Source: Prorocentrum cordatum (Eukaryota). Taken from it: a stretch of DNA of 64,000 bases. The stretch spans positions 1 to 64,000 of the forward strand of contig CAUYUJ010000278.1 of assembly GCA_963575745.1 (NCBI GenBank), read 5' to 3'. The translations under genes were made by a program, and so were the position numbers. The notes below the pieces were generated by a model. The model saw nothing but the letters and a program-made list of their open reading frames with translations. It ran no database searches and was not told the DNA's origin. How positions within the stretch are numbered: the stretch's first letter is position 1; the number at the start of each line of letters is the position of its first letter. This document shows positions 1 through 64,000 of this stretch, piece after piece.

Positions 1-80
1 CCACCCGCTACTTTGGCCTCCTTCTGGAATACCAGGGCGCTCGTGCCACGCTCGTCGGCCCTGAGGCTTTCACGGCACCT

Positions 81-3000
81 TTGCCGCCATACCTCTCACG
101 GGCCCATGCTCTGCTGCCAATAGGCCTCCCTCCACCCGACCAAGACGCCATGGCGTACCTCGCCGACGTGATCCTGCACCAACCGCCAGACATGCTGCCG
201 CTCGTCGAGGCGGAGCTCGCCGCGGCGCCGATGGACGGCACCGATCAGGCCGCAGATGATCCCGTATCATGGCTGCTACAGCACATCGCGGCCAGCGATA
301 TCGGCTACATATCCATGGACTCGTTCCACGCGTCGGACGATAGCCAGGACGGCATCGATACCCAGGATCGAGACGGCACGACACCACCAGGCGACTCGGC
401 CCAGCGTGACCGCGACAGTGAACCTTACTTTGGGCACACCTCGTTGCACAGCAGTCCGCCCCACAACTCTGCTCAGGCCGACCCCAGAGCACAGCTCAAC
501 GACGCTGAAGGCGTCACTGCCGCTGACGCGACAAGCCATTCCACTGCATCGCCAGCTCATGCCAGCCAGTGCAGTGGCGGCTTCAGCCCCGCTGCACCAC
601 TGGCTAGACCTGGACATCCCCAGACCGCAGGTGGCAGCATCACGCCCTTCACCTCCGTACACCGTGACAACGTGACTGACGACTGGCAGGCCGACATCGA
701 CAACGACCCCATCGATGATGAGTACCCAGATGCCAGCGTTTCCCACGAGCCACAGCACAGCGCAGCGGCATCACGACATTGTGGCTGCCTCATCTGCCTC
801 TTTGTGGCCACGTACGCCATCGCGATAGCAATGCCGTACAAGGACCAGATCGATGGGTACTTGCCGACACCGAGCCGAGACCCCAGCTACCGACAACAAC
901 GACGACGCAAAGCGACGGCACCAGGCCCATCGGTGTCCACCACATCCCGACGCAAAACGACATACAATGTCACGTCCACATTGTGGGCCACTCTCAAATG
1001 GACCAGCGTCAAACTCAGAGATAGCGTCTCGGGCGGAGCCACTGCAGTCGGGGTCGGCCTCGGGGGTGTCCTGAAATGGGCCAGCGGCAAGCTAGGGGCT
1101 ATTGCCACAGGTGGAGTCGTGTGTGGGCTTCTACTCGTCGGTGCCAAACTTCTTGCCCAGGGAGCTGTTGGACACGTAGGAGCCCGCATCTGTGCGCGGG
1201 CCCTGGACTCATCCACAGCCCAGTGGTGCCTCCGCTGTTGCCAACCAAGCAGGAGGCCGCGTGATGAGGCCACATACAAAATGCCGTGCACGCTCGCCGA
1301 CGAACATGACGACCAGCATGTGCACGCACTCCGACATCCGCTGCTACAGGAACACTACGCCGCAGCAGTTGCCGCCGCAGTCGCCGATGTCACTACCGCC
1401 ACCACCGCCGCCATCGTCGAAGTCACTGCCGCCGTATCGCGAGCCTCGTCTGTCACACCAAGATCGACCAGCCCGTCTCCACGAGACGGCTCCAGGAGCG
1501 GCGCGGCATTCGGTAACCTACCGACTAACGAGGATGCCACAGCACACGGCAGCGACACCGAGGCAAGGGAAACGCGTGAGCGCACCCACGATAGCCCGTG
1601 GTCCATCTTCCGACATGCTGACGCTCGTGGTTCCTCCCCCGACGCGGACACCAAACCACCACGACGGCGAGCACGCTATGCATCACCCGACAGGCCCCAG
1701 GCGCCTTCAGGCCCTGGTATGCCTTACACAGCCCTCAAGCCACCGACACGCAACTTACGCAACACCATCCAGCGCGACCCAGCGGTCCCCGTGCCGCCGA
1801 AGAGCATACTTAACGCCCTGTATCAAAACGGTTTTGCGCTAGGAAACAGTGGCGTGTCTACAGAGGACATCAAAGACGCTCTGCGACTCCACGACCATCC
1901 TCGATTTACTCATGATCCAACACTCCAAGCGCTGGGGCCGTGGACGGACATCATGCAGAGGCCACCGAACCGCCTCACTTGGGTGCTGGAAGACTCGGGC
2001 GGGACCTCAGGCGAGACAATCTTCCCATACCTCACGTGGGACCTCCGCCAACCCACCACCGACGCGCCCACTGTCTTCTGGCATGGGACCCGCGGCGACC
2101 TTGCGGCCCGTCTTGCTGCCAGTGGGGGGCACCTCTTGCCAGGTCCCCGCCGTGAAGCGAAGGGCCGAACTGGCACCAACGTTGGCCGCACGTACGCGAG
2201 CGTGCACCCTTCGCTGGCCGCGTGGTACGCAATGCCGCCCCTCCCGCCTTACAGTCTTGAAGACGACACCCTCGCGTGGGGACCCATCGCACTCTGGATG
2301 TGCGAGGCCACCCAACCACCGCGCGGGGAAAACAGGCACAACTACGTGAAAGGGGAGGCCCACGGAGCACGCCTCATTTACCCTCGGGTCCTGAGCCTCC
2401 TCATCCGCATGGACTGGTGTGCCCCCACAGAAGCTGCTTCCAGGTGCCGTGCCCTTCCACACGCCTATGGCATGGGCGACTGCGCGCACGCCCTCCACAT
2501 CGCTGGCTACGATCATCCAGATCTCCGTGAGGCGGCTGAAGCTCACGACCAGGAAGCTAGCACCAGGCGCAGACCAGCCATCGCGGCAGCATGGCCACCG
2601 CCGCAGGCACTATACTCGCCAGAGGCAGCGCGAGTATGGGCCAAACAGCACTACGACACGGAAGCAGCCACCAGGGATGACCCTAACCAGCCCCGCCCAC
2701 GCGTCTCGCTTCACATGCTCCAGCTGGACCCGAAACCACTCATCGACCTGGTGTACACTGGCTTGCAAGCTGTCCCCGTGCGGGGGCACCCTGACGCACG
2801 CGGGTCGCGCCCCAGCGGCTCCAGCCCTGGGGCCGCGTCGGGCCCACCACGCACGTACAGGTTAGGCACAGCCCTGGCGCACAGTCCAGACCGCTCATCG
2901 ACGACATCTGGAGCCGACGAACGCCGTACGCCTTCCCTCATCAGCGCGGCCGCCGCCCTCGCCCGAGGCCGTGCTCGTCCACGACGATCTGCCTCTCGCT

Positions 3001-4151
3001 CGTCACGACAGAGTGACGGGAACTCCACCTCAGACAACAGTGGCATCGAGACGTGGGAGCATATTGTGACGGAAGAGGAGCCGACTGCCTACCACGTCCT
3101 CGCCTACCATGTCCGTGATGTGCGGTCCCGTGTCAATGCCCTTGGCATCGAGGTCTGGCTCGACCCTGGTGATCACCACGATGGAGCCTACTTACCGTGG
3201 GGGACGACAGTCATGGGCCACCGCGTTATTGACTCTGCGGTGGATGGGCGGGACGGCTGGGTCATCCTCCACCACGACCACGGCGACACCACTACTAAGC
3301 TCTGGGCACCGACCCAAGTCCACGTCAAAGCGGACGACACCTGGCGCACCGTCATGGTACCAGCGGACATGGGGCCCCAGTGGATCAGGTGCCATGCCGA
3401 GGACGCACGCCTCCCCGCCGAGGTTGTCCGCACTACAGGCCAATCCTGGTTTGCTGACGTCTGGCCCTTGTGGGATCGCCCGAGACCCCACCCAGACGAC
3501 CCAGGCACAAATGAGCATGCGCTCCCGCCTCTACCAGGACGCTGGTCTTGCCTACAGTGTCGATTCCAATGCTGTCAGTACTGTGCGGCCCGCCGCAACA
3601 CGCAGCTCGGCACCTCGGGCCAACCAACGTGCCCAGACTGCGCCCGCAGCGGACTGCGTACACTCATGGACTGGTCCACGGACTACTCGTGCAACAGTTG
3701 GACGTGTGCATACAGCACCAACAACAGGGACTCCGACACATGCTGCCTGTCCAGCAGGTGCCCCCATCCCCCCAGGCCACACAACCTGCTCGACGTCCGT
3801 GCCACAGGGATGCCGCCGCACATCCTTGCCCGCCACTTCGGCAACGCGCCAGCCCTCCACGACCTTAAGGAACCCCCCCGAGCGCCTTCAGGCCCCGGGG
3901 GGGAACCTCCACAACCAGGGCAAGCAGGCTACCAGGGTCAATGGTACCTCCCACCGCAGCCGCGGCGCGTCCCCAGGCAGGGACTGCCTGACGGCACAAG
4001 GCGGCACCTGGATTCACAGGAACGGGGATGCCCGAAGAACCTTCCCCCGACCAACCGCTTTGGAGGGAAGGCTACGTGCTCTTCAGTCCCCACCAGGCCC
4101 TCAAGGAGGAATTCACCTTCAACAAGACGGTCCGCCGACCCTACTCCCTAG
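81..4151 (+). CDS. Retrotransposon ORF1-like protein with PARP-like ADP-ribosyltransferase motifs, hydrophobic segments and Cys-rich putative Zn fingers
   Basis: 1356 aa open frame; VFWHGT (H codon 2082) ... GRTYAS (Y codon 2193) ... AWYA ... LWMCEA ... NYV...IYPRVL; Cys clusters CLQC-CQYC-CPDC and WTC..N...CC...C (~3543-3770). True start codon uncertain. Confidence 0.7.
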   Translation: MPPYLSRAHALLPIGLPPPDQDAMAYLADVILHQPPDMLPLVEAELAAAPMDGTDQAADDPVSWLLQHIAASDIGYISMDSFHASDDSQDGIDTQDRDGTTPPGDSAQRDRDSEPYFGHTSLHSSPPHNSAQADPRAQLNDAEGVTAADATSHSTASPAHASQCSGGFSPAAPLARPGHPQTAGGSITPFTSVHRDNVTDDWQADIDNDPIDDEYPDASVSHEPQHSAAASRHCGCLICLFVATYAIAIAMPYKDQIDGYLPTPSRDPSYRQQRRRKATAPGPSVSTTSRRKTTYNVTSTLWATLKWTSVKLRDSVSGGATAVGVGLGGVLKWASGKLGAIATGGVVCGLLLVGAKLLAQGAVGHVGARICARALDSSTAQWCLRCCQPSRRPRDEATYKMPCTLADEHDDQHVHALRHPLLQEHYAAAVAAAVADVTTATTAAIVEVTAAVSRASSVTPRSTSPSPRDGSRSGAAFGNLPTNEDATAHGSDTEARETRERTHDSPWSIFRHADARGSSPDADTKPPRRRARYASPDRPQAPSGPGMPYTALKPPTRNLRNTIQRDPAVPVPPKSILNALYQNGFALGNSGVSTEDIKDALRLHDHPRFTHDPTLQALGPWTDIMQRPPNRLTWVLEDSGGTSGETIFPYLTWDLRQPTTDAPTVFWHGTRGDLAARLAASGGHLLPGPRREAKGRTGTNVGRTYASVHPSLAAWYAMPPLPPYSLEDDTLAWGPIALWMCEATQPPRGENRHNYVKGEAHGARLIYPRVLSLLIRMDWCAPTEAASRCRALPHAYGMGDCAHALHIAGYDHPDLREAAEAHDQEASTRRRPAIAAAWPPPQALYSPEAARVWAKQHYDTEAATRDDPNQPRPRVSLHMLQLDPKPLIDLVYTGLQAVPVRGHPDARGSRPSGSSPGAASGPPRTYRLGTALAHSPDRSSTTSGADERRTPSLISAAAALARGRARPRRSASRSSRQSDGNSTSDNSGIETWEHIVTEEEPTAYHVLAYHVRDVRSRVNALGIEVWLDPGDHHDGAYLPWGTTVMGHRVIDSAVDGRDGWVILHHDHGDTTTKLWAPTQVHVKADDTWRTVMVPADMGPQWIRCHAEDARLPAEVVRTTGQSWFADVWPLWDRPRPHPDDPGTNEHALPPLPGRWSCLQCRFQCCQYCAARRNTQLGTSGQPTCPDCARSGLRTLMDWSTDYSCNSWTCAYSTNNRDSDTCCLSSRCPHPPRPHNLLDVRATGMPPHILARHFGNAPALHDLKEPPRAPSGPGGEPPQPGQAGYQGQWYLPPQPRRVPRQGLPDGTRRHLDSQERGCPKNLPPTNRFGGKATCSSVPTRPSRRNSPSTRRSADPTP

Positions 4152-7100
4152 CCATCACCAACATGTACAGGGATCGTGTCACGGTCAGGACCGTCTGCGA
4201 GTCGATCGCCGAGCGCATCCACACCACCCGCACCCGCTGGCGAGATGTGGTACTGTACTGGGACGCCGAGGGTGGTCCTGGGCCTCAAGCCCTCGACTAC
4301 GACATGCGACTCTGCGACGCCATGGTGAGCCGTGCCACGACCGAAGCCGAGCTAAACCACGACCGCAGCAACCGTGGTAGTTTCTGCCTCTATGGACCAG
4401 CGCACCAGCGAGCCGTCAACATCACGGCGATCTCCGAGCCGCAGAACATCGACTACATGGAGCATGTGCGGCGATACTCACCCGTAGGGGGGACCTACCC
4501 TGACCACGCCTTCGAGCACGTCTATCGGGGCTGGCAGCGGCCCGACGTGCCCACCATCCTCCCCGACACCCGTCCCCTCTCGAGAGCCGACTGGCAGCGT
4601 CACCAACAGCACCAGCAGCGCATCCAGCAGCGGGACCAACGTGACGCAGGACAGCACGGCACGCCACGCTACCGCTCCCCCGCGCGAGTCCCGACAGGCG
4701 GTAACACGGCCTACGACGGGGTTGCCGCCTACTACCGTGGCCCCATAGGCGCCAGGCCCGCGGCTGCTGGAGCAGCCGCCTCCAGCTACGGCCACGCCCC
4801 CCACGCCAGGGTACACCCAGCGGTCATCGGCTACCCGCGTGCACCCGTGCAGGCCCTAAGGGCCACCTCGCCAGTGCCAGGGTCCACGCGCGCCTGGGGC
4901 CTTTACTCAGGCCGACATGATGGCACCTCCAGCAACCAGCCCGCAGTGATAACCCCTGCGGCTTCAGCCCAGGGGGCTGCAACAAACCGTGGCAGGGCTG
5001 GGCGCCCCGAAGGATGGCGTGATGCGAACGTGCGCGCTTGGCAACCTCGCCAGCACACGCCCCCGCCAAACGTGGCTGCAGCACTGCGCCCTGCCCAGGC
5101 AAAACCTGCCCCACCTGAGCGGGAGAGGCAGCCGCTTACCCCGCTCGTCCTCACGCACATCCAGGCGCATCACAGCGCCTCCCCGCGGCACAGCGAGGGA
5201 AGCGCCCACCACGTCAGCCCCCGCCCCGACGCTGTCGACCCCGACCAGGCCACAGCCACGGCGGAGGGCGGCACAAGCGCCTCTCGCCAGCCCAGCCCAT
5301 CACCCTGCGCGGCGCCGATCCGATCCCCGAGCAGGGCGGATTCCGAGCGCGCTAATGCCCAGGCGACCTCGCCACGCGACCGCCACACGGGCGGGCGCGT
5401 CCCGCGCAGCAGGACCTGCAGCCGCCACAGTTCACGCAAGGCCCCAGGGAGCTCCACGAGCTCGCCGCCTCGCGAGACTCAGGCTGATGGCCGAGCCCCC
5501 GAAGTGGTGCCACGCTTCGGAGCCAGCGTCATCGAACCTGGCCAGGCGGTCGACCTCGAGCCGACGCCGTCCACGGACCACGAGCCGCCGCTGCCCACCC
5601 GCGTGATCGTCCCCATCGACGAGGCGCCAACCTTCGACCCGTTCAAGAACAAGTACCGTGTCAAGAACCTTGTGGCGGGTTTCGGCGGTGGCTCACCGCT
5701 CTCACCTCAGAGTCGGGGCGGAGCCCCCGCCACCTCAGCTGCTGCCGCGGCAGCGGCGGCCCCGCGGGGAATCAGCCCTGTCCGCAACGTGGGCCTCACG
5801 GCAGCGGGCATGGACGAGGCCCAGCGCCAGGCCTCCGACCGTGCTGCTGGAGCCGTTCCACCAGATGCTGCTCATCAAGATACTGACGGGGCGGGCGCGC
5901 CACCGCAGGAGGGACCAGCGGTGTCGCGTGCGCAGTACATGCGCGTGCGTTGTGCCGCCGCCGCGCCTAGCCGCCGCCGCTGGTTCGCTTTTGTTTCTGT
6001 GTTCGGCAGGACGGATCGAGGAGTCGCCTCCTTCTCCCTCTGCTGCCGTCTCACCTCTCCTCCCCTCGTCCCCTACAGTACTGGAGTGAGGAGGATTTTT
6101 CGTGACATTTTTACTGACGTTTATGAACCCCCCCTGGCGCAGTGCCGACCGTGTCCCGCCTATACTTCTGGCCTGACGGCGGCTTCAGCCCCGGTCAAGC
6201 TAATCCATAGGAACGCCATGAGCTCCTACTGTGGCCAAGCCTCCTACCTGGGCGAGGGTCAGGCTGACCTTCACCGTGCGGGGCGTGCAAACCCCAGCTC
6301 CACCGATGGAGACGGGCCAGGTCGCTCCATACACCTCGTCAGCCTTAACATCACCAGTCTCTCAGCGAATTGGCCAACCATCACCGCCCTTGGTGTCGAC
6401 CACAACGCCGCAGTCATAGCACTGCAGGAGACCCGACATGCCAAGCCGACTAGGCAAGCCATCGCTACCAGCGCCGCCAATCCACTCCACGGAGGATACC
6501 ACGCCAGTCTTGGACCTGACCTTGATCTGGCGCGAGCCCAGCGCAGAGCTGCCCACGGCGGCACAGACCACACTGTTGTGGGCAACACTGGCGCCTCGGG
6601 AGGGGTCGCCATCCTCTCTAAGGATGCCATTGTCGACTCCACTGTCGACGACAAAGCGCCCTGTATCGCCGCCCTCAAGGCCAAGAAAAGATGGCACGAG
6701 GTCTTTCTCCCGCTCTGCACTCAACACCGCCGCAGGCGGCGACGAAACAACCACGGGCCCGCGGGGATCTACATAGCGAGCCTCTACGGGATTGCTGGAG
6801 GAGACAGCACAGCTCTTTTTCGGCTCGCTGACTGCGCCGCCGCTAGGGTCGGCTCAGCCCCCTACTTCATCTGCATGGACGCCAATACGAACATCGACGA
6901 CAACCCACACCTTCTGCACATGTTGCAGCACGGATGGTTCAACGTTGCTGAGGGCACACCAGACCACACCATGCACACATACGGCAATATCCCTGACTGG
7001 GACCGCGTCACCAAGTGCCCCCGCACTTCGCGCATCGATTATATCATTGCCAACCAAGCGGCGCGATCCCTTGTCACCGACTTCTGCTACCTTCGCGACT

Positions 7101-10100
7101 TGCCAGCGAAGTCTCATGTTGGCCTGCAGGTCACGCTTGACCTCAGTCGCCTCGACCATACGGCCCGACGTCTTCTTGCCCCCACGCCCTACCCTCCCGA
7201 CGATGGAGCTCATGAGGGTCACGAGCTGCAGGCACTAGGGACCCTCATCGCTGGGCGATATCAGGACCGCATGGAACAGGCCGACACACGCGACGACGTG
7301 GAGCGCATGTTCGCCCTGGCTAACGAGGCCAGTCATGAGTACCATCTCACCCGTCTGCGCGACCTGCCACCTCCACCGCCCGACCACCCAAAAAAGAAGC
7401 CCCCCACCATGCACGGGCTCACGCCCACGTTCGAAGATCGACCAGTTGTCCCCCGCGCCTTCCCCACCTACGGAGCTTCCACGATACACATGAACCGACT
7501 GCGCAAGCTCCATCGGCAACTCTGTGAGCTCCGTTTCATCGGACAGCACCATCATTTGGATTGCCGTGCTATCCCGCCGTACCTCGCGCAGCGCATCGAC
7601 TGCACGTGGACCGCGGCCCGCCTCTTATGCCACAAGCTGCGCCCCACGGTTCTCCTAGACTTCCCCGAGGCCTGGACCCCCGACGAGCCAGTGCCTCACG
7701 GAGAGCACCTTGACGTTTTGATCCAACACCTCGACTTGGAGCTGGCGCGACGTGCGAACCGTGCCAAAGCTGAACGCATCAAGATATGGGCTGAGGGCGT
7801 CCGCGAGCCAAGCGGGCGAAAGGCGGCCATATACGCACGGGCTGCTGACAGCTCGCCCACGGCGTATCTCCGCACGCCTACCACACCTGACGATACGCAA
7901 CTCCACTGCGACACCAACGCCTTCAAACCTGACGAAGCTTGCACGGACGACAGCGACGCTGACACCGAAGCTGGCGGCTTCAGCCCCAGCGACGGTAGTT
8001 CGCCCGACACGGACAGCGACGAAGACCACACTCGTGAACCACCACCTGCGCAAGTCCCCGACATCCTCCCTGCCAACGCCATTGTTGCTAACACCAAGGA
8101 CATGCTGAAGCTCATGGTCGACACCTGGGAGCCCATCTTGGGCAGGTACCGTGCACGTGCGGGACATGACGCCGAAGCCATGCCGACGTGGGCCGACTTC
8201 TACGACGAGTACCGACAGGAGCTGCCTACGCCATCACCAGCTACCCCTTTCCACCTCACCGACGACCAACTCATCCACTTCATTCGCACCCGTTCACCGC
8301 GCCGCGCGGGGGGACTGGACGGCTGGACTACTAAGGAGGCTAAGGAGTTACCCGACGACATTCTTCGCCTCTTCGCCAGCGTCCTACGCGCTATGCAACG
8401 CACTGGCACCATCCCAGAACCCCTCCTCCACGTGCCAAACCCGTGCCTCCGAAAAGGCCGAGGCGAACTCCCAACGGACCAACGACTTCTCTCGGTGCTT
8501 TCCGTTTGGATGTATGCGTGGGAAGCGCCAGCTTACCGCAGCCTCACGGACTGGCGGAAAGGATGGACCCACGCCACGAGTTTTGGCGCTGTCCCCAAAG
8601 CTACCATTGGGGACGTCAGCACCTCTCTTGCCCTGCGCATCGAACACGCCAGGGCCTTACTCCTTCCCTTAGCTGGAGCTGCCCTGGACCGACAGAAGTG
8701 TTTCGACTACCTCATCACGGACATCTGCCTTAACCTTGCGCTTCACGCGGGGTGTCCCCAAGACATCGTTACTGTCCGCAGAAACTTCTACAGTCGCCAC
8801 AAACGCTACATCCGCATGAACGGTGCGTACTCTAAGGAACTGGCCAGGACAAACGGTCACCTCCAGGGAAGCTCTTGGTCCCTGGACGACATTAAGCTGC
8901 TCATGTGTGTGTGGACCAAGAGACAGCATCGATACGTTCCGCGATCACTCAGCACTACCTTCGTTGACGACAGCAACTCCACTACCCACACCGCGCCTGA
9001 GTTGCAGAAATCTCTTGATGAAACCGCCAAGTTTGATCGATTTTCTGGTCAACGCATTCATCCTGGCAAAGTGGCGGGGTGGGCGCTCACCGACGAGCTT
9101 CACACAGCCGTTACCCAGCTCACTCTGGCGGAACGGCCCTTACGCGTGGTCGACTCCTTCAAGCTCGTCGGGAGTTACATCAACGCCGAGGCAGCGCCGG
9201 CTCCAGCCGCGCTTAACCTCACGGCCACCGCTGACGCCCGTGTTCGCAGGGCGACTAGTCGCCTGCCGCGCATTGGCAAGCTCCCATCACCGATGCTTAT
9301 TAAGGCGCGGCACGCCCGTTCCCTTGCTGCCAGCGTCTGTACCACGGGCACCGACATTCAAGCCCCATCAGGCCCCGTCAAAACTGCCTACAACCATGCC
9401 CTTAAGGCGGCTATCCGCCCCAAGGGAAACAGGTGGGTCGAGTTTTGGACTCTCATGGCCGTGTGCGTCCCAGGACACGCCCTGGAGATTGACGCCATTA
9501 TGCAGCGTGAAGTCTTCCTGTGTCTGCGGCGACAGGTTAACCGCGACGCTACTCTCTGCGGTCTCGTCAGGGATCTCCAACACCATGTCCAGACCCTTTT
9601 CGGGGGAGGACCTGTTGGACGACTTGTCCAGACGCTTCAGCAGCTCCGTTGGACCTGGCCCACATTTGGCATCATGTACGACGACTGGGGCTGTCAGATC
9701 AGTTGGCTGAACCTACCCCAAAACGCCTTCCTTCACATGCTGCGAGCCTCACAACGCAGAGCCTTTCTGAGAAAAATCAAGCCACGGCGTCATGACCTTG
9801 GACACCTGGCCTCTGTCAGACAGGGCCTCGACCTCTTCGCCAGCACGTGGCTCGCCCGAACGAAAGGAGCAGCCAAATGCAACGCATGGCAGCTGGCGCT
9901 CCTCCTTAACTACCTGTCGGGCGGGGACCACACCCAACAGCGACGATCCCGATCAAACACGTCCGCTGACCCCAGCCCCATCTGCCGATACTGCGACGAG
10001 GAAGAGGAAACTCAGGAGCACACTGTTCGCGACTGCAAGTGCTGGGCCCGAGAAAGAGTCCCTCTCACCACCCTCATCAGTGACGAGCAGTGGGCCCGTC

Positions 10101-11665
10101 TTCCGCCGCACACAAGACACTGCGGGCTCTTCGATGAAGACCCAGCCCTCCTCGACCTGCAGGCCGACCTCGCGAGGGACCCGCTACCTCAGCCCATACC
10201 GCGGCCCCCACCTGAGGGAGATCCTGCGGCTTCAGCCCAGGACTCCTACACCACCTACCTTGACCATGACACTGGTTGGACATGGGTCTACGCTGCCACG
10301 GACGGTGCATGCACCAACCAAGCCATCCCATTGCTTGCACGAGCGGGCTACGGCGTCTACTACGGCATCGACCACCGCATGAACTACAGTGCACGCGTTC
10401 ACGGCATCACGCAGAACGCACAGCTTGCGGAGACCCTCGCCATTGTCCACCTCACGGCATGTGCCGAACGGCCCGTACACGTCTTCGTGGACAACCAGGC
10501 GGTGGTTGACGGTTTCCAAAGGATCATCGACGGACACTCACCACCGCAGGGCACGCACGTGGAGCTCTGGGAAAAGGTCCACCGATGCGTCATGGCCAAG
10601 CCAAACATGTTCCGCGTCGAGAAAGTCGCTAGCCACCAGGGCGACATGGGCATCGACCTCGGGCTCATCGGGCCCATCGCGGAGGAGTTCAATCGTCAGG
10701 CTGACGCCCTCGCCACAACGGCGGCACGTACTCATAACCTTCCAGACGACATTGTCGAAGCTGCCAAATCACGACATCGCCAAGCGACCGTGCTTCATGG
10801 AGTCGCTGTCGCCATCTACGAGCGTAGACACCGTACACTCCCCCTCCCACACCGCAGGGCTGGGTTCACAGCTGCGGAACTAAACAAAATGGAACCAAAC
10901 CCCCTGCTGTCTGACCAGGCACCACCCGCGGCTGGACCAGACATCCCACAGAACCCCGACGAGCTCTGGGCCGAGGCCCAACGGGCGATATTCGACGAAC
11001 AGGAGGACGACCCGTTCGGCTTTGGCGGGGGCCTGGACTTCCTGGGCGACGGGCCAGCCAGCGCCAACCCTGCCCCGTCGGGTACCCGCACGGCGCCCCC
11101 GACTCCGCCATCTAGAGCGGCAGCGCACCCACATGACAACGCCGCTCATTTTCAAGACGCTGACGAACAGGAGGATGACCTGTTCAGCTTCGGTGGGGGA
11201 TCGGACGCTGTGGACGACGGACCAGCCAGCGAAAACCCCGCCCTGTCGGGAAACCTCTCGACCCCTACTGCGACTTCGTCCCCGAGAGCGATATCGCCCA
11301 CATACGATGATATCGGCCACCGCCAGGACGCCGACCATGACCTGGGTGACCCCCGAGGACCGAGTGGCATGGAGGACGCACCGCCGATACCACACGCTGC
11401 TGACCATGCCGACCTACCGAGACGCCAACCTTCTACGCGACCGACCTCAGAGCCTTTGCACGGCATCACCACTGGTCCCACCGCGCAGACCACTCCACCC
11501 CCCCACCGCCGGCAGCCCGCGGGGGCGGCTTCAGCCCCCCCGCAGGGTACTAAACCAGACAGGCCCTCGTGCCCCATCCACGCGTCCATCGTTGCTGAGC
11601 GAGAGGAAGCGGCTCCCCCGACCTCTCGGGGCGTGGCCCTAGCGGCTCCAGCCCTGGGGTCGCGT
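564..11665 (+). promoter_or_regulatory. Dispersed array of 11 (+1 degenerate) bulged-C stem-loops (C-GGC-TYCA-GCC or C-GCC-TTCA-GGC on covarying lower stems)
   Basis: Bulged C at 578, 1702, 2816, 3883, 4959, 6180, (6850), 7975, 9198, 10227, 11526, 11643; each lower stem differs in sequence but is self-complementary. Function unknown. Confidence 0.75.
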
Positions 11666-12049
11666 CGGCCCCTCAAATCACATTTCAAGGGTGACGGACG
11701 CCAGCGTACTGGGTCCCGCACTACGCTAGTCCACCATTTGGACAGGCGTACCGAGGACCTCGCCTCTGTCTCGAGGCCCTCGGCTGCTGGCACAGAGCAG
11801 CCACCCCTCACCGACCGCGAAACCGAGCTGTCACAGGCTATGGCTGCCCTCCAGCAGAGGTGCTTAGCTCTCGCCGCTGACCTCGCCGCCGCCCAAGCTC
11901 GTCAAGGCCCTCTACTCCAGCGCCTCCACAGTGCTGGGCGAGCCTTCGCCGAGCTGCTCACGGCCTCGCCCGATGGTGCCGTGCCGACACTCAACATCCA
12001 AGCTATGTTGTCATCGTTCCGCGGCGCTCCACCTGGTGCCCCGCGCTAA
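4028..12049 (+). CDS. Retrotransposon ORF2/pol: AP endonuclease + reverse transcriptase + Zn-binding motif + RNase H
   Basis: APE ~6329-7140 (LVSLN, IALQET, CMDAN, SRIDYI, SH); RT ~8300-9180 (GGLDGW, QRLLSVLS, ALDRQKCFD, GHLQGSSWS, FVDD at 8960-8971); CRYC-x8-H-x4-C at 9983-10036; RNase H ~10288-10715 (ATDGAC, AQLAE, FVDNQ, KVASH, NRQADALA). An in-frame ATG at 6218 is an alternative start. Confidence 0.93.
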   Translation: MPEEPSPDQPLWREGYVLFSPHQALKEEFTFNKTVRRPYSLAITNMYRDRVTVRTVCESIAERIHTTRTRWRDVVLYWDAEGGPGPQALDYDMRLCDAMVSRATTEAELNHDRSNRGSFCLYGPAHQRAVNITAISEPQNIDYMEHVRRYSPVGGTYPDHAFEHVYRGWQRPDVPTILPDTRPLSRADWQRHQQHQQRIQQRDQRDAGQHGTPRYRSPARVPTGGNTAYDGVAAYYRGPIGARPAAAGAAASSYGHAPHARVHPAVIGYPRAPVQALRATSPVPGSTRAWGLYSGRHDGTSSNQPAVITPAASAQGAATNRGRAGRPEGWRDANVRAWQPRQHTPPPNVAAALRPAQAKPAPPERERQPLTPLVLTHIQAHHSASPRHSEGSAHHVSPRPDAVDPDQATATAEGGTSASRQPSPSPCAAPIRSPSRADSERANAQATSPRDRHTGGRVPRSRTCSRHSSRKAPGSSTSSPPRETQADGRAPEVVPRFGASVIEPGQAVDLEPTPSTDHEPPLPTRVIVPIDEAPTFDPFKNKYRVKNLVAGFGGGSPLSPQSRGGAPATSAAAAAAAAPRGISPVRNVGLTAAGMDEAQRQASDRAAGAVPPDAAHQDTDGAGAPPQEGPAVSRAQYMRVRCAAAAPSRRRWFAFVSVFGRTDRGVASFSLCCRLTSPPLVPYSTGVRRIFRDIFTDVYEPPLAQCRPCPAYTSGLTAASAPVKLIHRNAMSSYCGQASYLGEGQADLHRAGRANPSSTDGDGPGRSIHLVSLNITSLSANWPTITALGVDHNAAVIALQETRHAKPTRQAIATSAANPLHGGYHASLGPDLDLARAQRRAAHGGTDHTVVGNTGASGGVAILSKDAIVDSTVDDKAPCIAALKAKKRWHEVFLPLCTQHRRRRRRNNHGPAGIYIASLYGIAGGDSTALFRLADCAAARVGSAPYFICMDANTNIDDNPHLLHMLQHGWFNVAEGTPDHTMHTYGNIPDWDRVTKCPRTSRIDYIIANQAARSLVTDFCYLRDLPAKSHVGLQVTLDLSRLDHTARRLLAPTPYPPDDGAHEGHELQALGTLIAGRYQDRMEQADTRDDVERMFALANEASHEYHLTRLRDLPPPPPDHPKKKPPTMHGLTPTFEDRPVVPRAFPTYGASTIHMNRLRKLHRQLCELRFIGQHHHLDCRAIPPYLAQRIDCTWTAARLLCHKLRPTVLLDFPEAWTPDEPVPHGEHLDVLIQHLDLELARRANRAKAERIKIWAEGVREPSGRKAAIYARAADSSPTAYLRTPTTPDDTQLHCDTNAFKPDEACTDDSDADTEAGGFSPSDGSSPDTDSDEDHTREPPPAQVPDILPANAIVANTKDMLKLMVDTWEPILGRYRARAGHDAEAMPTWADFYDEYRQELPTPSPATPFHLTDDQLIHFIRTRSPRRAGGLDGWTTKEAKELPDDILRLFASVLRAMQRTGTIPEPLLHVPNPCLRKGRGELPTDQRLLSVLSVWMYAWEAPAYRSLTDWRKGWTHATSFGAVPKATIGDVSTSLALRIEHARALLLPLAGAALDRQKCFDYLITDICLNLALHAGCPQDIVTVRRNFYSRHKRYIRMNGAYSKELARTNGHLQGSSWSLDDIKLLMCVWTKRQHRYVPRSLSTTFVDDSNSTTHTAPELQKSLDETAKFDRFSGQRIHPGKVAGWALTDELHTAVTQLTLAERPLRVVDSFKLVGSYINAEAAPAPAALNLTATADARVRRATSRLPRIGKLPSPMLIKARHARSLAASVCTTGTDIQAPSGPVKTAYNHALKAAIRPKGNRWVEFWTLMAVCVPGHALEIDAIMQREVFLCLRRQVNRDATLCGLVRDLQHHVQTLFGGGPVGRLVQTLQQLRWTWPTFGIMYDDWGCQISWLNLPQNAFLHMLRASQRRAFLRKIKPRRHDLGHLASVRQGLDLFASTWLARTKGAAKCNAWQLALLLNYLSGGDHTQQRRSRSNTSADPSPICRYCDEEEETQEHTVRDCKCWARERVPLTTLISDEQWARLPPHTRHCGLFDEDPALLDLQADLARDPLPQPIPRPPPEGDPAASAQDSYTTYLDHDTGWTWVYAATDGACTNQAIPLLARAGYGVYYGIDHRMNYSARVHGITQNAQLAETLAIVHLTACAERPVHVFVDNQAVVDGFQRIIDGHSPPQGTHVELWEKVHRCVMAKPNMFRVEKVASHQGDMGIDLGLIGPIAEEFNRQADALATTAARTHNLPDDIVEAAKSRHRQATVLHGVAVAIYERRHRTLPLPHRRAGFTAAELNKMEPNPLLSDQAPPAAGPDIPQNPDELWAEAQRAIFDEQEDDPFGFGGGLDFLGDGPASANPAPSGTRTAPPTPPSRAAAHPHDNAAHFQDADEQEDDLFSFGGGSDAVDDGPASENPALSGNLSTPTATSSPRAISPTYDDIGHRQDADHDLGDPRGPSGMEDAPPIPHAADHADLPRRQPSTRPTSEPLHGITTGPTAQTTPPPHRRQPAGAASAPPQGTKPDRPSCPIHASIVAEREEAAPPTSRGVALAAPALGSRRPLKSHFKGDGRQRTGSRTTLVHHLDRRTEDLASVSRPSAAGTEQPPLTDRETELSQAMAALQQRCLALAADLAAAQARQGPLLQRLHSAGRAFAELLTASPDGAVPTLNIQAMLSSFRGAPPGAPR

Positions 12050-12416
12050 TCTCCTCCTTTCTGCCTGCCCGTGTGTACGCGTGGCTCCGCGTCCACGGTG
12101 TCAGGGCGTGGGGGCGGGGGGTGCCCCGTCACTGCGCGCCGCTTAGCGGCCAAGCGCCCAACTGGCGGTCTGCCAAGCCGCCTAGCCACGTGTCAGCACG
12201 TCGCCTTTCTTGTTGGGGCCTTTTTCCTCACGCGGTCTGACAGGTGAGATCATCATCGTCTGTCCGCCGTCTGTAGCGTCTGTCGCACTGCGCCGGGGGA
12301 GGGGTTTTTTGTTGCCCGCCCTCGTATCTAAAGGCTGCACCGCCGCAAATAGTGCATGCGAGTTGTCGCACCGCAGTGCGCCTCGCGGACGGACCCTGGT
12401 CCGCCTACTTGTCCGA

Positions 12417-12916
<500 letters not shown>

Positions 12917-15084
12917 GTGCATATCGCAAGCGCCTCCGCGCGCTGCCCCGCCTGGCCGGGCCCCGCCCATCTCCGGAATTCAGGGCCAGGGCAGCCCGGC
13001 AGCCCCGGCCTTTGTGACAGGGATTCCGGCCCGCAAGGCAATGCCCTGACGCGCGCCTCTATTGCCTCGGCCCGCGCACGCACCCGCAGGCCGTCGGATT
13101 GTCTTCGAGGGCCCGATGGCCGCCAGGATTTGGCCGACGAAACCTTTCAACGCGCCGAGGCGTCTCGGCGCTGAGACCTGGGCTACAAGCTCTTGTCAGC
13201 ACGGGCCCCCCCTCTGCAGAAGAATGCGCCGCTGCTCGCGCCGCGCTGCCCTGAACTCTCGAACGCGCGCAGATGACGCATGAACCAAAAAATGCCGCTG
13301 CTCGGCCGCGCGCGAGAAGCGCGAGCCGCTCGAGGGGGAGACCTCGAAAGGCAAGGTCAAGACCCCAGTGGCGCAGCCGTGTCCGCAGGCGCCAGTTGTT
13401 GGTTGAGCACGCATGCGATCTTCTTTTCGGTCGCTCTGCTTGACGCCCCCGGCCAGCCCCAATCTTCGGGTTGGGGGATATTTTTTTGGCCTTCGATCAG
13501 CGCGCGTTTCAGCTGGCGCGCCCCCAGGCCCTTGCTCTCGGATATGCACGTCTCCCTTAGCGGCGGAAGATGAGCAGAGCTACATGGGCGCGCTTGGCTT
13601 GGAATGTTGTCTGCGGAGTTGAAGCTCCGCCGTGCCCGCATCCATCGCCCATGGGCACGACGGCTCAAGTTGGTCTGGCAATCCCCAAGCCGACTCCTAT
13701 CCCACCCTCCTGCTCAGCATAGGTGGGGGGGATCTTGATATGCGTGTCAGTCTTTTCGATCAGTGTGCGTCTCAGCTGGCCCGCTCTCACGCCCGCCAAT
13801 GCTCTCGGACGTGTCTATCTTCTGCAGCAGCGGAAAATGAGCAGAGCCACGTCGTCACCAGCATCATCATCACCATAATCATCATCAGTCGATTGCCGGT
13901 GTCTTGCAGCGCCCAGCGAAGTGATCGAGGAGAGGGGACACCCATCATGGGCCCTGCGCTACAGTCGTTCCCATTGGCGCAATTGGCTGGAGTGAGACAA
14001 CGCAATCGGGATTCAATGCGCGGTGGAATCGATCATAAACATAGCAGGTCAGCAAGATGAACCAACAAGCACGCAGACGAGGGACACACGTCTACTACAT
14101 GGACTCTGTAGCTTCGGCATGGCATCGGTCGGCACTCGACCCCCGCGCGATGATTTCCACATGCCACATGAGGACCACGGCCACGTGAAGGGACGATCCA
14201 GGGCGGCGGCTCTCGCGGTGGGCAACGCGCTGCAGTGGCGCTTATCGGCAGCGAAAATCAGCCACGCCACCACCAAGCACGACGCGACGAACGCGATTGC
14301 CAGCGTCTGCCACGAGCACCTCGGCAAGGCGGTGTACCAGATGTATCAGCCAGAGGACGCGCAGATCATGCTCGCCAGACATCGCTGCACAGCATGCGTC
14401 GTGCACGCACACGACGGGGGCGGCACCTTTGCCAACGCCGCGAGATGCTTCGTGGGCGATTCCGACGCGGCCGCCAAGTTCAGGGTCGCGCTTGAGAAGC
14501 CGATGCAGGAGTGGCGGCGCTCTATTTTCCTGTCGGATGATGCGCGCGAATTGACAGCTGGATGCCCCATCAGAGAGTCGCGTGATCTGGGCGTTCGCAA
14601 GTGCGCGGGCGACCTGACTTCTCGCGCGCGCGGCCCCAGATGCGCGCAGCGCGGCCGCGAAGGTCGAGACCCCGGACCGCCGCTTGGGCGAGGCCCCCAG
14701 CCGCACCAGACTTGCGCTGGCGAGTCGCGACGCAAACGTTGCGAGTCCTTGTTTCGTGGGAGGTTCGCAGGGACCCACCGGGGCGCTCCACTACAATGGG
14801 GCCCCCATCGCTGGAGAAGTGCAGGCCGCCTCTGTCTTCCTGAGGGCCAGGGCACAGACCTCGGGGCGAAGCGGCGAGGCGATCAGGGCGAGGTGCTCGG
14901 CCATTCGGGCGGGCTGGCGCGCGGGACTTGAGGCGAGGGCCGCCGCGAAGGACAAGGCAAACGAACTCGATTCGGTCGCGGCCAGTTATGCTTGCGCGCT
15001 GCGCCAGGGGATCGCGCCCCACAAGCAGCTGAATGGCAAGGGGGGGAAGAAGGGTGAGAGGTCACGACCATGCGCGGAATCCGC

Positions 15085-16490
15085 GTGGGAAAAGATGAAG
15101 GTCGTTCTCCCCAGTTTTGAGCTTGCGGCGCGTCGGCTACGGCAGTATCAAGCCCTCGCCCGCCGCCCCCATCGTCACGCGCAGGAACTTGCCTCTGTCT
15201 TGGGGAAGATCGCGTTCGAGAACGCGACACCACAGCAGCCCCCTTGGGCCCCTGAGTATGCCCCAGAGGGGTCCGCGAACGACCACGCGAACCCCTGGGC
15301 CCTGCAGTTCCAGAACGATGTGCTCTACTTGGGTAGGCTCGAGGACGGGATAGACTTTCTGGACGACAGAGGTCGCGACTTCCCGAGGGTGTTCCAGTCG
15401 CTGGAGTTGCGCGCCAAGTTCCTGGAGTTCAACATGAAGAAACTTCGTGAACACTGGCTAGAGTCCCCGACGGGGATCCCCATCAGGCTTTCCGAGGTTC
15501 AGGAGTGCTTCGAGGGCGGGCATCTATGCTCTTAACGAGGACAGCCTGGAGCGTGAAAAAAGGGGTTGCATGGCGCATGCGCTTCGAGCACATCATACAC
15601 GCAGCGGAGAATGCGAACGCGGACAACTAAACATGCTCATGGAGTATATTGTCAAAACCGGTGCCCGACGCATGCCCCAAAAATTGCATGCAGGCGCATC
15701 GCATCACAGCAGCGTGCCGACAGGGGAGATGCATAACCCAGAAGCCGACACTCAATTATCCCGTCGTCTTCCGCAGCAGTTTACGTGCCCCGAGCTGGAA
15801 TGCGCAATCGAGTTTGCCGACCTGCCCACGCTTCAATTGCACCTTGCGGCCGCGCACCTGCCGCAGCCTTTACCACGCGTCGCGGCTGCAGGCCCAGCTC
15901 GAGGCACTCGAGGAAGACGCGGCCGAGCCCTGCAAGATGGAGCTGCAGATGAGAGGAGACTGGCGGTCGCGGGTGGCATCGGGAGCAAGCGCAGTAGCGT
16001 CAGGCAGCGCGAAGAAGAGAAACCCGAAGATCGTGGGCACCTCAGAGCTCGACGGCGCGACGACGGAGATCAAGGCAACACCAGTCTCCCGCTGGCTGAG
16101 GCCGACAAGAGGATCACCGAGATGGGCGCCAACTCAGCGGCGTGCCACACGGGGATCATCGAGGGCATCCCAGCGGAAAGAGCGGCGGGGAAGCGCGCGC
16201 ACAAGACGCAGCTCGAGGATCACAACAAGCAGCAGCAGCAGCAGAAGAAGGCCAGTGCACTGCAGAATGGGGAGCTCGAGCAGATGGTGAAGATCACGGA
16301 CTGTCATGAGACATGCCAGGTCAAGCTCGTCCTGAGCGTCGCGAACGACCGGCCAGTTCACGAGGCGCCGGGCCAGGCGGGCGCAATCTACAAGCAGGGC
16401 AGGACCCCGAGGGGCCAACACGAGCGCACGGGATGCCACGAGCTCGAGGCGATGATGGAGGAGCAGGCGTCAGGAATAACGAAGAGATAA
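15085..16490 (+). pseudogene. Decayed 3' portion of a non-LTR retrotransposon (post-RT region, C2H2 finger, small downstream ORF)
   Basis: HAQELASVLGK...ANPWALQF...FQSLELRAKFL resembles HALEIAAVFGQ...ANPDARRF...FEDPELRGRFL in the LINE relic at ~22950-23230; C2H2 finger CPELEC-x12-HLAAAH at ~15785-15858; broken by stops and frameshifts. Confidence 0.55.
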
Positions 16491-17014
16491 ATCGACCGGG
16501 GAACTCGTAGAACGCCTGAGCCATGCAGCCAGCGCGCCGATCCTCAGTTCCCCCACTCCCCCCCCCCCCTCTGCTCCGAGCCTCGCTTTTCTCGCCCACC
16601 CCGCCCCCGCCCAGGGCAAGAGCAGCGCGAGCCAAACCGGGCCAGAGCTGGCTGCCTCTCCAGTCCGCAATCGCACGAGCGATCATCGCACGAGCGATCA
16701 TCGCACGAGCCGGAGTTCTTTCAGAGGCCAGGCGGCGGGTGGAGAGCCTCGCAGGCGCCGACCTGTGCGAAGAAGTCGGAACGCACAAGCGCGCGAAGAT
16801 CACCGGCGCCTCGAAGGCCCCTGGCCCCCCAGGGCGCCCCTCCGGACGCGAGCGCTGATCTGCGGCTTCTGGGGGCGCCGCGACAACAGCCGTTATAGTT
16901 GCGGCCGTGAGTCGCGACCGTGCTCGGTCACGCATCGCAAACTGAAGCTCGGCCGTAGCCCGACCCTAGGGGCTCGAGCGCACGGGGCCCCTGCTGGCCC
17001 CCGATGGGCGCTGA

Positions 17015-19620
<2,606 letters not shown>

Positions 19621-19789
19621 GGCCGCAATGGGGAAGGGCCGGGCCCCCCCCAGCATTGCTGAGATTGCACCTCGCGCAGGGCTGCGGCCCCACGGCAGAC
19701 GCGCCGCCACGCGTTACTTCTCTGCTCGCGGATGAGGGTGAGCGATGGTACATCGTTATTCTCTTGTTGTTTGCTGCTCATTGCGAGTT

Positions 19790-22700
19790 CTGCGGGCTCT
19801 GGAAGTGCGATCGCACCGCGTATGTCCACTGGAACTGCACGGTGGCGAATGAGTCGCGGCTTTGGGATATCTCTGAGGAGTTCAAGCACGTAGACATTAT
19901 CGCACTTTCAGGCACTGGCGAGCGAGCAGGTGAACGGGCCACGGCACTTCGCCATGCATCATGGGCACGTCGCAGGCAGGCACGTGACCGAGGCTTGCGG
20001 AATGGCTCTCCATCTCAGGCGTCAGAAGTTTCGCGAGCGCCACGTCGTCGACCCCGCCCCCCGCCCCCCCCCCCCCCCCAGATCCACGCCGATCGCAAGG
20101 GCGGGTGGCTCTTCATCGCATGCGGTCAGGAAGATTTGATGCATCGATTGCACAGCAATTTTCCGCCGAGGCCGTCTCAGCGAAGAGAAGGGCGCGAGTC
20201 GGAGGACATCCCTTTCGTGAGTATCGCAGCACCGTCGACCGCATGTGCACGCGGCTTGAGAAATGTCTCACGTGGGCAAAGGCGCGGTCCACGTTGTTCA
20301 GGAGTTTCGACTAAGACGATTATCTTGGGCGCCGTCGGAGGGCAGGAGGGGGCAACACTTGCGAAGAGATCGAGCATGCTTCCTTGGGGCCGATGGGCGA
20401 GGCGAAAACATTACGCAGGGGATCGAGTTCAAGAGCTGTGCGAGACGCACGGCCTCGGTATATCATCGATGGAATTTCTGTGTCGGGGATGCGTCAGTTG
20501 GCATGTCAGTTCTAGTGCAATTGACTACGTGGCGGTTGTTTCAGCGGCAACGCTCCCTTGCATCTGCATGTCGGGGCGTACGACGCGCGAATCTCTGGTT
20601 GAAACTAGTGACAGAAGGAGGCCTTCAGGACCATGTACCGATACTACTGCAGACAGCGCGCAGTTTTGACAAGTCGTGGTCGCGTCCAGCGGGGGCGCGA
20701 TGGGATTATGACGCCCTGGCGCAGGCTCTGCGGCACGGCAAGGGCGCCGCGAGCTTCTTCATGCACTATCTCGAAGGCATCTTCGAGGGCCAGCCCGGCT
20801 GGCACGAGATGCTGCCGAGCGCGACGACGCCCGATGCTGCGCGGCAGTGGTGCGCCACTACGGTCCATGAGGTAGCCGAACGCCATTTTGGCAAAGCCGC
20901 GACGGCAGGCCCGCAGGCCAAGCTGCATGCCCAAGGACGGCGACGGTTTCTGGCTCTCCGACGGCACCAGCGCAGCATTGGCGACGACGACATGGCGACG
21001 GCATTAGCTTGGGCGCGTTATACTAAGCATCTTCGCTCTTCGTCGTGCTCGTTTTTAGTGTGTCTCGGAGCAACTCGCTTTAAAAATCCAGGATGCTTGG
21101 AAAGGGCAACGTCGCGCCGAAGTCCGGAGGCTGGCTCGCCGGGGCAATGTCGGGGGCCACGTCAGCGCAGATATAAAACGGCTACAGAATTTACTCCGAG
21201 GTCAGATGAAGTTCGAAGGCATGTTGCCCGGGACGGGCCAGCTAGCGGATGTCGAGCACTCCCTGTCGAGAGTTTCGCCAGCTTTCAGGCTGACCAGCTT
21301 CGTTACCCACCCGAGCCCCCCATGTTTGGCGCTGACAGTTTCAGGACTGCCGAGCAAGGGCGAGAGGACCACGCGAGGGCTATCAGACTGCTGGGGCCGG
21401 GCCCCACGGCGCAAAGCTGCACCACTGCGCAGTGCCCCTTCGGAGATGCGCATGTTGGTGGTCGATCCCTCGCGCAGGTCTCGATGGCACCCACAGGCGC
21501 CCGAAGACCGAGAACGACGACGACGAGTCAACTGGCCCCCAGCGGCAGCAGCGAGCACCCACTGTTCTACGGCAGCGTCTCGGGCGAGATAGGCGCGGTC
21601 TAGGCGCGGTCCACGGGGGGCATTCCAACGAGGGCACCCTGCGAGGGCACCAACAGATCTTCCACCACAGCAGGAGGGTCCGACGGACCCCACTGGCCTG
21701 GCACCATTCCTGAGCTACGGGTCTCATCTAAATTAATTGGAAACTCGGGCTTAACGCGCGGCATTATAAACGCGGGCTCTGTCGTCTTGGGGCCCTGCGG
21801 CACAAGGCAGATTTTGAGGAGGGGCCTCTTTGATAGGGCCCCCGACAGGGAGCATGGGCACCCACCTGGGAGGAATAGAGAGGGAGCGCTCATATGCCAA
21901 GAAGGAAGCTCAGACGTCTTGGGGCCTCCAGCGCCATCACTTCAGTACTTTTACCATTCCAGCGCCAGACGGAGAACAGGTGCCCCAGAACAGATGCGGA
22001 GCGTTCGCGGGTGACACCCCAGCAGCAGTTCTGTTTGCGCGCACGTTCCGCAGACCAGCGAAGGCATAGACTCTATGCGACAACAAGCGTGGGGCAGTGA
22101 GACTCCTCCTCCTCCTACTACTACTTACCAGGACTGGATCTCTCAACCTCTTGCTCCTCCATGCCCTCCCGCTCGCGCTGACGATGATGCGTGGTCGTCT
22201 GAGGATATCTGCGCGGCGCGGGCACCGTCTATTTATCGCCCCGTTGAACTGTCTTGTAGAGTATATGCTGATGGCACTAGTCTTAGGCGTGCGGTGTCGC
22301 CAGCGCTCAACGCACAGCACGCGCTCGATGTGGTGCACCAGCGACTACGAGAGGCGCTGAAGGAAGGAGGAGGATATGAACATAACGCGGACAAGAGTCA
22401 GGTTTCTCCGTATTTCGTGGGCGCGGGCCCCCAGGGGCACTCGTTCGCTGCGCTCACAGGTGATGTCCCCGTTGCAGGCAAGGCGATCTTTGACAGCGCG
22501 TCTTCGGGCGCCTCGACGGCGGCGAACGGAGGGGCCCGGGAGGAGCTTCGGAAGGGGGATCATGGCGCGTCGCAGGAGCTACTATTCGATGGGGAAGTTC
22601 TTGGCGCGAAGTCGAGTCTGGAGGTTTACACGCATTGTCTTCGTGGCCGTGGTCCAGGGCGCACTTCTCTCGGCACTGGCCCCGATCGCCATGGCGCCGA

Positions 22701-23520
22701 CCCAGGAAAGGCGCCTGGATGAAGTCCTCGCGAGCCTGGCAAGACAAATCCGGGGGGGAGGCCTGCAAGAAGACCCCAGCACAGCATGGCACCGACGGCA
22801 AACCCGATCCTCGAGCCCGACGGGGGCCCCAAGGTCCAGTGCAAAGCCAACACCGACGAGCAAGTTTCTCGGGGGGGGGGCATTGCTTCCTGCAGAGTCG
22901 AGCAACGAGTTCGACGTCTGCGGACGCGTCGCAGGCGGCTGCTCCCCCCCACAGAGGCACGCCCTGGAGATCGCAGCTGTTTTTGGGCAACTGCCCGTGG
23001 AGATGACCTCCACAGCGACGGCAGACGGCACCCTGGCCGAGTCTGCCAATCCAGATGCGCGGCGCTTCGCGGCGGATGCGAGCCGCTTCTTTCGCAGAGC
23101 AGAAGAACCAGACCCCCTCGACTCTTCGTTCGTCTACGAGGCCCCCATGCAAGACCCCTTGAGGCTCATCGCAAGGGCGCTCTTCGAGGACCCCGAATTA
23201 CGCGGTCGATTCCTTCGGCTTGATCCGCGCGCCCTGCGCGCCGCCGCCGTGACCGCGGCGACCCCGCCCCCACCTGGACTACATGCCCTTGCTCCTGCCA
23301 CTGCTGATACCGACGATGTCGAGCATCCTACTCCGCCTGACCCATGGGCATGCGATATCAAGGATAATACCGACCAGGTCAGCGGCAGGATCTTCCAAAC
23401 ACGCAGGGCCCTGGTGACTCACCAGAGGTTCTCTCGGGTTGGAGGACATTCGTATCGGTCTAGAGTGCACTCGACTACCGTGGCCAATCAGTGCGTATAT
23501 TGCCTACATCAAGCCGTCTC
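19790..23520 (+). pseudogene. Degenerate APE-RT non-LTR retrotransposon (second family)
   Basis: APE remnants VHWNC...VDIIALSGT, AIDYVAV (~20517), DHVPIL (~20629); RT remnants AGDTPAAVLF (~22005), VYADG (22261-22275), GYEHNADKS; C-terminal Cys/His remnants (THQRF...NQCVYC); many frameshifts. Confidence 0.75.
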
Positions 23521-23849
23521 GGCCCAAGTCGGCGTGCAACAGGGCGCGCGACGGCAGGCGGGCGGCCTGCGAAGGTTGCCCGCGCCCAGCGCGGCGAGAG
23601 AAGGCTGCCGCCCGGCGACAGCGGCGCCTCCGGGCGCAGGGCCGGGCCCTCCTGCTCGCCTGGCGCGCGGGCGCTGCGTGTGCCAGAGCTGGCAGTGACA
23701 GCCCAGCTGGAGGAGGGAGGGACGGCAGTGGCAGCACGGTGGGAGTCGATGGGCGGGGTGAGCCAGGAGGAGCGTGGAGAGACGGCAGTGGCAGCGCCGT
23801 GGGCGGGCGGGCAGTGGGCGCGAGTCTTGGTGGCGATCGAAGCAGCAAC

Positions 23850-24890
23850 CCGCGTCCGCACGACGGTAACCAGCAGCGCCACCGTGGCCAGCACGACGCG
23901 AACCAGCAGCATCACCGAGACCAGCAGAACGATCAGCAGCAACTCCATCAGCACCACGACCCACGCCCAAGTCCAGCAGCAGAACCACGACCATCGCCCC
24001 CAGCACGAGACCGACACCAGCATCTCCGCGACCGACGCTGGCAGCTCCACGACCAAGCAACGACCGACTCCAGCACCACCAGAGCAACCAACCAGCAGCA
24101 CCACAACCAACCGACAATCCACGCTCCCAGAGCGACCAACCAGCAGCACTCCGACCAGCCAGCGACCGACCCCAGCGACCAAACGGCAGCACAGCGACCT
24201 ACGTCAGAGGCGCAACGAGCAGCTCCAACAGCACCACGGCCAACTCCAGCAGCACCTGGGCCGATACCAGTAGCACTAGACCGACGCCGGCAGCATTGCG
24301 ACCAACTCCAGCAGCGCCGCGATCAACTTGCGACCGACCACAGCGCCGCCATAGCGAGCAACCAGCAGCACCGTGACCCACCTGCGACCGACCCCAGCGC
24401 CCCCAGAGTGAGGAACCCGCAGCACTGCGACCAACCAGCGACCGACCCCAGCGACCGCCCAACAATGCCACGACCGACTCCAGCAACACCGCGGTCAGCT
24501 CCTGTAGCACCACGACCGACTCCTGCAGCACCTCGGCCGACACCAGCAGACCTAGACAGCACCAGCAGCACCGCGACCGACCCCAGCAGCTCCACGACCA
24601 ACCAGCGACCAACTCCAGAGCCACCAACCAGCAGCACCACGACCAACCGGCATCCGACGCCAGCGACCAGGCAGCAGCGCAGCGGCCAGCTCCTGCAGCA
24701 CTGCACCCAACTCCACAAGCGACTTCGCCGACGCCAGCAGTCCTAGACCGACCCCAGCAGCACCGCGACCAACTGGCGACCGACCCTAGCACCATCCGGG
24801 CGAGCAACCAGCAGCACTGCGACCACCATGCAGCCGACCCCAGTAACCAAGCAGCTGCACTACAACCAACCCCAGCACGTGGTCACCAGA
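23850..24890. repeat. CAG/CAC-rich degenerate satellite, block 1
   Basis: Recurrent CCAGCAGCACC, CGACCGACTCCAGCAGCA and CGACCGACCCCAGC motifs. Confidence 0.88.
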
Positions 24891-25030
24891 CGACGGGCGC
24901 GAGCAACGGCCTGACTACGGCGAACGAGGAGGCCCCGCTCCGGGAGTGGAGGGACGGGCGATCCGCGCGACACGTTGGGCGCCTGCTCATCGGACGCGGA
25001 CGCCCGCTCGCTCCCAGAGGGCACTCGTAC

Positions 25031-25930
25031 TTGAGCCTGATTCGGACGGGACTCAGGGCGGTTCCCAGGAACGCCGCGCGCCAGCCCAGGAGACTCGAGA
25101 TCATCGGGCCTCACCTACAAGGCGACGGGATGATGGACCACGTTGGAAGCCTGAATGAAATCACGGACGTGGCCATTGAGCTTGGGGTGGAGCAGTTCGA
25201 CATCATCACAAAGCCCGCGTGCCTGGAAGACGACGACATGGGCGGGGTTTTCCTCTCTTTGGAGCAGCGTCTTCGGGGGATCGGGGTCACCATGCATGCG
25301 ATCGGTAACCAGGAGGTGCATCGCAGGTACTGGTCCGTGGACTTCGACACGCACTCGGTGAGCTTGGACGTTGAGTTCGGCTTGCACACGTTCGAATGGC
25401 ACCCGCCCGGCCCCGCCCCGGCCCTTCGGCACTGCCGCCCGGGCACTGTGGAGATTTTCTCGGTGAAGGGACCTGCTCCAGGGGGCCGAGCGCGGCCCGT
25501 CGAGACCGCGCAACCTGGACCAGCCGACGACGGTGGACATCGGTGGCTCCGACGCAAGCTAGCGCAGGTGGCGGCCCTGGAGCGGCGGCCGCTGCGCGGC
25601 GAGGTCTCGCCCAACCTGGCTCAGCAGCGGCTTCTTGCGCTCGGCCCCGAGCTGCGAGCACGGGCCGCGACCGAGGCGCGGCGGCGAGGGGGATTTTATC
25701 TCGGAGACTTCGAGGTCATTGCTGGTGATTGGGAGTGCCCCAACCCACTGCGCGGCAGACTCAATCCCGCGCGCGCGGAAAGGTGCCATGCTCATGGTCG
25801 CTGTCCGCGCACTGGTGGGCGCCTCAGTTGTCGCGCCCGTCGGCCAGAGTGGGGAGCGCGCGAGCAGGTTCGCGGAGAGCTGCTGGCCCGCATGGCGTGG
25901 GCCACCCGGGCGCTCCAGAGATGGCTACGC
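25031..25930 (+). pseudogene. ORF fragment with degenerate RanBP2-type zinc finger
   Basis: GDWECPNPLRGRLNPARAERC matches the GDWxCP..C.xxNxxxxxxC pattern, with the second Cys as CGC (25751); runs into simple repeats downstream. Confidence 0.4.
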
Positions 25931-26217
25931 CGCCGTCGCCCCCAGCGCGGTGCACGGCAAGAGGGGGGTGGCGAAGAACAAGGAGGAGAAGGAGGAGAAC
26001 GAGGAGGACAACGAGGGAGTGGACAGCTTGACAGACGTGGTGTTCGCGCGGGGAGGCGCGGAGCTCGGGGCCGTGAAGACGCTGGAGGGAGAGGCGGAGG
26101 AGACCGGCAGCACCATCGACCAGCAGGGCCGACTGACCCCCCACCGACCAGCAGCACTTGCGACCAGACTCGCCGGCCTGCAATTCTTCCGACCAGCAGG
26201 CCCGCCGACCGGCGGGG

Positions 26218-26478
26218 CAGAGGCGGCGGAGGCGGCGGCAGAGGCGGCGGAGGCGGCTGCGGAGGCGGCGGAGGCGGCGGAGGCGGCGGCGGCAGCGCCG
26301 TCGGGGGAGCGGGGAGGAACGACAGATGCGGCGCCGACGGGAGGGACGGCAGCGGCGCTCGTGCGCGCGAAGGCGGCGGAGGCGGCGGAGGCGGCGGCAG
26401 CACTGGCGGCGGAGGCGGCTGCGGAAGCGGCGGAGGCGGCGGAGGCGGCTGCGGAGGCGGCGGAGGCGGCGGAGGCAG
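26218..26478. repeat. (GGCGGCGGA)n-type simple repeat
   Basis: Tandem GAGGCGGCG units with GGCTGC variants. Confidence 0.9.
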
Positions 26479-27084
26479 TCCAACAGCACCGCGACCGACT
26501 CCAGCAACGCCAGACAGACACCAACGCCATTCCAGTGCGACTCCAACAGCATCAACACCTGCCCCAACCGCGACACGACCGACTCTCGCGACCTCCAGCC
26601 GACACCAGCAGCCCCACCAACTCCAGCAGCATGACCACGCAGCAGCACCCAGCCAAGACAGCCACTCCCAGCAGAAAACCATCGACACACTCCAGCAACA
26701 CTGGCGGGAGCCACCCCGGAGGCGGGGCGGTGGGAGGGGCTCGGAGAGACGGCGGCGGCCTGGTTGGAGGAGGAGGGGGAGCGGGGGGCGGCAGTAGAGG
26801 CGTGGACGGTGGCAGCCCGGCGGAGGGTGGCAGCTGCGGCGGCGGCGATGGCGGTGGAGCAGCGATGCCCACCGACGCTGACGCTGCTCTCGGAGCCGAC
26901 GTGCCTCCGAGAGTTGACAGTGAAGCTCTAATCGAGTATTATCAGGAACTTCGCGAGCACGTGGTCTCCTGGCGGCCGGCAGCGAGAGCCGGTCCAACCA
27001 CTGCTCAGCAAGACGCGCGTCGCGAAGCTGAAGCCCGCTACAATCTGCCAGAATGCTCCGGCGAGGGCCTGCGAGAAGGGCCAA

Positions 27085-30000
27085 TCCCAGCTGCACCACG
27101 ACCGACTCCAGCAGCATCTGACCGACGCCAGCAGCGCCACCACCAACTCCAGCAGCACAGCGACCCACTCCAGCGGCACCAGTCCGATTCCAGCAGCGAC
27201 AGCGCCATCACCAGCTGCACCACGACCGACTCCAGCAGCACCTGGCCGACACCAACAGCACCACCACCAACTCCTGCAGCACCGCGACCAAACAGCGACT
27301 GACCCCAGCAGCACCAGCGTGACTCCAGCAGCCTCAACACCAGCCCAAGTTGCACCACGACCGACTCCAGCAGCACCCAACCGACATTAACAGCACCACT
27401 GCCAACTCCATCAGCACAGCGACCAACCAGCGCCCCACTCCAGCAACGGCATTGCGACTCCAACAGCACCCACGCCAACCTCAGCTGCACCGCGACCGAC
27501 TCCAGCACCACCTGACCGACACCAACAGCTCCACCACCACCAACTCCAGCAGCACCACCACCAACCGGCGACCCACTCCAGTGGCACCGCAGCGACTCCA
27601 GCAGCGCCCACGCCAACCCCTGCTGCACCGAGACCGACTTTTGCAGCGCTGGACCGACACTCACAGCACAACGACCAGGTCCAGCAGCACCACGACCAAC
27701 CGGCGACCCACTCCAGCAGATCCAGTGCGACCCCAGTATGATTCGCACCAAACCCAGCCACGCCAAGAACGACTCCAGCTGCACCTGACCGACACCAACA
27801 GCACTGCTTCCGACTCCAGCAGCACCGCGACCATCCAGCGACCCACTCCAGTAGCACTAGTGCGACCCTAGCAGCGCCAACCCCAACCCCAGCTGCACCA
27901 CGACCGATTCCAGCAGTCCCTGACCGACGCCAGCAGTACCACCACCAACTCCAGCAGCACCGCGACCAATTAGTGACCAACTCCAGCAGCACCAGTGGAG
28001 CACGACTGACTCCAGCAGTACATGACCGACACCAACAGCACCATCACCAACCGCAGCACCACCACGACCTACACGCGACCGGCACCGACAGCACCAGTGT
28101 TACTCCAGCAGCATCAACGCCACCACCAGCTGCACCGCAACCGACTCCAGCAGCACCCGACCGACACCAACGACACGACCACCAACTCCAGCAGCACAGG
28201 GAGCAACCAGCGACCCACTCCAGCAGCACCAGTGCGACTCCAGCAGCATCAACGCCATCCCAAACGGCACCACGACCGACCTCAGCAACACCTGACCGAC
28301 ATCGACAGCACCACCACCCACTCCAGCATCACCGCGACAATTCAGCGACCGACCCTAGCAGCACCAGTGCGACTCTAGCAGCATCAAAAGCAAGCTCAGC
28401 TGCACCGCGTCCGACCCCAGCAGCACCCGACTGGCACCAACAGTACCGCCGCCTCACGCAGCACCACGACCAACCGCCGACCCACTCCAGCAGCAGCAGC
28501 AGCAGTGCGACTGCAGCAGCATCCCCACCAACCGCAGCTGCACCGCGACCGACTCCAGCAGCACCTGACCGACACCAACAGCTCCATCACCACCAACTCC
28601 AGCAGCACCACGACCGACCAGCGACCCACTCCAGCAGCACCTTTGCGACTCCAGCAACATCCATGCCAACCCCAGGTGAATCGCGACCGACTCTAGCAGC
28701 GCCGGAGCGAGACCAGCAGCACCACCACCAACCACAACAGCACCGCGACCAACCTGCGACCAAGCCCAGCAGCATTAGCAACAGCAGCAGCAGCGCGACT
28801 GCAACAGCATCCACGCCAACCCCAGCTGCACCACGACCACCTCCAGCAGCACTTGACCGATCCCAGCAGCACCGCCACCAGCTGCAGTTGCACCGCGACA
28901 GACCCGCGACCCACTTCAGTCGCACCAGTGCGACCCCAGCAGCGCCAACACCAGCCCCAGCCGCAACGCGACCGACTCTGGTACCTCCTGACCGACATCA
29001 ACAGCAACACCACCCACTCCAGCAGCACCACGACCAACCAGCGACCTACTCCAGCAGCAGTGCACCACGACCGACTCCAGCTGCGTCCGACCGACCCCAA
29101 CAGGACCGCCACCAACTCAAGCAGCACCATGACCAACCAGCGACCCAGTCCAGCAGCACCAGTGCGACTCCAGCAGCATCAACGCCAACCCCAGCTGCAC
29201 CGCGACCGATTCCAGCAGCACGTGACCGACACCAACAGCACCACCACCACCAAGTCCAGCAGCACCGCGACCAACCAGCGAACCACTCCAGCAGCACCAG
29301 GTGTGACTCTGGCAGCATCAACGTCATCACCAGCTGCACCACGACCGACTCCAGCAGCATTTTACCAACACGAAAAGCAGCACCACCACCTTTCCAGCAG
29401 CACCGCGACCAACCAACGCATGACTCCAGCAGCACCAGTGTGACTCCAGCAGCCTCAGCACCAAATCTAGCTGCACCACGTCCGACTCCAGCAGCACACG
29501 ACTGGCACCAACAGCTCCACCACCAGCTCCAACAGCACCGCGACCAACCTGCGATCCACCCCAGCAGCAGCAGTGCGACTCCAGCAGCATCAACACCAAC
29601 CCCAGCTGCACCGCGACCGATTCCAGCAGCACATCACCGACACCAACAGCACCACCACCGCCATCCCCAGCAGCACGGCGACCAGCCGGCGACCCACTCC
29701 AGCAGCACCAGTGCGACTCCAGCAGCGTCAATTCCATCCCAAACGGCAGCACGACCGACCCCCAGCAGCACCCGACTGGCACCAGCAGCACTGCCATCAA
29801 TTCCAGCAGCACCGCGACCAACCAACGACCCAATCCAGTTGCACCAGTGTGACCCCAGCAGCAGTAACACCAACCCCAGCTGCACCACGACCGACCCCGA
29901 CAGCCCCTGACCGACCCAAACAGCACCACCACCAGCTCCAGCAGCACCACGACCAACCAGCGGTCCACTCCAACAGCACCAGTGCGACTCCAGCAGCATC

Positions 30001-30180
30001 CACACCAACCCCAGCTGCACCACGACCGACTCCAGCAGCACCCGACCGGCACCAACAACCCCAACACTGCTGGGACCAACCGAGACCAGACTCCAGCAGC
30101 ACCAGTGCGACTCCAGCAGCATCAACACCAACCCCAGCTGCACCGCAACCGACCCCAGCACCACCTGACCGACACCACGG
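27085..30180. repeat. CAG/CAC-rich satellite, block 2 (roughly 130-140 bp degenerate unit)
   Basis: Repeated unit AGCACCAGTGCGACTCCAGCAGCATCAACGCCAACCCCAGCTGCACCACGACCGACTCCAGCAGCACCTGACCGACACCAACAGC... Confidence 0.92.
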
Positions 30181-30649
30181 GCCAGCGGTGGCCAGGGGCC
30201 CAAGCGCTGCTCAGGAAGATGCGGGTTGCGAGGATGATCCCGACCTCCATGGGCCACAACGCTTCGACGAGCACGTGCGAGGAGGGCCGACAGTGGACGC
30301 AGGTCGGGACGGCAGTGGCAGCACAGCTGGAGGGGCGAGGAAGGACGGCACGGGCGGCTTGGAGGGCGACGGCATGTTTGGGAGGGACGGCAGTGGCAGC
30401 GCAGTTGGGGATCAGGAGGCGGGGAGGGACGGCAGCGGCGGCAAGTTGGGGGAGGAGGGCAGGAGGGAAGGCAACGGCGGCTGCAGAGCGGCGGGAGGAA
30501 TGGGGATGGACGGCAGCGGAGGCGAGGGCAGTGGAGCGATGGGAGGATTGGGGAGGAACGGCAGTGGAGGCGCGGGGGACGGCAGTGGAGGCGTGGACGG
30601 TGGCGGGACGGGTGGTGGTGGCAGTCGCGGCGGCGGTGGCGGCGGTGGC

Positions 30650-31790
30650 GCAGCAGTGTCAGCTGGCCCTGGCGCTGCTCAGCGAGACGCTGGGAGCGAA
30701 GCTGGAGCCCGCTATCATCAGCCGCTACAGCACTGTGACCAGCGCCTGCGAGAAGGGGCAGTGACAGCCAGCTCTGGCTCGGCGCAGCGAGATGTTGGGA
30801 GTGAAACTGGAGCCCACAGTCGTGAAGCTGGAGCCCAACATCAGCCGCTACAGCACTGTGATCAGCGCCCGCGAGAAGGGGCAGTGGCAGCCAGCTCTGG
30901 CCCGCCCCAGCGAGAGGTTGGGGATGAAACTCGAGCCCGCCATCGCGATCTACAACGACCAGAACAGCGCGCGCGAGAAGTGCTGGCAGCGGCAGCGGGC
31001 CCCATCGCTGCTCAGCGAGATGCGGGTGTTGAAGCTGGAGCCCGCCGTCAAGAGCTCTGGTACTCCGGTCAGAGCGCGCGAGAAGGGCGAGCAGTGGCAG
31101 CGGGCCCTATCGCTGCTCAGAGAGAGGCGGGCGGCGAAGCTGGAGCCCGACATCATGAGCCACATCACGGGGCAGCCGGCCCTACCGCTGCACAGAGGGA
31201 TGCGGGTTGTGAAGCTGGAGCCGGAAGTGTTCACCACCTACGGCACTGTGAGCAGCGCCTGCGAGAAGAGGTGGCCCCGGCAGCGGCAGCAGGCTGCGAC
31301 GCTGCTGAACGAGATGCTCGCGTAGAAGCTGGAGCCCGCCATGATCAACCTCACATGCGAGGAAGGCGGGCAGCGGCGGCCAGCCACGGCGACGCATCAG
31401 ACCTAGCGGCCCCCTCCGACGACGATGACATGTAGCTCCGCGCGCGCGCGAAGGGGCGGCCACTGTGAGCAGCGCCTGCGAGAGGAGGCGGCCCCGGCAG
31501 CGGCAGCAGGCTGCGACGCTGCTGAGCGAGATGCTCGCGTAGAAGCTGGAGCCCGCCATGACCACCCGCGGCACCGCGAGCAGCGCCTGCGAGAGGAGGC
31601 GGCCCCGGCAGCGGCAGCAGGCTGCGACGCTGCTGAGCGAGATGCTCGCGTAGAAGTTGGAGCCCGCCATGATCAACCTCACGCGAGGAGGGCGGGCAGC
31701 GGCGGCCAGCCACGGCGACGCATCAGACCTAGCGGCCCCCTCCGACGACGATGACTTGTAGCTCCGCGCGCGCGTGAAGGGGCGGCCACT
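30650..31790 (+). pseudogene. Degenerate pentatricopeptide repeat (PPR) array
   Basis: ~35 aa repeats such as YSTVTSACEKGQ, WQRALSLLRE and KLEPDIMS, with stops and deletions; the last unit is tandemly triplicated with a shared TAG. A single extra unit lies at ~27000-27083 (LLSKTRVAKLKP...ACEKGQ). Confidence 0.85.
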
Positions 31791-33649
31791 GTCGCCCCCG
31801 CCGCGCGGCCCGGGGACCCCCGCCTCGCCCCCCTGAGACGGGGGCGCGGCGCCGCGCGAGGGGCGGCGCACTGTCTGAAGTCCGCGTTGACCGCGGGGTG
31901 GGGGGGACGCATAAAAAAATGACACCCACTTTGTTCGGCCCACCCCACGCGCTCCACCTGGCCCTGGCGCTCTGCACCTCACGTGCCCCCCCCCCGACGA
32001 TGCTGCCCTGCAGCAGGAACGTAGCTTTCCCCAGCATGATCAGGCGCCCTGCCCCCCCCGCAACCGAGGTCCCACCGCATCGCGCGGCGTGATCACAATG
32101 GCCAAGGTCTCGCTGTATCAGCTATGGCGTCGCCTCCCCCTCCTCTTTTCATTCACCGGATTTTGCGGCTATCGGCTGCGTCTCCCCCCCCCCCCCCTCC
32201 TCCTCCTGTGGATTCGGCCACGCGCGACTTCCCCCCTACCGAAGCTCTTGGAGCAATTGGGTATTTGTGCCACCTGGTGGCTCTCTCGCAGTGCTCCGAG
32301 GTGAGATCGGGCCGCGCTGCTGCCAGGCCCAGCACGTGCCCAAACCTTCCAAGTGGCGCGCGCGGCGATCTCGAGGGAGGGCGACAAGGTCGGAGCCAGG
32401 AGCAAGCAGACACGGGAGGGCCACAAGGTCAGCCTCGACGCCATCGCGGACCAGGAGGAGCTCACATTGCTAGCCAGGGGCTTCCGCGTGAACTTGGCGC
32501 ACAAGGGCGGCGCGGCCAAGCTAGTCATCTCGCTGAGCGACGTGCAGATGCAGAGGAGTTTCGCGGCCTGCCTCGAGCAGCTCGGCGCGGAGCACCGCGT
32601 CGGCATGGCCCCGAGGAGCAACGGCGAACGCATCCTGCAGCTGGCGATCGACGAGTTCGAAAGGACGCGACTCAGGACCGCGCGACGGCGACCACGGCAC
32701 ACGACACCACAGGTGGCGTTACCAGACATGGGAATGAGATTACTGACGCAGCAGTGGCGTTGACGGCCAGGCACGAAGCCCGCGAGGCCAATCGTCCGAG
32801 CGGCAGCGCGCGGCACGGCGCGCACTCCCCCCTGGGCCTCGCGCAGAGCCAGCTCGCTCTGTCACCGACGGCCCGTATCCAAGCCTCTTGGAGGTGGGCC
32901 GTCGTCAGGCGCAGCTGGCAAGTCTAGCGGAGTGGATTCTTCCATTGGCATCGGCGCCCTCAGTGGATTGACTGCTTTGACTGCTTCTGGCGAAAAGTCT
33001 TCTGCCCATGGAAGGGGCGTCTCTGATGCTGGTGGTTTAGAGTCAGCTACTATTCTTGGTGGGGGGTCTACTGCGATCGCTGGGCCCGCGGCGGGTATAT
33101 CAGTGGTTGCCGCGCCTGGCGCCAAGGGTAAGTCTACTGCAGCGAATTCCTCTAATGTCGGCGTGATGAGCGGATTAACTGCCGCTGGTCTGGAGAGTGT
33201 TGTCCATGGAACGGGCTTCTCTGATACTGGTGCGGAGTATGATGTTGATTTTGCTCGTCCTGGGCCTGATGAGGACGTAGTCTTTTCTGGCAGGGCTCGC
33301 CCTGATGTTGGCGTGATCCCAGCAGATCGCAAACGATGGTCGTCCACGTCGGCTCCAGCGAGGTCCCGCGACAGGCCAACCAGCTCCCGTTCGGGTACAA
33401 GGTCTGCTTCCCTTTCTCTCTCCGACTCCTCTGGTCGCACTAAGCGGCCCAATGGGACCCTCGCATTTCTTTTCTAGTTCGGCATCCGAGTCTAAGCCGT
33501 GGTTGAGCGATTTCTCTTCGGGGTTCCCGCCGTGGGGCTCGCTTCCTTATATAGCGCACGGTAGGTCGCCCGTATCCGAGTTCAGCCGGAATGCGGGGTA
33601 GGGAGAGACATTGACCTTCGGCCCATTACCGTCCTGCCGCCGCCGCCTC

Positions 33650-34810
33650 TTCCTCATCATCATCAGCATCATCAGCATCATCATCATCATCATCGCACCA
33701 TCCTCGCAATCAGCTTCGGCACACCCCATCACGAGGATCGTGGCCCCATAGGGAACTCCACCGAAGGCGGTATTCACAGCTGCGGTACTCACAATTGAAT
33801 ATAGCTGGGTCCTTCGCCAGGCTCATTCCCTGGCGTCCTGTGGTGCTGGGTTCTCGCTTTGAAGAAAGAGCGCCCCGCGTTCCTCCTCTTCTCCTCTCCC
33901 CCTTCCTCCTCCCATCCATGCCTCTGCGTTTCGCGTGTCAGCATTGTCATCAGCATGATCCTCCCCCTCACCATTATCGCCGTTATCATCACCATCACTG
34001 CCATCAGCTTCAGCACGCCCCATCACGAGCCCAGGGGTGCCTCCCGCATGCGTCCGACCCACACATTCAGCAAATCCCTCACGATGGTCGAGGCTCCAAC
34101 GGAAACTCCACCGAAGGTCCCAAGGGCGCCCCTTCACGAGGATCGCGACCCAAGTTATACGGGCGCCGCTCGCATGCGTCCGACGCACCCATGCCGGCAC
34201 ACCCGTCACAAAAATCGTGGCCACATCAGGGGCTCCACCGAAGGTCCCAGGGGCGATGCCCGCATGCGTCCGACCCACCCATTTCGGCACACCTTTCACG
34301 AGGACTGCGGCCCCATAAGGAGCCCCACCGAGGGTCCGAAGGACGCTGCCCGCATGCGTCCGACTCGCCCATTTCTGCACACCCCTCACGAGGATCGTGT
34401 TGCCATCAGGAGTTTCACCGAAGTTCCCAGGGGCGCCGCCCGCGTGCGTCCGACCCACGCATGTTGGCACACCCCTCACACGGATCGTGGCCCCATCAGG
34501 AGCTCCACAAAAGGTCCCAGGGTCGCCGCCCGCATGCGGCAAACCCACCCATTTCGGCACACCCCTCACACGTTTCGCGGTCCAGAGGGAGCTCCACCGA
34601 AGGTCATCGAGGCCGTCTTCGCGCGCGCCTCCCCCGCCAATGTCGTCACGCCCCTCACGTCTCGTGGCCCCATAATGAGCTCCACCGAAAGTCACAGCGG
34701 TCGTCATCGCATGCGTCTCCCCCACAGCCCGCATGCGGTACTCGCCCTATGTTAGCACACCCGTCACGCGGTTCGCCCGTTTCACGTGGTTCGCGGCCCC
34801 ATACGGAGTT
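33650..34810. repeat. Second copy of the composite (CAT)n / ~80 bp minisatellite repeat family
   Basis: Units GGCCCCATCAGGAGCTCCACCGAAGGTCCCAGGGG...CGCATGCGTCCGACCCACCCAT; shares the ~200 bp segment with 19310-19535. Confidence 0.88.
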
Positions 34811-36566
34811 CCGATTCGATCGTCCCGCTTGTTTTGCGGAATTCACAACTGTATATATTTGGGCCATTTGCTAGGATAATTGTTGTTTGGGAGGGGGGCC
34901 CGGTCAAGGGTTTGTTCCCCAGGCAAGCGTCCATGAGACGCGTTCTCTCCAACATCCGAACCCTACCCCCGCTAACCATCGATTCTCCTGAGTGGATGGG
35001 AGGCGGGGGTAGGTTTCTGATTTCACCACGTGCTCGACATGTCCCGAACCCTATCGTTGATCGGCGAGGATAGGGCTCTGATTTCGCCGCCGAACCTTCC
35101 CCCAGCCTCTCAGAAGGTTCGGAGGGCATCAGGTTCTTGAGGAACCGCCTCCGTCCACGCAAGACTGCAAGGAGCTCCCTGCCCTCTCAGGAGCCTGCCC
35201 CCCGAGCCTTGCCCCTTTTATGCTCGCCGACGCGCGCGGTTGGCAAAGGAAGGGTAGGAGTATGCATGGGTGAACAAACAATGGCACAAACATAAACTTC
35301 GGAGGTCCGCGCACATTTCTCGGATCGGCGCTGGACCCCCCTTCCTTGGCGCGCGGAGCGCGACAGGGGCTGCGCCAGGTGCGCCGCCAGGGGGCCCCAA
35401 CGCCGATCCGAGAAATCTGTGCTGGTCTCCGAAAGTTGATTAGGTTGTTTCTGGTCCTGCTGTGCTGCCGCACATACGAGTGGGCGCGCCCGGCGCCAAT
35501 GGCGCCTCGAGGTGCGTAGGTCACCAGCCAGTTGAAGATTATTTCCGAACCCCTCCTTTGCTAGCCCCCCCTTTTCATCCCCCCCGTGCCTCACCATGGC
35601 CACTCGTTTCCTCTGCACCGTGGAGGCCCCCATTCACCATAGGATCGGAGACCCGAAAGGCCAACGTCGCCCCTGCCATGGCCTTTTAGATCCCGCCTTC
35701 CCATCACGATTTCTTTGATATCCCCCCAAAACACACACATCTATATTAAGACATACAGATATACATCTTGCTGAGCCAGGAGAAGAGCAGGACAGGAGGA
35801 GGAGGAGAAGGAGAAAAAGGAGGAGAGGAAGGCGGTCAGGAAGAGGAGGAATGCTTGGAGATTGAGTAGCAGGCCAAGCAGGAAGAGAACATCGAGGACC
35901 AGGACATTACGGGGAAACAGGAGCTGAAGGAGGAACACCGGGAGCAGGAGTATAGGGGGGGAGACTACAACACGCCCACTCGGTGTCTATGCGCTGTGGA
36001 TGCCTTAACCCCCACGCGCCTACGCGTTGTTGCATGGAGGGGCTTCTCTGTGGCCGTGGTTGAACGTGTCCAAGAAAAGACCTGGAGATTGCGTTCAGGA
36101 GATGGTTGGAACCAATGTTCAATCAGCGATGCTGCGCGCATACTCCCGCATGTTATGTGTTGCGCGCTTGTCGATTTCGGTGCACCACGGCTTCTCGGTC
36201 AGGCGGCTATTCATTTGCGAGATCGTTTATCCATTCGATTTATACAGCTGGTAATGAAATCAGGATCGTCTTTTCCTTTCAGCCAGCCCCCGCTTCCCGC
36301 CAGTGGCTCAACACTTCTTCCATATCTTCCTGCACAGAGTCAAAGTTTGAAGGGCTCCTGGTACTTCTCATCATCCTCCTGTCTCTTCTCTCCACCTCCC
36401 CTCCCGCCCTCTCTTACTCCTTATTCCTCCCGCCTCATCCTCCTATTTATCTCCCAGCTTTTCTGACTGTCCGCCATTGGTTTCCCTTTCGGTCCCCCTC
36501 AACTCCCCCTGTGCTGAAGGGGGGGAGGGAAAGGCAGTATGCATATGTTCTCTGGCCTCCTGATAG

Positions 36567-36930
36567 GATCAAGGAGCACATGGCCAGGCCAGACGTCGAC
36601 GAGAGGAGCACTACCGTCGTGCTGCGGTCTTTGAACAACGCCACTCGGGTCTTCAGAAATGACGTCAGCTTGACCATGAACAGGCTGGACGAGGAGATGC
36701 AGGGCAATGTCGACTTTTCGAAGATAGCCCCGTACGCTAGCGGGGTCCGCACCAAGAAGATGTGGCAGGAGACCGGGGACTGGAACGACAGCATGTGGTC
36801 CTGCAGCCAGAGTGTCGGCCTCATCAGCGACATTCCAACGTGCAAGGACCTTCTAACGGGCATAGTGGCAGAAGCCGAAGCCCAATTGACCCTCTCGGCC
36901 GCCTGCGTGGCAGCGCCTTCCAGGCTCTGA
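36567..36930 (+). CDS. Terminal exon of a nitronate monooxygenase / 2-nitropropane dioxygenase family gene
   Basis: IKEHMA...DERSTTVVLRSLNNATRVFRN...ETGDWNDSMWSCSQSVGLISDIPTCKDLLTGIVAEAE resembles the NMO C-terminus; preceded by pyrimidine-rich TTCTCTGGCCTCCTGATAG|G acceptor (AG 36565-36566); TGA at 36928-36930. Confidence 0.85.
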
Positions 36931-37504
36931 TCCTGCTGGTGTCCGCTGGCTTGTCCGAACGAATCCGCTCACGCGCGTGCAGGGCAGAGGGAGGAATAGC
37001 GGAGGAGGTCGGGGAAGCAGCAGGAGTAGCTGGCTGAGGAGGAGCAGCAGGCCCAGAGGTGTTGGATTGTAGCGTTCCGTGTGGGTGAGCAGGATGGGCC
37101 ATCTGCCAGAACTGTGATTTAGGAATTCCAGCGGAGCCCGTGGTTCGCCCCACGGGTTCCAGGGCAGAGGGCGGCGGCGGCAGCTGCAGCTGCCTCTGCG
37201 GAACCCAGAACCAACGATCTTGCTCATGATGTGTCGCTACTAGTCCTAGGAGATTGCGGAGCTTATTCCCGTGTGCTACGTCGTGAATCATTGTTTTCCG
37301 CGTCGTGCCTCCATCTACTCACTCTTCCTCCCTCCTTCTCCATGTCACGATCAGAATCATCGCGATGTGACAAGCATAGCATTTAGGCAACACAAGGGGG
37401 TGCCGCCAGGGGATAGGTCACTTACCGGTTCGTGCCCAGATTGTGGGGATGTCTCCAGCAGCTCGCTTGTTTCACGGATGTAGGCGCGTCTTTTGCAGGG
37501 CCGC

Positions 37505-39810
37505 GTGGTTTACACTACGTATTAGCGTTCGCGGTCCTTGCTGCGGGTTGAACCGGTTCCCGCACGTACTGCTCGCGTCGGATATGCTTCGGCGCGGCCA
37601 ACAGGCGCTCGCAACACGTAGGATTCGCGTCGCGACGGCAAGATTTCGAGCCTGCCGATGCCGTATTCCTTCGTAAAACACGCAGGATTCGCGTCGCGAC
37701 GGAGTGCGCGGAGCACTTGTCGGGCCACCTCGGAACCGCTCCCGCCCGCGCAGGGTCGCACGGCATGCTCGCCGCGCCGCTCCGGAGCCGTTCCTGCTCG
37801 TGCCGGCTCGCACGGAATGCTTGGGGCCGCTCTGGAGCCGCTCCCGCTCGTGCCAGCTCGCCTGGAATGATTGTCGGGCCGCTCCGGAGCCGCCCCCGCT
37901 CGCACGGAGCGCCTTTCGGGCCGCTGCGGAGGCGCGCCCGCTCGCGTTCGCTCTTCAGAGGCGCGCCCATCAGGCGCTCCCAGGCGCGCCCAGGCGTTCC
38001 CAGGCGCTCCCAGGCGCTCCCAGGCGTTCCCAGGGGCTCCCAGGCGCTCCCAGGCGATCCCAGGCGCTCCCGGGCGCTCCTAGGCGCTCCCAGGCGCTCC
38101 CGGCCCGCTCCCAGGCGCTCCCAGGCGCCCCCAGGCGCTCCCAGGCGGTCCCAGACGCTCCCAGTCGCTCCCAGGCGCTCCCAGGCGTTCCCAAGTGCGC
38201 CCAGAAGCGCTTAGAGCGCCCCACACGTGTTTTTACGCGTCGGAGAACCCAAGGGGCCGATTCGAAGCGAAAAGTTTCTTGGTTTAGGGTGTTGTACTCT
38301 TCGAGGATCAGGAAGAGTTTATCGTTGAATCGCGACTCCCGAGTGTGGGGCAGCATACGGCTGTATGGGCGACCCAGTCTGGCCACCTGCTGAAGCATCT
38401 TTGAGATGCCCTGTCCTTCGAGGGCGGCGACAATGAAACGCGGTGGGGTGGGCAGAAGCACAACGAGGTGTTTGGGAATTGAAGGTTTAGGGTTTAGGGT
38501 CTACTAGGCGTGGCCACGAGTACACCTGGACCGCGAACCCACCTGCGGTGGCCGTCACTCCCACCCGCACGCCACCCCACCATAAAGATCATCTCTCCCC
38601 TCGGCAGAACCACGTCGACTACAACGTCGACGACGCCGACGACTACGACGGCGACGACTGATGTGCGATCCTGTTGGCACGCGAGTGCTCGAACGGGCGG
38701 GAAGAGTCGTGTCGGGCGGAGGATATTCTGCACGCATGCGCAGCAAATGGTATTGGGTGGACTACATGGAGCGGCTCGCAACGGGCACTGGGCACTTTGT
38801 ACAGTAAAATACAAAAGATTCTGCACGCATGCGCAGGAATGCTATCTGTTGCAGTAGATGGTGCGGGGTCGCAACGGGGGCTGGGCACTTTGCATTACAA
38901 AATACAAAAGATTCGGCACGCATGCTGAGGAAATGTTTTTTTGCAGTAGATGGAGCGGGTTTACATCAGTGGGTCGCAACGGGGGCTGGGCACTTTGTAA
39001 TGAAAAAATACATGAGATTCTGCGCGCATGCTCAGGAAAATATATATTTTGCAGTAGATGGAGGCGGAACGCAACGGGGGGCACTTTGTAATGTAAAATT
39101 CGAAAGATTCGGCGCGCATGCTCAGGAAATGCGCTTTTTGGAAGTAGACGGAGCCGGTTTGCATAACGGCCGCTTTTGATTAATTTAGGGTTTAATAATT
39201 ATAGGATTAGAGACTTAGGGTTTAGCGTTCGCGGGGTTTGCCGCGGGCTGAATCGGCGTGCGCTTAGCAGGCTCGCTTCGGACCCGCTACCCTCGTAAAA
39301 CACGTGGGATTCGCATCGCGACTCGGCCTGCGCTTAGCAGGCTCGCTTCGGACCCGCTTCCCTTGTAAAACACGTAGGATCCGCATCGCGACGGCAAGAT
39401 TTCGGGCCTGCCGATGCCGCATTCCTTCGTGAAACACGTAAGCTTCGCGTCGCGACGGATTGCGCGGAGCGCTTGTCGGGCCACCTCGGAGCCGCTCCCG
39501 CTCGCGCAGGGTCGCGCGGCATGCTTGGCGCGCCGCTCCGGAGCCGCTCCTTCTATCTCTGGAGCCGCTCCCGCTCGTGCCAGCGCCGCTGCGGAGGCGC
39601 GCCCGCTCGCGCTCGCTCTGCAGAATGCATGTCAGGCCGCGCCGGAGCCGCTCCTGCTCGCGCCAGCTCGCACGGAATGCTTGTCGGGCCCCTCCGGAGG
39701 CGTCCCGCTCGTGCCGGCTCGCACGGAGCGCTCGCGCAGGCTTGCGCCAGGCTCGCTGCATCGTTCGTCATGGTATCGTTCGGGCTGGCCAATGCGTTGT
39801 GCTTTTCGTC
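37505..39810 (+). repeat. Telomere-associated module family C (37505-37960, 39222-39810; inverted copy 48609-49445) with a CCAGGCGCTC tract at ~37970-38200
   Basis: Shared TTAGCGTTCGCGG start, GGATTCGCGTCGCGACGG core and CGTTGTG(C/T)TTTTCGTC end next to telomeric repeats. Confidence 0.75.
38720..39170. repeat. ~93 bp tandem repeat, about 5 copies, relatively AT-rich
   Basis: ATTC(T/G)GC(A/G)CGCATGC recurs at ~38725, 38818, 38911, 39017, 39107 together with GCAGTAGATGG...GGCACTTTG. Confidence 0.9.
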
Positions 39811-39845
39811 TTTAGGGTTTTGGGTTTAGGGTTTAGGGTTTAGGG

Positions 39846-40350
39846 CTTCTCGGGCGCGCAGCGGCCGACAGTCCAGGCAAGGCTGCCCCCCCATCGGCAA
39901 GCTTGATTGGGGGGGCGTTTAGCCGACCCGATCAAGCTTGGCGAAGGGGCAGGAGGTGCAACATCTTCCCACCCCCGGCCGCATGGCCGGCAACCTCCCA
40001 AATTGCAGCCTTTAAGGTTTAGGGCCGCTGGCCCCTAAATTCCCAAATGCGTTCCAAGCGCTCCCAGGCGCTCCTTGGCGCTCCCAGGCGTTCCCAGGCG
40101 CTCCCAGGCGCTTTCAGGCGCTCCCAGGCGCTCCCCGGCGCTCCCAGGCGCTCCCGGCGCGCTCTGAAGCGCTCCCAAGCGCTCCCAGGCGCTCCCTGGC
40201 GCTCCCAGGCGCTCCCTGGCGCTCCCAGGCGCTCCAAAGCGCTCCCAGGCGCTTCCAGGCGCTCCCAGGCGCTCTCGGCGCGTTCCCAGGCGCTTCCAGG
40301 CGCTCCCAGGCGCTCCCAAGCGCTCCCAGGCGCTCCCGGCACGCTCCCAA

Positions 40351-40386
<36 letters not shown>

Positions 40387-40720
40387 CCAGACGCTCCCAA
40401 GCGCTCCCAGGCGCCCCCAGGCGATCCCAGGCGCTCCCAGGCGCTCCCAGGCGCCCCCAAGCGCTTCCAGGCGCTCCCAGGCGCCCCCGGCGCTTACAGG
40501 CGAAAGGTCTGGGGGTTTCGGGTGTTGTATTCGTTGAGGATCAGGGGGGGGTTATGATTGAAGCGCGAATCCCCAAAAGAGGGGGAGGGCAGCAGCAAAA
40601 GCTGCCAAGGCGACCCACTCGGGCTACATGTTCAAGCATCTCAGAGATGCCCTGTCTATCGTAGACGGCGACGGTGACGCGCGGCGGGGCGGGCAGAAGC
40701 ACAACGAGGTGCTTGGGAAT
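39846..40720 (+). repeat. Telomere-associated module family D (second copy 60413-61312)
   Basis: Near-identical GCGCAGCGGCCGACAGTCCAGG head, CCAGGCGCTC 10-mer tract and GCAGAAGCACAACGAGGTGCTTGGGAA end followed by TTTAGGG. Confidence 0.9.
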
Positions 40721-40724
40721 TTAG

Positions 40725-43700
40725 GGCCTTCATCGGCGCATGCGCGCGCTGGCTGCGACCCCCCCCCACATCAAGGTTGTTGGGGGGGATCGTTGCCCAA
40801 GCCGCGCGCGCTATGAACTTGCACCCCCGCCCCAGACCACCCAGAGTGAAGCCTTTTAGGGTTTAGGGTTTCTCCCCCCGACCCCCCTATCACGGCGGGC
40901 TGTCGAAGCGGCGCGCGCGGGCGATCGCCGACGCGGCCGTGGCACTGCGCATCCACGTGAGCACGCGCGCAGGGCTGCCCCTGGCGCAGCATGTCAGTGC
41001 GTTGCCGCCTTTGCCTTCGGCACTGGGTTGTGACACTGGGGTGCGAATGCTGGGAAGCGCGCGCGCGGTCGCGGCCGTGGCAACGCGTGCCCATGCGAGC
41101 GCGCGCGCAGGGTGCATGGCGCTGGCGCGTCAGCTCGCCTCGTCGACGTGGCAGCTGTTGCGCCTTCGGCAGCGGGCTTCGCCGTTGGGCTGCCGCTGGC
41201 GCAGCAGATCCACAGAGGTCCGGCATTTGCCTTCGGCGTAGGAAAGCAGCACTGCGAGGGCGCTGGCGCGGCAATCCCATGGGCCCCCGTGGACCTCGAG
41301 CGAGTAGCCGCGCCGTCGGGCCCCTCGCTGACGGCGGCGCGCACGGCAGTTGCATTCGCCCGCGGCTTTGGGTTTTGCTTTGAGATCGCCCCCGCTGAAG
41401 CGATTGCAAGCATCGACGCAGACGCTGTCGACGCGAGCTTCGGAAGGCGGGAGGAGGGGCGCGAGGGGGGGGGGGGTCTGGCACCCCCTCGCTACGATGC
41501 GCGCGCATGGCTGCGGCAGCACGTCCATGGCAGACCCCCTGGAATACCTTGGGGGAGCTCTCTGGGAGCGCTGGGGGAGCGCCTCGACCCTTCCCCAGGA
41601 TGGAAGCACGTGGGAGCGTCTGGGAGCGCGACAGGACACGCAGAGTGCACCGCGAGCGCGAGCCGTGAATTGCCCGTTGGGCTAGACCGTTGGCGTCGCC
41701 CCCGCTGAAGCGATTGCATTGTCGACGCAGCCGCCTTCGGCGCGAATTTCGAATGGCTGGAAGGGGGAGCGCGAGGGGGTGGGTCTGGCACCCCCTCGCT
41801 ACGATGCGCGTGCATGGCTGCTGCAGCACCTCCATGGCAGACCTCTTGGAATGCCTCGGGGGAGCTCTCTGGGAGCACTGAGAGAGCGCCTCGAGCTTTC
41901 CCCAAGATGGAAGCACGTGGGAGTGTCTGGGAGCCAAAACTTTTAGAAAAGCCCAGGAGAGCCGCTTTCCGAATTTTCAGAAGCTTCACAGGCCCCAAGA
42001 ACGACGAATGCAGCATTTGCGCACGATTTGCAGCCCCAGGGCGTGGCGCCGCCCGCATGCGTGGCGCACGTTGAATTCTGTTGATTTCCTTTGAAACTGG
42101 TCGAGAACATTTGGAAAGCTCCTGGAGCGCCGCATGCTGTAATTTTATACGTTGCGAAGGCCCCAGGGGCCCCGAATGCTGCATTTTCATACGGTCTGCA
42201 GCCACAGGGGATGTAGGCCGCCGCGGAAAGCTTGGGAGCGCCTGGAAGCGCTTGGGGGCGCTTGGGAAAGCTTGGGAGCGCCTGGGTGCGCTTGGGAGCA
42301 CTGGGAGCGCTTGGGAGCGCCTGGGAACGCCCGGGAGCGCCTGGGAGCGCCTGGGAGCGCTTGGGAGCGCTTGGGACGTGCGCCATGGGCTTCCAGAGGC
42401 AGCCGAAAAGGCGCCGCATAAATAATGTCATAGGTTTGGAGCACCCAGAGAGCACCGCATGCTGTATTTTCGTCGGTTTGGAGCCCCAGGGGATGTAGCG
42501 ACTCGCAGGGGGGCCGCTTGCTAGGGCTGAGGGTTAGGGGTTCCTTTTCTTAGGAGAACACCACGGGGATGCACCGCGCGGGGTGCGAATTCCTCCTCAG
42601 CGGCTATCGCCGCTTCGTCGGTGCGGCGCACGCTGTATGGGCAGGCTCGCTGATCGCTCGGCCAGGCGCCACGGGCTTCTGACGATGCACCGCCCGTGGC
42701 TTGCAGCCTGCATTGGCGCAAGCGCGCGCTGGCTGCGATCCCCCCCCATCAAGGTTGTTGGGGGGATCGCTGCCCAAGTCGCGCGCGCCACGGTCAGTCG
42801 CACTCCCGCCCCAGACCACCCAGAGTGAAGCCTTTTAGGGTTTAGGGTTTCTCCCCCCAACCCCCCTATCACGGGGGGCTGTCGAAGTGGCGCGCGCAGG
42901 CGATCGCCGACGCGGCCGTGGCACTGCGCATCCACTGGAGCATGCGCGCAGGGCGCGCGACGTAGGCGCGTCGGCTCGTCTTCCCGTCGAAGAGGCAGCC
43001 TTTGGCGATTTCGGCGTTGAGCTTCGCCGTTGGGCTGCCGCTGGCGCAACATGTCCATGCGTTGCCGCCTTTGCCTTCGGCACTGGGTTGTGACACTGGT
43101 CTGTGAATGCTGGGATGCGCGCGCGCGGCCGCGGCCGTAGCAGCGCGCGCCGATGCGAGCACGCGCGCAGGGTGCATGGCGGTCGGGCTCCTCGCTGACG
43201 GCGACGCGCACGGCAGCTACATTCGCCCGCGGCTTTGGGTTTCGCCTTTGGGGTCGCCCCCCCTGCTGAAGCGATTGCAATCATCGACGCAGCCGCCTTC
43301 GGCGCGAGCTTCGGACGGCTGGAGGGGGAGCGCGAGGGGGTGGGTCTGGCACCCCCTCGCTACGATTCGCGCGCATGGCTGCGGCAGCACCTCCATGGCA
43401 GAGCCCGTGGAATGCCTTGGGGGGGCCCTCTGGCAGCGCTGGGAGAGCGCCTGGAGCTTCCCCCAAGAGCCCTGGGACCGCCTGGAACCGCCTGGGCACG
43501 CTTGGGAGCGCGCGGGAGCGCATGGGAGCGCCGCGTGGCGCCTTGGAGCGCTCGTGGGTGCTTAAGAGCGCGTGGAAATGCTTGGGCGCCTGGGAGCACC
43601 TGGGAGCGCCGGGGAGCGCTTAGGAGCGCTTCGGAGTTGTGGCAGCGCTGGGAACGCTGGGGAGCGCCTGTCCCGCGCGCCAGGAGCGTGCCGGGGGCGC

Positions 43701-44400
43701 TTGGGAGCGCCTACGAGCGCCTGGGAGAGCCTGGGTGCGTGCCGGGAGCGCTTGGGAGCGCCTGGGAGCGGGAGCGCAGCCAGCGCGCGCCTGGGAACGT
43801 GCCTGGGGACGTGCCGGGAGCGCCCAGGAGCGCTTGGGAGCGCTTGCGAGCGCCTGGGAGCGCCTGGGAGCGTGCCGAGAGCGCCTGGGAGCATGCCGGG
43901 AGCGCTTGAAGCGCCGTGGAGCGCTTGGGAGCGTGCCGAGAGCGCCTGGGAGCATGCCGGGAGCGCCTGAAGCGCCGCGGAGCGCTTGGGAGCGTGCCGG
44001 GAGCGCCTGGGAACGCTTGTAAGCGCCTGGGAGCGCTTGGGAACGCTTGGGAGCACCTGGGGGTGCCTGGGAGCGCCTGGGAGCGCCTGGGAACGCTTGG
44101 GAGCGCCTGGGAGCGTGCCGGGAGCGCTTGGAGAGTCCTGGGGAGCGCCTGGAGCGTTTGGACAGCTCCAGGAGCGCCGCATGCGGAAATTTCATAGGTT
44201 TGGAGCACCCAGGGGGCACCGCATGCTGTATTTTCATAGGTTAGGAGCCCCAGGGGATGTAGCGACTCGCAGCGAAGCCGCTTGCTAGGGCTGAGGGTTA
44301 GGGGTTCCTTTTCTTAGGAGAACCCCACGGGGTTGCATGCCCGCGGGATGCGAATTCCTCCTCAGCGGCTATCGCCGCTTCGTCGGTGCGGCGTGCGCGC
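40725..44400 (+). repeat. Two tandem copies of telomere-associated module family A
   Basis: Same head hairpin, TTTTAGGGTTTAGGGTTT cassette, GAGCGCCTGG tract and structured tail as 50631-52515. Confidence 0.85.
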
Positions 44401-44431
44401 CCATGCGCGCACCTAAACCCTAAACCCTAAA

Positions 44432-47246
44432 CTGCAAGCCACGGGCGGTGCATCGTCAGAAGCCCGTGGCGCCTCGCCGAGCGATCAGCGAGTCCGCCCA
44501 TGCGCGCACGCCGCACCGACGAAGCGCGTAGCGCTGAGGAGGATGCGCTCCCCCGCGGGGATGCCTCGTGAGTTCTGAGAAATGAATAGAACCCTTAACC
44601 CAAAACCCAGCCGTTGGCTCCGCCACGGTCGGTCCCATCCCCTGGGGCTCCATACCTATGAAAATACAACATGCGGCGCCCTTTCGGCAGTCCGTGGGGC
44701 CGCAAACCATATGAAAATACAGCATGCGGCGTCCTTTCGGCTGGGGCACGTCCCAAGCGCTCCCAAGCGCTCCCCGGCGCTGCCAGGCGCTGCCAGGCGC
44801 TCTCAAGCGCTCCCAGGCGATCCCAAGCGCTTCCTAGCGCTCCCCAAGCGCTCCCAGGCGCTCCCAAGCGTTCCCAAGTGCTCCCCAGCGCTCCCAAGCG
44901 CTCCCAAGCGCTCCCAAGCGCTCCCAAGTGCTCCCCAGCGTTCCCCCAGTGCTCCCAGGCGCATGGCGCTCCCAGGCGCTCTCAGGCGCTCCCGGCACGC
45001 TCCCTGGCGCTCCCAAGCGCTTGCAGGTACTCCCAAACGCTCCCTGCACGCTCCCAAGCGTTCCCAGCCTGCTCAGGCGCTCCCTGCGCGCTCCGAAGCG
45101 CTCCCTGGCGCCTCCGAGCGCTCCGGGGCGCTCCAAAATTTTCCCGGGCGCTCCGGCGCGCTCCCAGGCGCTCCCTAGGCGCTCCCAAGCGCTTCCAGGC
45201 GCTGCCAAGCGCTCCCAAGCGTTCCCAGGCGCCCCCGAGCGTTCCCAGGTGCTCCCAAGCGCTCCCCGGCGCTTTCGGCACGCTCCCAAGCGCCCCCAAG
45301 CGCTCCCAGGCGCATGGCGCTCCCAGGCGCTCTCAGGCGCTCCCGGCACGCTCCCAGGCGCTCCCAGGCGCTCCCAAGCGTTCCCAGGTACTCCCAAGCG
45401 CTCCCTGCACGCTCCCAGGCGCCCCCAGCCTGCTCAGGCGCTCCCTGCTCGCTCCCAAGCGCTCCCTGGCGCCTCCGAGCGCTCCGGAGCGCTCCGAAGC
45501 ACTCCCAGGCGCTCCGGCGCGCTCCCAGGCGCTCCCGGCACGCTCCCAGCACGCTCCCAAGCGCTCCCAGGCGTTCCCATGCGCCCCCAAGCTCCCACAG
45601 GTGGTCCCAAGCGCTCTCCGGCGTTCCCAAGCGCGTTGAAGCAGTTCAAGCAGTCCCATGGCGCTCCCAAGCGTTTTCATGCATTCGCAAGCACTCGGCA
45701 GCGCTCCCTGGCGGCGCTTCCCAGCGCTCCCCCGCAATGCAGGTGCTGCCGCAGCAAAGCGCGCGCATCGTAGCGAGGGGGTGCCAGACCCACCCCCTCG
45801 CGCTCCCTCTCCAGCCGTCCGAAGCTCGCGCCGAAGGCGGCTGCGTCGACAATGCAGTCGCTTCAGCGGGGGCGAAGCCAAACGTCCTGCCCAATGGGCA
45901 ACCCACGGCCCGCACTCGCGGTGCACTCTGCGTGTCCTGTCACGCTCCCAGACGCCCCCACGTGCTTCCATCCTGGGGAAACCTCGAGGCGCTCTCTCTG
46001 CGCTCCCAGAGAGCTCTCCCAAGGCATTCCAAGAGGTCTGCCATGGAGGTGCTGCAGCAGCCATGCGCGCGCATCGTAGCGAGGGGGTGCCAGACCCACC
46101 CCCTCGCGCTTCCCGTCCAGCCATGCGAAATTCGCGCCGAAGGCGGCTGCGTCCACAATGCAATCGCTTCAGCGGGGGCGACGCCAACGGTCAAGCCCAA
46201 CGGGCCATTCACGGCTCGCGCTCGCGGAGCACTCTGCGTGTCTTGTCGCGCTCCCAGACGCTCCCACGTGCTTCCATCCTTGGGAAAGGTCGAGGCGCTC
46301 CCCCAGCGCTCCCAGAGAGCTCACCCAAGGCATTCCAGGGGGTCTGCCATAGACGTGCTGCCGCAGCCATGCGCGCGCATCGTAGCGAGGGGGTGCCAGA
46401 CCCACCCCCTCGCGCTCCTCCTCCCGCCTTCCGAAGCTCGCGTCGACAGCGTCTGCGTCGATGCTTGCAATCGCTTCAGCGGGGGCGACCTCAATGCAAA
46501 ACCCAAAGCCGCGGGCGAATGCAACTGCCGTGCGCGTCGGCGTCAGCGTGGGGCCCGACGGCGCGGCTACTCGCTCGAGGCCCACGGGGGCCCATGAGAT
46601 TGCCGCGCCAGCGCCCTCGCAGTGCTGCTTTCCAACGCCGAAGGCATATTCGGACCCCTGTGGATGCTCTGCGCCAGCGGCAGCCGTCTACGACGGCGGC
46701 TGCAAGGGCAGCAAGGCCAACGGCAAAAGCCAATGCAGGAGGCCTACTGGAACCAAGGGCAATGCTGCGTCTGCGACAGGCCAACCCAACGCCGCAATTC
46801 AAAACCACATGCGGCGACGCCTGGCCTTGAGGCCTCTCCTGTGCCTTTTGATTGCAATGAACGCCCGCAGGAGAAGAAGCCGTTCTTCGGCAAAGCCATG
46901 CGCCAACTGGGACCAACAGAATGCAGCTAAACCCACGGCAAAGATTGTTGGCCATGCGACGACGCTGGCTCTTGCGCCCGCGCAAAGCGCTTTGCGCGCG
47001 TACCAAGAACGCAATGCCTAAACCGCGTCGTCGCGCTCCCCGCGGAACATTCGCATTCGCACACAACACGAAAGCCCCCCTTGATAGGGGGGTTGGGGGG
47101 AGAAACCCTAAACCCTAAAGGGCTTTACTGTGGGTGGTCTGGGGCGGGAATGCAAGTTCATAGCGCGCGCGGCTTGGGCAGCGATCCCCCCCAACAACCT
47201 TGATGTGGGGGGGATCGCAGCCAGCGTGCGCATGCGCCAATGCAGG
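44432..47246 (-). repeat. Inverted copy of module family A
   Basis: Reverse complement of the family A head and tail, flanked by CCCTAAA arrays at 44412-44431 and 47247-47273. Confidence 0.88.
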
Positions 47247-47273
47247 CCCTAAGCCCTAAACCCTAAACCCAAA

Positions 47274-48580
47274 CTGCAGGCGCGGACCTGGGGGCGCGCA
47301 CCGCCACGCCTGTAAGGATCTGCTAGTGAGAGCGAGCTGCAAGTCGAGCTCGCCGCGACCATAGGCCTGCCGGCCCGAGGCGGTGCTTCGCTTGCACAAT
47401 GATAACCCCTAACCCTCGGCCGGATGCTCGCGGATACCGCTCAACTTCTCCCCCAGAGCTCTCCCCCAGAGCTCTCCCCCAGATCTCTCCCCCAGAGCTC
47501 TCCCCAGAGCTCCCCCCCAGAGCTCTCCCCCAGAGCTCCCCTCCAGGGCTTCCCCCCAGAGCTCTCCCCCAGAGCTCTCCCCCAGAGCTCTCCCCCAGAG
47601 CTCTCCCCCAGAGCTCTCCCCCAGAGCTCTCCCCCAGAGCTCCCTCCCAGAGCTCTCCCCCAGAGCTCTCCCCCAGAGCTCTCCCCCAGAGCTCTCCCCC
47701 AGAGCTCTCCCCCAGAGCTTCCCCCCAAGAGCTCTCCCCCAGAGCTCTCCCCAGGCGCGCCCCTGGATCGAGCCTGCTATGCGGATCTTCACGGCCGCCT
47801 CCGCAATCTTATGCAAAACATAATATAAACTGACCATGCGTGTTCCCAGGCGCGCCCCTGGATCGAGCCTGCTATGCGGATCTTCACGGCCCCCTTCCAC
47901 AATCCCATGCAAAACATATTATAAACTGATCATGCGTGCTCCCAGGCGCTCCCTTGGATCGAGCCTGTTATGGTGATTTTTGCGTCCCGCTATGTAAACA
48001 ATCGCATGCAAAACATAATATAAACTGATCATGCGTGTTCCCAGGCGCGCCCCTGGATCGAGCCTGCTAAGCGGATCTTCACGGCCACCTCCACAATCCT
48101 ATGCAAAACATAGTATAAACTGATCACGCGTGCTCCCAGGCGCGCCCCTTGATCGAGCCTGCTATGCGGATCTTTACGTCACGCTATGTAAACCATCACA
48201 ATTCTATGCAAAACAAATTATAAACTGATCATGCGTGCTCCCAGGCGCGCCCCTTGATCGAGCCTGCTCTGCGGATCTTTACGTCCCGCTATGTAAACCA
48301 CCACAATCCTATGCAAAGCACGTTGAAGTCGGGCGAACCCTCGAGTGCGCTCGACCCGACCCGACCCGCTTGTTACGGTTCACGCGTGTTTCTGGGACGC
48401 ACATCGCTCACTCAGGCTGACGCCAGCACTCCTTCCCCCCTTGATAGGGGGGAGCGTGGGGGGTAGATCCCTAAACCCTAAAAGCAATGACTCTGGGTGG
48501 ATGGGGTGGGACAGAACGCATCCATCCATCCCCCCCTACCTCCCGAGGAGGGGGGGGTAGGATGGTTCTGCGCAGAAGCC
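47274..48580 (-). repeat. Telomere-associated module family B, inverted (truncated copy 49468-50490; + strand copy 58673-60370)
   Basis: Contains the CCCCAGAGCTCTC 13-mer tract and ~95-105 bp TATAAACTGATCATGCGTG repeats; reverse complement of 58673-60370. Confidence 0.9.
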
Positions 48581-61354: not shown

Positions 61355-64000
61355 CCTGCATAGGCGCAAGCGCGCGCTGGCTGCGATCCCCCCCACATCA
61401 AGGTTGTTGGGGGGGATCGCTGCCCAGGCCGCGCGCGCCACGGTTAGTCGCATTCCCGCCCCAGACCACCCAGAGTGAAGCCTTTTAGGGTTTAGGGTTT
61501 CTCCCCCCAACCCCCTATCACGGGGGGCTGTCGAAGTGGCGCGCGCAGGCGATCGCCGACGCGGCCGTGGCACTGCGCATCCATTTAAGCATGCGCGCGG
61601 GGCGCAGGGCGCGTGACGTAGGCGCGTCGGCGCGTCGCCCCGTCGAAGAGGCAGCCTTTGGCGATTTCGGCGTTGAGCTTCGCCGTTGGGCTGCCGCTGG
61701 CGCAGCATGTCCATGCGTTGCCGCCTTTGCCTTCGGCACTGGGTTGTGACACTGGGCTGTGAATGCTGGGATGCGCGCGTGCGGCCGCGGCCGTAGCAAT
61801 GCGCGCCGATGCGAGCACGCGCGCAGGGTGCATGGCGCTGGCGCGTCAGGTCGCCTCGTCGATGAGACAGCCGTTTGCACCTTCGGCGTTGAGCTTCGCC
61901 GGTGGGCTGCCGCTGGCGCAGCAGTTCCACAGGGGTCCGGCATTTGCCTTCGGCATTGGAAAGCAGCACTGCGAAGGCGCTGGCGCGGCAATCCCATGGT
62001 TTCCCGTGGGCCCGGAGCAAGTGGTTGCGCCGTGGGGCTCCTCGCTGATGGCGACGCGCACGGCAGTTACATTCGCCCGCGGCTTTGGGTTTCGCCTTTG
62101 GGGTCGCCCCCCCGCTGAAGCGATTGCAATCATCGACGCAGCCGCCTTCGGCGCGAGCTTCGGACGGCTGGAGGGGGAGCGCGACGGGGTGGGTCTGGCA
62201 CCCCCTCGCTACGATGCGCGCGCATGGCTGCGGCAGCACCTCCATGGCAGAGCCCGTGGAATGCCTCGGGGGGGCCCTCTGGCAGCGCTGGGAGAGCGCC
62301 TGGGGTTTCCCCCAAGAGCCCCGGGACCGCCTGGAACCGCCTGGGCGCGCTTGGGAGCGCGCGGGAGCGCATGGGAACGCTGCGTGGCACCTTGGAGCGC
62401 TTGTCGGTGCTTAAGAGCGCGTGGGAATACTTGGGCGCCTGGGAGCGCCGGGGGGCGCTTAGGAACGCTTCGGAGCTGTGGCAGCGCTGGGAACGCTGGG
62501 GAGCGCCTGCGAGCGCCTGGGAGCGCGCCAGGAGCGTGCCGGGAGCGCTTGGGAGCGCCTGCGAGCGCCTGGGAGCGCCTGGGGGCGTGCCGGGGGCGCT
62601 TGGGAGCGCCTGGGAGCGCTTGGGAGCGCAGCCAGCGCGCGCCTGAGAACGCGCCTGGGGGCGTGCCGGGAGCGCCCAGGAGCGCTTGGGAGCGCCTCGG
62701 AGCGCCTGGGAGCGCCTGGGAGCGTGCCGAGAGCGCCTGGGGGCAGGCCGGGAGCGCCTGAAGCTCCGTGGAGCGCTTGGGAGCGTGCCGGGAGCGCCTG
62801 GGAACGCTTGGAAGCGCCTGGGAGCGCCTGGGAACGCTTGTGAACGCCTGGGGGTGCCTGGGAACGCCTGGGAGCGCCTGGGAACGCCTGGGAGCGCCTG
62901 GGAGCGTGCCGGGAGCGCTTGGAGAGTCCTGGGGAGCGCCTGGAGCCTTTGGAAGCGCTTGGAGCGCCGCACGCTGTAATTTCATACGTTTGGAGCACCC
63001 AGGGGGCACCGCATGCTGTATTTTCATAGGTTTGGAGCCCCAGGGGATGTAGCGGACCGCGGCGAACCCGCTTGCTAGGGCTGAGGGTTAGGGGTTCCTT
63101 TTCTTAGGAGAACACCACGGGGATGCACCGCGCGGCGTGCGAATTCCTCCTCAGCGGCTATCGCCGCTGCGTCGGTGCGGCGAACGCCGTATGGGCAGGC
63201 TCGCTGAGCGCTCGGCCAGACGCCACGGGCTTCTGACGATGCACCGCCCGTGGCTTGCAGTTTAGGGTTTAGGGTTTAGGGTTTTTCCCCCCCATTAGCG
63301 CGTCCCAGGGAGACGCGCGCTGGCTGCGATCCCCCCCACATCAAGGTCGTTGGGGGGGATCGCTGCCCAGGCCGCGCGCGCCGCGGTTAGTCGCACTCCC
63401 GCCCCAGACCACCCAGAGTGAAGCCTTTTAGGGTTTAGGGCTTCTCCCCCCAACCCCCCTATCACGGGGGGCTGTCGAAGTGGTGCGCGCAGGCGATCGC
63501 CGACGCGGCCGTGGCACTGCGCATCCGCTTGAGCATGCGCGCAGGGCGCGCGACGTAGGCGCATCGGCTCGTCGCCTCGTCGAACATGCGGGCACGCGCG
63601 CAGGGTGCATGGCGCTGGCGCGTCAGCTCGCCTCGTCGATGAGGCAGCTGTCGCGCCTTCGGCAGGGGGCATTGCCGTTGGGCTGCCGCTGGCGCAGCAG
63701 ATCCACAGGGGGCCGCATTTGCTTTCGGCGTTGGAAAGCAGCGCTGCGAGGGCGCTGGCGCGGCAATCCCATGGGCCCCCGTGGGCCTCGAGCGAGTAGC
63801 CGCGCCGTCCGGCTCCTCGCTGACGGCGACGCGCACGGCAGTTGTATTCGCCCGCGGCTTTGGGTTTTGCTTTGAGGTCGCCCCCGCTGAAGCGATTGCA
63901 ATCATCAACGCAGACGCTGTCGATGCGAGCTTCGGAAGGCGGGAGGAGGAGCGCGAGGGGGTGGGTCTGGCACCCCCTCGCTACGATGCGCGCGCATGGC
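61355..64000 (+). repeat. Family A module (61355-63260) plus the start of a further variant copy running off the window
   Basis: Same termini as 50631-52515; followed by TTTAGGG x3 and a new head hairpin at ~63315. Confidence 0.92.

What the first reader, a model, noticed from the sequence alone, without database searches (positions are those of the whole stretch)
564..11665. Covarying bulged-C stem-loop repeated about every 1.1 kb through the LINE coding sequence
Seen: 11 hairpins share one architecture (lower stem / single 5' bulged C / 3 bp upper stem / TYCA loop). By bulged-C position: 578 GTGCAGTGG-C-GGC-TTCA-GCC-CCGCTGCAC; 1702 CCAGG-C-GCC-TTCA-GGC-CCTGG; 2816 CCCCAG-C-GGC-TCCA-GCC-CTGGGG; 3883 C7GAG-C-GCC-TTCA-GGC-CCCG7; 4959 CCCCTG/CAGGGG; 6180 TGACGG/CCGGTCA; 7975 GCTGG/CCAGC; 9198 AGCGC-C-GGC-TCCA-GCC-GCGCT; 10227 GGAGATCCTG/CAGGACTCC; 11526 GCGGGGG/CCCCCGC; 11643 GCGTGGCCCTAG/CTGGGGTCGCGT; plus a triloop variant at 6850 (TAGGG/CCCTA). 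Lower stems differ in sequence yet pair, the middle upper-stem pair swaps (GGC/GCC vs GCC/GGC), and the motif is read in different frames (GGFSP, AASA, APSG), so protein constraint does not explain it. Gaps are 1124, 1114, 1067, 1076, 1221, 670, 1125, 1223, 1029, 1299 and 117 nt. I did not see it in the other 52 kb. G-T pairs at 578 and 11643 favour the sense RNA. Inference: a periodically spaced protein-binding element, architecturally like the MS2 operator or IRE hairpin, for RNP assembly/cis-preference, export, or protection of a 12 kb intronless RNA. I know of no description of such an array in a LINE.
Basis: partly seen in the sequence, partly recalled or inferred. Interest (0 to 1): 0.93.

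Follow-up and report, generated by a model that had tools for sequence, protein, structure and literature searches.

The report
Periodic conserved RNA hairpins inside a LINE
A very abundant jumping gene (a LINE retrotransposon) of a GC-rich aquatic eukaryote carries the same small bulged hairpin about once per kilobase along its coding strand, a pattern that protein coding cannot explain and that I did not find described, so it is probably a set of docking sites on the element's RNA.

Summary
CGSCTYCAGSC occurs 11 times, all on the + strand between 578 and 11653, and nowhere else in the 64 kb (1.37 expected). Synonymous-codon shuffles give a mean of 0.2 and a maximum of 3. All 11 fold as lower stem, 5' bulged C, 3 bp and UYCA loop. 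The variable lower stems covary (85% of cells paired against 61% shuffled, 0 of 500). Spacing is more regular than chance (P about 1e-3 to 7e-5). A covariance model separates the 11 sites (29-37 bits) from all other sequence (13.5 bits or less). The 6850 'triloop variant' is not a member. A copy at 89% nucleotide identity keeps the 7975 hairpin through a T-A to C-G double change. Copies at 75-98% protein identity keep the hairpin peptides inside fast-changing linkers. Other subfamilies (54-79%) lack individual sites, one by a 4-residue gap. A protein fragment implies a twelfth site 966 nt upstream of the window. Best reading: a lineage-specific array of protein-binding hairpins on the sense RNA, selected and turning over. 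The function is untested. No Rfam family and no paper matched.

The parts
569..597 (+). Hairpin 1. Lower stem of 9 bp (one G.U), bulged C578, GGC/GCC, loop TTCA. Read as SGGFSP.
   Evidence: z -4.15; model 36.8 bits; peptide kept in P0023, 81% identical
1697..1717 (+). Hairpin 2. Lower stem of 5 bp, bulged C1702, GCC/GGC, loop TTCA. Read as APSG.
   Evidence: z -2.34; 33.1 bits; identical in copy L004, 97% nt
2809..2833 (+). Hairpin 3. Lower stem of 7 bp, bulged C2816, GGC/GCC, loop TCCA. Read as SGSSP. Homologous over about 45 nt to hairpin 11.
   Evidence: z -1.06; 35.4 bits
3873..3903 (+). Hairpin 4. C7GAG/CCCG7 lower stem with one A.C mismatch, bulged C3883, GCC/GGC, loop TTCA. Read as APSG.
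   Evidence: z -2.86; 33.9 bits; partly different, with a 2-residue gap, in the 58% subfamily P0022
4953..4975 (+). Hairpin 5. Lower stem of 6 bp, bulged C4959, loop TTCA. Read as AASA. Shares an exact 19-mer with hairpin 9.
   Evidence: z -2.91; 35.9 bits
6174..6197 (+). Hairpin 6. TGACGG/CCGGTCA with a 3' bulge, bulged C6180, loop TTCA. Read as AASA. Lies 198 nt upstream of the endonuclease domain match.
   Evidence: z -1.65; 30.9 bits; not formed in the 311-nt context; peptide kept in P0012
7970..7990 (+). Hairpin 7. GCTGG/CCAGC, bulged C7975, loop TTCA. Read as GGFSP.
   Evidence: z -4.19; 33.7 bits; compensatory T-A to C-G in L003; decayed in L005; peptide kept in P0003, P0007 and P0009, absent in P0004 and P0005
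9193..9213 (+). Hairpin 8. AGCGC/GCGCT, bulged C9198, loop TCCA. Read as PAPA. Lies 111 nt after the RVT_1 match. The only site with a C-G pair next to the bulge.
   Evidence: z -3.57; 29.1 bits; absent in P0014 and P0017
10216..10247 (+). Hairpin 9. UCCUG/CAGGA plus an outer GGGAG/CUCCU helix, bulged C10227, loop TTCA. Read as AASA. Lies 48 nt before the RNase H match.
   Evidence: z -3.34; 33.2 bits; P0010 (79%) has a 4-residue gap here
11519..11543 (+). Hairpin 10. GCGGGGG/CCCCCGC, bulged C11526, loop TTCA. Read as AASA.
   Evidence: z -2.18; 36.5 bits; peptide kept in P0011
11630..11666 (+). Hairpin 11. Lower stem of 13 bp with 4 G.U pairs, bulged C11643, loop TCCA. Read as AAPA. A paralogue of hairpin 3, read in the other frame.
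   Evidence: z -2.81; 35.0 bits; peptide kept in P0011
3..4151 (+). Upstream open frame of the element, 5' end outside the window, no Pfam or PDB match. Carries hairpins 1-4.
   Evidence: P0023 extends 236 residues further upstream
3992..12049 (+). Downstream open frame, in the -1 frame relative to the first. Exo_endo_phos match 6395-7063, RVT_1 (weak) 8543-9082, RNase_H 10295-10726. Carries hairpins 5-11.
   Evidence: many other copies have an extra C behind 4004 that fuses the two frames; P0022 bridges both frames
6842..6866 (+). Rejected as a member of the array.
   Evidence: z -0.26; no match at 9.6 bits or more; pairing broken in L003

Best explanation
The hairpins are a cis-acting array on the sense-strand RNA of one young, very successful LINE subfamily. 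Each is a small stem-loop with fixed recognition features: a 5' bulged C, a G-C/S-S/C-G upper stem and a U-Y-C-A loop. It sits on a lower stem of at least 5 bp that can have any sequence. That is the anatomy of a binding site for a protein that reads both sequence and shape.

I infer that a protein docks on these sites. It could be encoded by the element (the large uncharacterised N-terminal part is the obvious candidate) or by the host. One docking site roughly every 1.0-1.3 kb would load, coat or protect the 12-13 kb RNA evenly, for RNP assembly in cis, stability or export.

The sites sit where the protein tolerates them, in inter-domain linkers. They are gained by copying an existing hairpin or by short in-frame insertion, and are then held by selection.

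Shown: existence, strand bias, covariation, non-coding constraint, regular spacing, conservation with a compensatory change, and turnover between subfamilies.

Inferred: that the RNA rather than single-stranded DNA is the active form, that a protein binds, and what binding achieves.
For: - Count: 11 exact cores on one strand against 1.37 expected.
- Coding: synonymous-codon shuffles that keep the protein give a mean of 0.215 and a maximum of 3 in 1000. The same nucleotides are read in two frames, and all 4 AASA use GCG GCT TCA GCC.
- Covariation: the lower stems differ yet pair. 85.1% of 121 cells are paired against 61.4% shuffled, 23 cells are changed on both sides against 7.6, and 0 of 500 shuffles reach this. 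Sliding the partners drops pairing to 32-57%.
- Invariant positions are the bulged C, loop positions 1, 3 and 4, and two upper pairs.
- Folding: all 11 are the local minimum-energy fold, and 10 of 11 persist in a 311-nt context.
- Specificity: the covariance model gives 29-37 bits for the sites and 13.5 or less for everything else in 64 kb on both strands. In an unrelated 6.5-Mb GC-rich genome bin, the only 2 matches at E of 1 or less lie on contaminating contigs of this LINE (150 of 4517 candidates were scored).
- Spacing: CV 0.37 (P 0.001). 7 of 10 gaps fall within 15% of the median (P 7.5e-5). No 1.1-kb internal repeat explains this. P0023 has a second SGGFSPAA 322 residues (966 nt) upstream of site 578, which continues the period beyond the window.
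- Comparative DNA: L003 differs at pS 0.32 with pN/pS 0.14, so the divergence arose in active lineages. It keeps the 11-nt core unchanged. All 3 changes in the 27-nt site preserve or extend pairing: T-A to C-G, plus one new C-G pair. It scores 37.9 bits.
- Comparative protein: in the 8 fragment-site comparisons where the hairpin peptide is kept, 2 of 60 hairpin residues differ against 84 of 321 flanking residues. At 7975 the flanks differ at 25 of 40 (counts; that grouping was made after seeing the data).
- Strand: G.U pairs outnumber A.C mismatches, 6 to 1.
Against: - No RNA data. No run on record as RNA holds the element, so neither folding nor expression was observed.
- No binding partner is identified. 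The N-terminal 1,382 residues have no Pfam or PDB match.
- The array is not deeply conserved. Site 7975 is absent from P0004, P0005 and L001 (54-65% protein identity). Site 9198 is absent from P0014 and P0017 (68-74%). Site 10227 is absent from P0010 at 79%. The element family can therefore live without individual sites.
- Over all fragments of 70% identity or more, hairpin residues are not significantly more conserved than the flanks (14 of 76 against 107 of 401, P 0.15).
- Only one compensatory change was seen, in one copy. Another copy (L005, 97% identical overall) has a loop change and a C.C mismatch at the same site.
- The four sites at 6180-10227 lie between the recognised domain matches, so domain size may set part of the spacing.
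- Site 6180 is out-competed in a longer folding context.
Confidence: 0.45

Rival explanations
1. The hairpin is a self-copying or mutationally templated mini-palindrome with no function. It spreads within the element by template switching during reverse transcription, gene conversion or short insertion. It survives only where it falls in frame in a tolerant linker.
For: - Sites come in near-identical pairs. 2816 and 11643 share about 45 nt (32 of 50 flank positions against a mean of 16.6) but are read in different frames. 4959 and 10227 share an exact 19-mer. The upstream site inferred from P0023 repeats SGGFSPAA.
- P0010 lacks 4 residues exactly at 10227, and P0022 lacks 2 at 3883.
- Sites are absent from sister subfamilies.
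- All four sites between 6180 and 10227 lie outside the domain matches.
Against: - Random tolerated insertions should not be this evenly spaced (P 1e-3 to 7e-5).
- They should not all share one orientation.
- They should occur elsewhere in the genome, but there are none in the other 52 kb.
- Quasi-palindrome correction would erase the bulged C, which is invariant in 11 of 11.
- The compensatory and stem-extending changes in L003 point to constraint, as does the island of conservation at 7975 inside a linker whose flanks differ at 62%.
- Origin by copying is compatible with later selection, so this rival mainly disputes function.
Confidence: 0.17
2. The hairpins slow ribosomes at domain boundaries of a polyprotein of more than 4,000 residues, so that each domain folds before the next emerges. 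Alternatively, the pause lets the nascent protein bind its own RNA.
For: Sites at 6180, 7975, 9198 and 10227 lie just outside the endonuclease, RT and RNase H matches. The spacing of about 370 codons is domain-sized. The stems are stable, at -16 to -32 kcal/mol in 51-nt windows.
Against: Pausing needs stability, not an invariant bulged C and U-Y-C-A loop. The stems are short for a barrier to the ribosome. Two sites lie only 117 nt apart in the low-complexity tail. The domain structure of the first 6 kb is unknown.
Confidence: 0.1
3. The active form is single-stranded plus-strand DNA or the DNA duplex. Possible roles are priming or organising second-strand synthesis after RNase H action, or acting as a recombination or nicking site.
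For: The element encodes its own RNase H. The hairpin would form equally well in plus-strand DNA. Regular spacing would suit multiple initiation points on a 12-kb template.
Against: During target-primed reverse transcription the plus-sense nucleic acid that is single-stranded is the RNA (established knowledge of LINEs, not tested here). Contigs of 4 runs show no clustering of ends or joints at the sites (tables 5 and 6; weak, because these are contigs and most rows are not shown). The G.T pairs argue only against the minus strand, not against plus-strand DNA.
Confidence: 0.08
4. The constraint is on a short peptide, for example a protease or processing site in the linkers (AASA, APSG, GGFSP), and the nucleotide similarity is secondary.
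For: All sites encode small-residue peptides in linkers. APSG also occurs twice without the motif in this element (9362, 11072), and in L001 with other codons.
Against: Two different frames give unrelated peptides (GGFSP against AASA). Codon choice is identical at all 4 AASA and at both motif-bearing APSG. Synonymous shuffles give 0.2 motifs against 11 observed. A peptide cannot explain the complementary flanks.
Confidence: 0.03

Closest known systems
Dispersed packaging signals of ssRNA viruses (MS2 and other phages and viruses): many stem-loops with a shared loop or bulge motif spread through the coding genome
   Same: Multiple copies of one small hairpin type lie inside coding sequence on the sense RNA. 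A few loop and bulge positions are fixed, and the stems are free to vary. The presumed role is cooperative protein loading. This comparison rests on recalled knowledge.
   Different: The host here is a LINE, not an encapsidated virus. No coat protein is known. The spacing is regular and about 1.1 kb rather than dense and irregular. The MS2 operator has a bulged A and an ANYA loop, neither of which is present here.
Iron-responsive elements (for example the five IREs in the transferrin-receptor 3' UTR)
   Same: A 5' bulged C sits below a short upper stem and a conserved loop. There are several copies in one RNA. The lower stems vary in sequence.
   Different: The IRE has a 5-bp upper stem and a six-base CAGUGN loop, and lies in UTRs (recalled). 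Here the upper stem is 3 bp, the loop is UYCA and the sites are inside an ORF. No Rfam IRE match.
3' UTR stem-loops of 'stringent' LINEs, recognised by their own reverse transcriptase (listing and abstract of PMC5135761 seen; the rest recalled)
   Same: A LINE-encoded protein recognises a specific hairpin on its own RNA.
   Different: Those are single elements at the 3' end that start reverse transcription. Here there are 11-12 copies through the ORF, and none in the 370-nt 3' UTR.
RNA structure at polyprotein linkers (HIV-1 genome SHAPE studies; recalled, not read here)
   Same: Structured RNA coincides with inter-domain linkers of a long polyprotein.
   Different: That is generic structure without a shared sequence motif. 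Here one motif is repeated.
Palindromic elements inserted in frame into genes (Rickettsia palindromic elements, organelle GC clusters; recalled)
   Same: Short hairpin-forming sequences are tolerated inside ORFs, and some sites look like in-frame insertions or copies.
   Different: Those elements are scattered over many genes and both orientations. Here the hairpins are confined to one element, have one orientation and are evenly spaced.

Membership tests
Iron-responsive element (IRE) | Six-base apical loop CAGUGN on a 5-bp upper stem above a bulged C (features recalled) | tested here: not met
   The loop is 4 nt (TTCA or TCCA) and the upper stem is 3 bp in 11 of 11. No Rfam IRE match at E of 1 or less.
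MS2 / PP7 coat-protein operator | Bulged purine (A) and an A-containing loop recognised by the coat protein (features recalled) | tested here: not met
   The bulge is C in 11 of 11 and the loop is UYCA. No coat-like gene is recognisable.
Histone 3' stem-loop (SLBP site) | 6-bp stem with a UUUC-type loop at the mRNA 3' end (features recalled) | tested here: not met
   The upper stem is 3 bp with a bulge and the sites are internal to an ORF. No Rfam match.
Any Rfam 15 family | Score at or above the family gathering threshold | tested here: not met
   Only two sub-threshold chance matches in 1-13000: mir-598 at 29.5 against 69 bits, and PYLIS_2 at 19.9 against 36 bits.
Dispersed packaging-signal arrays (works-like comparison) | Many hairpins sharing a loop or bulge motif with free stems on the sense RNA | tested here: met
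Dispersed packaging-signal arrays (works-like comparison) | Specific binding by a capsid or RNP protein | not testable with these tools
   No RNA-protein tool was available and no partner is identified.
Non-LTR (LINE) retrotransposon, for the host element | Apurinic-type endonuclease (EEP fold) upstream of the reverse transcriptase | tested here: met
   Exo_endo_phos at E 3.3e-7, 30.7 bits against a cut-off of 24.5, nt 6395-7063.
Non-LTR (LINE) retrotransposon, for the host element | Reverse transcriptase domain | tested here: inconclusive
   RVT_1 at E 0.009, 16.2 bits, below the cut-off of 29.6. The FVDD motif is visible. The nearest Atlas clusters carry RVT_1, score 0.96. No PDB match.
Non-LTR (LINE) retrotransposon, for the host element | High copy number with many diverged copies. 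Element ends and target-site duplications. | tested here: inconclusive
   72,030 contigs of run X1 lie on it, at identities from below 90% to 99% and above. The 5' end is outside the window. The 3' end and target-site duplication were not determined.

The most novel reading that the evidence does not exclude
A retrotransposon has evolved a 'ruler' of about a dozen identical protein-docking hairpins, written into its own coding sequence in two reading frames and spaced about 1.1 kb apart. New sites are created by copying old ones. The array would let a 12-13 kb intronless RNA be loaded, protected or exported along its whole length. That would make it a LINE counterpart of viral dispersed packaging signals, and a natural analogue of engineered MS2-type hairpin arrays.
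Probability: 0.4. Interest if true: 0.85.

Novelty: new variant of a known kind. Interest (0 to 1): 0.72.

Why it matters
How LINE proteins choose and hold on to their own very long RNA (cis-preference) is a long-standing open question, as is how such RNAs survive intact. Known specific contacts are single 3'-end hairpins.

An internal, periodic, covarying array would be a new solution, and it can be tested directly. The hairpins can be destroyed by synonymous changes. The fixed bulge and loop give clean binding controls. Sister subfamilies that lack individual sites are natural experiments.

The array also shows strong nucleotide-level selection overlaid on a coding sequence in two frames. 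That is relevant to annotating constraint in transposable elements and to designing RNA-tagging arrays.

Tried and rejected
- Whole genome of the window: none is held. A genome-wide count of the motif outside the LINE was therefore impossible.
- Earlier findings of this scan: nothing on this genome, sequence or idea.
- RNA evidence: no RNA holder was listed among 24 runs, so there is no statement on expression or folding.
- Read laying: only the 40 best-supported variant places are printed, with 1389 more not shown. None of the 40 lies in a hairpin (about 1 expected), so this is uninformative. No ends or joints cluster at the hairpins, but these are contigs.
- Metagenome scan: only 2 loci (L001, L002), both from diverged subfamilies without the motif.
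- Prokaryote genome-contig scan: 1 contaminating contig. The same bin gave 2 more places. 146 further genomes of that order gave none.
- Viral contigs: no relative was found with the protein query. One 19-mer search gave a single unrelated phage-like contig, L007, a chance match with no homology beyond 21 nt. The 21-mer search gave nothing.
- Rfam: nothing above threshold.
- PDB sequence search of both ORFs: nothing. Pfam on whole ORFs: nothing; domains appear only on pieces.
- Cluster look-up: no names.
- Papers, five searches: only listings and abstracts were seen. The motif string occurs only as primers or unrelated sequence. I found no paper on periodic hairpins in a LINE ORF.
- -1 frameshift signal: no slippery heptamer in the 3992-4151 overlap.
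- Internal 1.1-kb repeats as the cause of the period: none.
- 6850 variant: rejected.

Full report
**What is there.** The pattern CGSCTYCAGSC occurs 11 times in the 64-kb window. All 11 are on the + strand between 578 and 11653. The remaining 52 kb has none. Dinucleotide shuffles of the window give 1.37 on average and never more than 5. Allowing one mismatch in the 10-nt core gives 100 matches against 99 expected, so the exact sites are not the tip of a degenerate family.

Around each core the flanks are complementary. In 51-55-nt windows the minimum-energy fold of all 11 is the same:
- a lower stem of 5-13 bp;
- one unpaired C on the 5' side;
- three pairs, G-C, S-S and C-G;
- a four-base loop, TTCA (8 sites) or TCCA (3 sites).

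Z-scores against shuffles run from -1.06 to -4.19. In a 311-nt context, 10 of 11 keep the upper stem at probability 0.93 or more, while site 6180 is out-competed. I drop it.

**The host sequence.** Two long open frames cover the region: 3-4151, and 3992-12049 in the -1 frame. Whole-ORF Pfam and PDB searches find nothing. Pieces match three domains:
- Exo_endo_phos at 6395-7063 (E 3e-7);
- RVT_1, weakly, at 8543-9082 (E 0.009, below the cut-off);
- RNase_H at 10295-10726 (E 8e-9).

The nearest Atlas clusters to the RT piece carry RVT_1. The domain order fits a non-LTR retrotransposon. The copy number does too: 72,030 contigs of one run lie on it, at identities from below 90% to above 99%, and it is present in 20 of 24 listed runs from 14 studies, mostly aquatic metagenomes.

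Many other copies carry an extra C behind 4004, and protein fragment P0022 reads straight through. So at least part of the family has a single ORF of more than 4,000 codons. Fragment P0023 shows that the ORF starts at least 236 codons upstream of the window.

**More than chance or coding?** Shuffling synonymous codons within each ORF keeps the protein and codon usage. It leaves 0.215 motifs on average, with a maximum of 3 in 1000, against 11 observed.

The core is read in two frames. GGC GGC TTC AGC or AGC GGC TCC AGC is used at 3 sites. xCG GCT/CCT TCA/CCA GCC/GGC is used at 8 sites. All four AASA peptides use identical codons.

I aligned the 11 sites as 27-mers. The stated structure pairs 85.1% of 121 cells against 61.4% when partners are shuffled. 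23 cells are changed on both sides against 7.6, and the covariation score is 0.565 against 0.133. None of 500 shuffles reaches the observed values. Sliding the 3' partners by 1-3 columns drops pairing to 32-57%. The five lower pairs next to the bulge are formed in 53 of 55 cells.

A covariance model built from these sites scores them at 29-37 bits, which is by construction. Nothing else in the window, on either strand, exceeds 13.5 bits. In an unrelated 6.5-Mb GC-rich genome bin, the only two matches at E of 1 or less lie on contaminating contigs of this same LINE (150 of 4517 candidates were scored).

**Spacing.** The gaps are 1124, 1114, 1067, 1076, 1221, 1795, 1223, 1029, 1299 and 117 nt. 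Against 200,000 uniform placements, the coefficient of variation (0.37) has P = 0.001. Seven of 10 gaps within 15% of the median has P = 7.5e-5. There is no 1.1-kb internal repeat.

P0023 contains SGGFSPAA twice, 322 residues apart. The second copy is site 578. A further site therefore probably lies about 966 nt upstream, outside the window (this is an inference from protein alone).

One caveat applies. The sites at 6180, 7975, 9198 and 10227 all lie just outside the three domain matches. Tolerance of linkers may therefore contribute to the period. The long 1795-nt gap spans the endonuclease domain.

**Relatives.** DNA of other copies was scarce.
- L004 (97% identical) has site 1702 unchanged.
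- L003 (89% nt) differs from the window with pS 0.32 and pN/pS 0.14, so the divergence arose mostly under protein-level selection, in active lineages. At site 7975 its 11-nt core is unchanged. GCTGG/CCAGC has become GCCGG/CCGGC, a T-A to C-G double change whose 3' half is non-synonymous. A third change adds a C-G pair at the base. It is the best-scoring match of the model, at 37.9 bits.
- L005 (97% overall) has a loop T-to-G change and a C.C mismatch at the same site, and scores 15.4 bits. It looks like a decayed copy.
- L001 and L002 (59% and 75% protein identity to the query) have no match. L001 encodes APSG at a nearby place with codons that do not form the hairpin.

Protein fragments widen the picture (mapped in 47, 49, 59).

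| Site | Hairpin peptide kept in | Absent or altered in |
|---|---|---|
| 578 | P0023 (81%) | |
| 1702 | P0020 (98%) | |
| 3883 | | P0022 (58%; 2-residue gap, partial likeness) |
| 6180 | P0012 (95%) | |
| 7975 | P0003, P0007, P0009 (75-89%) | P0004, P0005 (54-65%) |
| 9198 | | P0014, P0017 (68-74%) |
| 10227 | | P0010 (79%; a gap of exactly 4 residues) |
| 11526, 11643 | P0011 (94%) | |

In the comparisons where the peptide is kept, 2 of 60 hairpin residues differ against 84 of 321 flank residues. At 7975 the flanks differ at 25 of 40. Pooling all fragments of 70% identity or more, without that after-the-fact split, gives 14 of 76 against 107 of 401 (P 0.15).

The array therefore belongs to one subfamily cluster, and its sites are of different ages.

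**Origin of sites.** Sites 2816 and 11643 share about 45 nt (32 of 50 flank positions identical, against a mean of 16.6 over all pairs) yet are read in different frames. Sites 4959 and 10227 share an exact 19-mer. The inferred upstream site repeats the peptide of 578. Together with the 4-residue gap in P0010, this indicates that new sites arise by copying an existing hairpin, or by short in-frame insertion, rather than by point mutation alone.

**Interpretation.** The fixed positions (bulged C, loop U-x-C-A, G-C pairs) on a free stem, the single orientation, and the excess of G.U over A.C (6 to 1) point to recognition of the plus-sense single strand. In the LINE cycle that strand is the RNA (established knowledge, not tested here).

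I therefore favour protein-docking sites on the sense RNA, spaced to load or protect a 12-13 kb transcript (confidence 0.45). Which protein binds, and to what end, is inference. Possible ends are RNP assembly in cis, stability and export.

The rivals are:
- a functionless self-copying palindrome (0.17), which fits the paired sites and the indels but not the spacing, the orientation, the invariant bulge or the compensatory change;
- ribosome pausing at domain boundaries (0.10), which fits the positions but not the conserved motif;
- a role as plus-strand DNA (0.08);
- a peptide motif (0.03), which the frames, codons and complementary flanks contradict.

**Comparison with known systems.** The architecture recalls IREs and phage coat-protein operators, but their defining loops, bulges and stem lengths are not met, and Rfam has no match. 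The closest functional analogy is the dispersed packaging signals of ssRNA viruses. The closest LINE precedent is the single 3' hairpin recognised by the RT of 'stringent' LINEs; there is none of this type in the 3' UTR here. Five full-text searches (listings and abstracts only) found no description of such an array. I rate it a new variant of a known kind: arrays of protein-binding RNA hairpins.

**Limits.**
- There are no RNA data.
- Only four other DNA copies cover 2 of the 11 sites.
- Only one compensatory event was seen.
- The host genome is not available, so the absence of the motif elsewhere rests on 52 kb of flanking DNA and one unrelated genome bin.

Noticed in passing
window 3992-4151 (place 4004): The two long frames overlap by 160 nt in a -1 arrangement, with no slippery heptamer. 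In other copies an extra C behind 4004 fuses them. The extra C accounts for 27% of depth in run X1 and 75% in X2. A 58%-identical relative (P0022) reads through. This could be a frameshifted sub-lineage or two coexisting forms.
   Followed up: partly
window 39811-39845, 48583-48608, 50491-50630, 52515-52585, 54387-54430, 60370-60415, 61313-61354, 63260-63284: Short interstitial arrays of the telomere-type heptamer TTTAGGG, in both orientations. They are interleaved with long arrays of a 10-mer satellite (CCAGGCGCTC and its complement) and with 95/190-nt and 13-nt repeats. The right two-thirds of the window looks like a subtelomere-like repeat field.
   Followed up: no
window 12417-12916: A (TC)n microsatellite of about 244 units, followed by a short TA-rich repeat, starts about 370 nt after the stop codon of the element. 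It may mark the element's 3' end or tail.
   Followed up: no
window 10994-11082 and 11162-11250: An 89-nt internal duplication (80% identical) in the C-terminal low-complexity part. It encodes two copies of an acidic EQEDDxFxFGGG segment.
   Followed up: no
window 17338-19228 and 34161-34605: Tandem arrays of a repeat of about 90 nt with related consensus units at two separate places.
   Followed up: no
window 3-6200: About 2,000 codons upstream of the endonuclease domain have no Pfam or PDB match, including a Cys-rich stretch around 3540-3780. If the hairpins are bound by an element-encoded protein, this is where to look.
   Followed up: partly
L002 277-296 and 390-419: The 75%-identical subfamily contig has its own perfect 8-bp palindrome with a 4-nt loop, and a 12-bp imperfect hairpin. 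Both have a sequence different from the window's motif. Whether other subfamilies carry other hairpin types is open.
   Followed up: no
L007 3001-3019: An unrelated viral contig carries the exact 19-mer of sites 4959 and 10227 inside what looks like its own hairpin. There is no other similarity to the window. I take it as a chance match.
   Followed up: yes

What the first reader, a model, noticed from the sequence alone, without database searches (positions are those of the whole stretch)
2040..2410. PARP-like ADP-ribosyltransferase domain in a retrotransposon ORF1
Seen: VFWHGT-x~30-GRTYASVHPSLAAWYA...LWMCEA...HNYVKG...LIYPRVL. Established: diphtheria-toxin/PARP-class ARTs use an HG(T/S) strand, a G.YFA....S..Y motif, a LL(C/A).V strand and a final EYV...YP.YL strand. 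The order and spacing fit; the catalytic Glu position appears to be Asn/His, as in mono-ARTs or inactive members. Described LINE ORF1 domains are RRM, CCHC, PHD and esterase; an ART would suggest the element modifies host proteins or nucleic acids, perhaps as counter-defence or at the nicked target (inference).
Basis: partly seen in the sequence, partly recalled or inferred. Interest (0 to 1): 0.8.

Follow-up and report, generated by a model that had tools for sequence, protein, structure and literature searches.

The report
ADP-ribosyltransferase domain inside a LINE protein
A jumping gene (LINE retrotransposon) of a marine protist carries, in the protein part ahead of its reverse transcriptase, a conserved domain that folds like the NAD-using ADP-ribosyltransferases (PARP and Tpt1 type), an enzyme type not so far listed among LINE-encoded domains.

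Summary
In detail: the quoted motif run is in window frame 3..4151, at nt 2073-2393.

**Fold.** About 25 fragmentary homologues exist. AlphaFold2 on their alignment gives pLDDT 75.1, pTM 0.72.
- All 39 Foldseek PDB rows shown are PARP catalytic domains, though the best E is only 1.7e-3.
- By title, 41 of 50 rows of a Foldseek-independent search are ART-fold proteins.
- Tpt1/KptA NAD lobes score best, Z 8.2; PARPs follow at Z 6.1-6.6 over more residues.

**Motifs.** The NAD-binding His (15/16) and the two Tyr (12/13, 14/15) are conserved. No conserved Glu exists.

**Family.** No Pfam family is reached, so this is a new ART family.

**Host element.** It is a high-copy LINE encoding APE, RT and RNase H under codon-level constraint. 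Many copies carry one extra C that fuses ORF1 and ORF2.

**Open.** Activity and target are untested.

The parts
3..4151 (+). Upstream ORF ('ORF1'), open at the window's 5' end, 1382 codons; first ATG at 150. The true start and the element's 5' end lie outside the window.
   Evidence: Homologue P0029 is collinear with ORF1 aa 145-650 (40% identity, E 1e-98).
1839..2420 (+). ART-fold domain (model residues ~24-217 of P0004; ORF1 aa ~564-757 counted from the ATG at 150).
   Evidence: AF2 with the 25-sequence alignment: pLDDT 75.1, pTM 0.72. PARP chains align over model 24..217 or 54..217, Z 5.8-6.6. Tpt1/KptA chains align over 99..211, Z up to 8.2. Foldseek rows are all PARPs.
2073..2093 (+). Strand 1, VFWHGTR. 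His645 (nt 2082-2084) is the predicted NAD-binding His of the H-G-T motif.
   Evidence: H in 15 of 16 rows, G 15/16, T 13/16, R 16/16. Pfam PARP sub-threshold hits start here. The role of the HGT motif is taken from passages of PMC10415124.
2142..2156 (+). GPRRE loop between helix 1 and strand 2. It is the most conserved family-specific motif and a candidate phosphate-binding (donor-loop) site. The model is of low confidence here.
   Evidence: R-R in 14 of 15 rows that cover it, E in 13 of 15. pLDDT is below 50 at model 126-130. The role is inferred.
2187..2231 (+). Strand 2 and helix 2, RTYAS...SLAAWYA. Tyr682 (nt 2193-2195) and Tyr693 (nt 2226-2228) match the G-x-Y-F-A / S-x-x-Y pair of PARPs.
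   Evidence: first Y in 12 of 13 rows (Cys in the chimeric P0020), second Y in 14 of 15. Model strand 141-144 and helix 147-154. Register from the Pfam PARP hit of P0010.
2283..2309 (+). Strand 3, PIALWMCEA, with conserved Glu719. It resembles the LLLCEV strand of PARPs (a recalled resemblance) and is not the catalytic Glu position.
   Evidence: E in 15 of 18 rows. Model strand 172-180.
2337..2393 (+). Strands 4-6: HNYV (variable), then H-G-A-R-L-I-Y-P-R-V-L. His738, Ala740 (nt 2367-2369) and Arg741 are conserved. Ala740 is my candidate for the position of the PARP catalytic Glu / Tpt1 Val.
   Evidence: H198 in 15 of 18 rows, A200 in 14 of 18; no conserved acidic residue (E196 in 2 of 18). Strands 190-192, 200-203 and 205-214. 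The equivalence is inferred from strand order and the N-G-V motif of Tpt1 (A4 consensus; PMC10415124 passages). The synonymous GCA>GCG variant at 2369 is seen in all four runs.
2454..2675 (+). Conserved helical extension after the ART core (S-R-x-R, G-D-C, W-P-P-P-x-A-L motifs). No structural match was tested separately.
   Evidence: conservation; helices 229-302, pLDDT mostly 65-85. Fold-search rows barely span it.
3992..4151 (+). Overlap of the two frames. ORF2 is in the -1 frame relative to ORF1. Many copies elsewhere carry one extra C behind 4004, which puts both ORFs in one frame.
   Evidence: ORF2 frame open from 3992. table 4, depth with +C over all depth: X1 694/2499, X2 1616/2143, X3 13.3/13.3, X5 21.5/58.6.
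4028..12049 (+). ORF2, 2673 codons from its first ATG: APE-type endonuclease (nt 6395-7063), reverse transcriptase (nt ~8630-9082), RNase H (nt 10295-10726).
   Evidence: Exo_endo_phos 30.3 bits (cut-off 24.5); RNase_H 35.2 bits (cut-off 25.8); RVT_1 only 14.5 bits (cut-off 29.6). RT motifs DRQKCFD, LQGSSWS and FVDD are readable. No PDB sequence hit for the RT piece.
12050..12892 (+). 3' untranslated part (to ~12416) and a (TC)n tail (12417-12892) that ends the element.
   Evidence: Cover by other copies reaches the 12153-12586 bin and is 0 in the 12587-13000 bin; the tool skipped repeats from 12409 on.

Best explanation
Window nt ~1839-2420 encodes a genuine ADP-ribosyltransferase-fold domain of the His-Tyr (diphtheria toxin / PARP / Tpt1) superclade. 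It founds a sequence family of its own. The domain is built into the protein part upstream of the endonuclease, reverse transcriptase and RNase H of a high-copy, recently active APE-type LINE.

I read its active site as H645 - Y682 - A740, that is H-Y-hydrophobic, with the H-G-T motif and a second Tyr. This is the make-up of enzymes that bind NAD+ and transfer a single ADP-ribose (PARP10/11/15-like mono-ARTs, Tpt1/KptA), not of poly-ADP-ribose polymerases.

Most likely it binds NAD+ and mono-ADP-ribosylates a substrate met by the LINE ribonucleoprotein. My favoured substrate is a phosphorylated nucleic-acid end, either the 5'-phosphate at the endonuclease nick or an end of the element's RNA or cDNA. 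Tpt1/KptA and H-Y-I/L PARPs act on such ends. A host or element protein is about equally likely.

- Shown: the ORF, the family, the fold, the conserved His and Tyr, the lack of a Glu, and the LINE context with selection.
- Inferred: NAD+ binding, transfer activity, the Ala740 equivalence and the target.
For: 1. **Real protein family.** One search gave 22 hits at E<=1e-3 (7 at E<=1e-30). One search gave 10 hits, including a 98% identical copy.
2. **Fold.** The AF2 model has pLDDT 75.1 and pTM 0.72.
   - Foldseek against PDB: all 39 rows shown are PARP-family ART domains, prob up to 0.95.
   - VIA-align against 48,161 representatives without Foldseek: 41 of 50 rows are ART-fold proteins by title. 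They include PARP1-4, 10, 13, 15, 16, tankyrases, Tpt1/KptA, Arr, diphtheria-, cholera- and pertussis-type toxins, DarT, ParT and the TASOR pseudo-PARP.
   - Second look: Tpt1/KptA Z 8.2-6.6 (81-88 residues aligned, rmsd 3.2-4.0), PARPs Z 6.6-6.1 (114-147 aligned).
3. **Sequence-only hints of the same kind.**
   - Pfam PARP on P0010, E 0.0047, in the H...Y register.
   - Language-model neighbours are only ART families, scores 0.79-0.83: PARP, Tox-ART-HYD1, Arr-ms.
4. **Conservation.** H 15/16, HGT-R 16/16, Y 12/13, second Y 14/15, H-x-A-(R/K)-LIYP conserved; no conserved acidic residue in strands 4-5.
5. **Published triads.** PMC10415124 (passages seen) states that:
   - the H-G-T His-Thr pair binds the adenosine ribose in Tpt1, DT-like ARTs and several PARPs;
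   - H-Y-I/L (PARP10/11/15) and H-H-V (Tpt1) triads go with mono-ART activity;
   - TRPT1s ADP-ribosylate 5'-phosphorylated nucleic acids.
6. **LINE context and selection.**
   - APE and RNase H are above the Pfam cut-offs.
   - Thousands of contig pieces of four runs lie on ORF1 and ORF2 alike.
   - No indel is listed inside nt 1770-2700.
   - Most other indels listed inside the ORFs keep the frame; the exceptions are +C behind 4004 and a rare +C behind 6127.
   - Of the 38 best-supported substitutions, 24 are at codon position 3 (p = 1.6e-4) and 24 are synonymous against 14 not.
Against: - No score is individually strong. Foldseek gave 0 matches at E<=0.001 and TM-scores of 0.2-0.35. The wide search gave no Z>=8, and the tool warns that Z under 8 can be a common arrangement.
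- The model rests on only 25 mostly fragmentary sequences. Two loops (126-130, 156-170) are of low confidence.
- No Pfam family reaches its cut-off in any of the 25 members.
- The family profile finds nothing in PDB sequences at E<=10.
- hhalign against a KptA alignment gives probability 0.1.
- The top BFVD row is a ParB-like phage protein, not an ART.
- I had no model coordinates, so the H-Y-A assignment is not a superposition.
- Lack of the Glu is also what pseudo-PARPs show.
- No activity or expression data exist, and no RNA run was listed.
- No second full-length copy could be fetched, so ART-RT linkage rests on this window and on depth.
Confidence: 0.55

Rival explanations
1. Pseudo-enzyme: the domain has the ART fold but no transferase activity. 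It would serve the LINE protein as a binding or scaffold module for NAD+/ADP-ribose, nucleic acid or a partner protein, as PARP13/ZAP and the TASOR pseudo-PARP do.
For: - No conserved Glu or other acidic residue in strands 4-5.
- PARP13 (Z 6.4) and the TASOR pseudo-PARP (Z 4.5) are among the matches.
- The title and abstract of PMC7532188 (listing) show that a pseudo-PARP works in transposon control.
- The donor-loop region is long and modelled with low confidence.
Against: - The NAD-contacting His (15/16), Thr/Cys of HGT and both Tyr (12/13, 14/15) are kept across homologues down to ~30% identity.
- Glu-less H-Y-I/L and H-H-V enzymes are active mono-ARTs (PMC10415124 passages).
- PARP13 has lost the His: the entry title of 4x52 names an H810N variant, and the Y-Y-V triad is recalled, not tested here.
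Confidence: 0.25
2. A true Tpt1/KptA-type RNA 2'-phosphotransferase recruited by the LINE, removing 2'-phosphates from RNA (or capping 5'-phosphates) by the Tpt1 mechanism with an Arg-His-Arg-Arg tetrad.
For: - Tpt1/KptA NAD lobes are the best structural matches: top 14 rows, Z 8.2-6.6.
- The H-G-T motif and an H/N-G-small-hydrophobic strand resemble the invariant H105-G-T and N169-G170-V171 of KptA.
- Several conserved Arg lie near the site.
Against: - No Pfam PF01885 hit in any member.
- hhalign of the family against 32 KptA sequences gives probability 0.1, with only a 17-column alignment outside the NAD lobe.
- Only the NAD lobe aligns (model 99..211).
- The part before it aligns with PARP domains (model 24..98), not with the Tpt1 RNA lobe that carries three of the four catalytic residues (PMC10415124 passages).
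- The second triad residue is Tyr, as in PARPs, not His.
Confidence: 0.08
3. Passenger: a fragment of a host PARP-like gene captured once by this LINE lineage and carried without function.
For: - Dinoflagellate retrotransposons are known to pick up host enzyme domains (DNMTs: abstract of PMC5890265, listing).
- The family is small and seen only as fragments.
Against: - Homologues of 26-66% identity (one further copy at 98%) keep the same motifs.
- The flanking ORF1 diverges faster: in the P0029 alignment the last block is 37 of 49 identical, against 40% overall.
- No indel is listed in nt 1770-2700 among thousands of contig pieces.
- Substitutions favour third codon positions.
Confidence: 0.07
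4. Not an ART at all: the motif run and the model's ART-likeness are chance or a prediction artefact on a shallow alignment.
For: All scores are middling: best Foldseek E 1.7e-3, best Z 8.2, atlas scores at or below 0.85. The single-sequence fold failed, pLDDT 42.7.
Against: Several partly independent routes point only to ART families, and in the same register as the motifs read by eye:
- the template-free model searched with Foldseek and with VIA-align;
- a Pfam HMM hit on a homologue;
- language-model features.

Confidence: 0.05

Closest known systems
Mono-ADP-ribosylating PARPs with H-Y-I/L triads (PARP10, PARP11, PARP15; also PARP16, PARP12)
   Same: - Whole-domain alignment: for example PARP10 3hkv_A covers model 24..217 against chain 822..1008, with 135 residues aligned, Z 5.8. 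PARP16 reaches Z 6.6.
- W-H-G-T/S-R strand, Y on strand 2 and a second Y in the next helix.
- No catalytic Glu.
- Sub-threshold Pfam PARP hit.
   Different: - 12-17% identity, and below the Pfam PARP cut-off in all 25 members.
- The acceptor-loop region between strands 4 and 5 is reduced to about six residues.
- A family-specific GPRRE loop and a C-terminal helical extension.
- It sits in a retrotransposon protein, not in a cellular multidomain PARP.
Tpt1/KptA (TRPT1) RNA 2'-phosphotransferase, NAD+ lobe (H-H-V triad)
   Same: - Best Z: 8.2, rmsd 3.4, 83 residues, covering the whole NAD lobe of P. horikoshii Tpt1.
- H-G-T motif, compact core with short loops, hydrophobic residue in place of Glu.
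- Tpt1 acts on nucleic-acid phosphates (PMC10415124 passages), which would suit a LINE.
   Different: - No sequence-profile similarity.
- Tyr rather than His at the second position.
- No detectable Tpt1 RNA lobe; the N-terminal part is PARP-like.
Accessory enzyme domains acquired by retrotransposons: esterase and PHD in LINE ORF1 (recalled), DNMT in dinoflagellate retrotransposons (PMC5890265, abstract seen), OTU protease in a LINE of this genome (scan note e1-7625591)
   Same: A host- or virus-type enzyme domain built into the coding region of a retroelement and kept by selection. The host is the same type, a marine protist with very many LINEs.
   Different: The enzyme class. An NAD+-dependent ART was not found in any retrotransposon protein in my literature searches.
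PARP-like and ART proteins of giant viruses and phages
   Same: - Language-model neighbours are short PARP-domain proteins of Nucleocytoviricota, scores 0.82-0.83.
- BFVD rows include the iridovirus PARP-like 100L (prob 0.96) and a Bodo saltans virus ART (prob 0.99).
   Different: All these scores are weak (E 0.019 or worse; atlas scores below 0.9). There is no evidence of descent from them.

Membership tests
ART superfamily, His-Tyr (diphtheria toxin / PARP / Tpt1) division | Split beta-sheet ART fold | tested here: met
   Model with pLDDT 75.1. All 39 Foldseek rows are PARPs. 41 of 50 rows of the wide VIA search are ART-fold by title. Tpt1 reaches Z 8.2. Scores are middling; the uniformity of the lists carries the weight.
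ART superfamily, His-Tyr (diphtheria toxin / PARP / Tpt1) division | His at the end of strand 1 (H-G-S/T) | tested here: met
   W-H-G-T-R on model strand 102-108; H in 15 of 16 rows, Q in P0008.
ART superfamily, His-Tyr (diphtheria toxin / PARP / Tpt1) division | Aromatic Tyr (or His) on strand 2 | tested here: met
   R-T-Y-A-S on model strand 141-144; Y in 12 of 13 rows. The register agrees with the Pfam PARP hit of P0010.
ART superfamily, His-Tyr (diphtheria toxin / PARP / Tpt1) division | Catalytic Glu at the start of strand 5 (needed for poly-ADP-ribosylation and for toxin-type catalysis) | tested here: not met
   No conserved acidic residue between model 185 and 204 (E196 in 2 of 18 rows). 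Ala (14 of 18) is my candidate equivalent. Exact equivalence is not superposed. This is the state of the H-Y-I/L and H-H-h subgroups.
Pfam PARP (PF00644) | Score at or above the gathering cut-off (26.7 bits) | tested here: not met
   0 of 25 members over the cut-off. Best is P0010 at 16.9 bits, E 0.0047; P0018 has 10.6 bits; the window's own protein has no hit.
Tpt1/KptA (PF01885) | Profile similarity, and an N-terminal RNA lobe with the Arg-His-Arg part of the catalytic tetrad | tested here: not met
   No Pfam hit. hhalign against 32 KptA sequences gives probability 0.1. Structural alignments cover only the NAD lobe. The tetrad is taken from passages of PMC10415124.
Tpt1/KptA (PF01885) | NAD+ lobe fold with the H-G-T motif | tested here: met
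   Top 14 rows, Z 8.2-6.6. H-G-T conserved.
APE-type non-LTR retrotransposon (LINE) | Apurinic-type endonuclease upstream of the RT in one ORF | tested here: met
   Exo_endo_phos at 30.3 bits against a cut-off of 24.5, nt 6395-7063.
APE-type non-LTR retrotransposon (LINE) | Reverse transcriptase domain | tested here: inconclusive
   RVT_1 scores only 14.5 bits against a cut-off of 29.6. No PDB sequence hit. RT motifs A, B and C (DRQKCFD, LQGSSWS, FVDD) and a weak zf-RVT hit behind them are readable.
APE-type non-LTR retrotransposon (LINE) | Repeated in the genome, 3' tail, target-site duplication | tested here: inconclusive
   Multi-copy: 75,166 contig pieces of run X1 were laid at 88% identity or more. 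A (TC)n tail lies at 12417-12892. The 5' end is outside the window, so no duplication can be sought.

The most novel reading that the evidence does not exclude
The LINE brings its own NAD+-dependent nucleic-acid ADP-ribosyltransferase. After the element's endonuclease nicks the target, the domain caps the 5'-phosphate of the nick, or an end of the element's RNA or cDNA, with ADP-ribose. The cell then cannot simply re-ligate or degrade the intermediate, which tips the balance towards target-primed reverse transcription. That would be a new enzymatic step in retrotransposition and a natural use of DNA/RNA-end ADP-ribosylation by a selfish element.
Probability: 0.15. Interest if true: 0.88.

Novelty: new variant of a known kind. 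Interest (0 to 1): 0.66.

Why it matters
The LINE-encoded activities that I recall as described are nucleic-acid chaperone, endonuclease, reverse transcriptase, RNase H and a few accessory domains (esterase, PHD); PMC5890265 (abstract seen) adds DNMT for dinoflagellate retrotransposons. An NAD+-using ADP-ribosyltransferase would add a post-translational or nucleic-acid modifying activity to that list.

ADP-ribosylation is a central currency of conflicts between hosts and viruses or toxins, and of DNA-nick signalling. A retrotransposon that carries its own writer therefore gives a direct handle on how such elements deal with host repair or silencing.

It also defines a new, compact ART family (H-Y-Ala with a GPRRE loop) that standard profiles miss. 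That family is useful for annotating the very repeat-rich genomes of marine protists.

Tried and rejected
- **Whole genome:** none is held for this window.
- **Window's own protein by sequence:** Pfam and PDB sequence searches gave nothing relevant. The family profile against PDB sequences gave 0 at E<=10, and so did P0010 alone.
- **Word-indexed search for long relatives (733-2333 aa):** none, so no full-length homologous ORF1 or ORF1-RT fusion is on record there.
- **Other copies in the window:** tblastn found none.
- **Metagenome contig scan:**
  - The first alignment was too variable and the call errored.
  - The second scan matched 38 pattern stretches; none was confirmed.
- **Single-sequence fold:** useless, pLDDT 42.7.
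- **PARP family for profile-profile comparison:** PF00644 rang in neither the E. coli record nor the 14 control genomes, so only KptA could be compared. That comparison gave probability 0.1.
- **BFVD:** weak and mixed, with a ParB-like phage protein as top row.
- **RNA evidence:** no RNA holder was listed among the 24 runs.
- **Spliced leader:** The element's 5' end is not in the window.
- **Other long ORFs:** 14 gave no Pfam family.
- **Earlier scan notes:** none by sequence, words, place or relatives.
- **Literature:**
  - Searches found no paper describing an ART in a retrotransposon protein.
  - The passages of PMC3482391, PMC7159879 and PMC3417536 that hold both kinds of terms are unrelated to each other.
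  - Subscription journals and Repbase reports are not covered.
- **Rejected reading:** that HNYVKG holds the Glu-equivalent. Its residues are not conserved and it is the fourth strand of the core.
Full report
**1. What is in the sequence**

The + strand holds a frame that is open from the first bases of the window to nt 4151: 1382 codons, first ATG at 150. A second frame is open from 3992 to 12049 and has its first ATG at 4028.

- VFWHGTR at nt 2073-2093.
- After 31 residues, GRTYASVHPSLAAWYA.
- PIALWMCEA at nt 2283-2309.
- HNYVKG at nt 2337-2354.
- LIYPRVL at nt 2373-2393.

**2. The host element is a LINE**

Pieces of ORF2 give:

| Domain | Score | Pfam cut-off | Position |
|---|---|---|---|
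| Exo_endo_phos (APE-type endonuclease) | 30.3 bits | 24.5 | nt 6395-7063 |
| RNase_H | 35.2 bits | 25.8 | nt 10295-10726 |
| RVT_1 | 14.5 bits (E 0.03) | 29.6 | nt 8630-9082 |

- RT motifs A, B and C (DRQKCFD, LQGSSWS, FVDD) can be read in the translation.
- A weak zf-RVT hit follows them.
- The RT piece has no PDB sequence hit. The RT is therefore divergent and its Pfam membership is formally inconclusive.
- After the stop come about 370 nt of untranslated sequence and a 476-nt (TC)n array at 12417-12892.
- The 5' end lies outside the window.

**3. It is a high-copy element under constraint**

The stretch 1500-4100 is held, in part or nearly whole (word shares 0.23-0.81), by 20 runs of 15 studies. 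Most are marine or other aquatic metagenomes, and none is on record as RNA.

Four runs were laid on window 1-13000 at 88% identity or more. They gave 75,166, 5,698, 764 and 827 contig pieces, of all grades of likeness. Word depth was of the same order over ORF1 and ORF2. The tool warns that depth is no copy number. What I take from it is that dozens of distinct contigs cover each site. At nt 2005 and 2369, inside and just before the domain, run X1 has 65 and 52 contigs.

Indels:
- The indel table has 12 rows, and none lies in nt 1770-2700.
- Inside the ORFs most rows keep the frame: +21; -1/+1 two bases apart; -3; and +2/+3/+1 within six bases.
- Two do not keep it: a rare +C at 6127 and the +C behind 4004 (section 10).

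Substitutions:
- Of the 40 best-supported substitutions listed, out of 1,281 in all, 2 lie in the frame overlap and were dropped.
- Of the other 38, 24 are at codon position 3 (binomial p = 1.6e-4).
- 24 are synonymous and 14 are not. In ORF1 alone the split is 15 against 7.
- These rows are the tool's pick of the best supported, not a random sample.

**4. The domain has relatives, all fragments**

An exhaustive phmmer of the 310-residue piece P0004 (nt 1770-2700) over 1.84 billion representatives gave 22 proteins at E<=1e-3, 11 at E<=1e-10 and 7 at E<=1e-30.
- One, P0016, is a spurious bacterial repeat protein.
- Two very short ones were not aligned.

A profile search of the 5.8-billion collection gave 10 hits, five of them new:
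- a 98% identical 420-residue fragment filed under a bacterial MAG label;
- a 226-residue fragment (P0028);
- a 495-residue fragment (P0029);
- two short EukProt fragments of 91% and 84% identity filed under a green-algal label.

I treat these labels as unreliable. Earlier notes of this scan call the genome a dinoflagellate, which I did not test beyond a failed spliced-leader search.

No relative of 733-2333 residues exists in that collection. A metagenome contig scan confirmed none. ART-RT linkage in other copies therefore could not be checked directly.

P0029 is collinear with ORF1 aa 145-650 (40% identity, E 1e-98). The last 49 aligned residues, which lead into the WHGTR strand, are 37/49 identical. 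The upstream architecture is thus shared, and the domain is the better-kept part.

**5. Conserved columns (25-sequence alignment A3)**

Counts are over the rows that cover each column.

| Column | Conservation |
|---|---|
| W-H-G-T-R | H 15/16 (Q in P0008), G 15/16, T 13/16 (C, C, M), R 16/16 |
| G-P-R-R-E | R-R 14/15, E 13/15 |
| R-T-Y | Y 12/13 (C in P0020, a chimera with a dehydrogenase tail) |
| A-A-x-Y | Y 14/15 |
| C-E-A | E 15/18 |
| H-x-A-(R/K)-L-I-Y-P | H 15/18, A 14/18 |

Not conserved: the H and N of HNYVKG (2/18 and 3/18) and the E of KGEAHG (2/18). No acidic residue is conserved between model residues 185 and 204.

**6. Fold**

The single sequence did not fold, pLDDT 42.7. With alignment A3 the model has mean pLDDT 75.1 and pTM 0.72. 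Its strands are at 68-75, 82-91, 102-108, 141-144, 172-180, 190-192, 200-203 and 205-214. Low confidence is confined to 126-130, 156-170, 228-233 and 264-269.

- **Foldseek against PDB.**
  - 0 matches at E<=0.001. All 39 rows shown are PARP-family catalytic domains (PARP1, 2, 3, 4, 10, 13, tankyrase).
  - Best E 1.7e-3, prob up to 0.95, TM only 0.2-0.35.
- **VIA-align against 48,161 representatives, independent of Foldseek.**
  - 139 chains at Z>=2, 20 at Z>=5, none at Z>=8.
  - Of the 50 rows, 41 are ART-fold proteins by their titles. For the other 9 the titles do not say.
- **Second look at Foldseek's 998 best chains.**
  - 348 at Z>=5 and 1 at Z>=8.
  - Rows 1-14 are Tpt1/KptA: Z 8.2-6.6, 81-88 residues, rmsd 3.2-4.0, model 99..211 onto the whole NAD lobe.
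  - Rows 15-50 are PARPs: Z 6.6-6.1, 114-147 residues, from model ~24 or ~54 to ~217.
- **BFVD.**
  - Weak and mixed. Rank 1 is a ParB-like phage protein.
  - PARP-like and ART proteins of an iridovirus and of Bodo saltans virus follow at E about 0.02.

Sequence-only lines agree:
- Pfam PARP on homologue P0010, aa 81-139 on profile positions 47-102, E 0.0047, 16.9 bits. P0018 has E 0.39. Both are under the cut-off.
- The language-model atlas gives only ART families among its named neighbours: PARP of giant viruses 0.82-0.83, Tox-ART-HYD1 0.81, Arr-ms 0.81. All are below the 0.9 that the tool asks for.

None of these numbers is strong alone. The case rests on every route giving the same superfamily, in the register of the conserved motifs.

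**7. Which kind of ART**

The N-terminal helices and the hairpin (model 24-98) align with the corresponding parts of PARP catalytic domains. The compact core, with its short loops, is most like the Tpt1 NAD lobe.

By strand order:
- strand 1 carries H-G-T;
- strand 2 carries Tyr;
- strand 3 is PIALWMCEA;
- strand 4 is HNY(V);
- strand 5 is A-R-L-I;
- strand 6 is P-R-V-L-S-L-L-I-R-M.

In this superfamily the third catalytic position opens strand 5 (established knowledge). Passages of PMC10415124 give H-Y-E for PARP1-5, H-Y-I/L for PARP10/11/15 and H-H-V for TRPT1. They also say that Asn191 and Val193 sandwich the nicotinamide in mouse TRPT1.

The invariant N-G-V-W-L of my KptA alignment lines up by pattern with H-G-A-R-L-I here. 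I therefore read the triad as His645 - Tyr682 - Ala740 (ORF1 numbering from the ATG at 150).

This is inference. I had no coordinates, and hhalign against KptA found nothing (probability 0.1). Poly-ADP-ribose synthesis is thus unlikely, while mono-transfer or mere binding remain.

**8. Mechanism**

Retention of the NAD-contacting His, Thr and both Tyr over homologues down to about 30% identity argues for NAD+ binding, and I think for catalysis (0.55).

Candidate targets:
- **A nucleic-acid phosphate end.**
  - The closest folds are Tpt1/KptA, and TRPT1s ADP-ribosylate 5'-phosphorylated ssDNA and ssRNA.
  - There are many conserved Arg: R648, R667/R668, R/K680 and R/K741.
  - A LINE protein works on nicks and RNA ends.
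- **A protein**, as for PARP10-type enzymes.

I cannot separate the two. The main rival is a pseudo-PARP-like binding module (0.25). Further rivals are a true Tpt1 (0.08), a functionless passenger (0.07) and an artefact (0.05).

**9. Novelty**

Full-text searches found no ART domain described in a retrotransposon-encoded protein:
- ADP-ribosyltransferase + retrotransposon + ORF1: 7 papers, none on this.
- Dinoflagellate + LINE + retrotransposon + ORF1.
- ADP-ribosyltransferase + non-LTR + domain architecture: 2 papers, passages unrelated.
- PARP catalytic domain / transposable element / dinoflagellate.
- ADP-ribosyltransferase + retroelement + reverse transcriptase + fused: 6 papers. One of these six was checked by passages and proved unrelated; another, PMC7159879, had been checked.

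Subscription journals, Repbase reports and supplements were not searched. The list of known LINE ORF1 domains (RRM, CCHC, PHD, esterase) is recalled.

I class it as a new variant of a known kind: a known fold and a known element type in a new combination, with a new sequence family.

**10. Seen on the way**

- The extra C behind 4004, present in a large share of copies (28%, 75%, 100% and 37% of depth in the four runs), lies where both frames are open.
- Such copies would be read as one frame of about 4,000 codons. The window copy needs a -1 shift or re-initiation.
- The 'ORF1' label is therefore copy-dependent, and the ART may be the N-terminal part of a polyprotein.

Noticed in passing
window 3992-4151 (variant behind 4004): Many copies in four public runs carry one extra C behind nt 4004 (depth with it over all depth: 694/2499, 1616/2143, 13.3/13.3, 21.5/58.6). 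Both frames are open there, so those copies read ORF1 and ORF2 as one ~4,000-codon frame. In the window copy ORF2 is in the -1 frame.
   Followed up: partly
window ~777-1200 (ORF1 aa ~210-350): A 20-residue hydrophobic stretch (CGCLICLFVATYAIAIAMPY) and a Gly-rich hydrophobic stretch lie upstream of the ART domain. Both are kept in homologue P0029. Membrane-like segments are unusual for a LINE ORF1. Pfam finds no family.
   Followed up: no
window ~3520-3760 (ORF1 aa ~1125-1200): A Cys-rich stretch with several C-x-x-C pairs, probably a zinc-binding module, lies near the end of ORF1. No Pfam family was found and it was not folded.
   Followed up: no
window 12417-12892: The element ends in a 476-nt (TC)n array (87% matches) rather than a poly(A) tail. 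Cover by other copies is 0 in the 12587-13000 bin, and the tool skipped repeats from 12409 on.
   Followed up: partly
window 1-13000: Differences between copies are strand-asymmetric. In run X1, T>C 195 and C>T 163 against A>G 75 and G>A 59 places, and the other three runs are alike. This is probably synonymous pyrimidine transitions at C/T-rich third positions, but it was not tested.
   Followed up: no
proteins P0027, P0030, P0031: Near-identical fragments of this ORF are filed in public collections under a Myxococcales MAG label (98% identity) and a Pyramimonas label in EukProt (91% and 84%). They look like mis-binned or contaminant sequences of the element's true host.
   Followed up: no
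window 13000-64000: 14 further frames of 350-806 codons give no Pfam family at E<=1e-3. At 60-73% G+C long open frames are expected by chance, and nothing else like ORF1 or ORF2 is in the window.
   Followed up: partly
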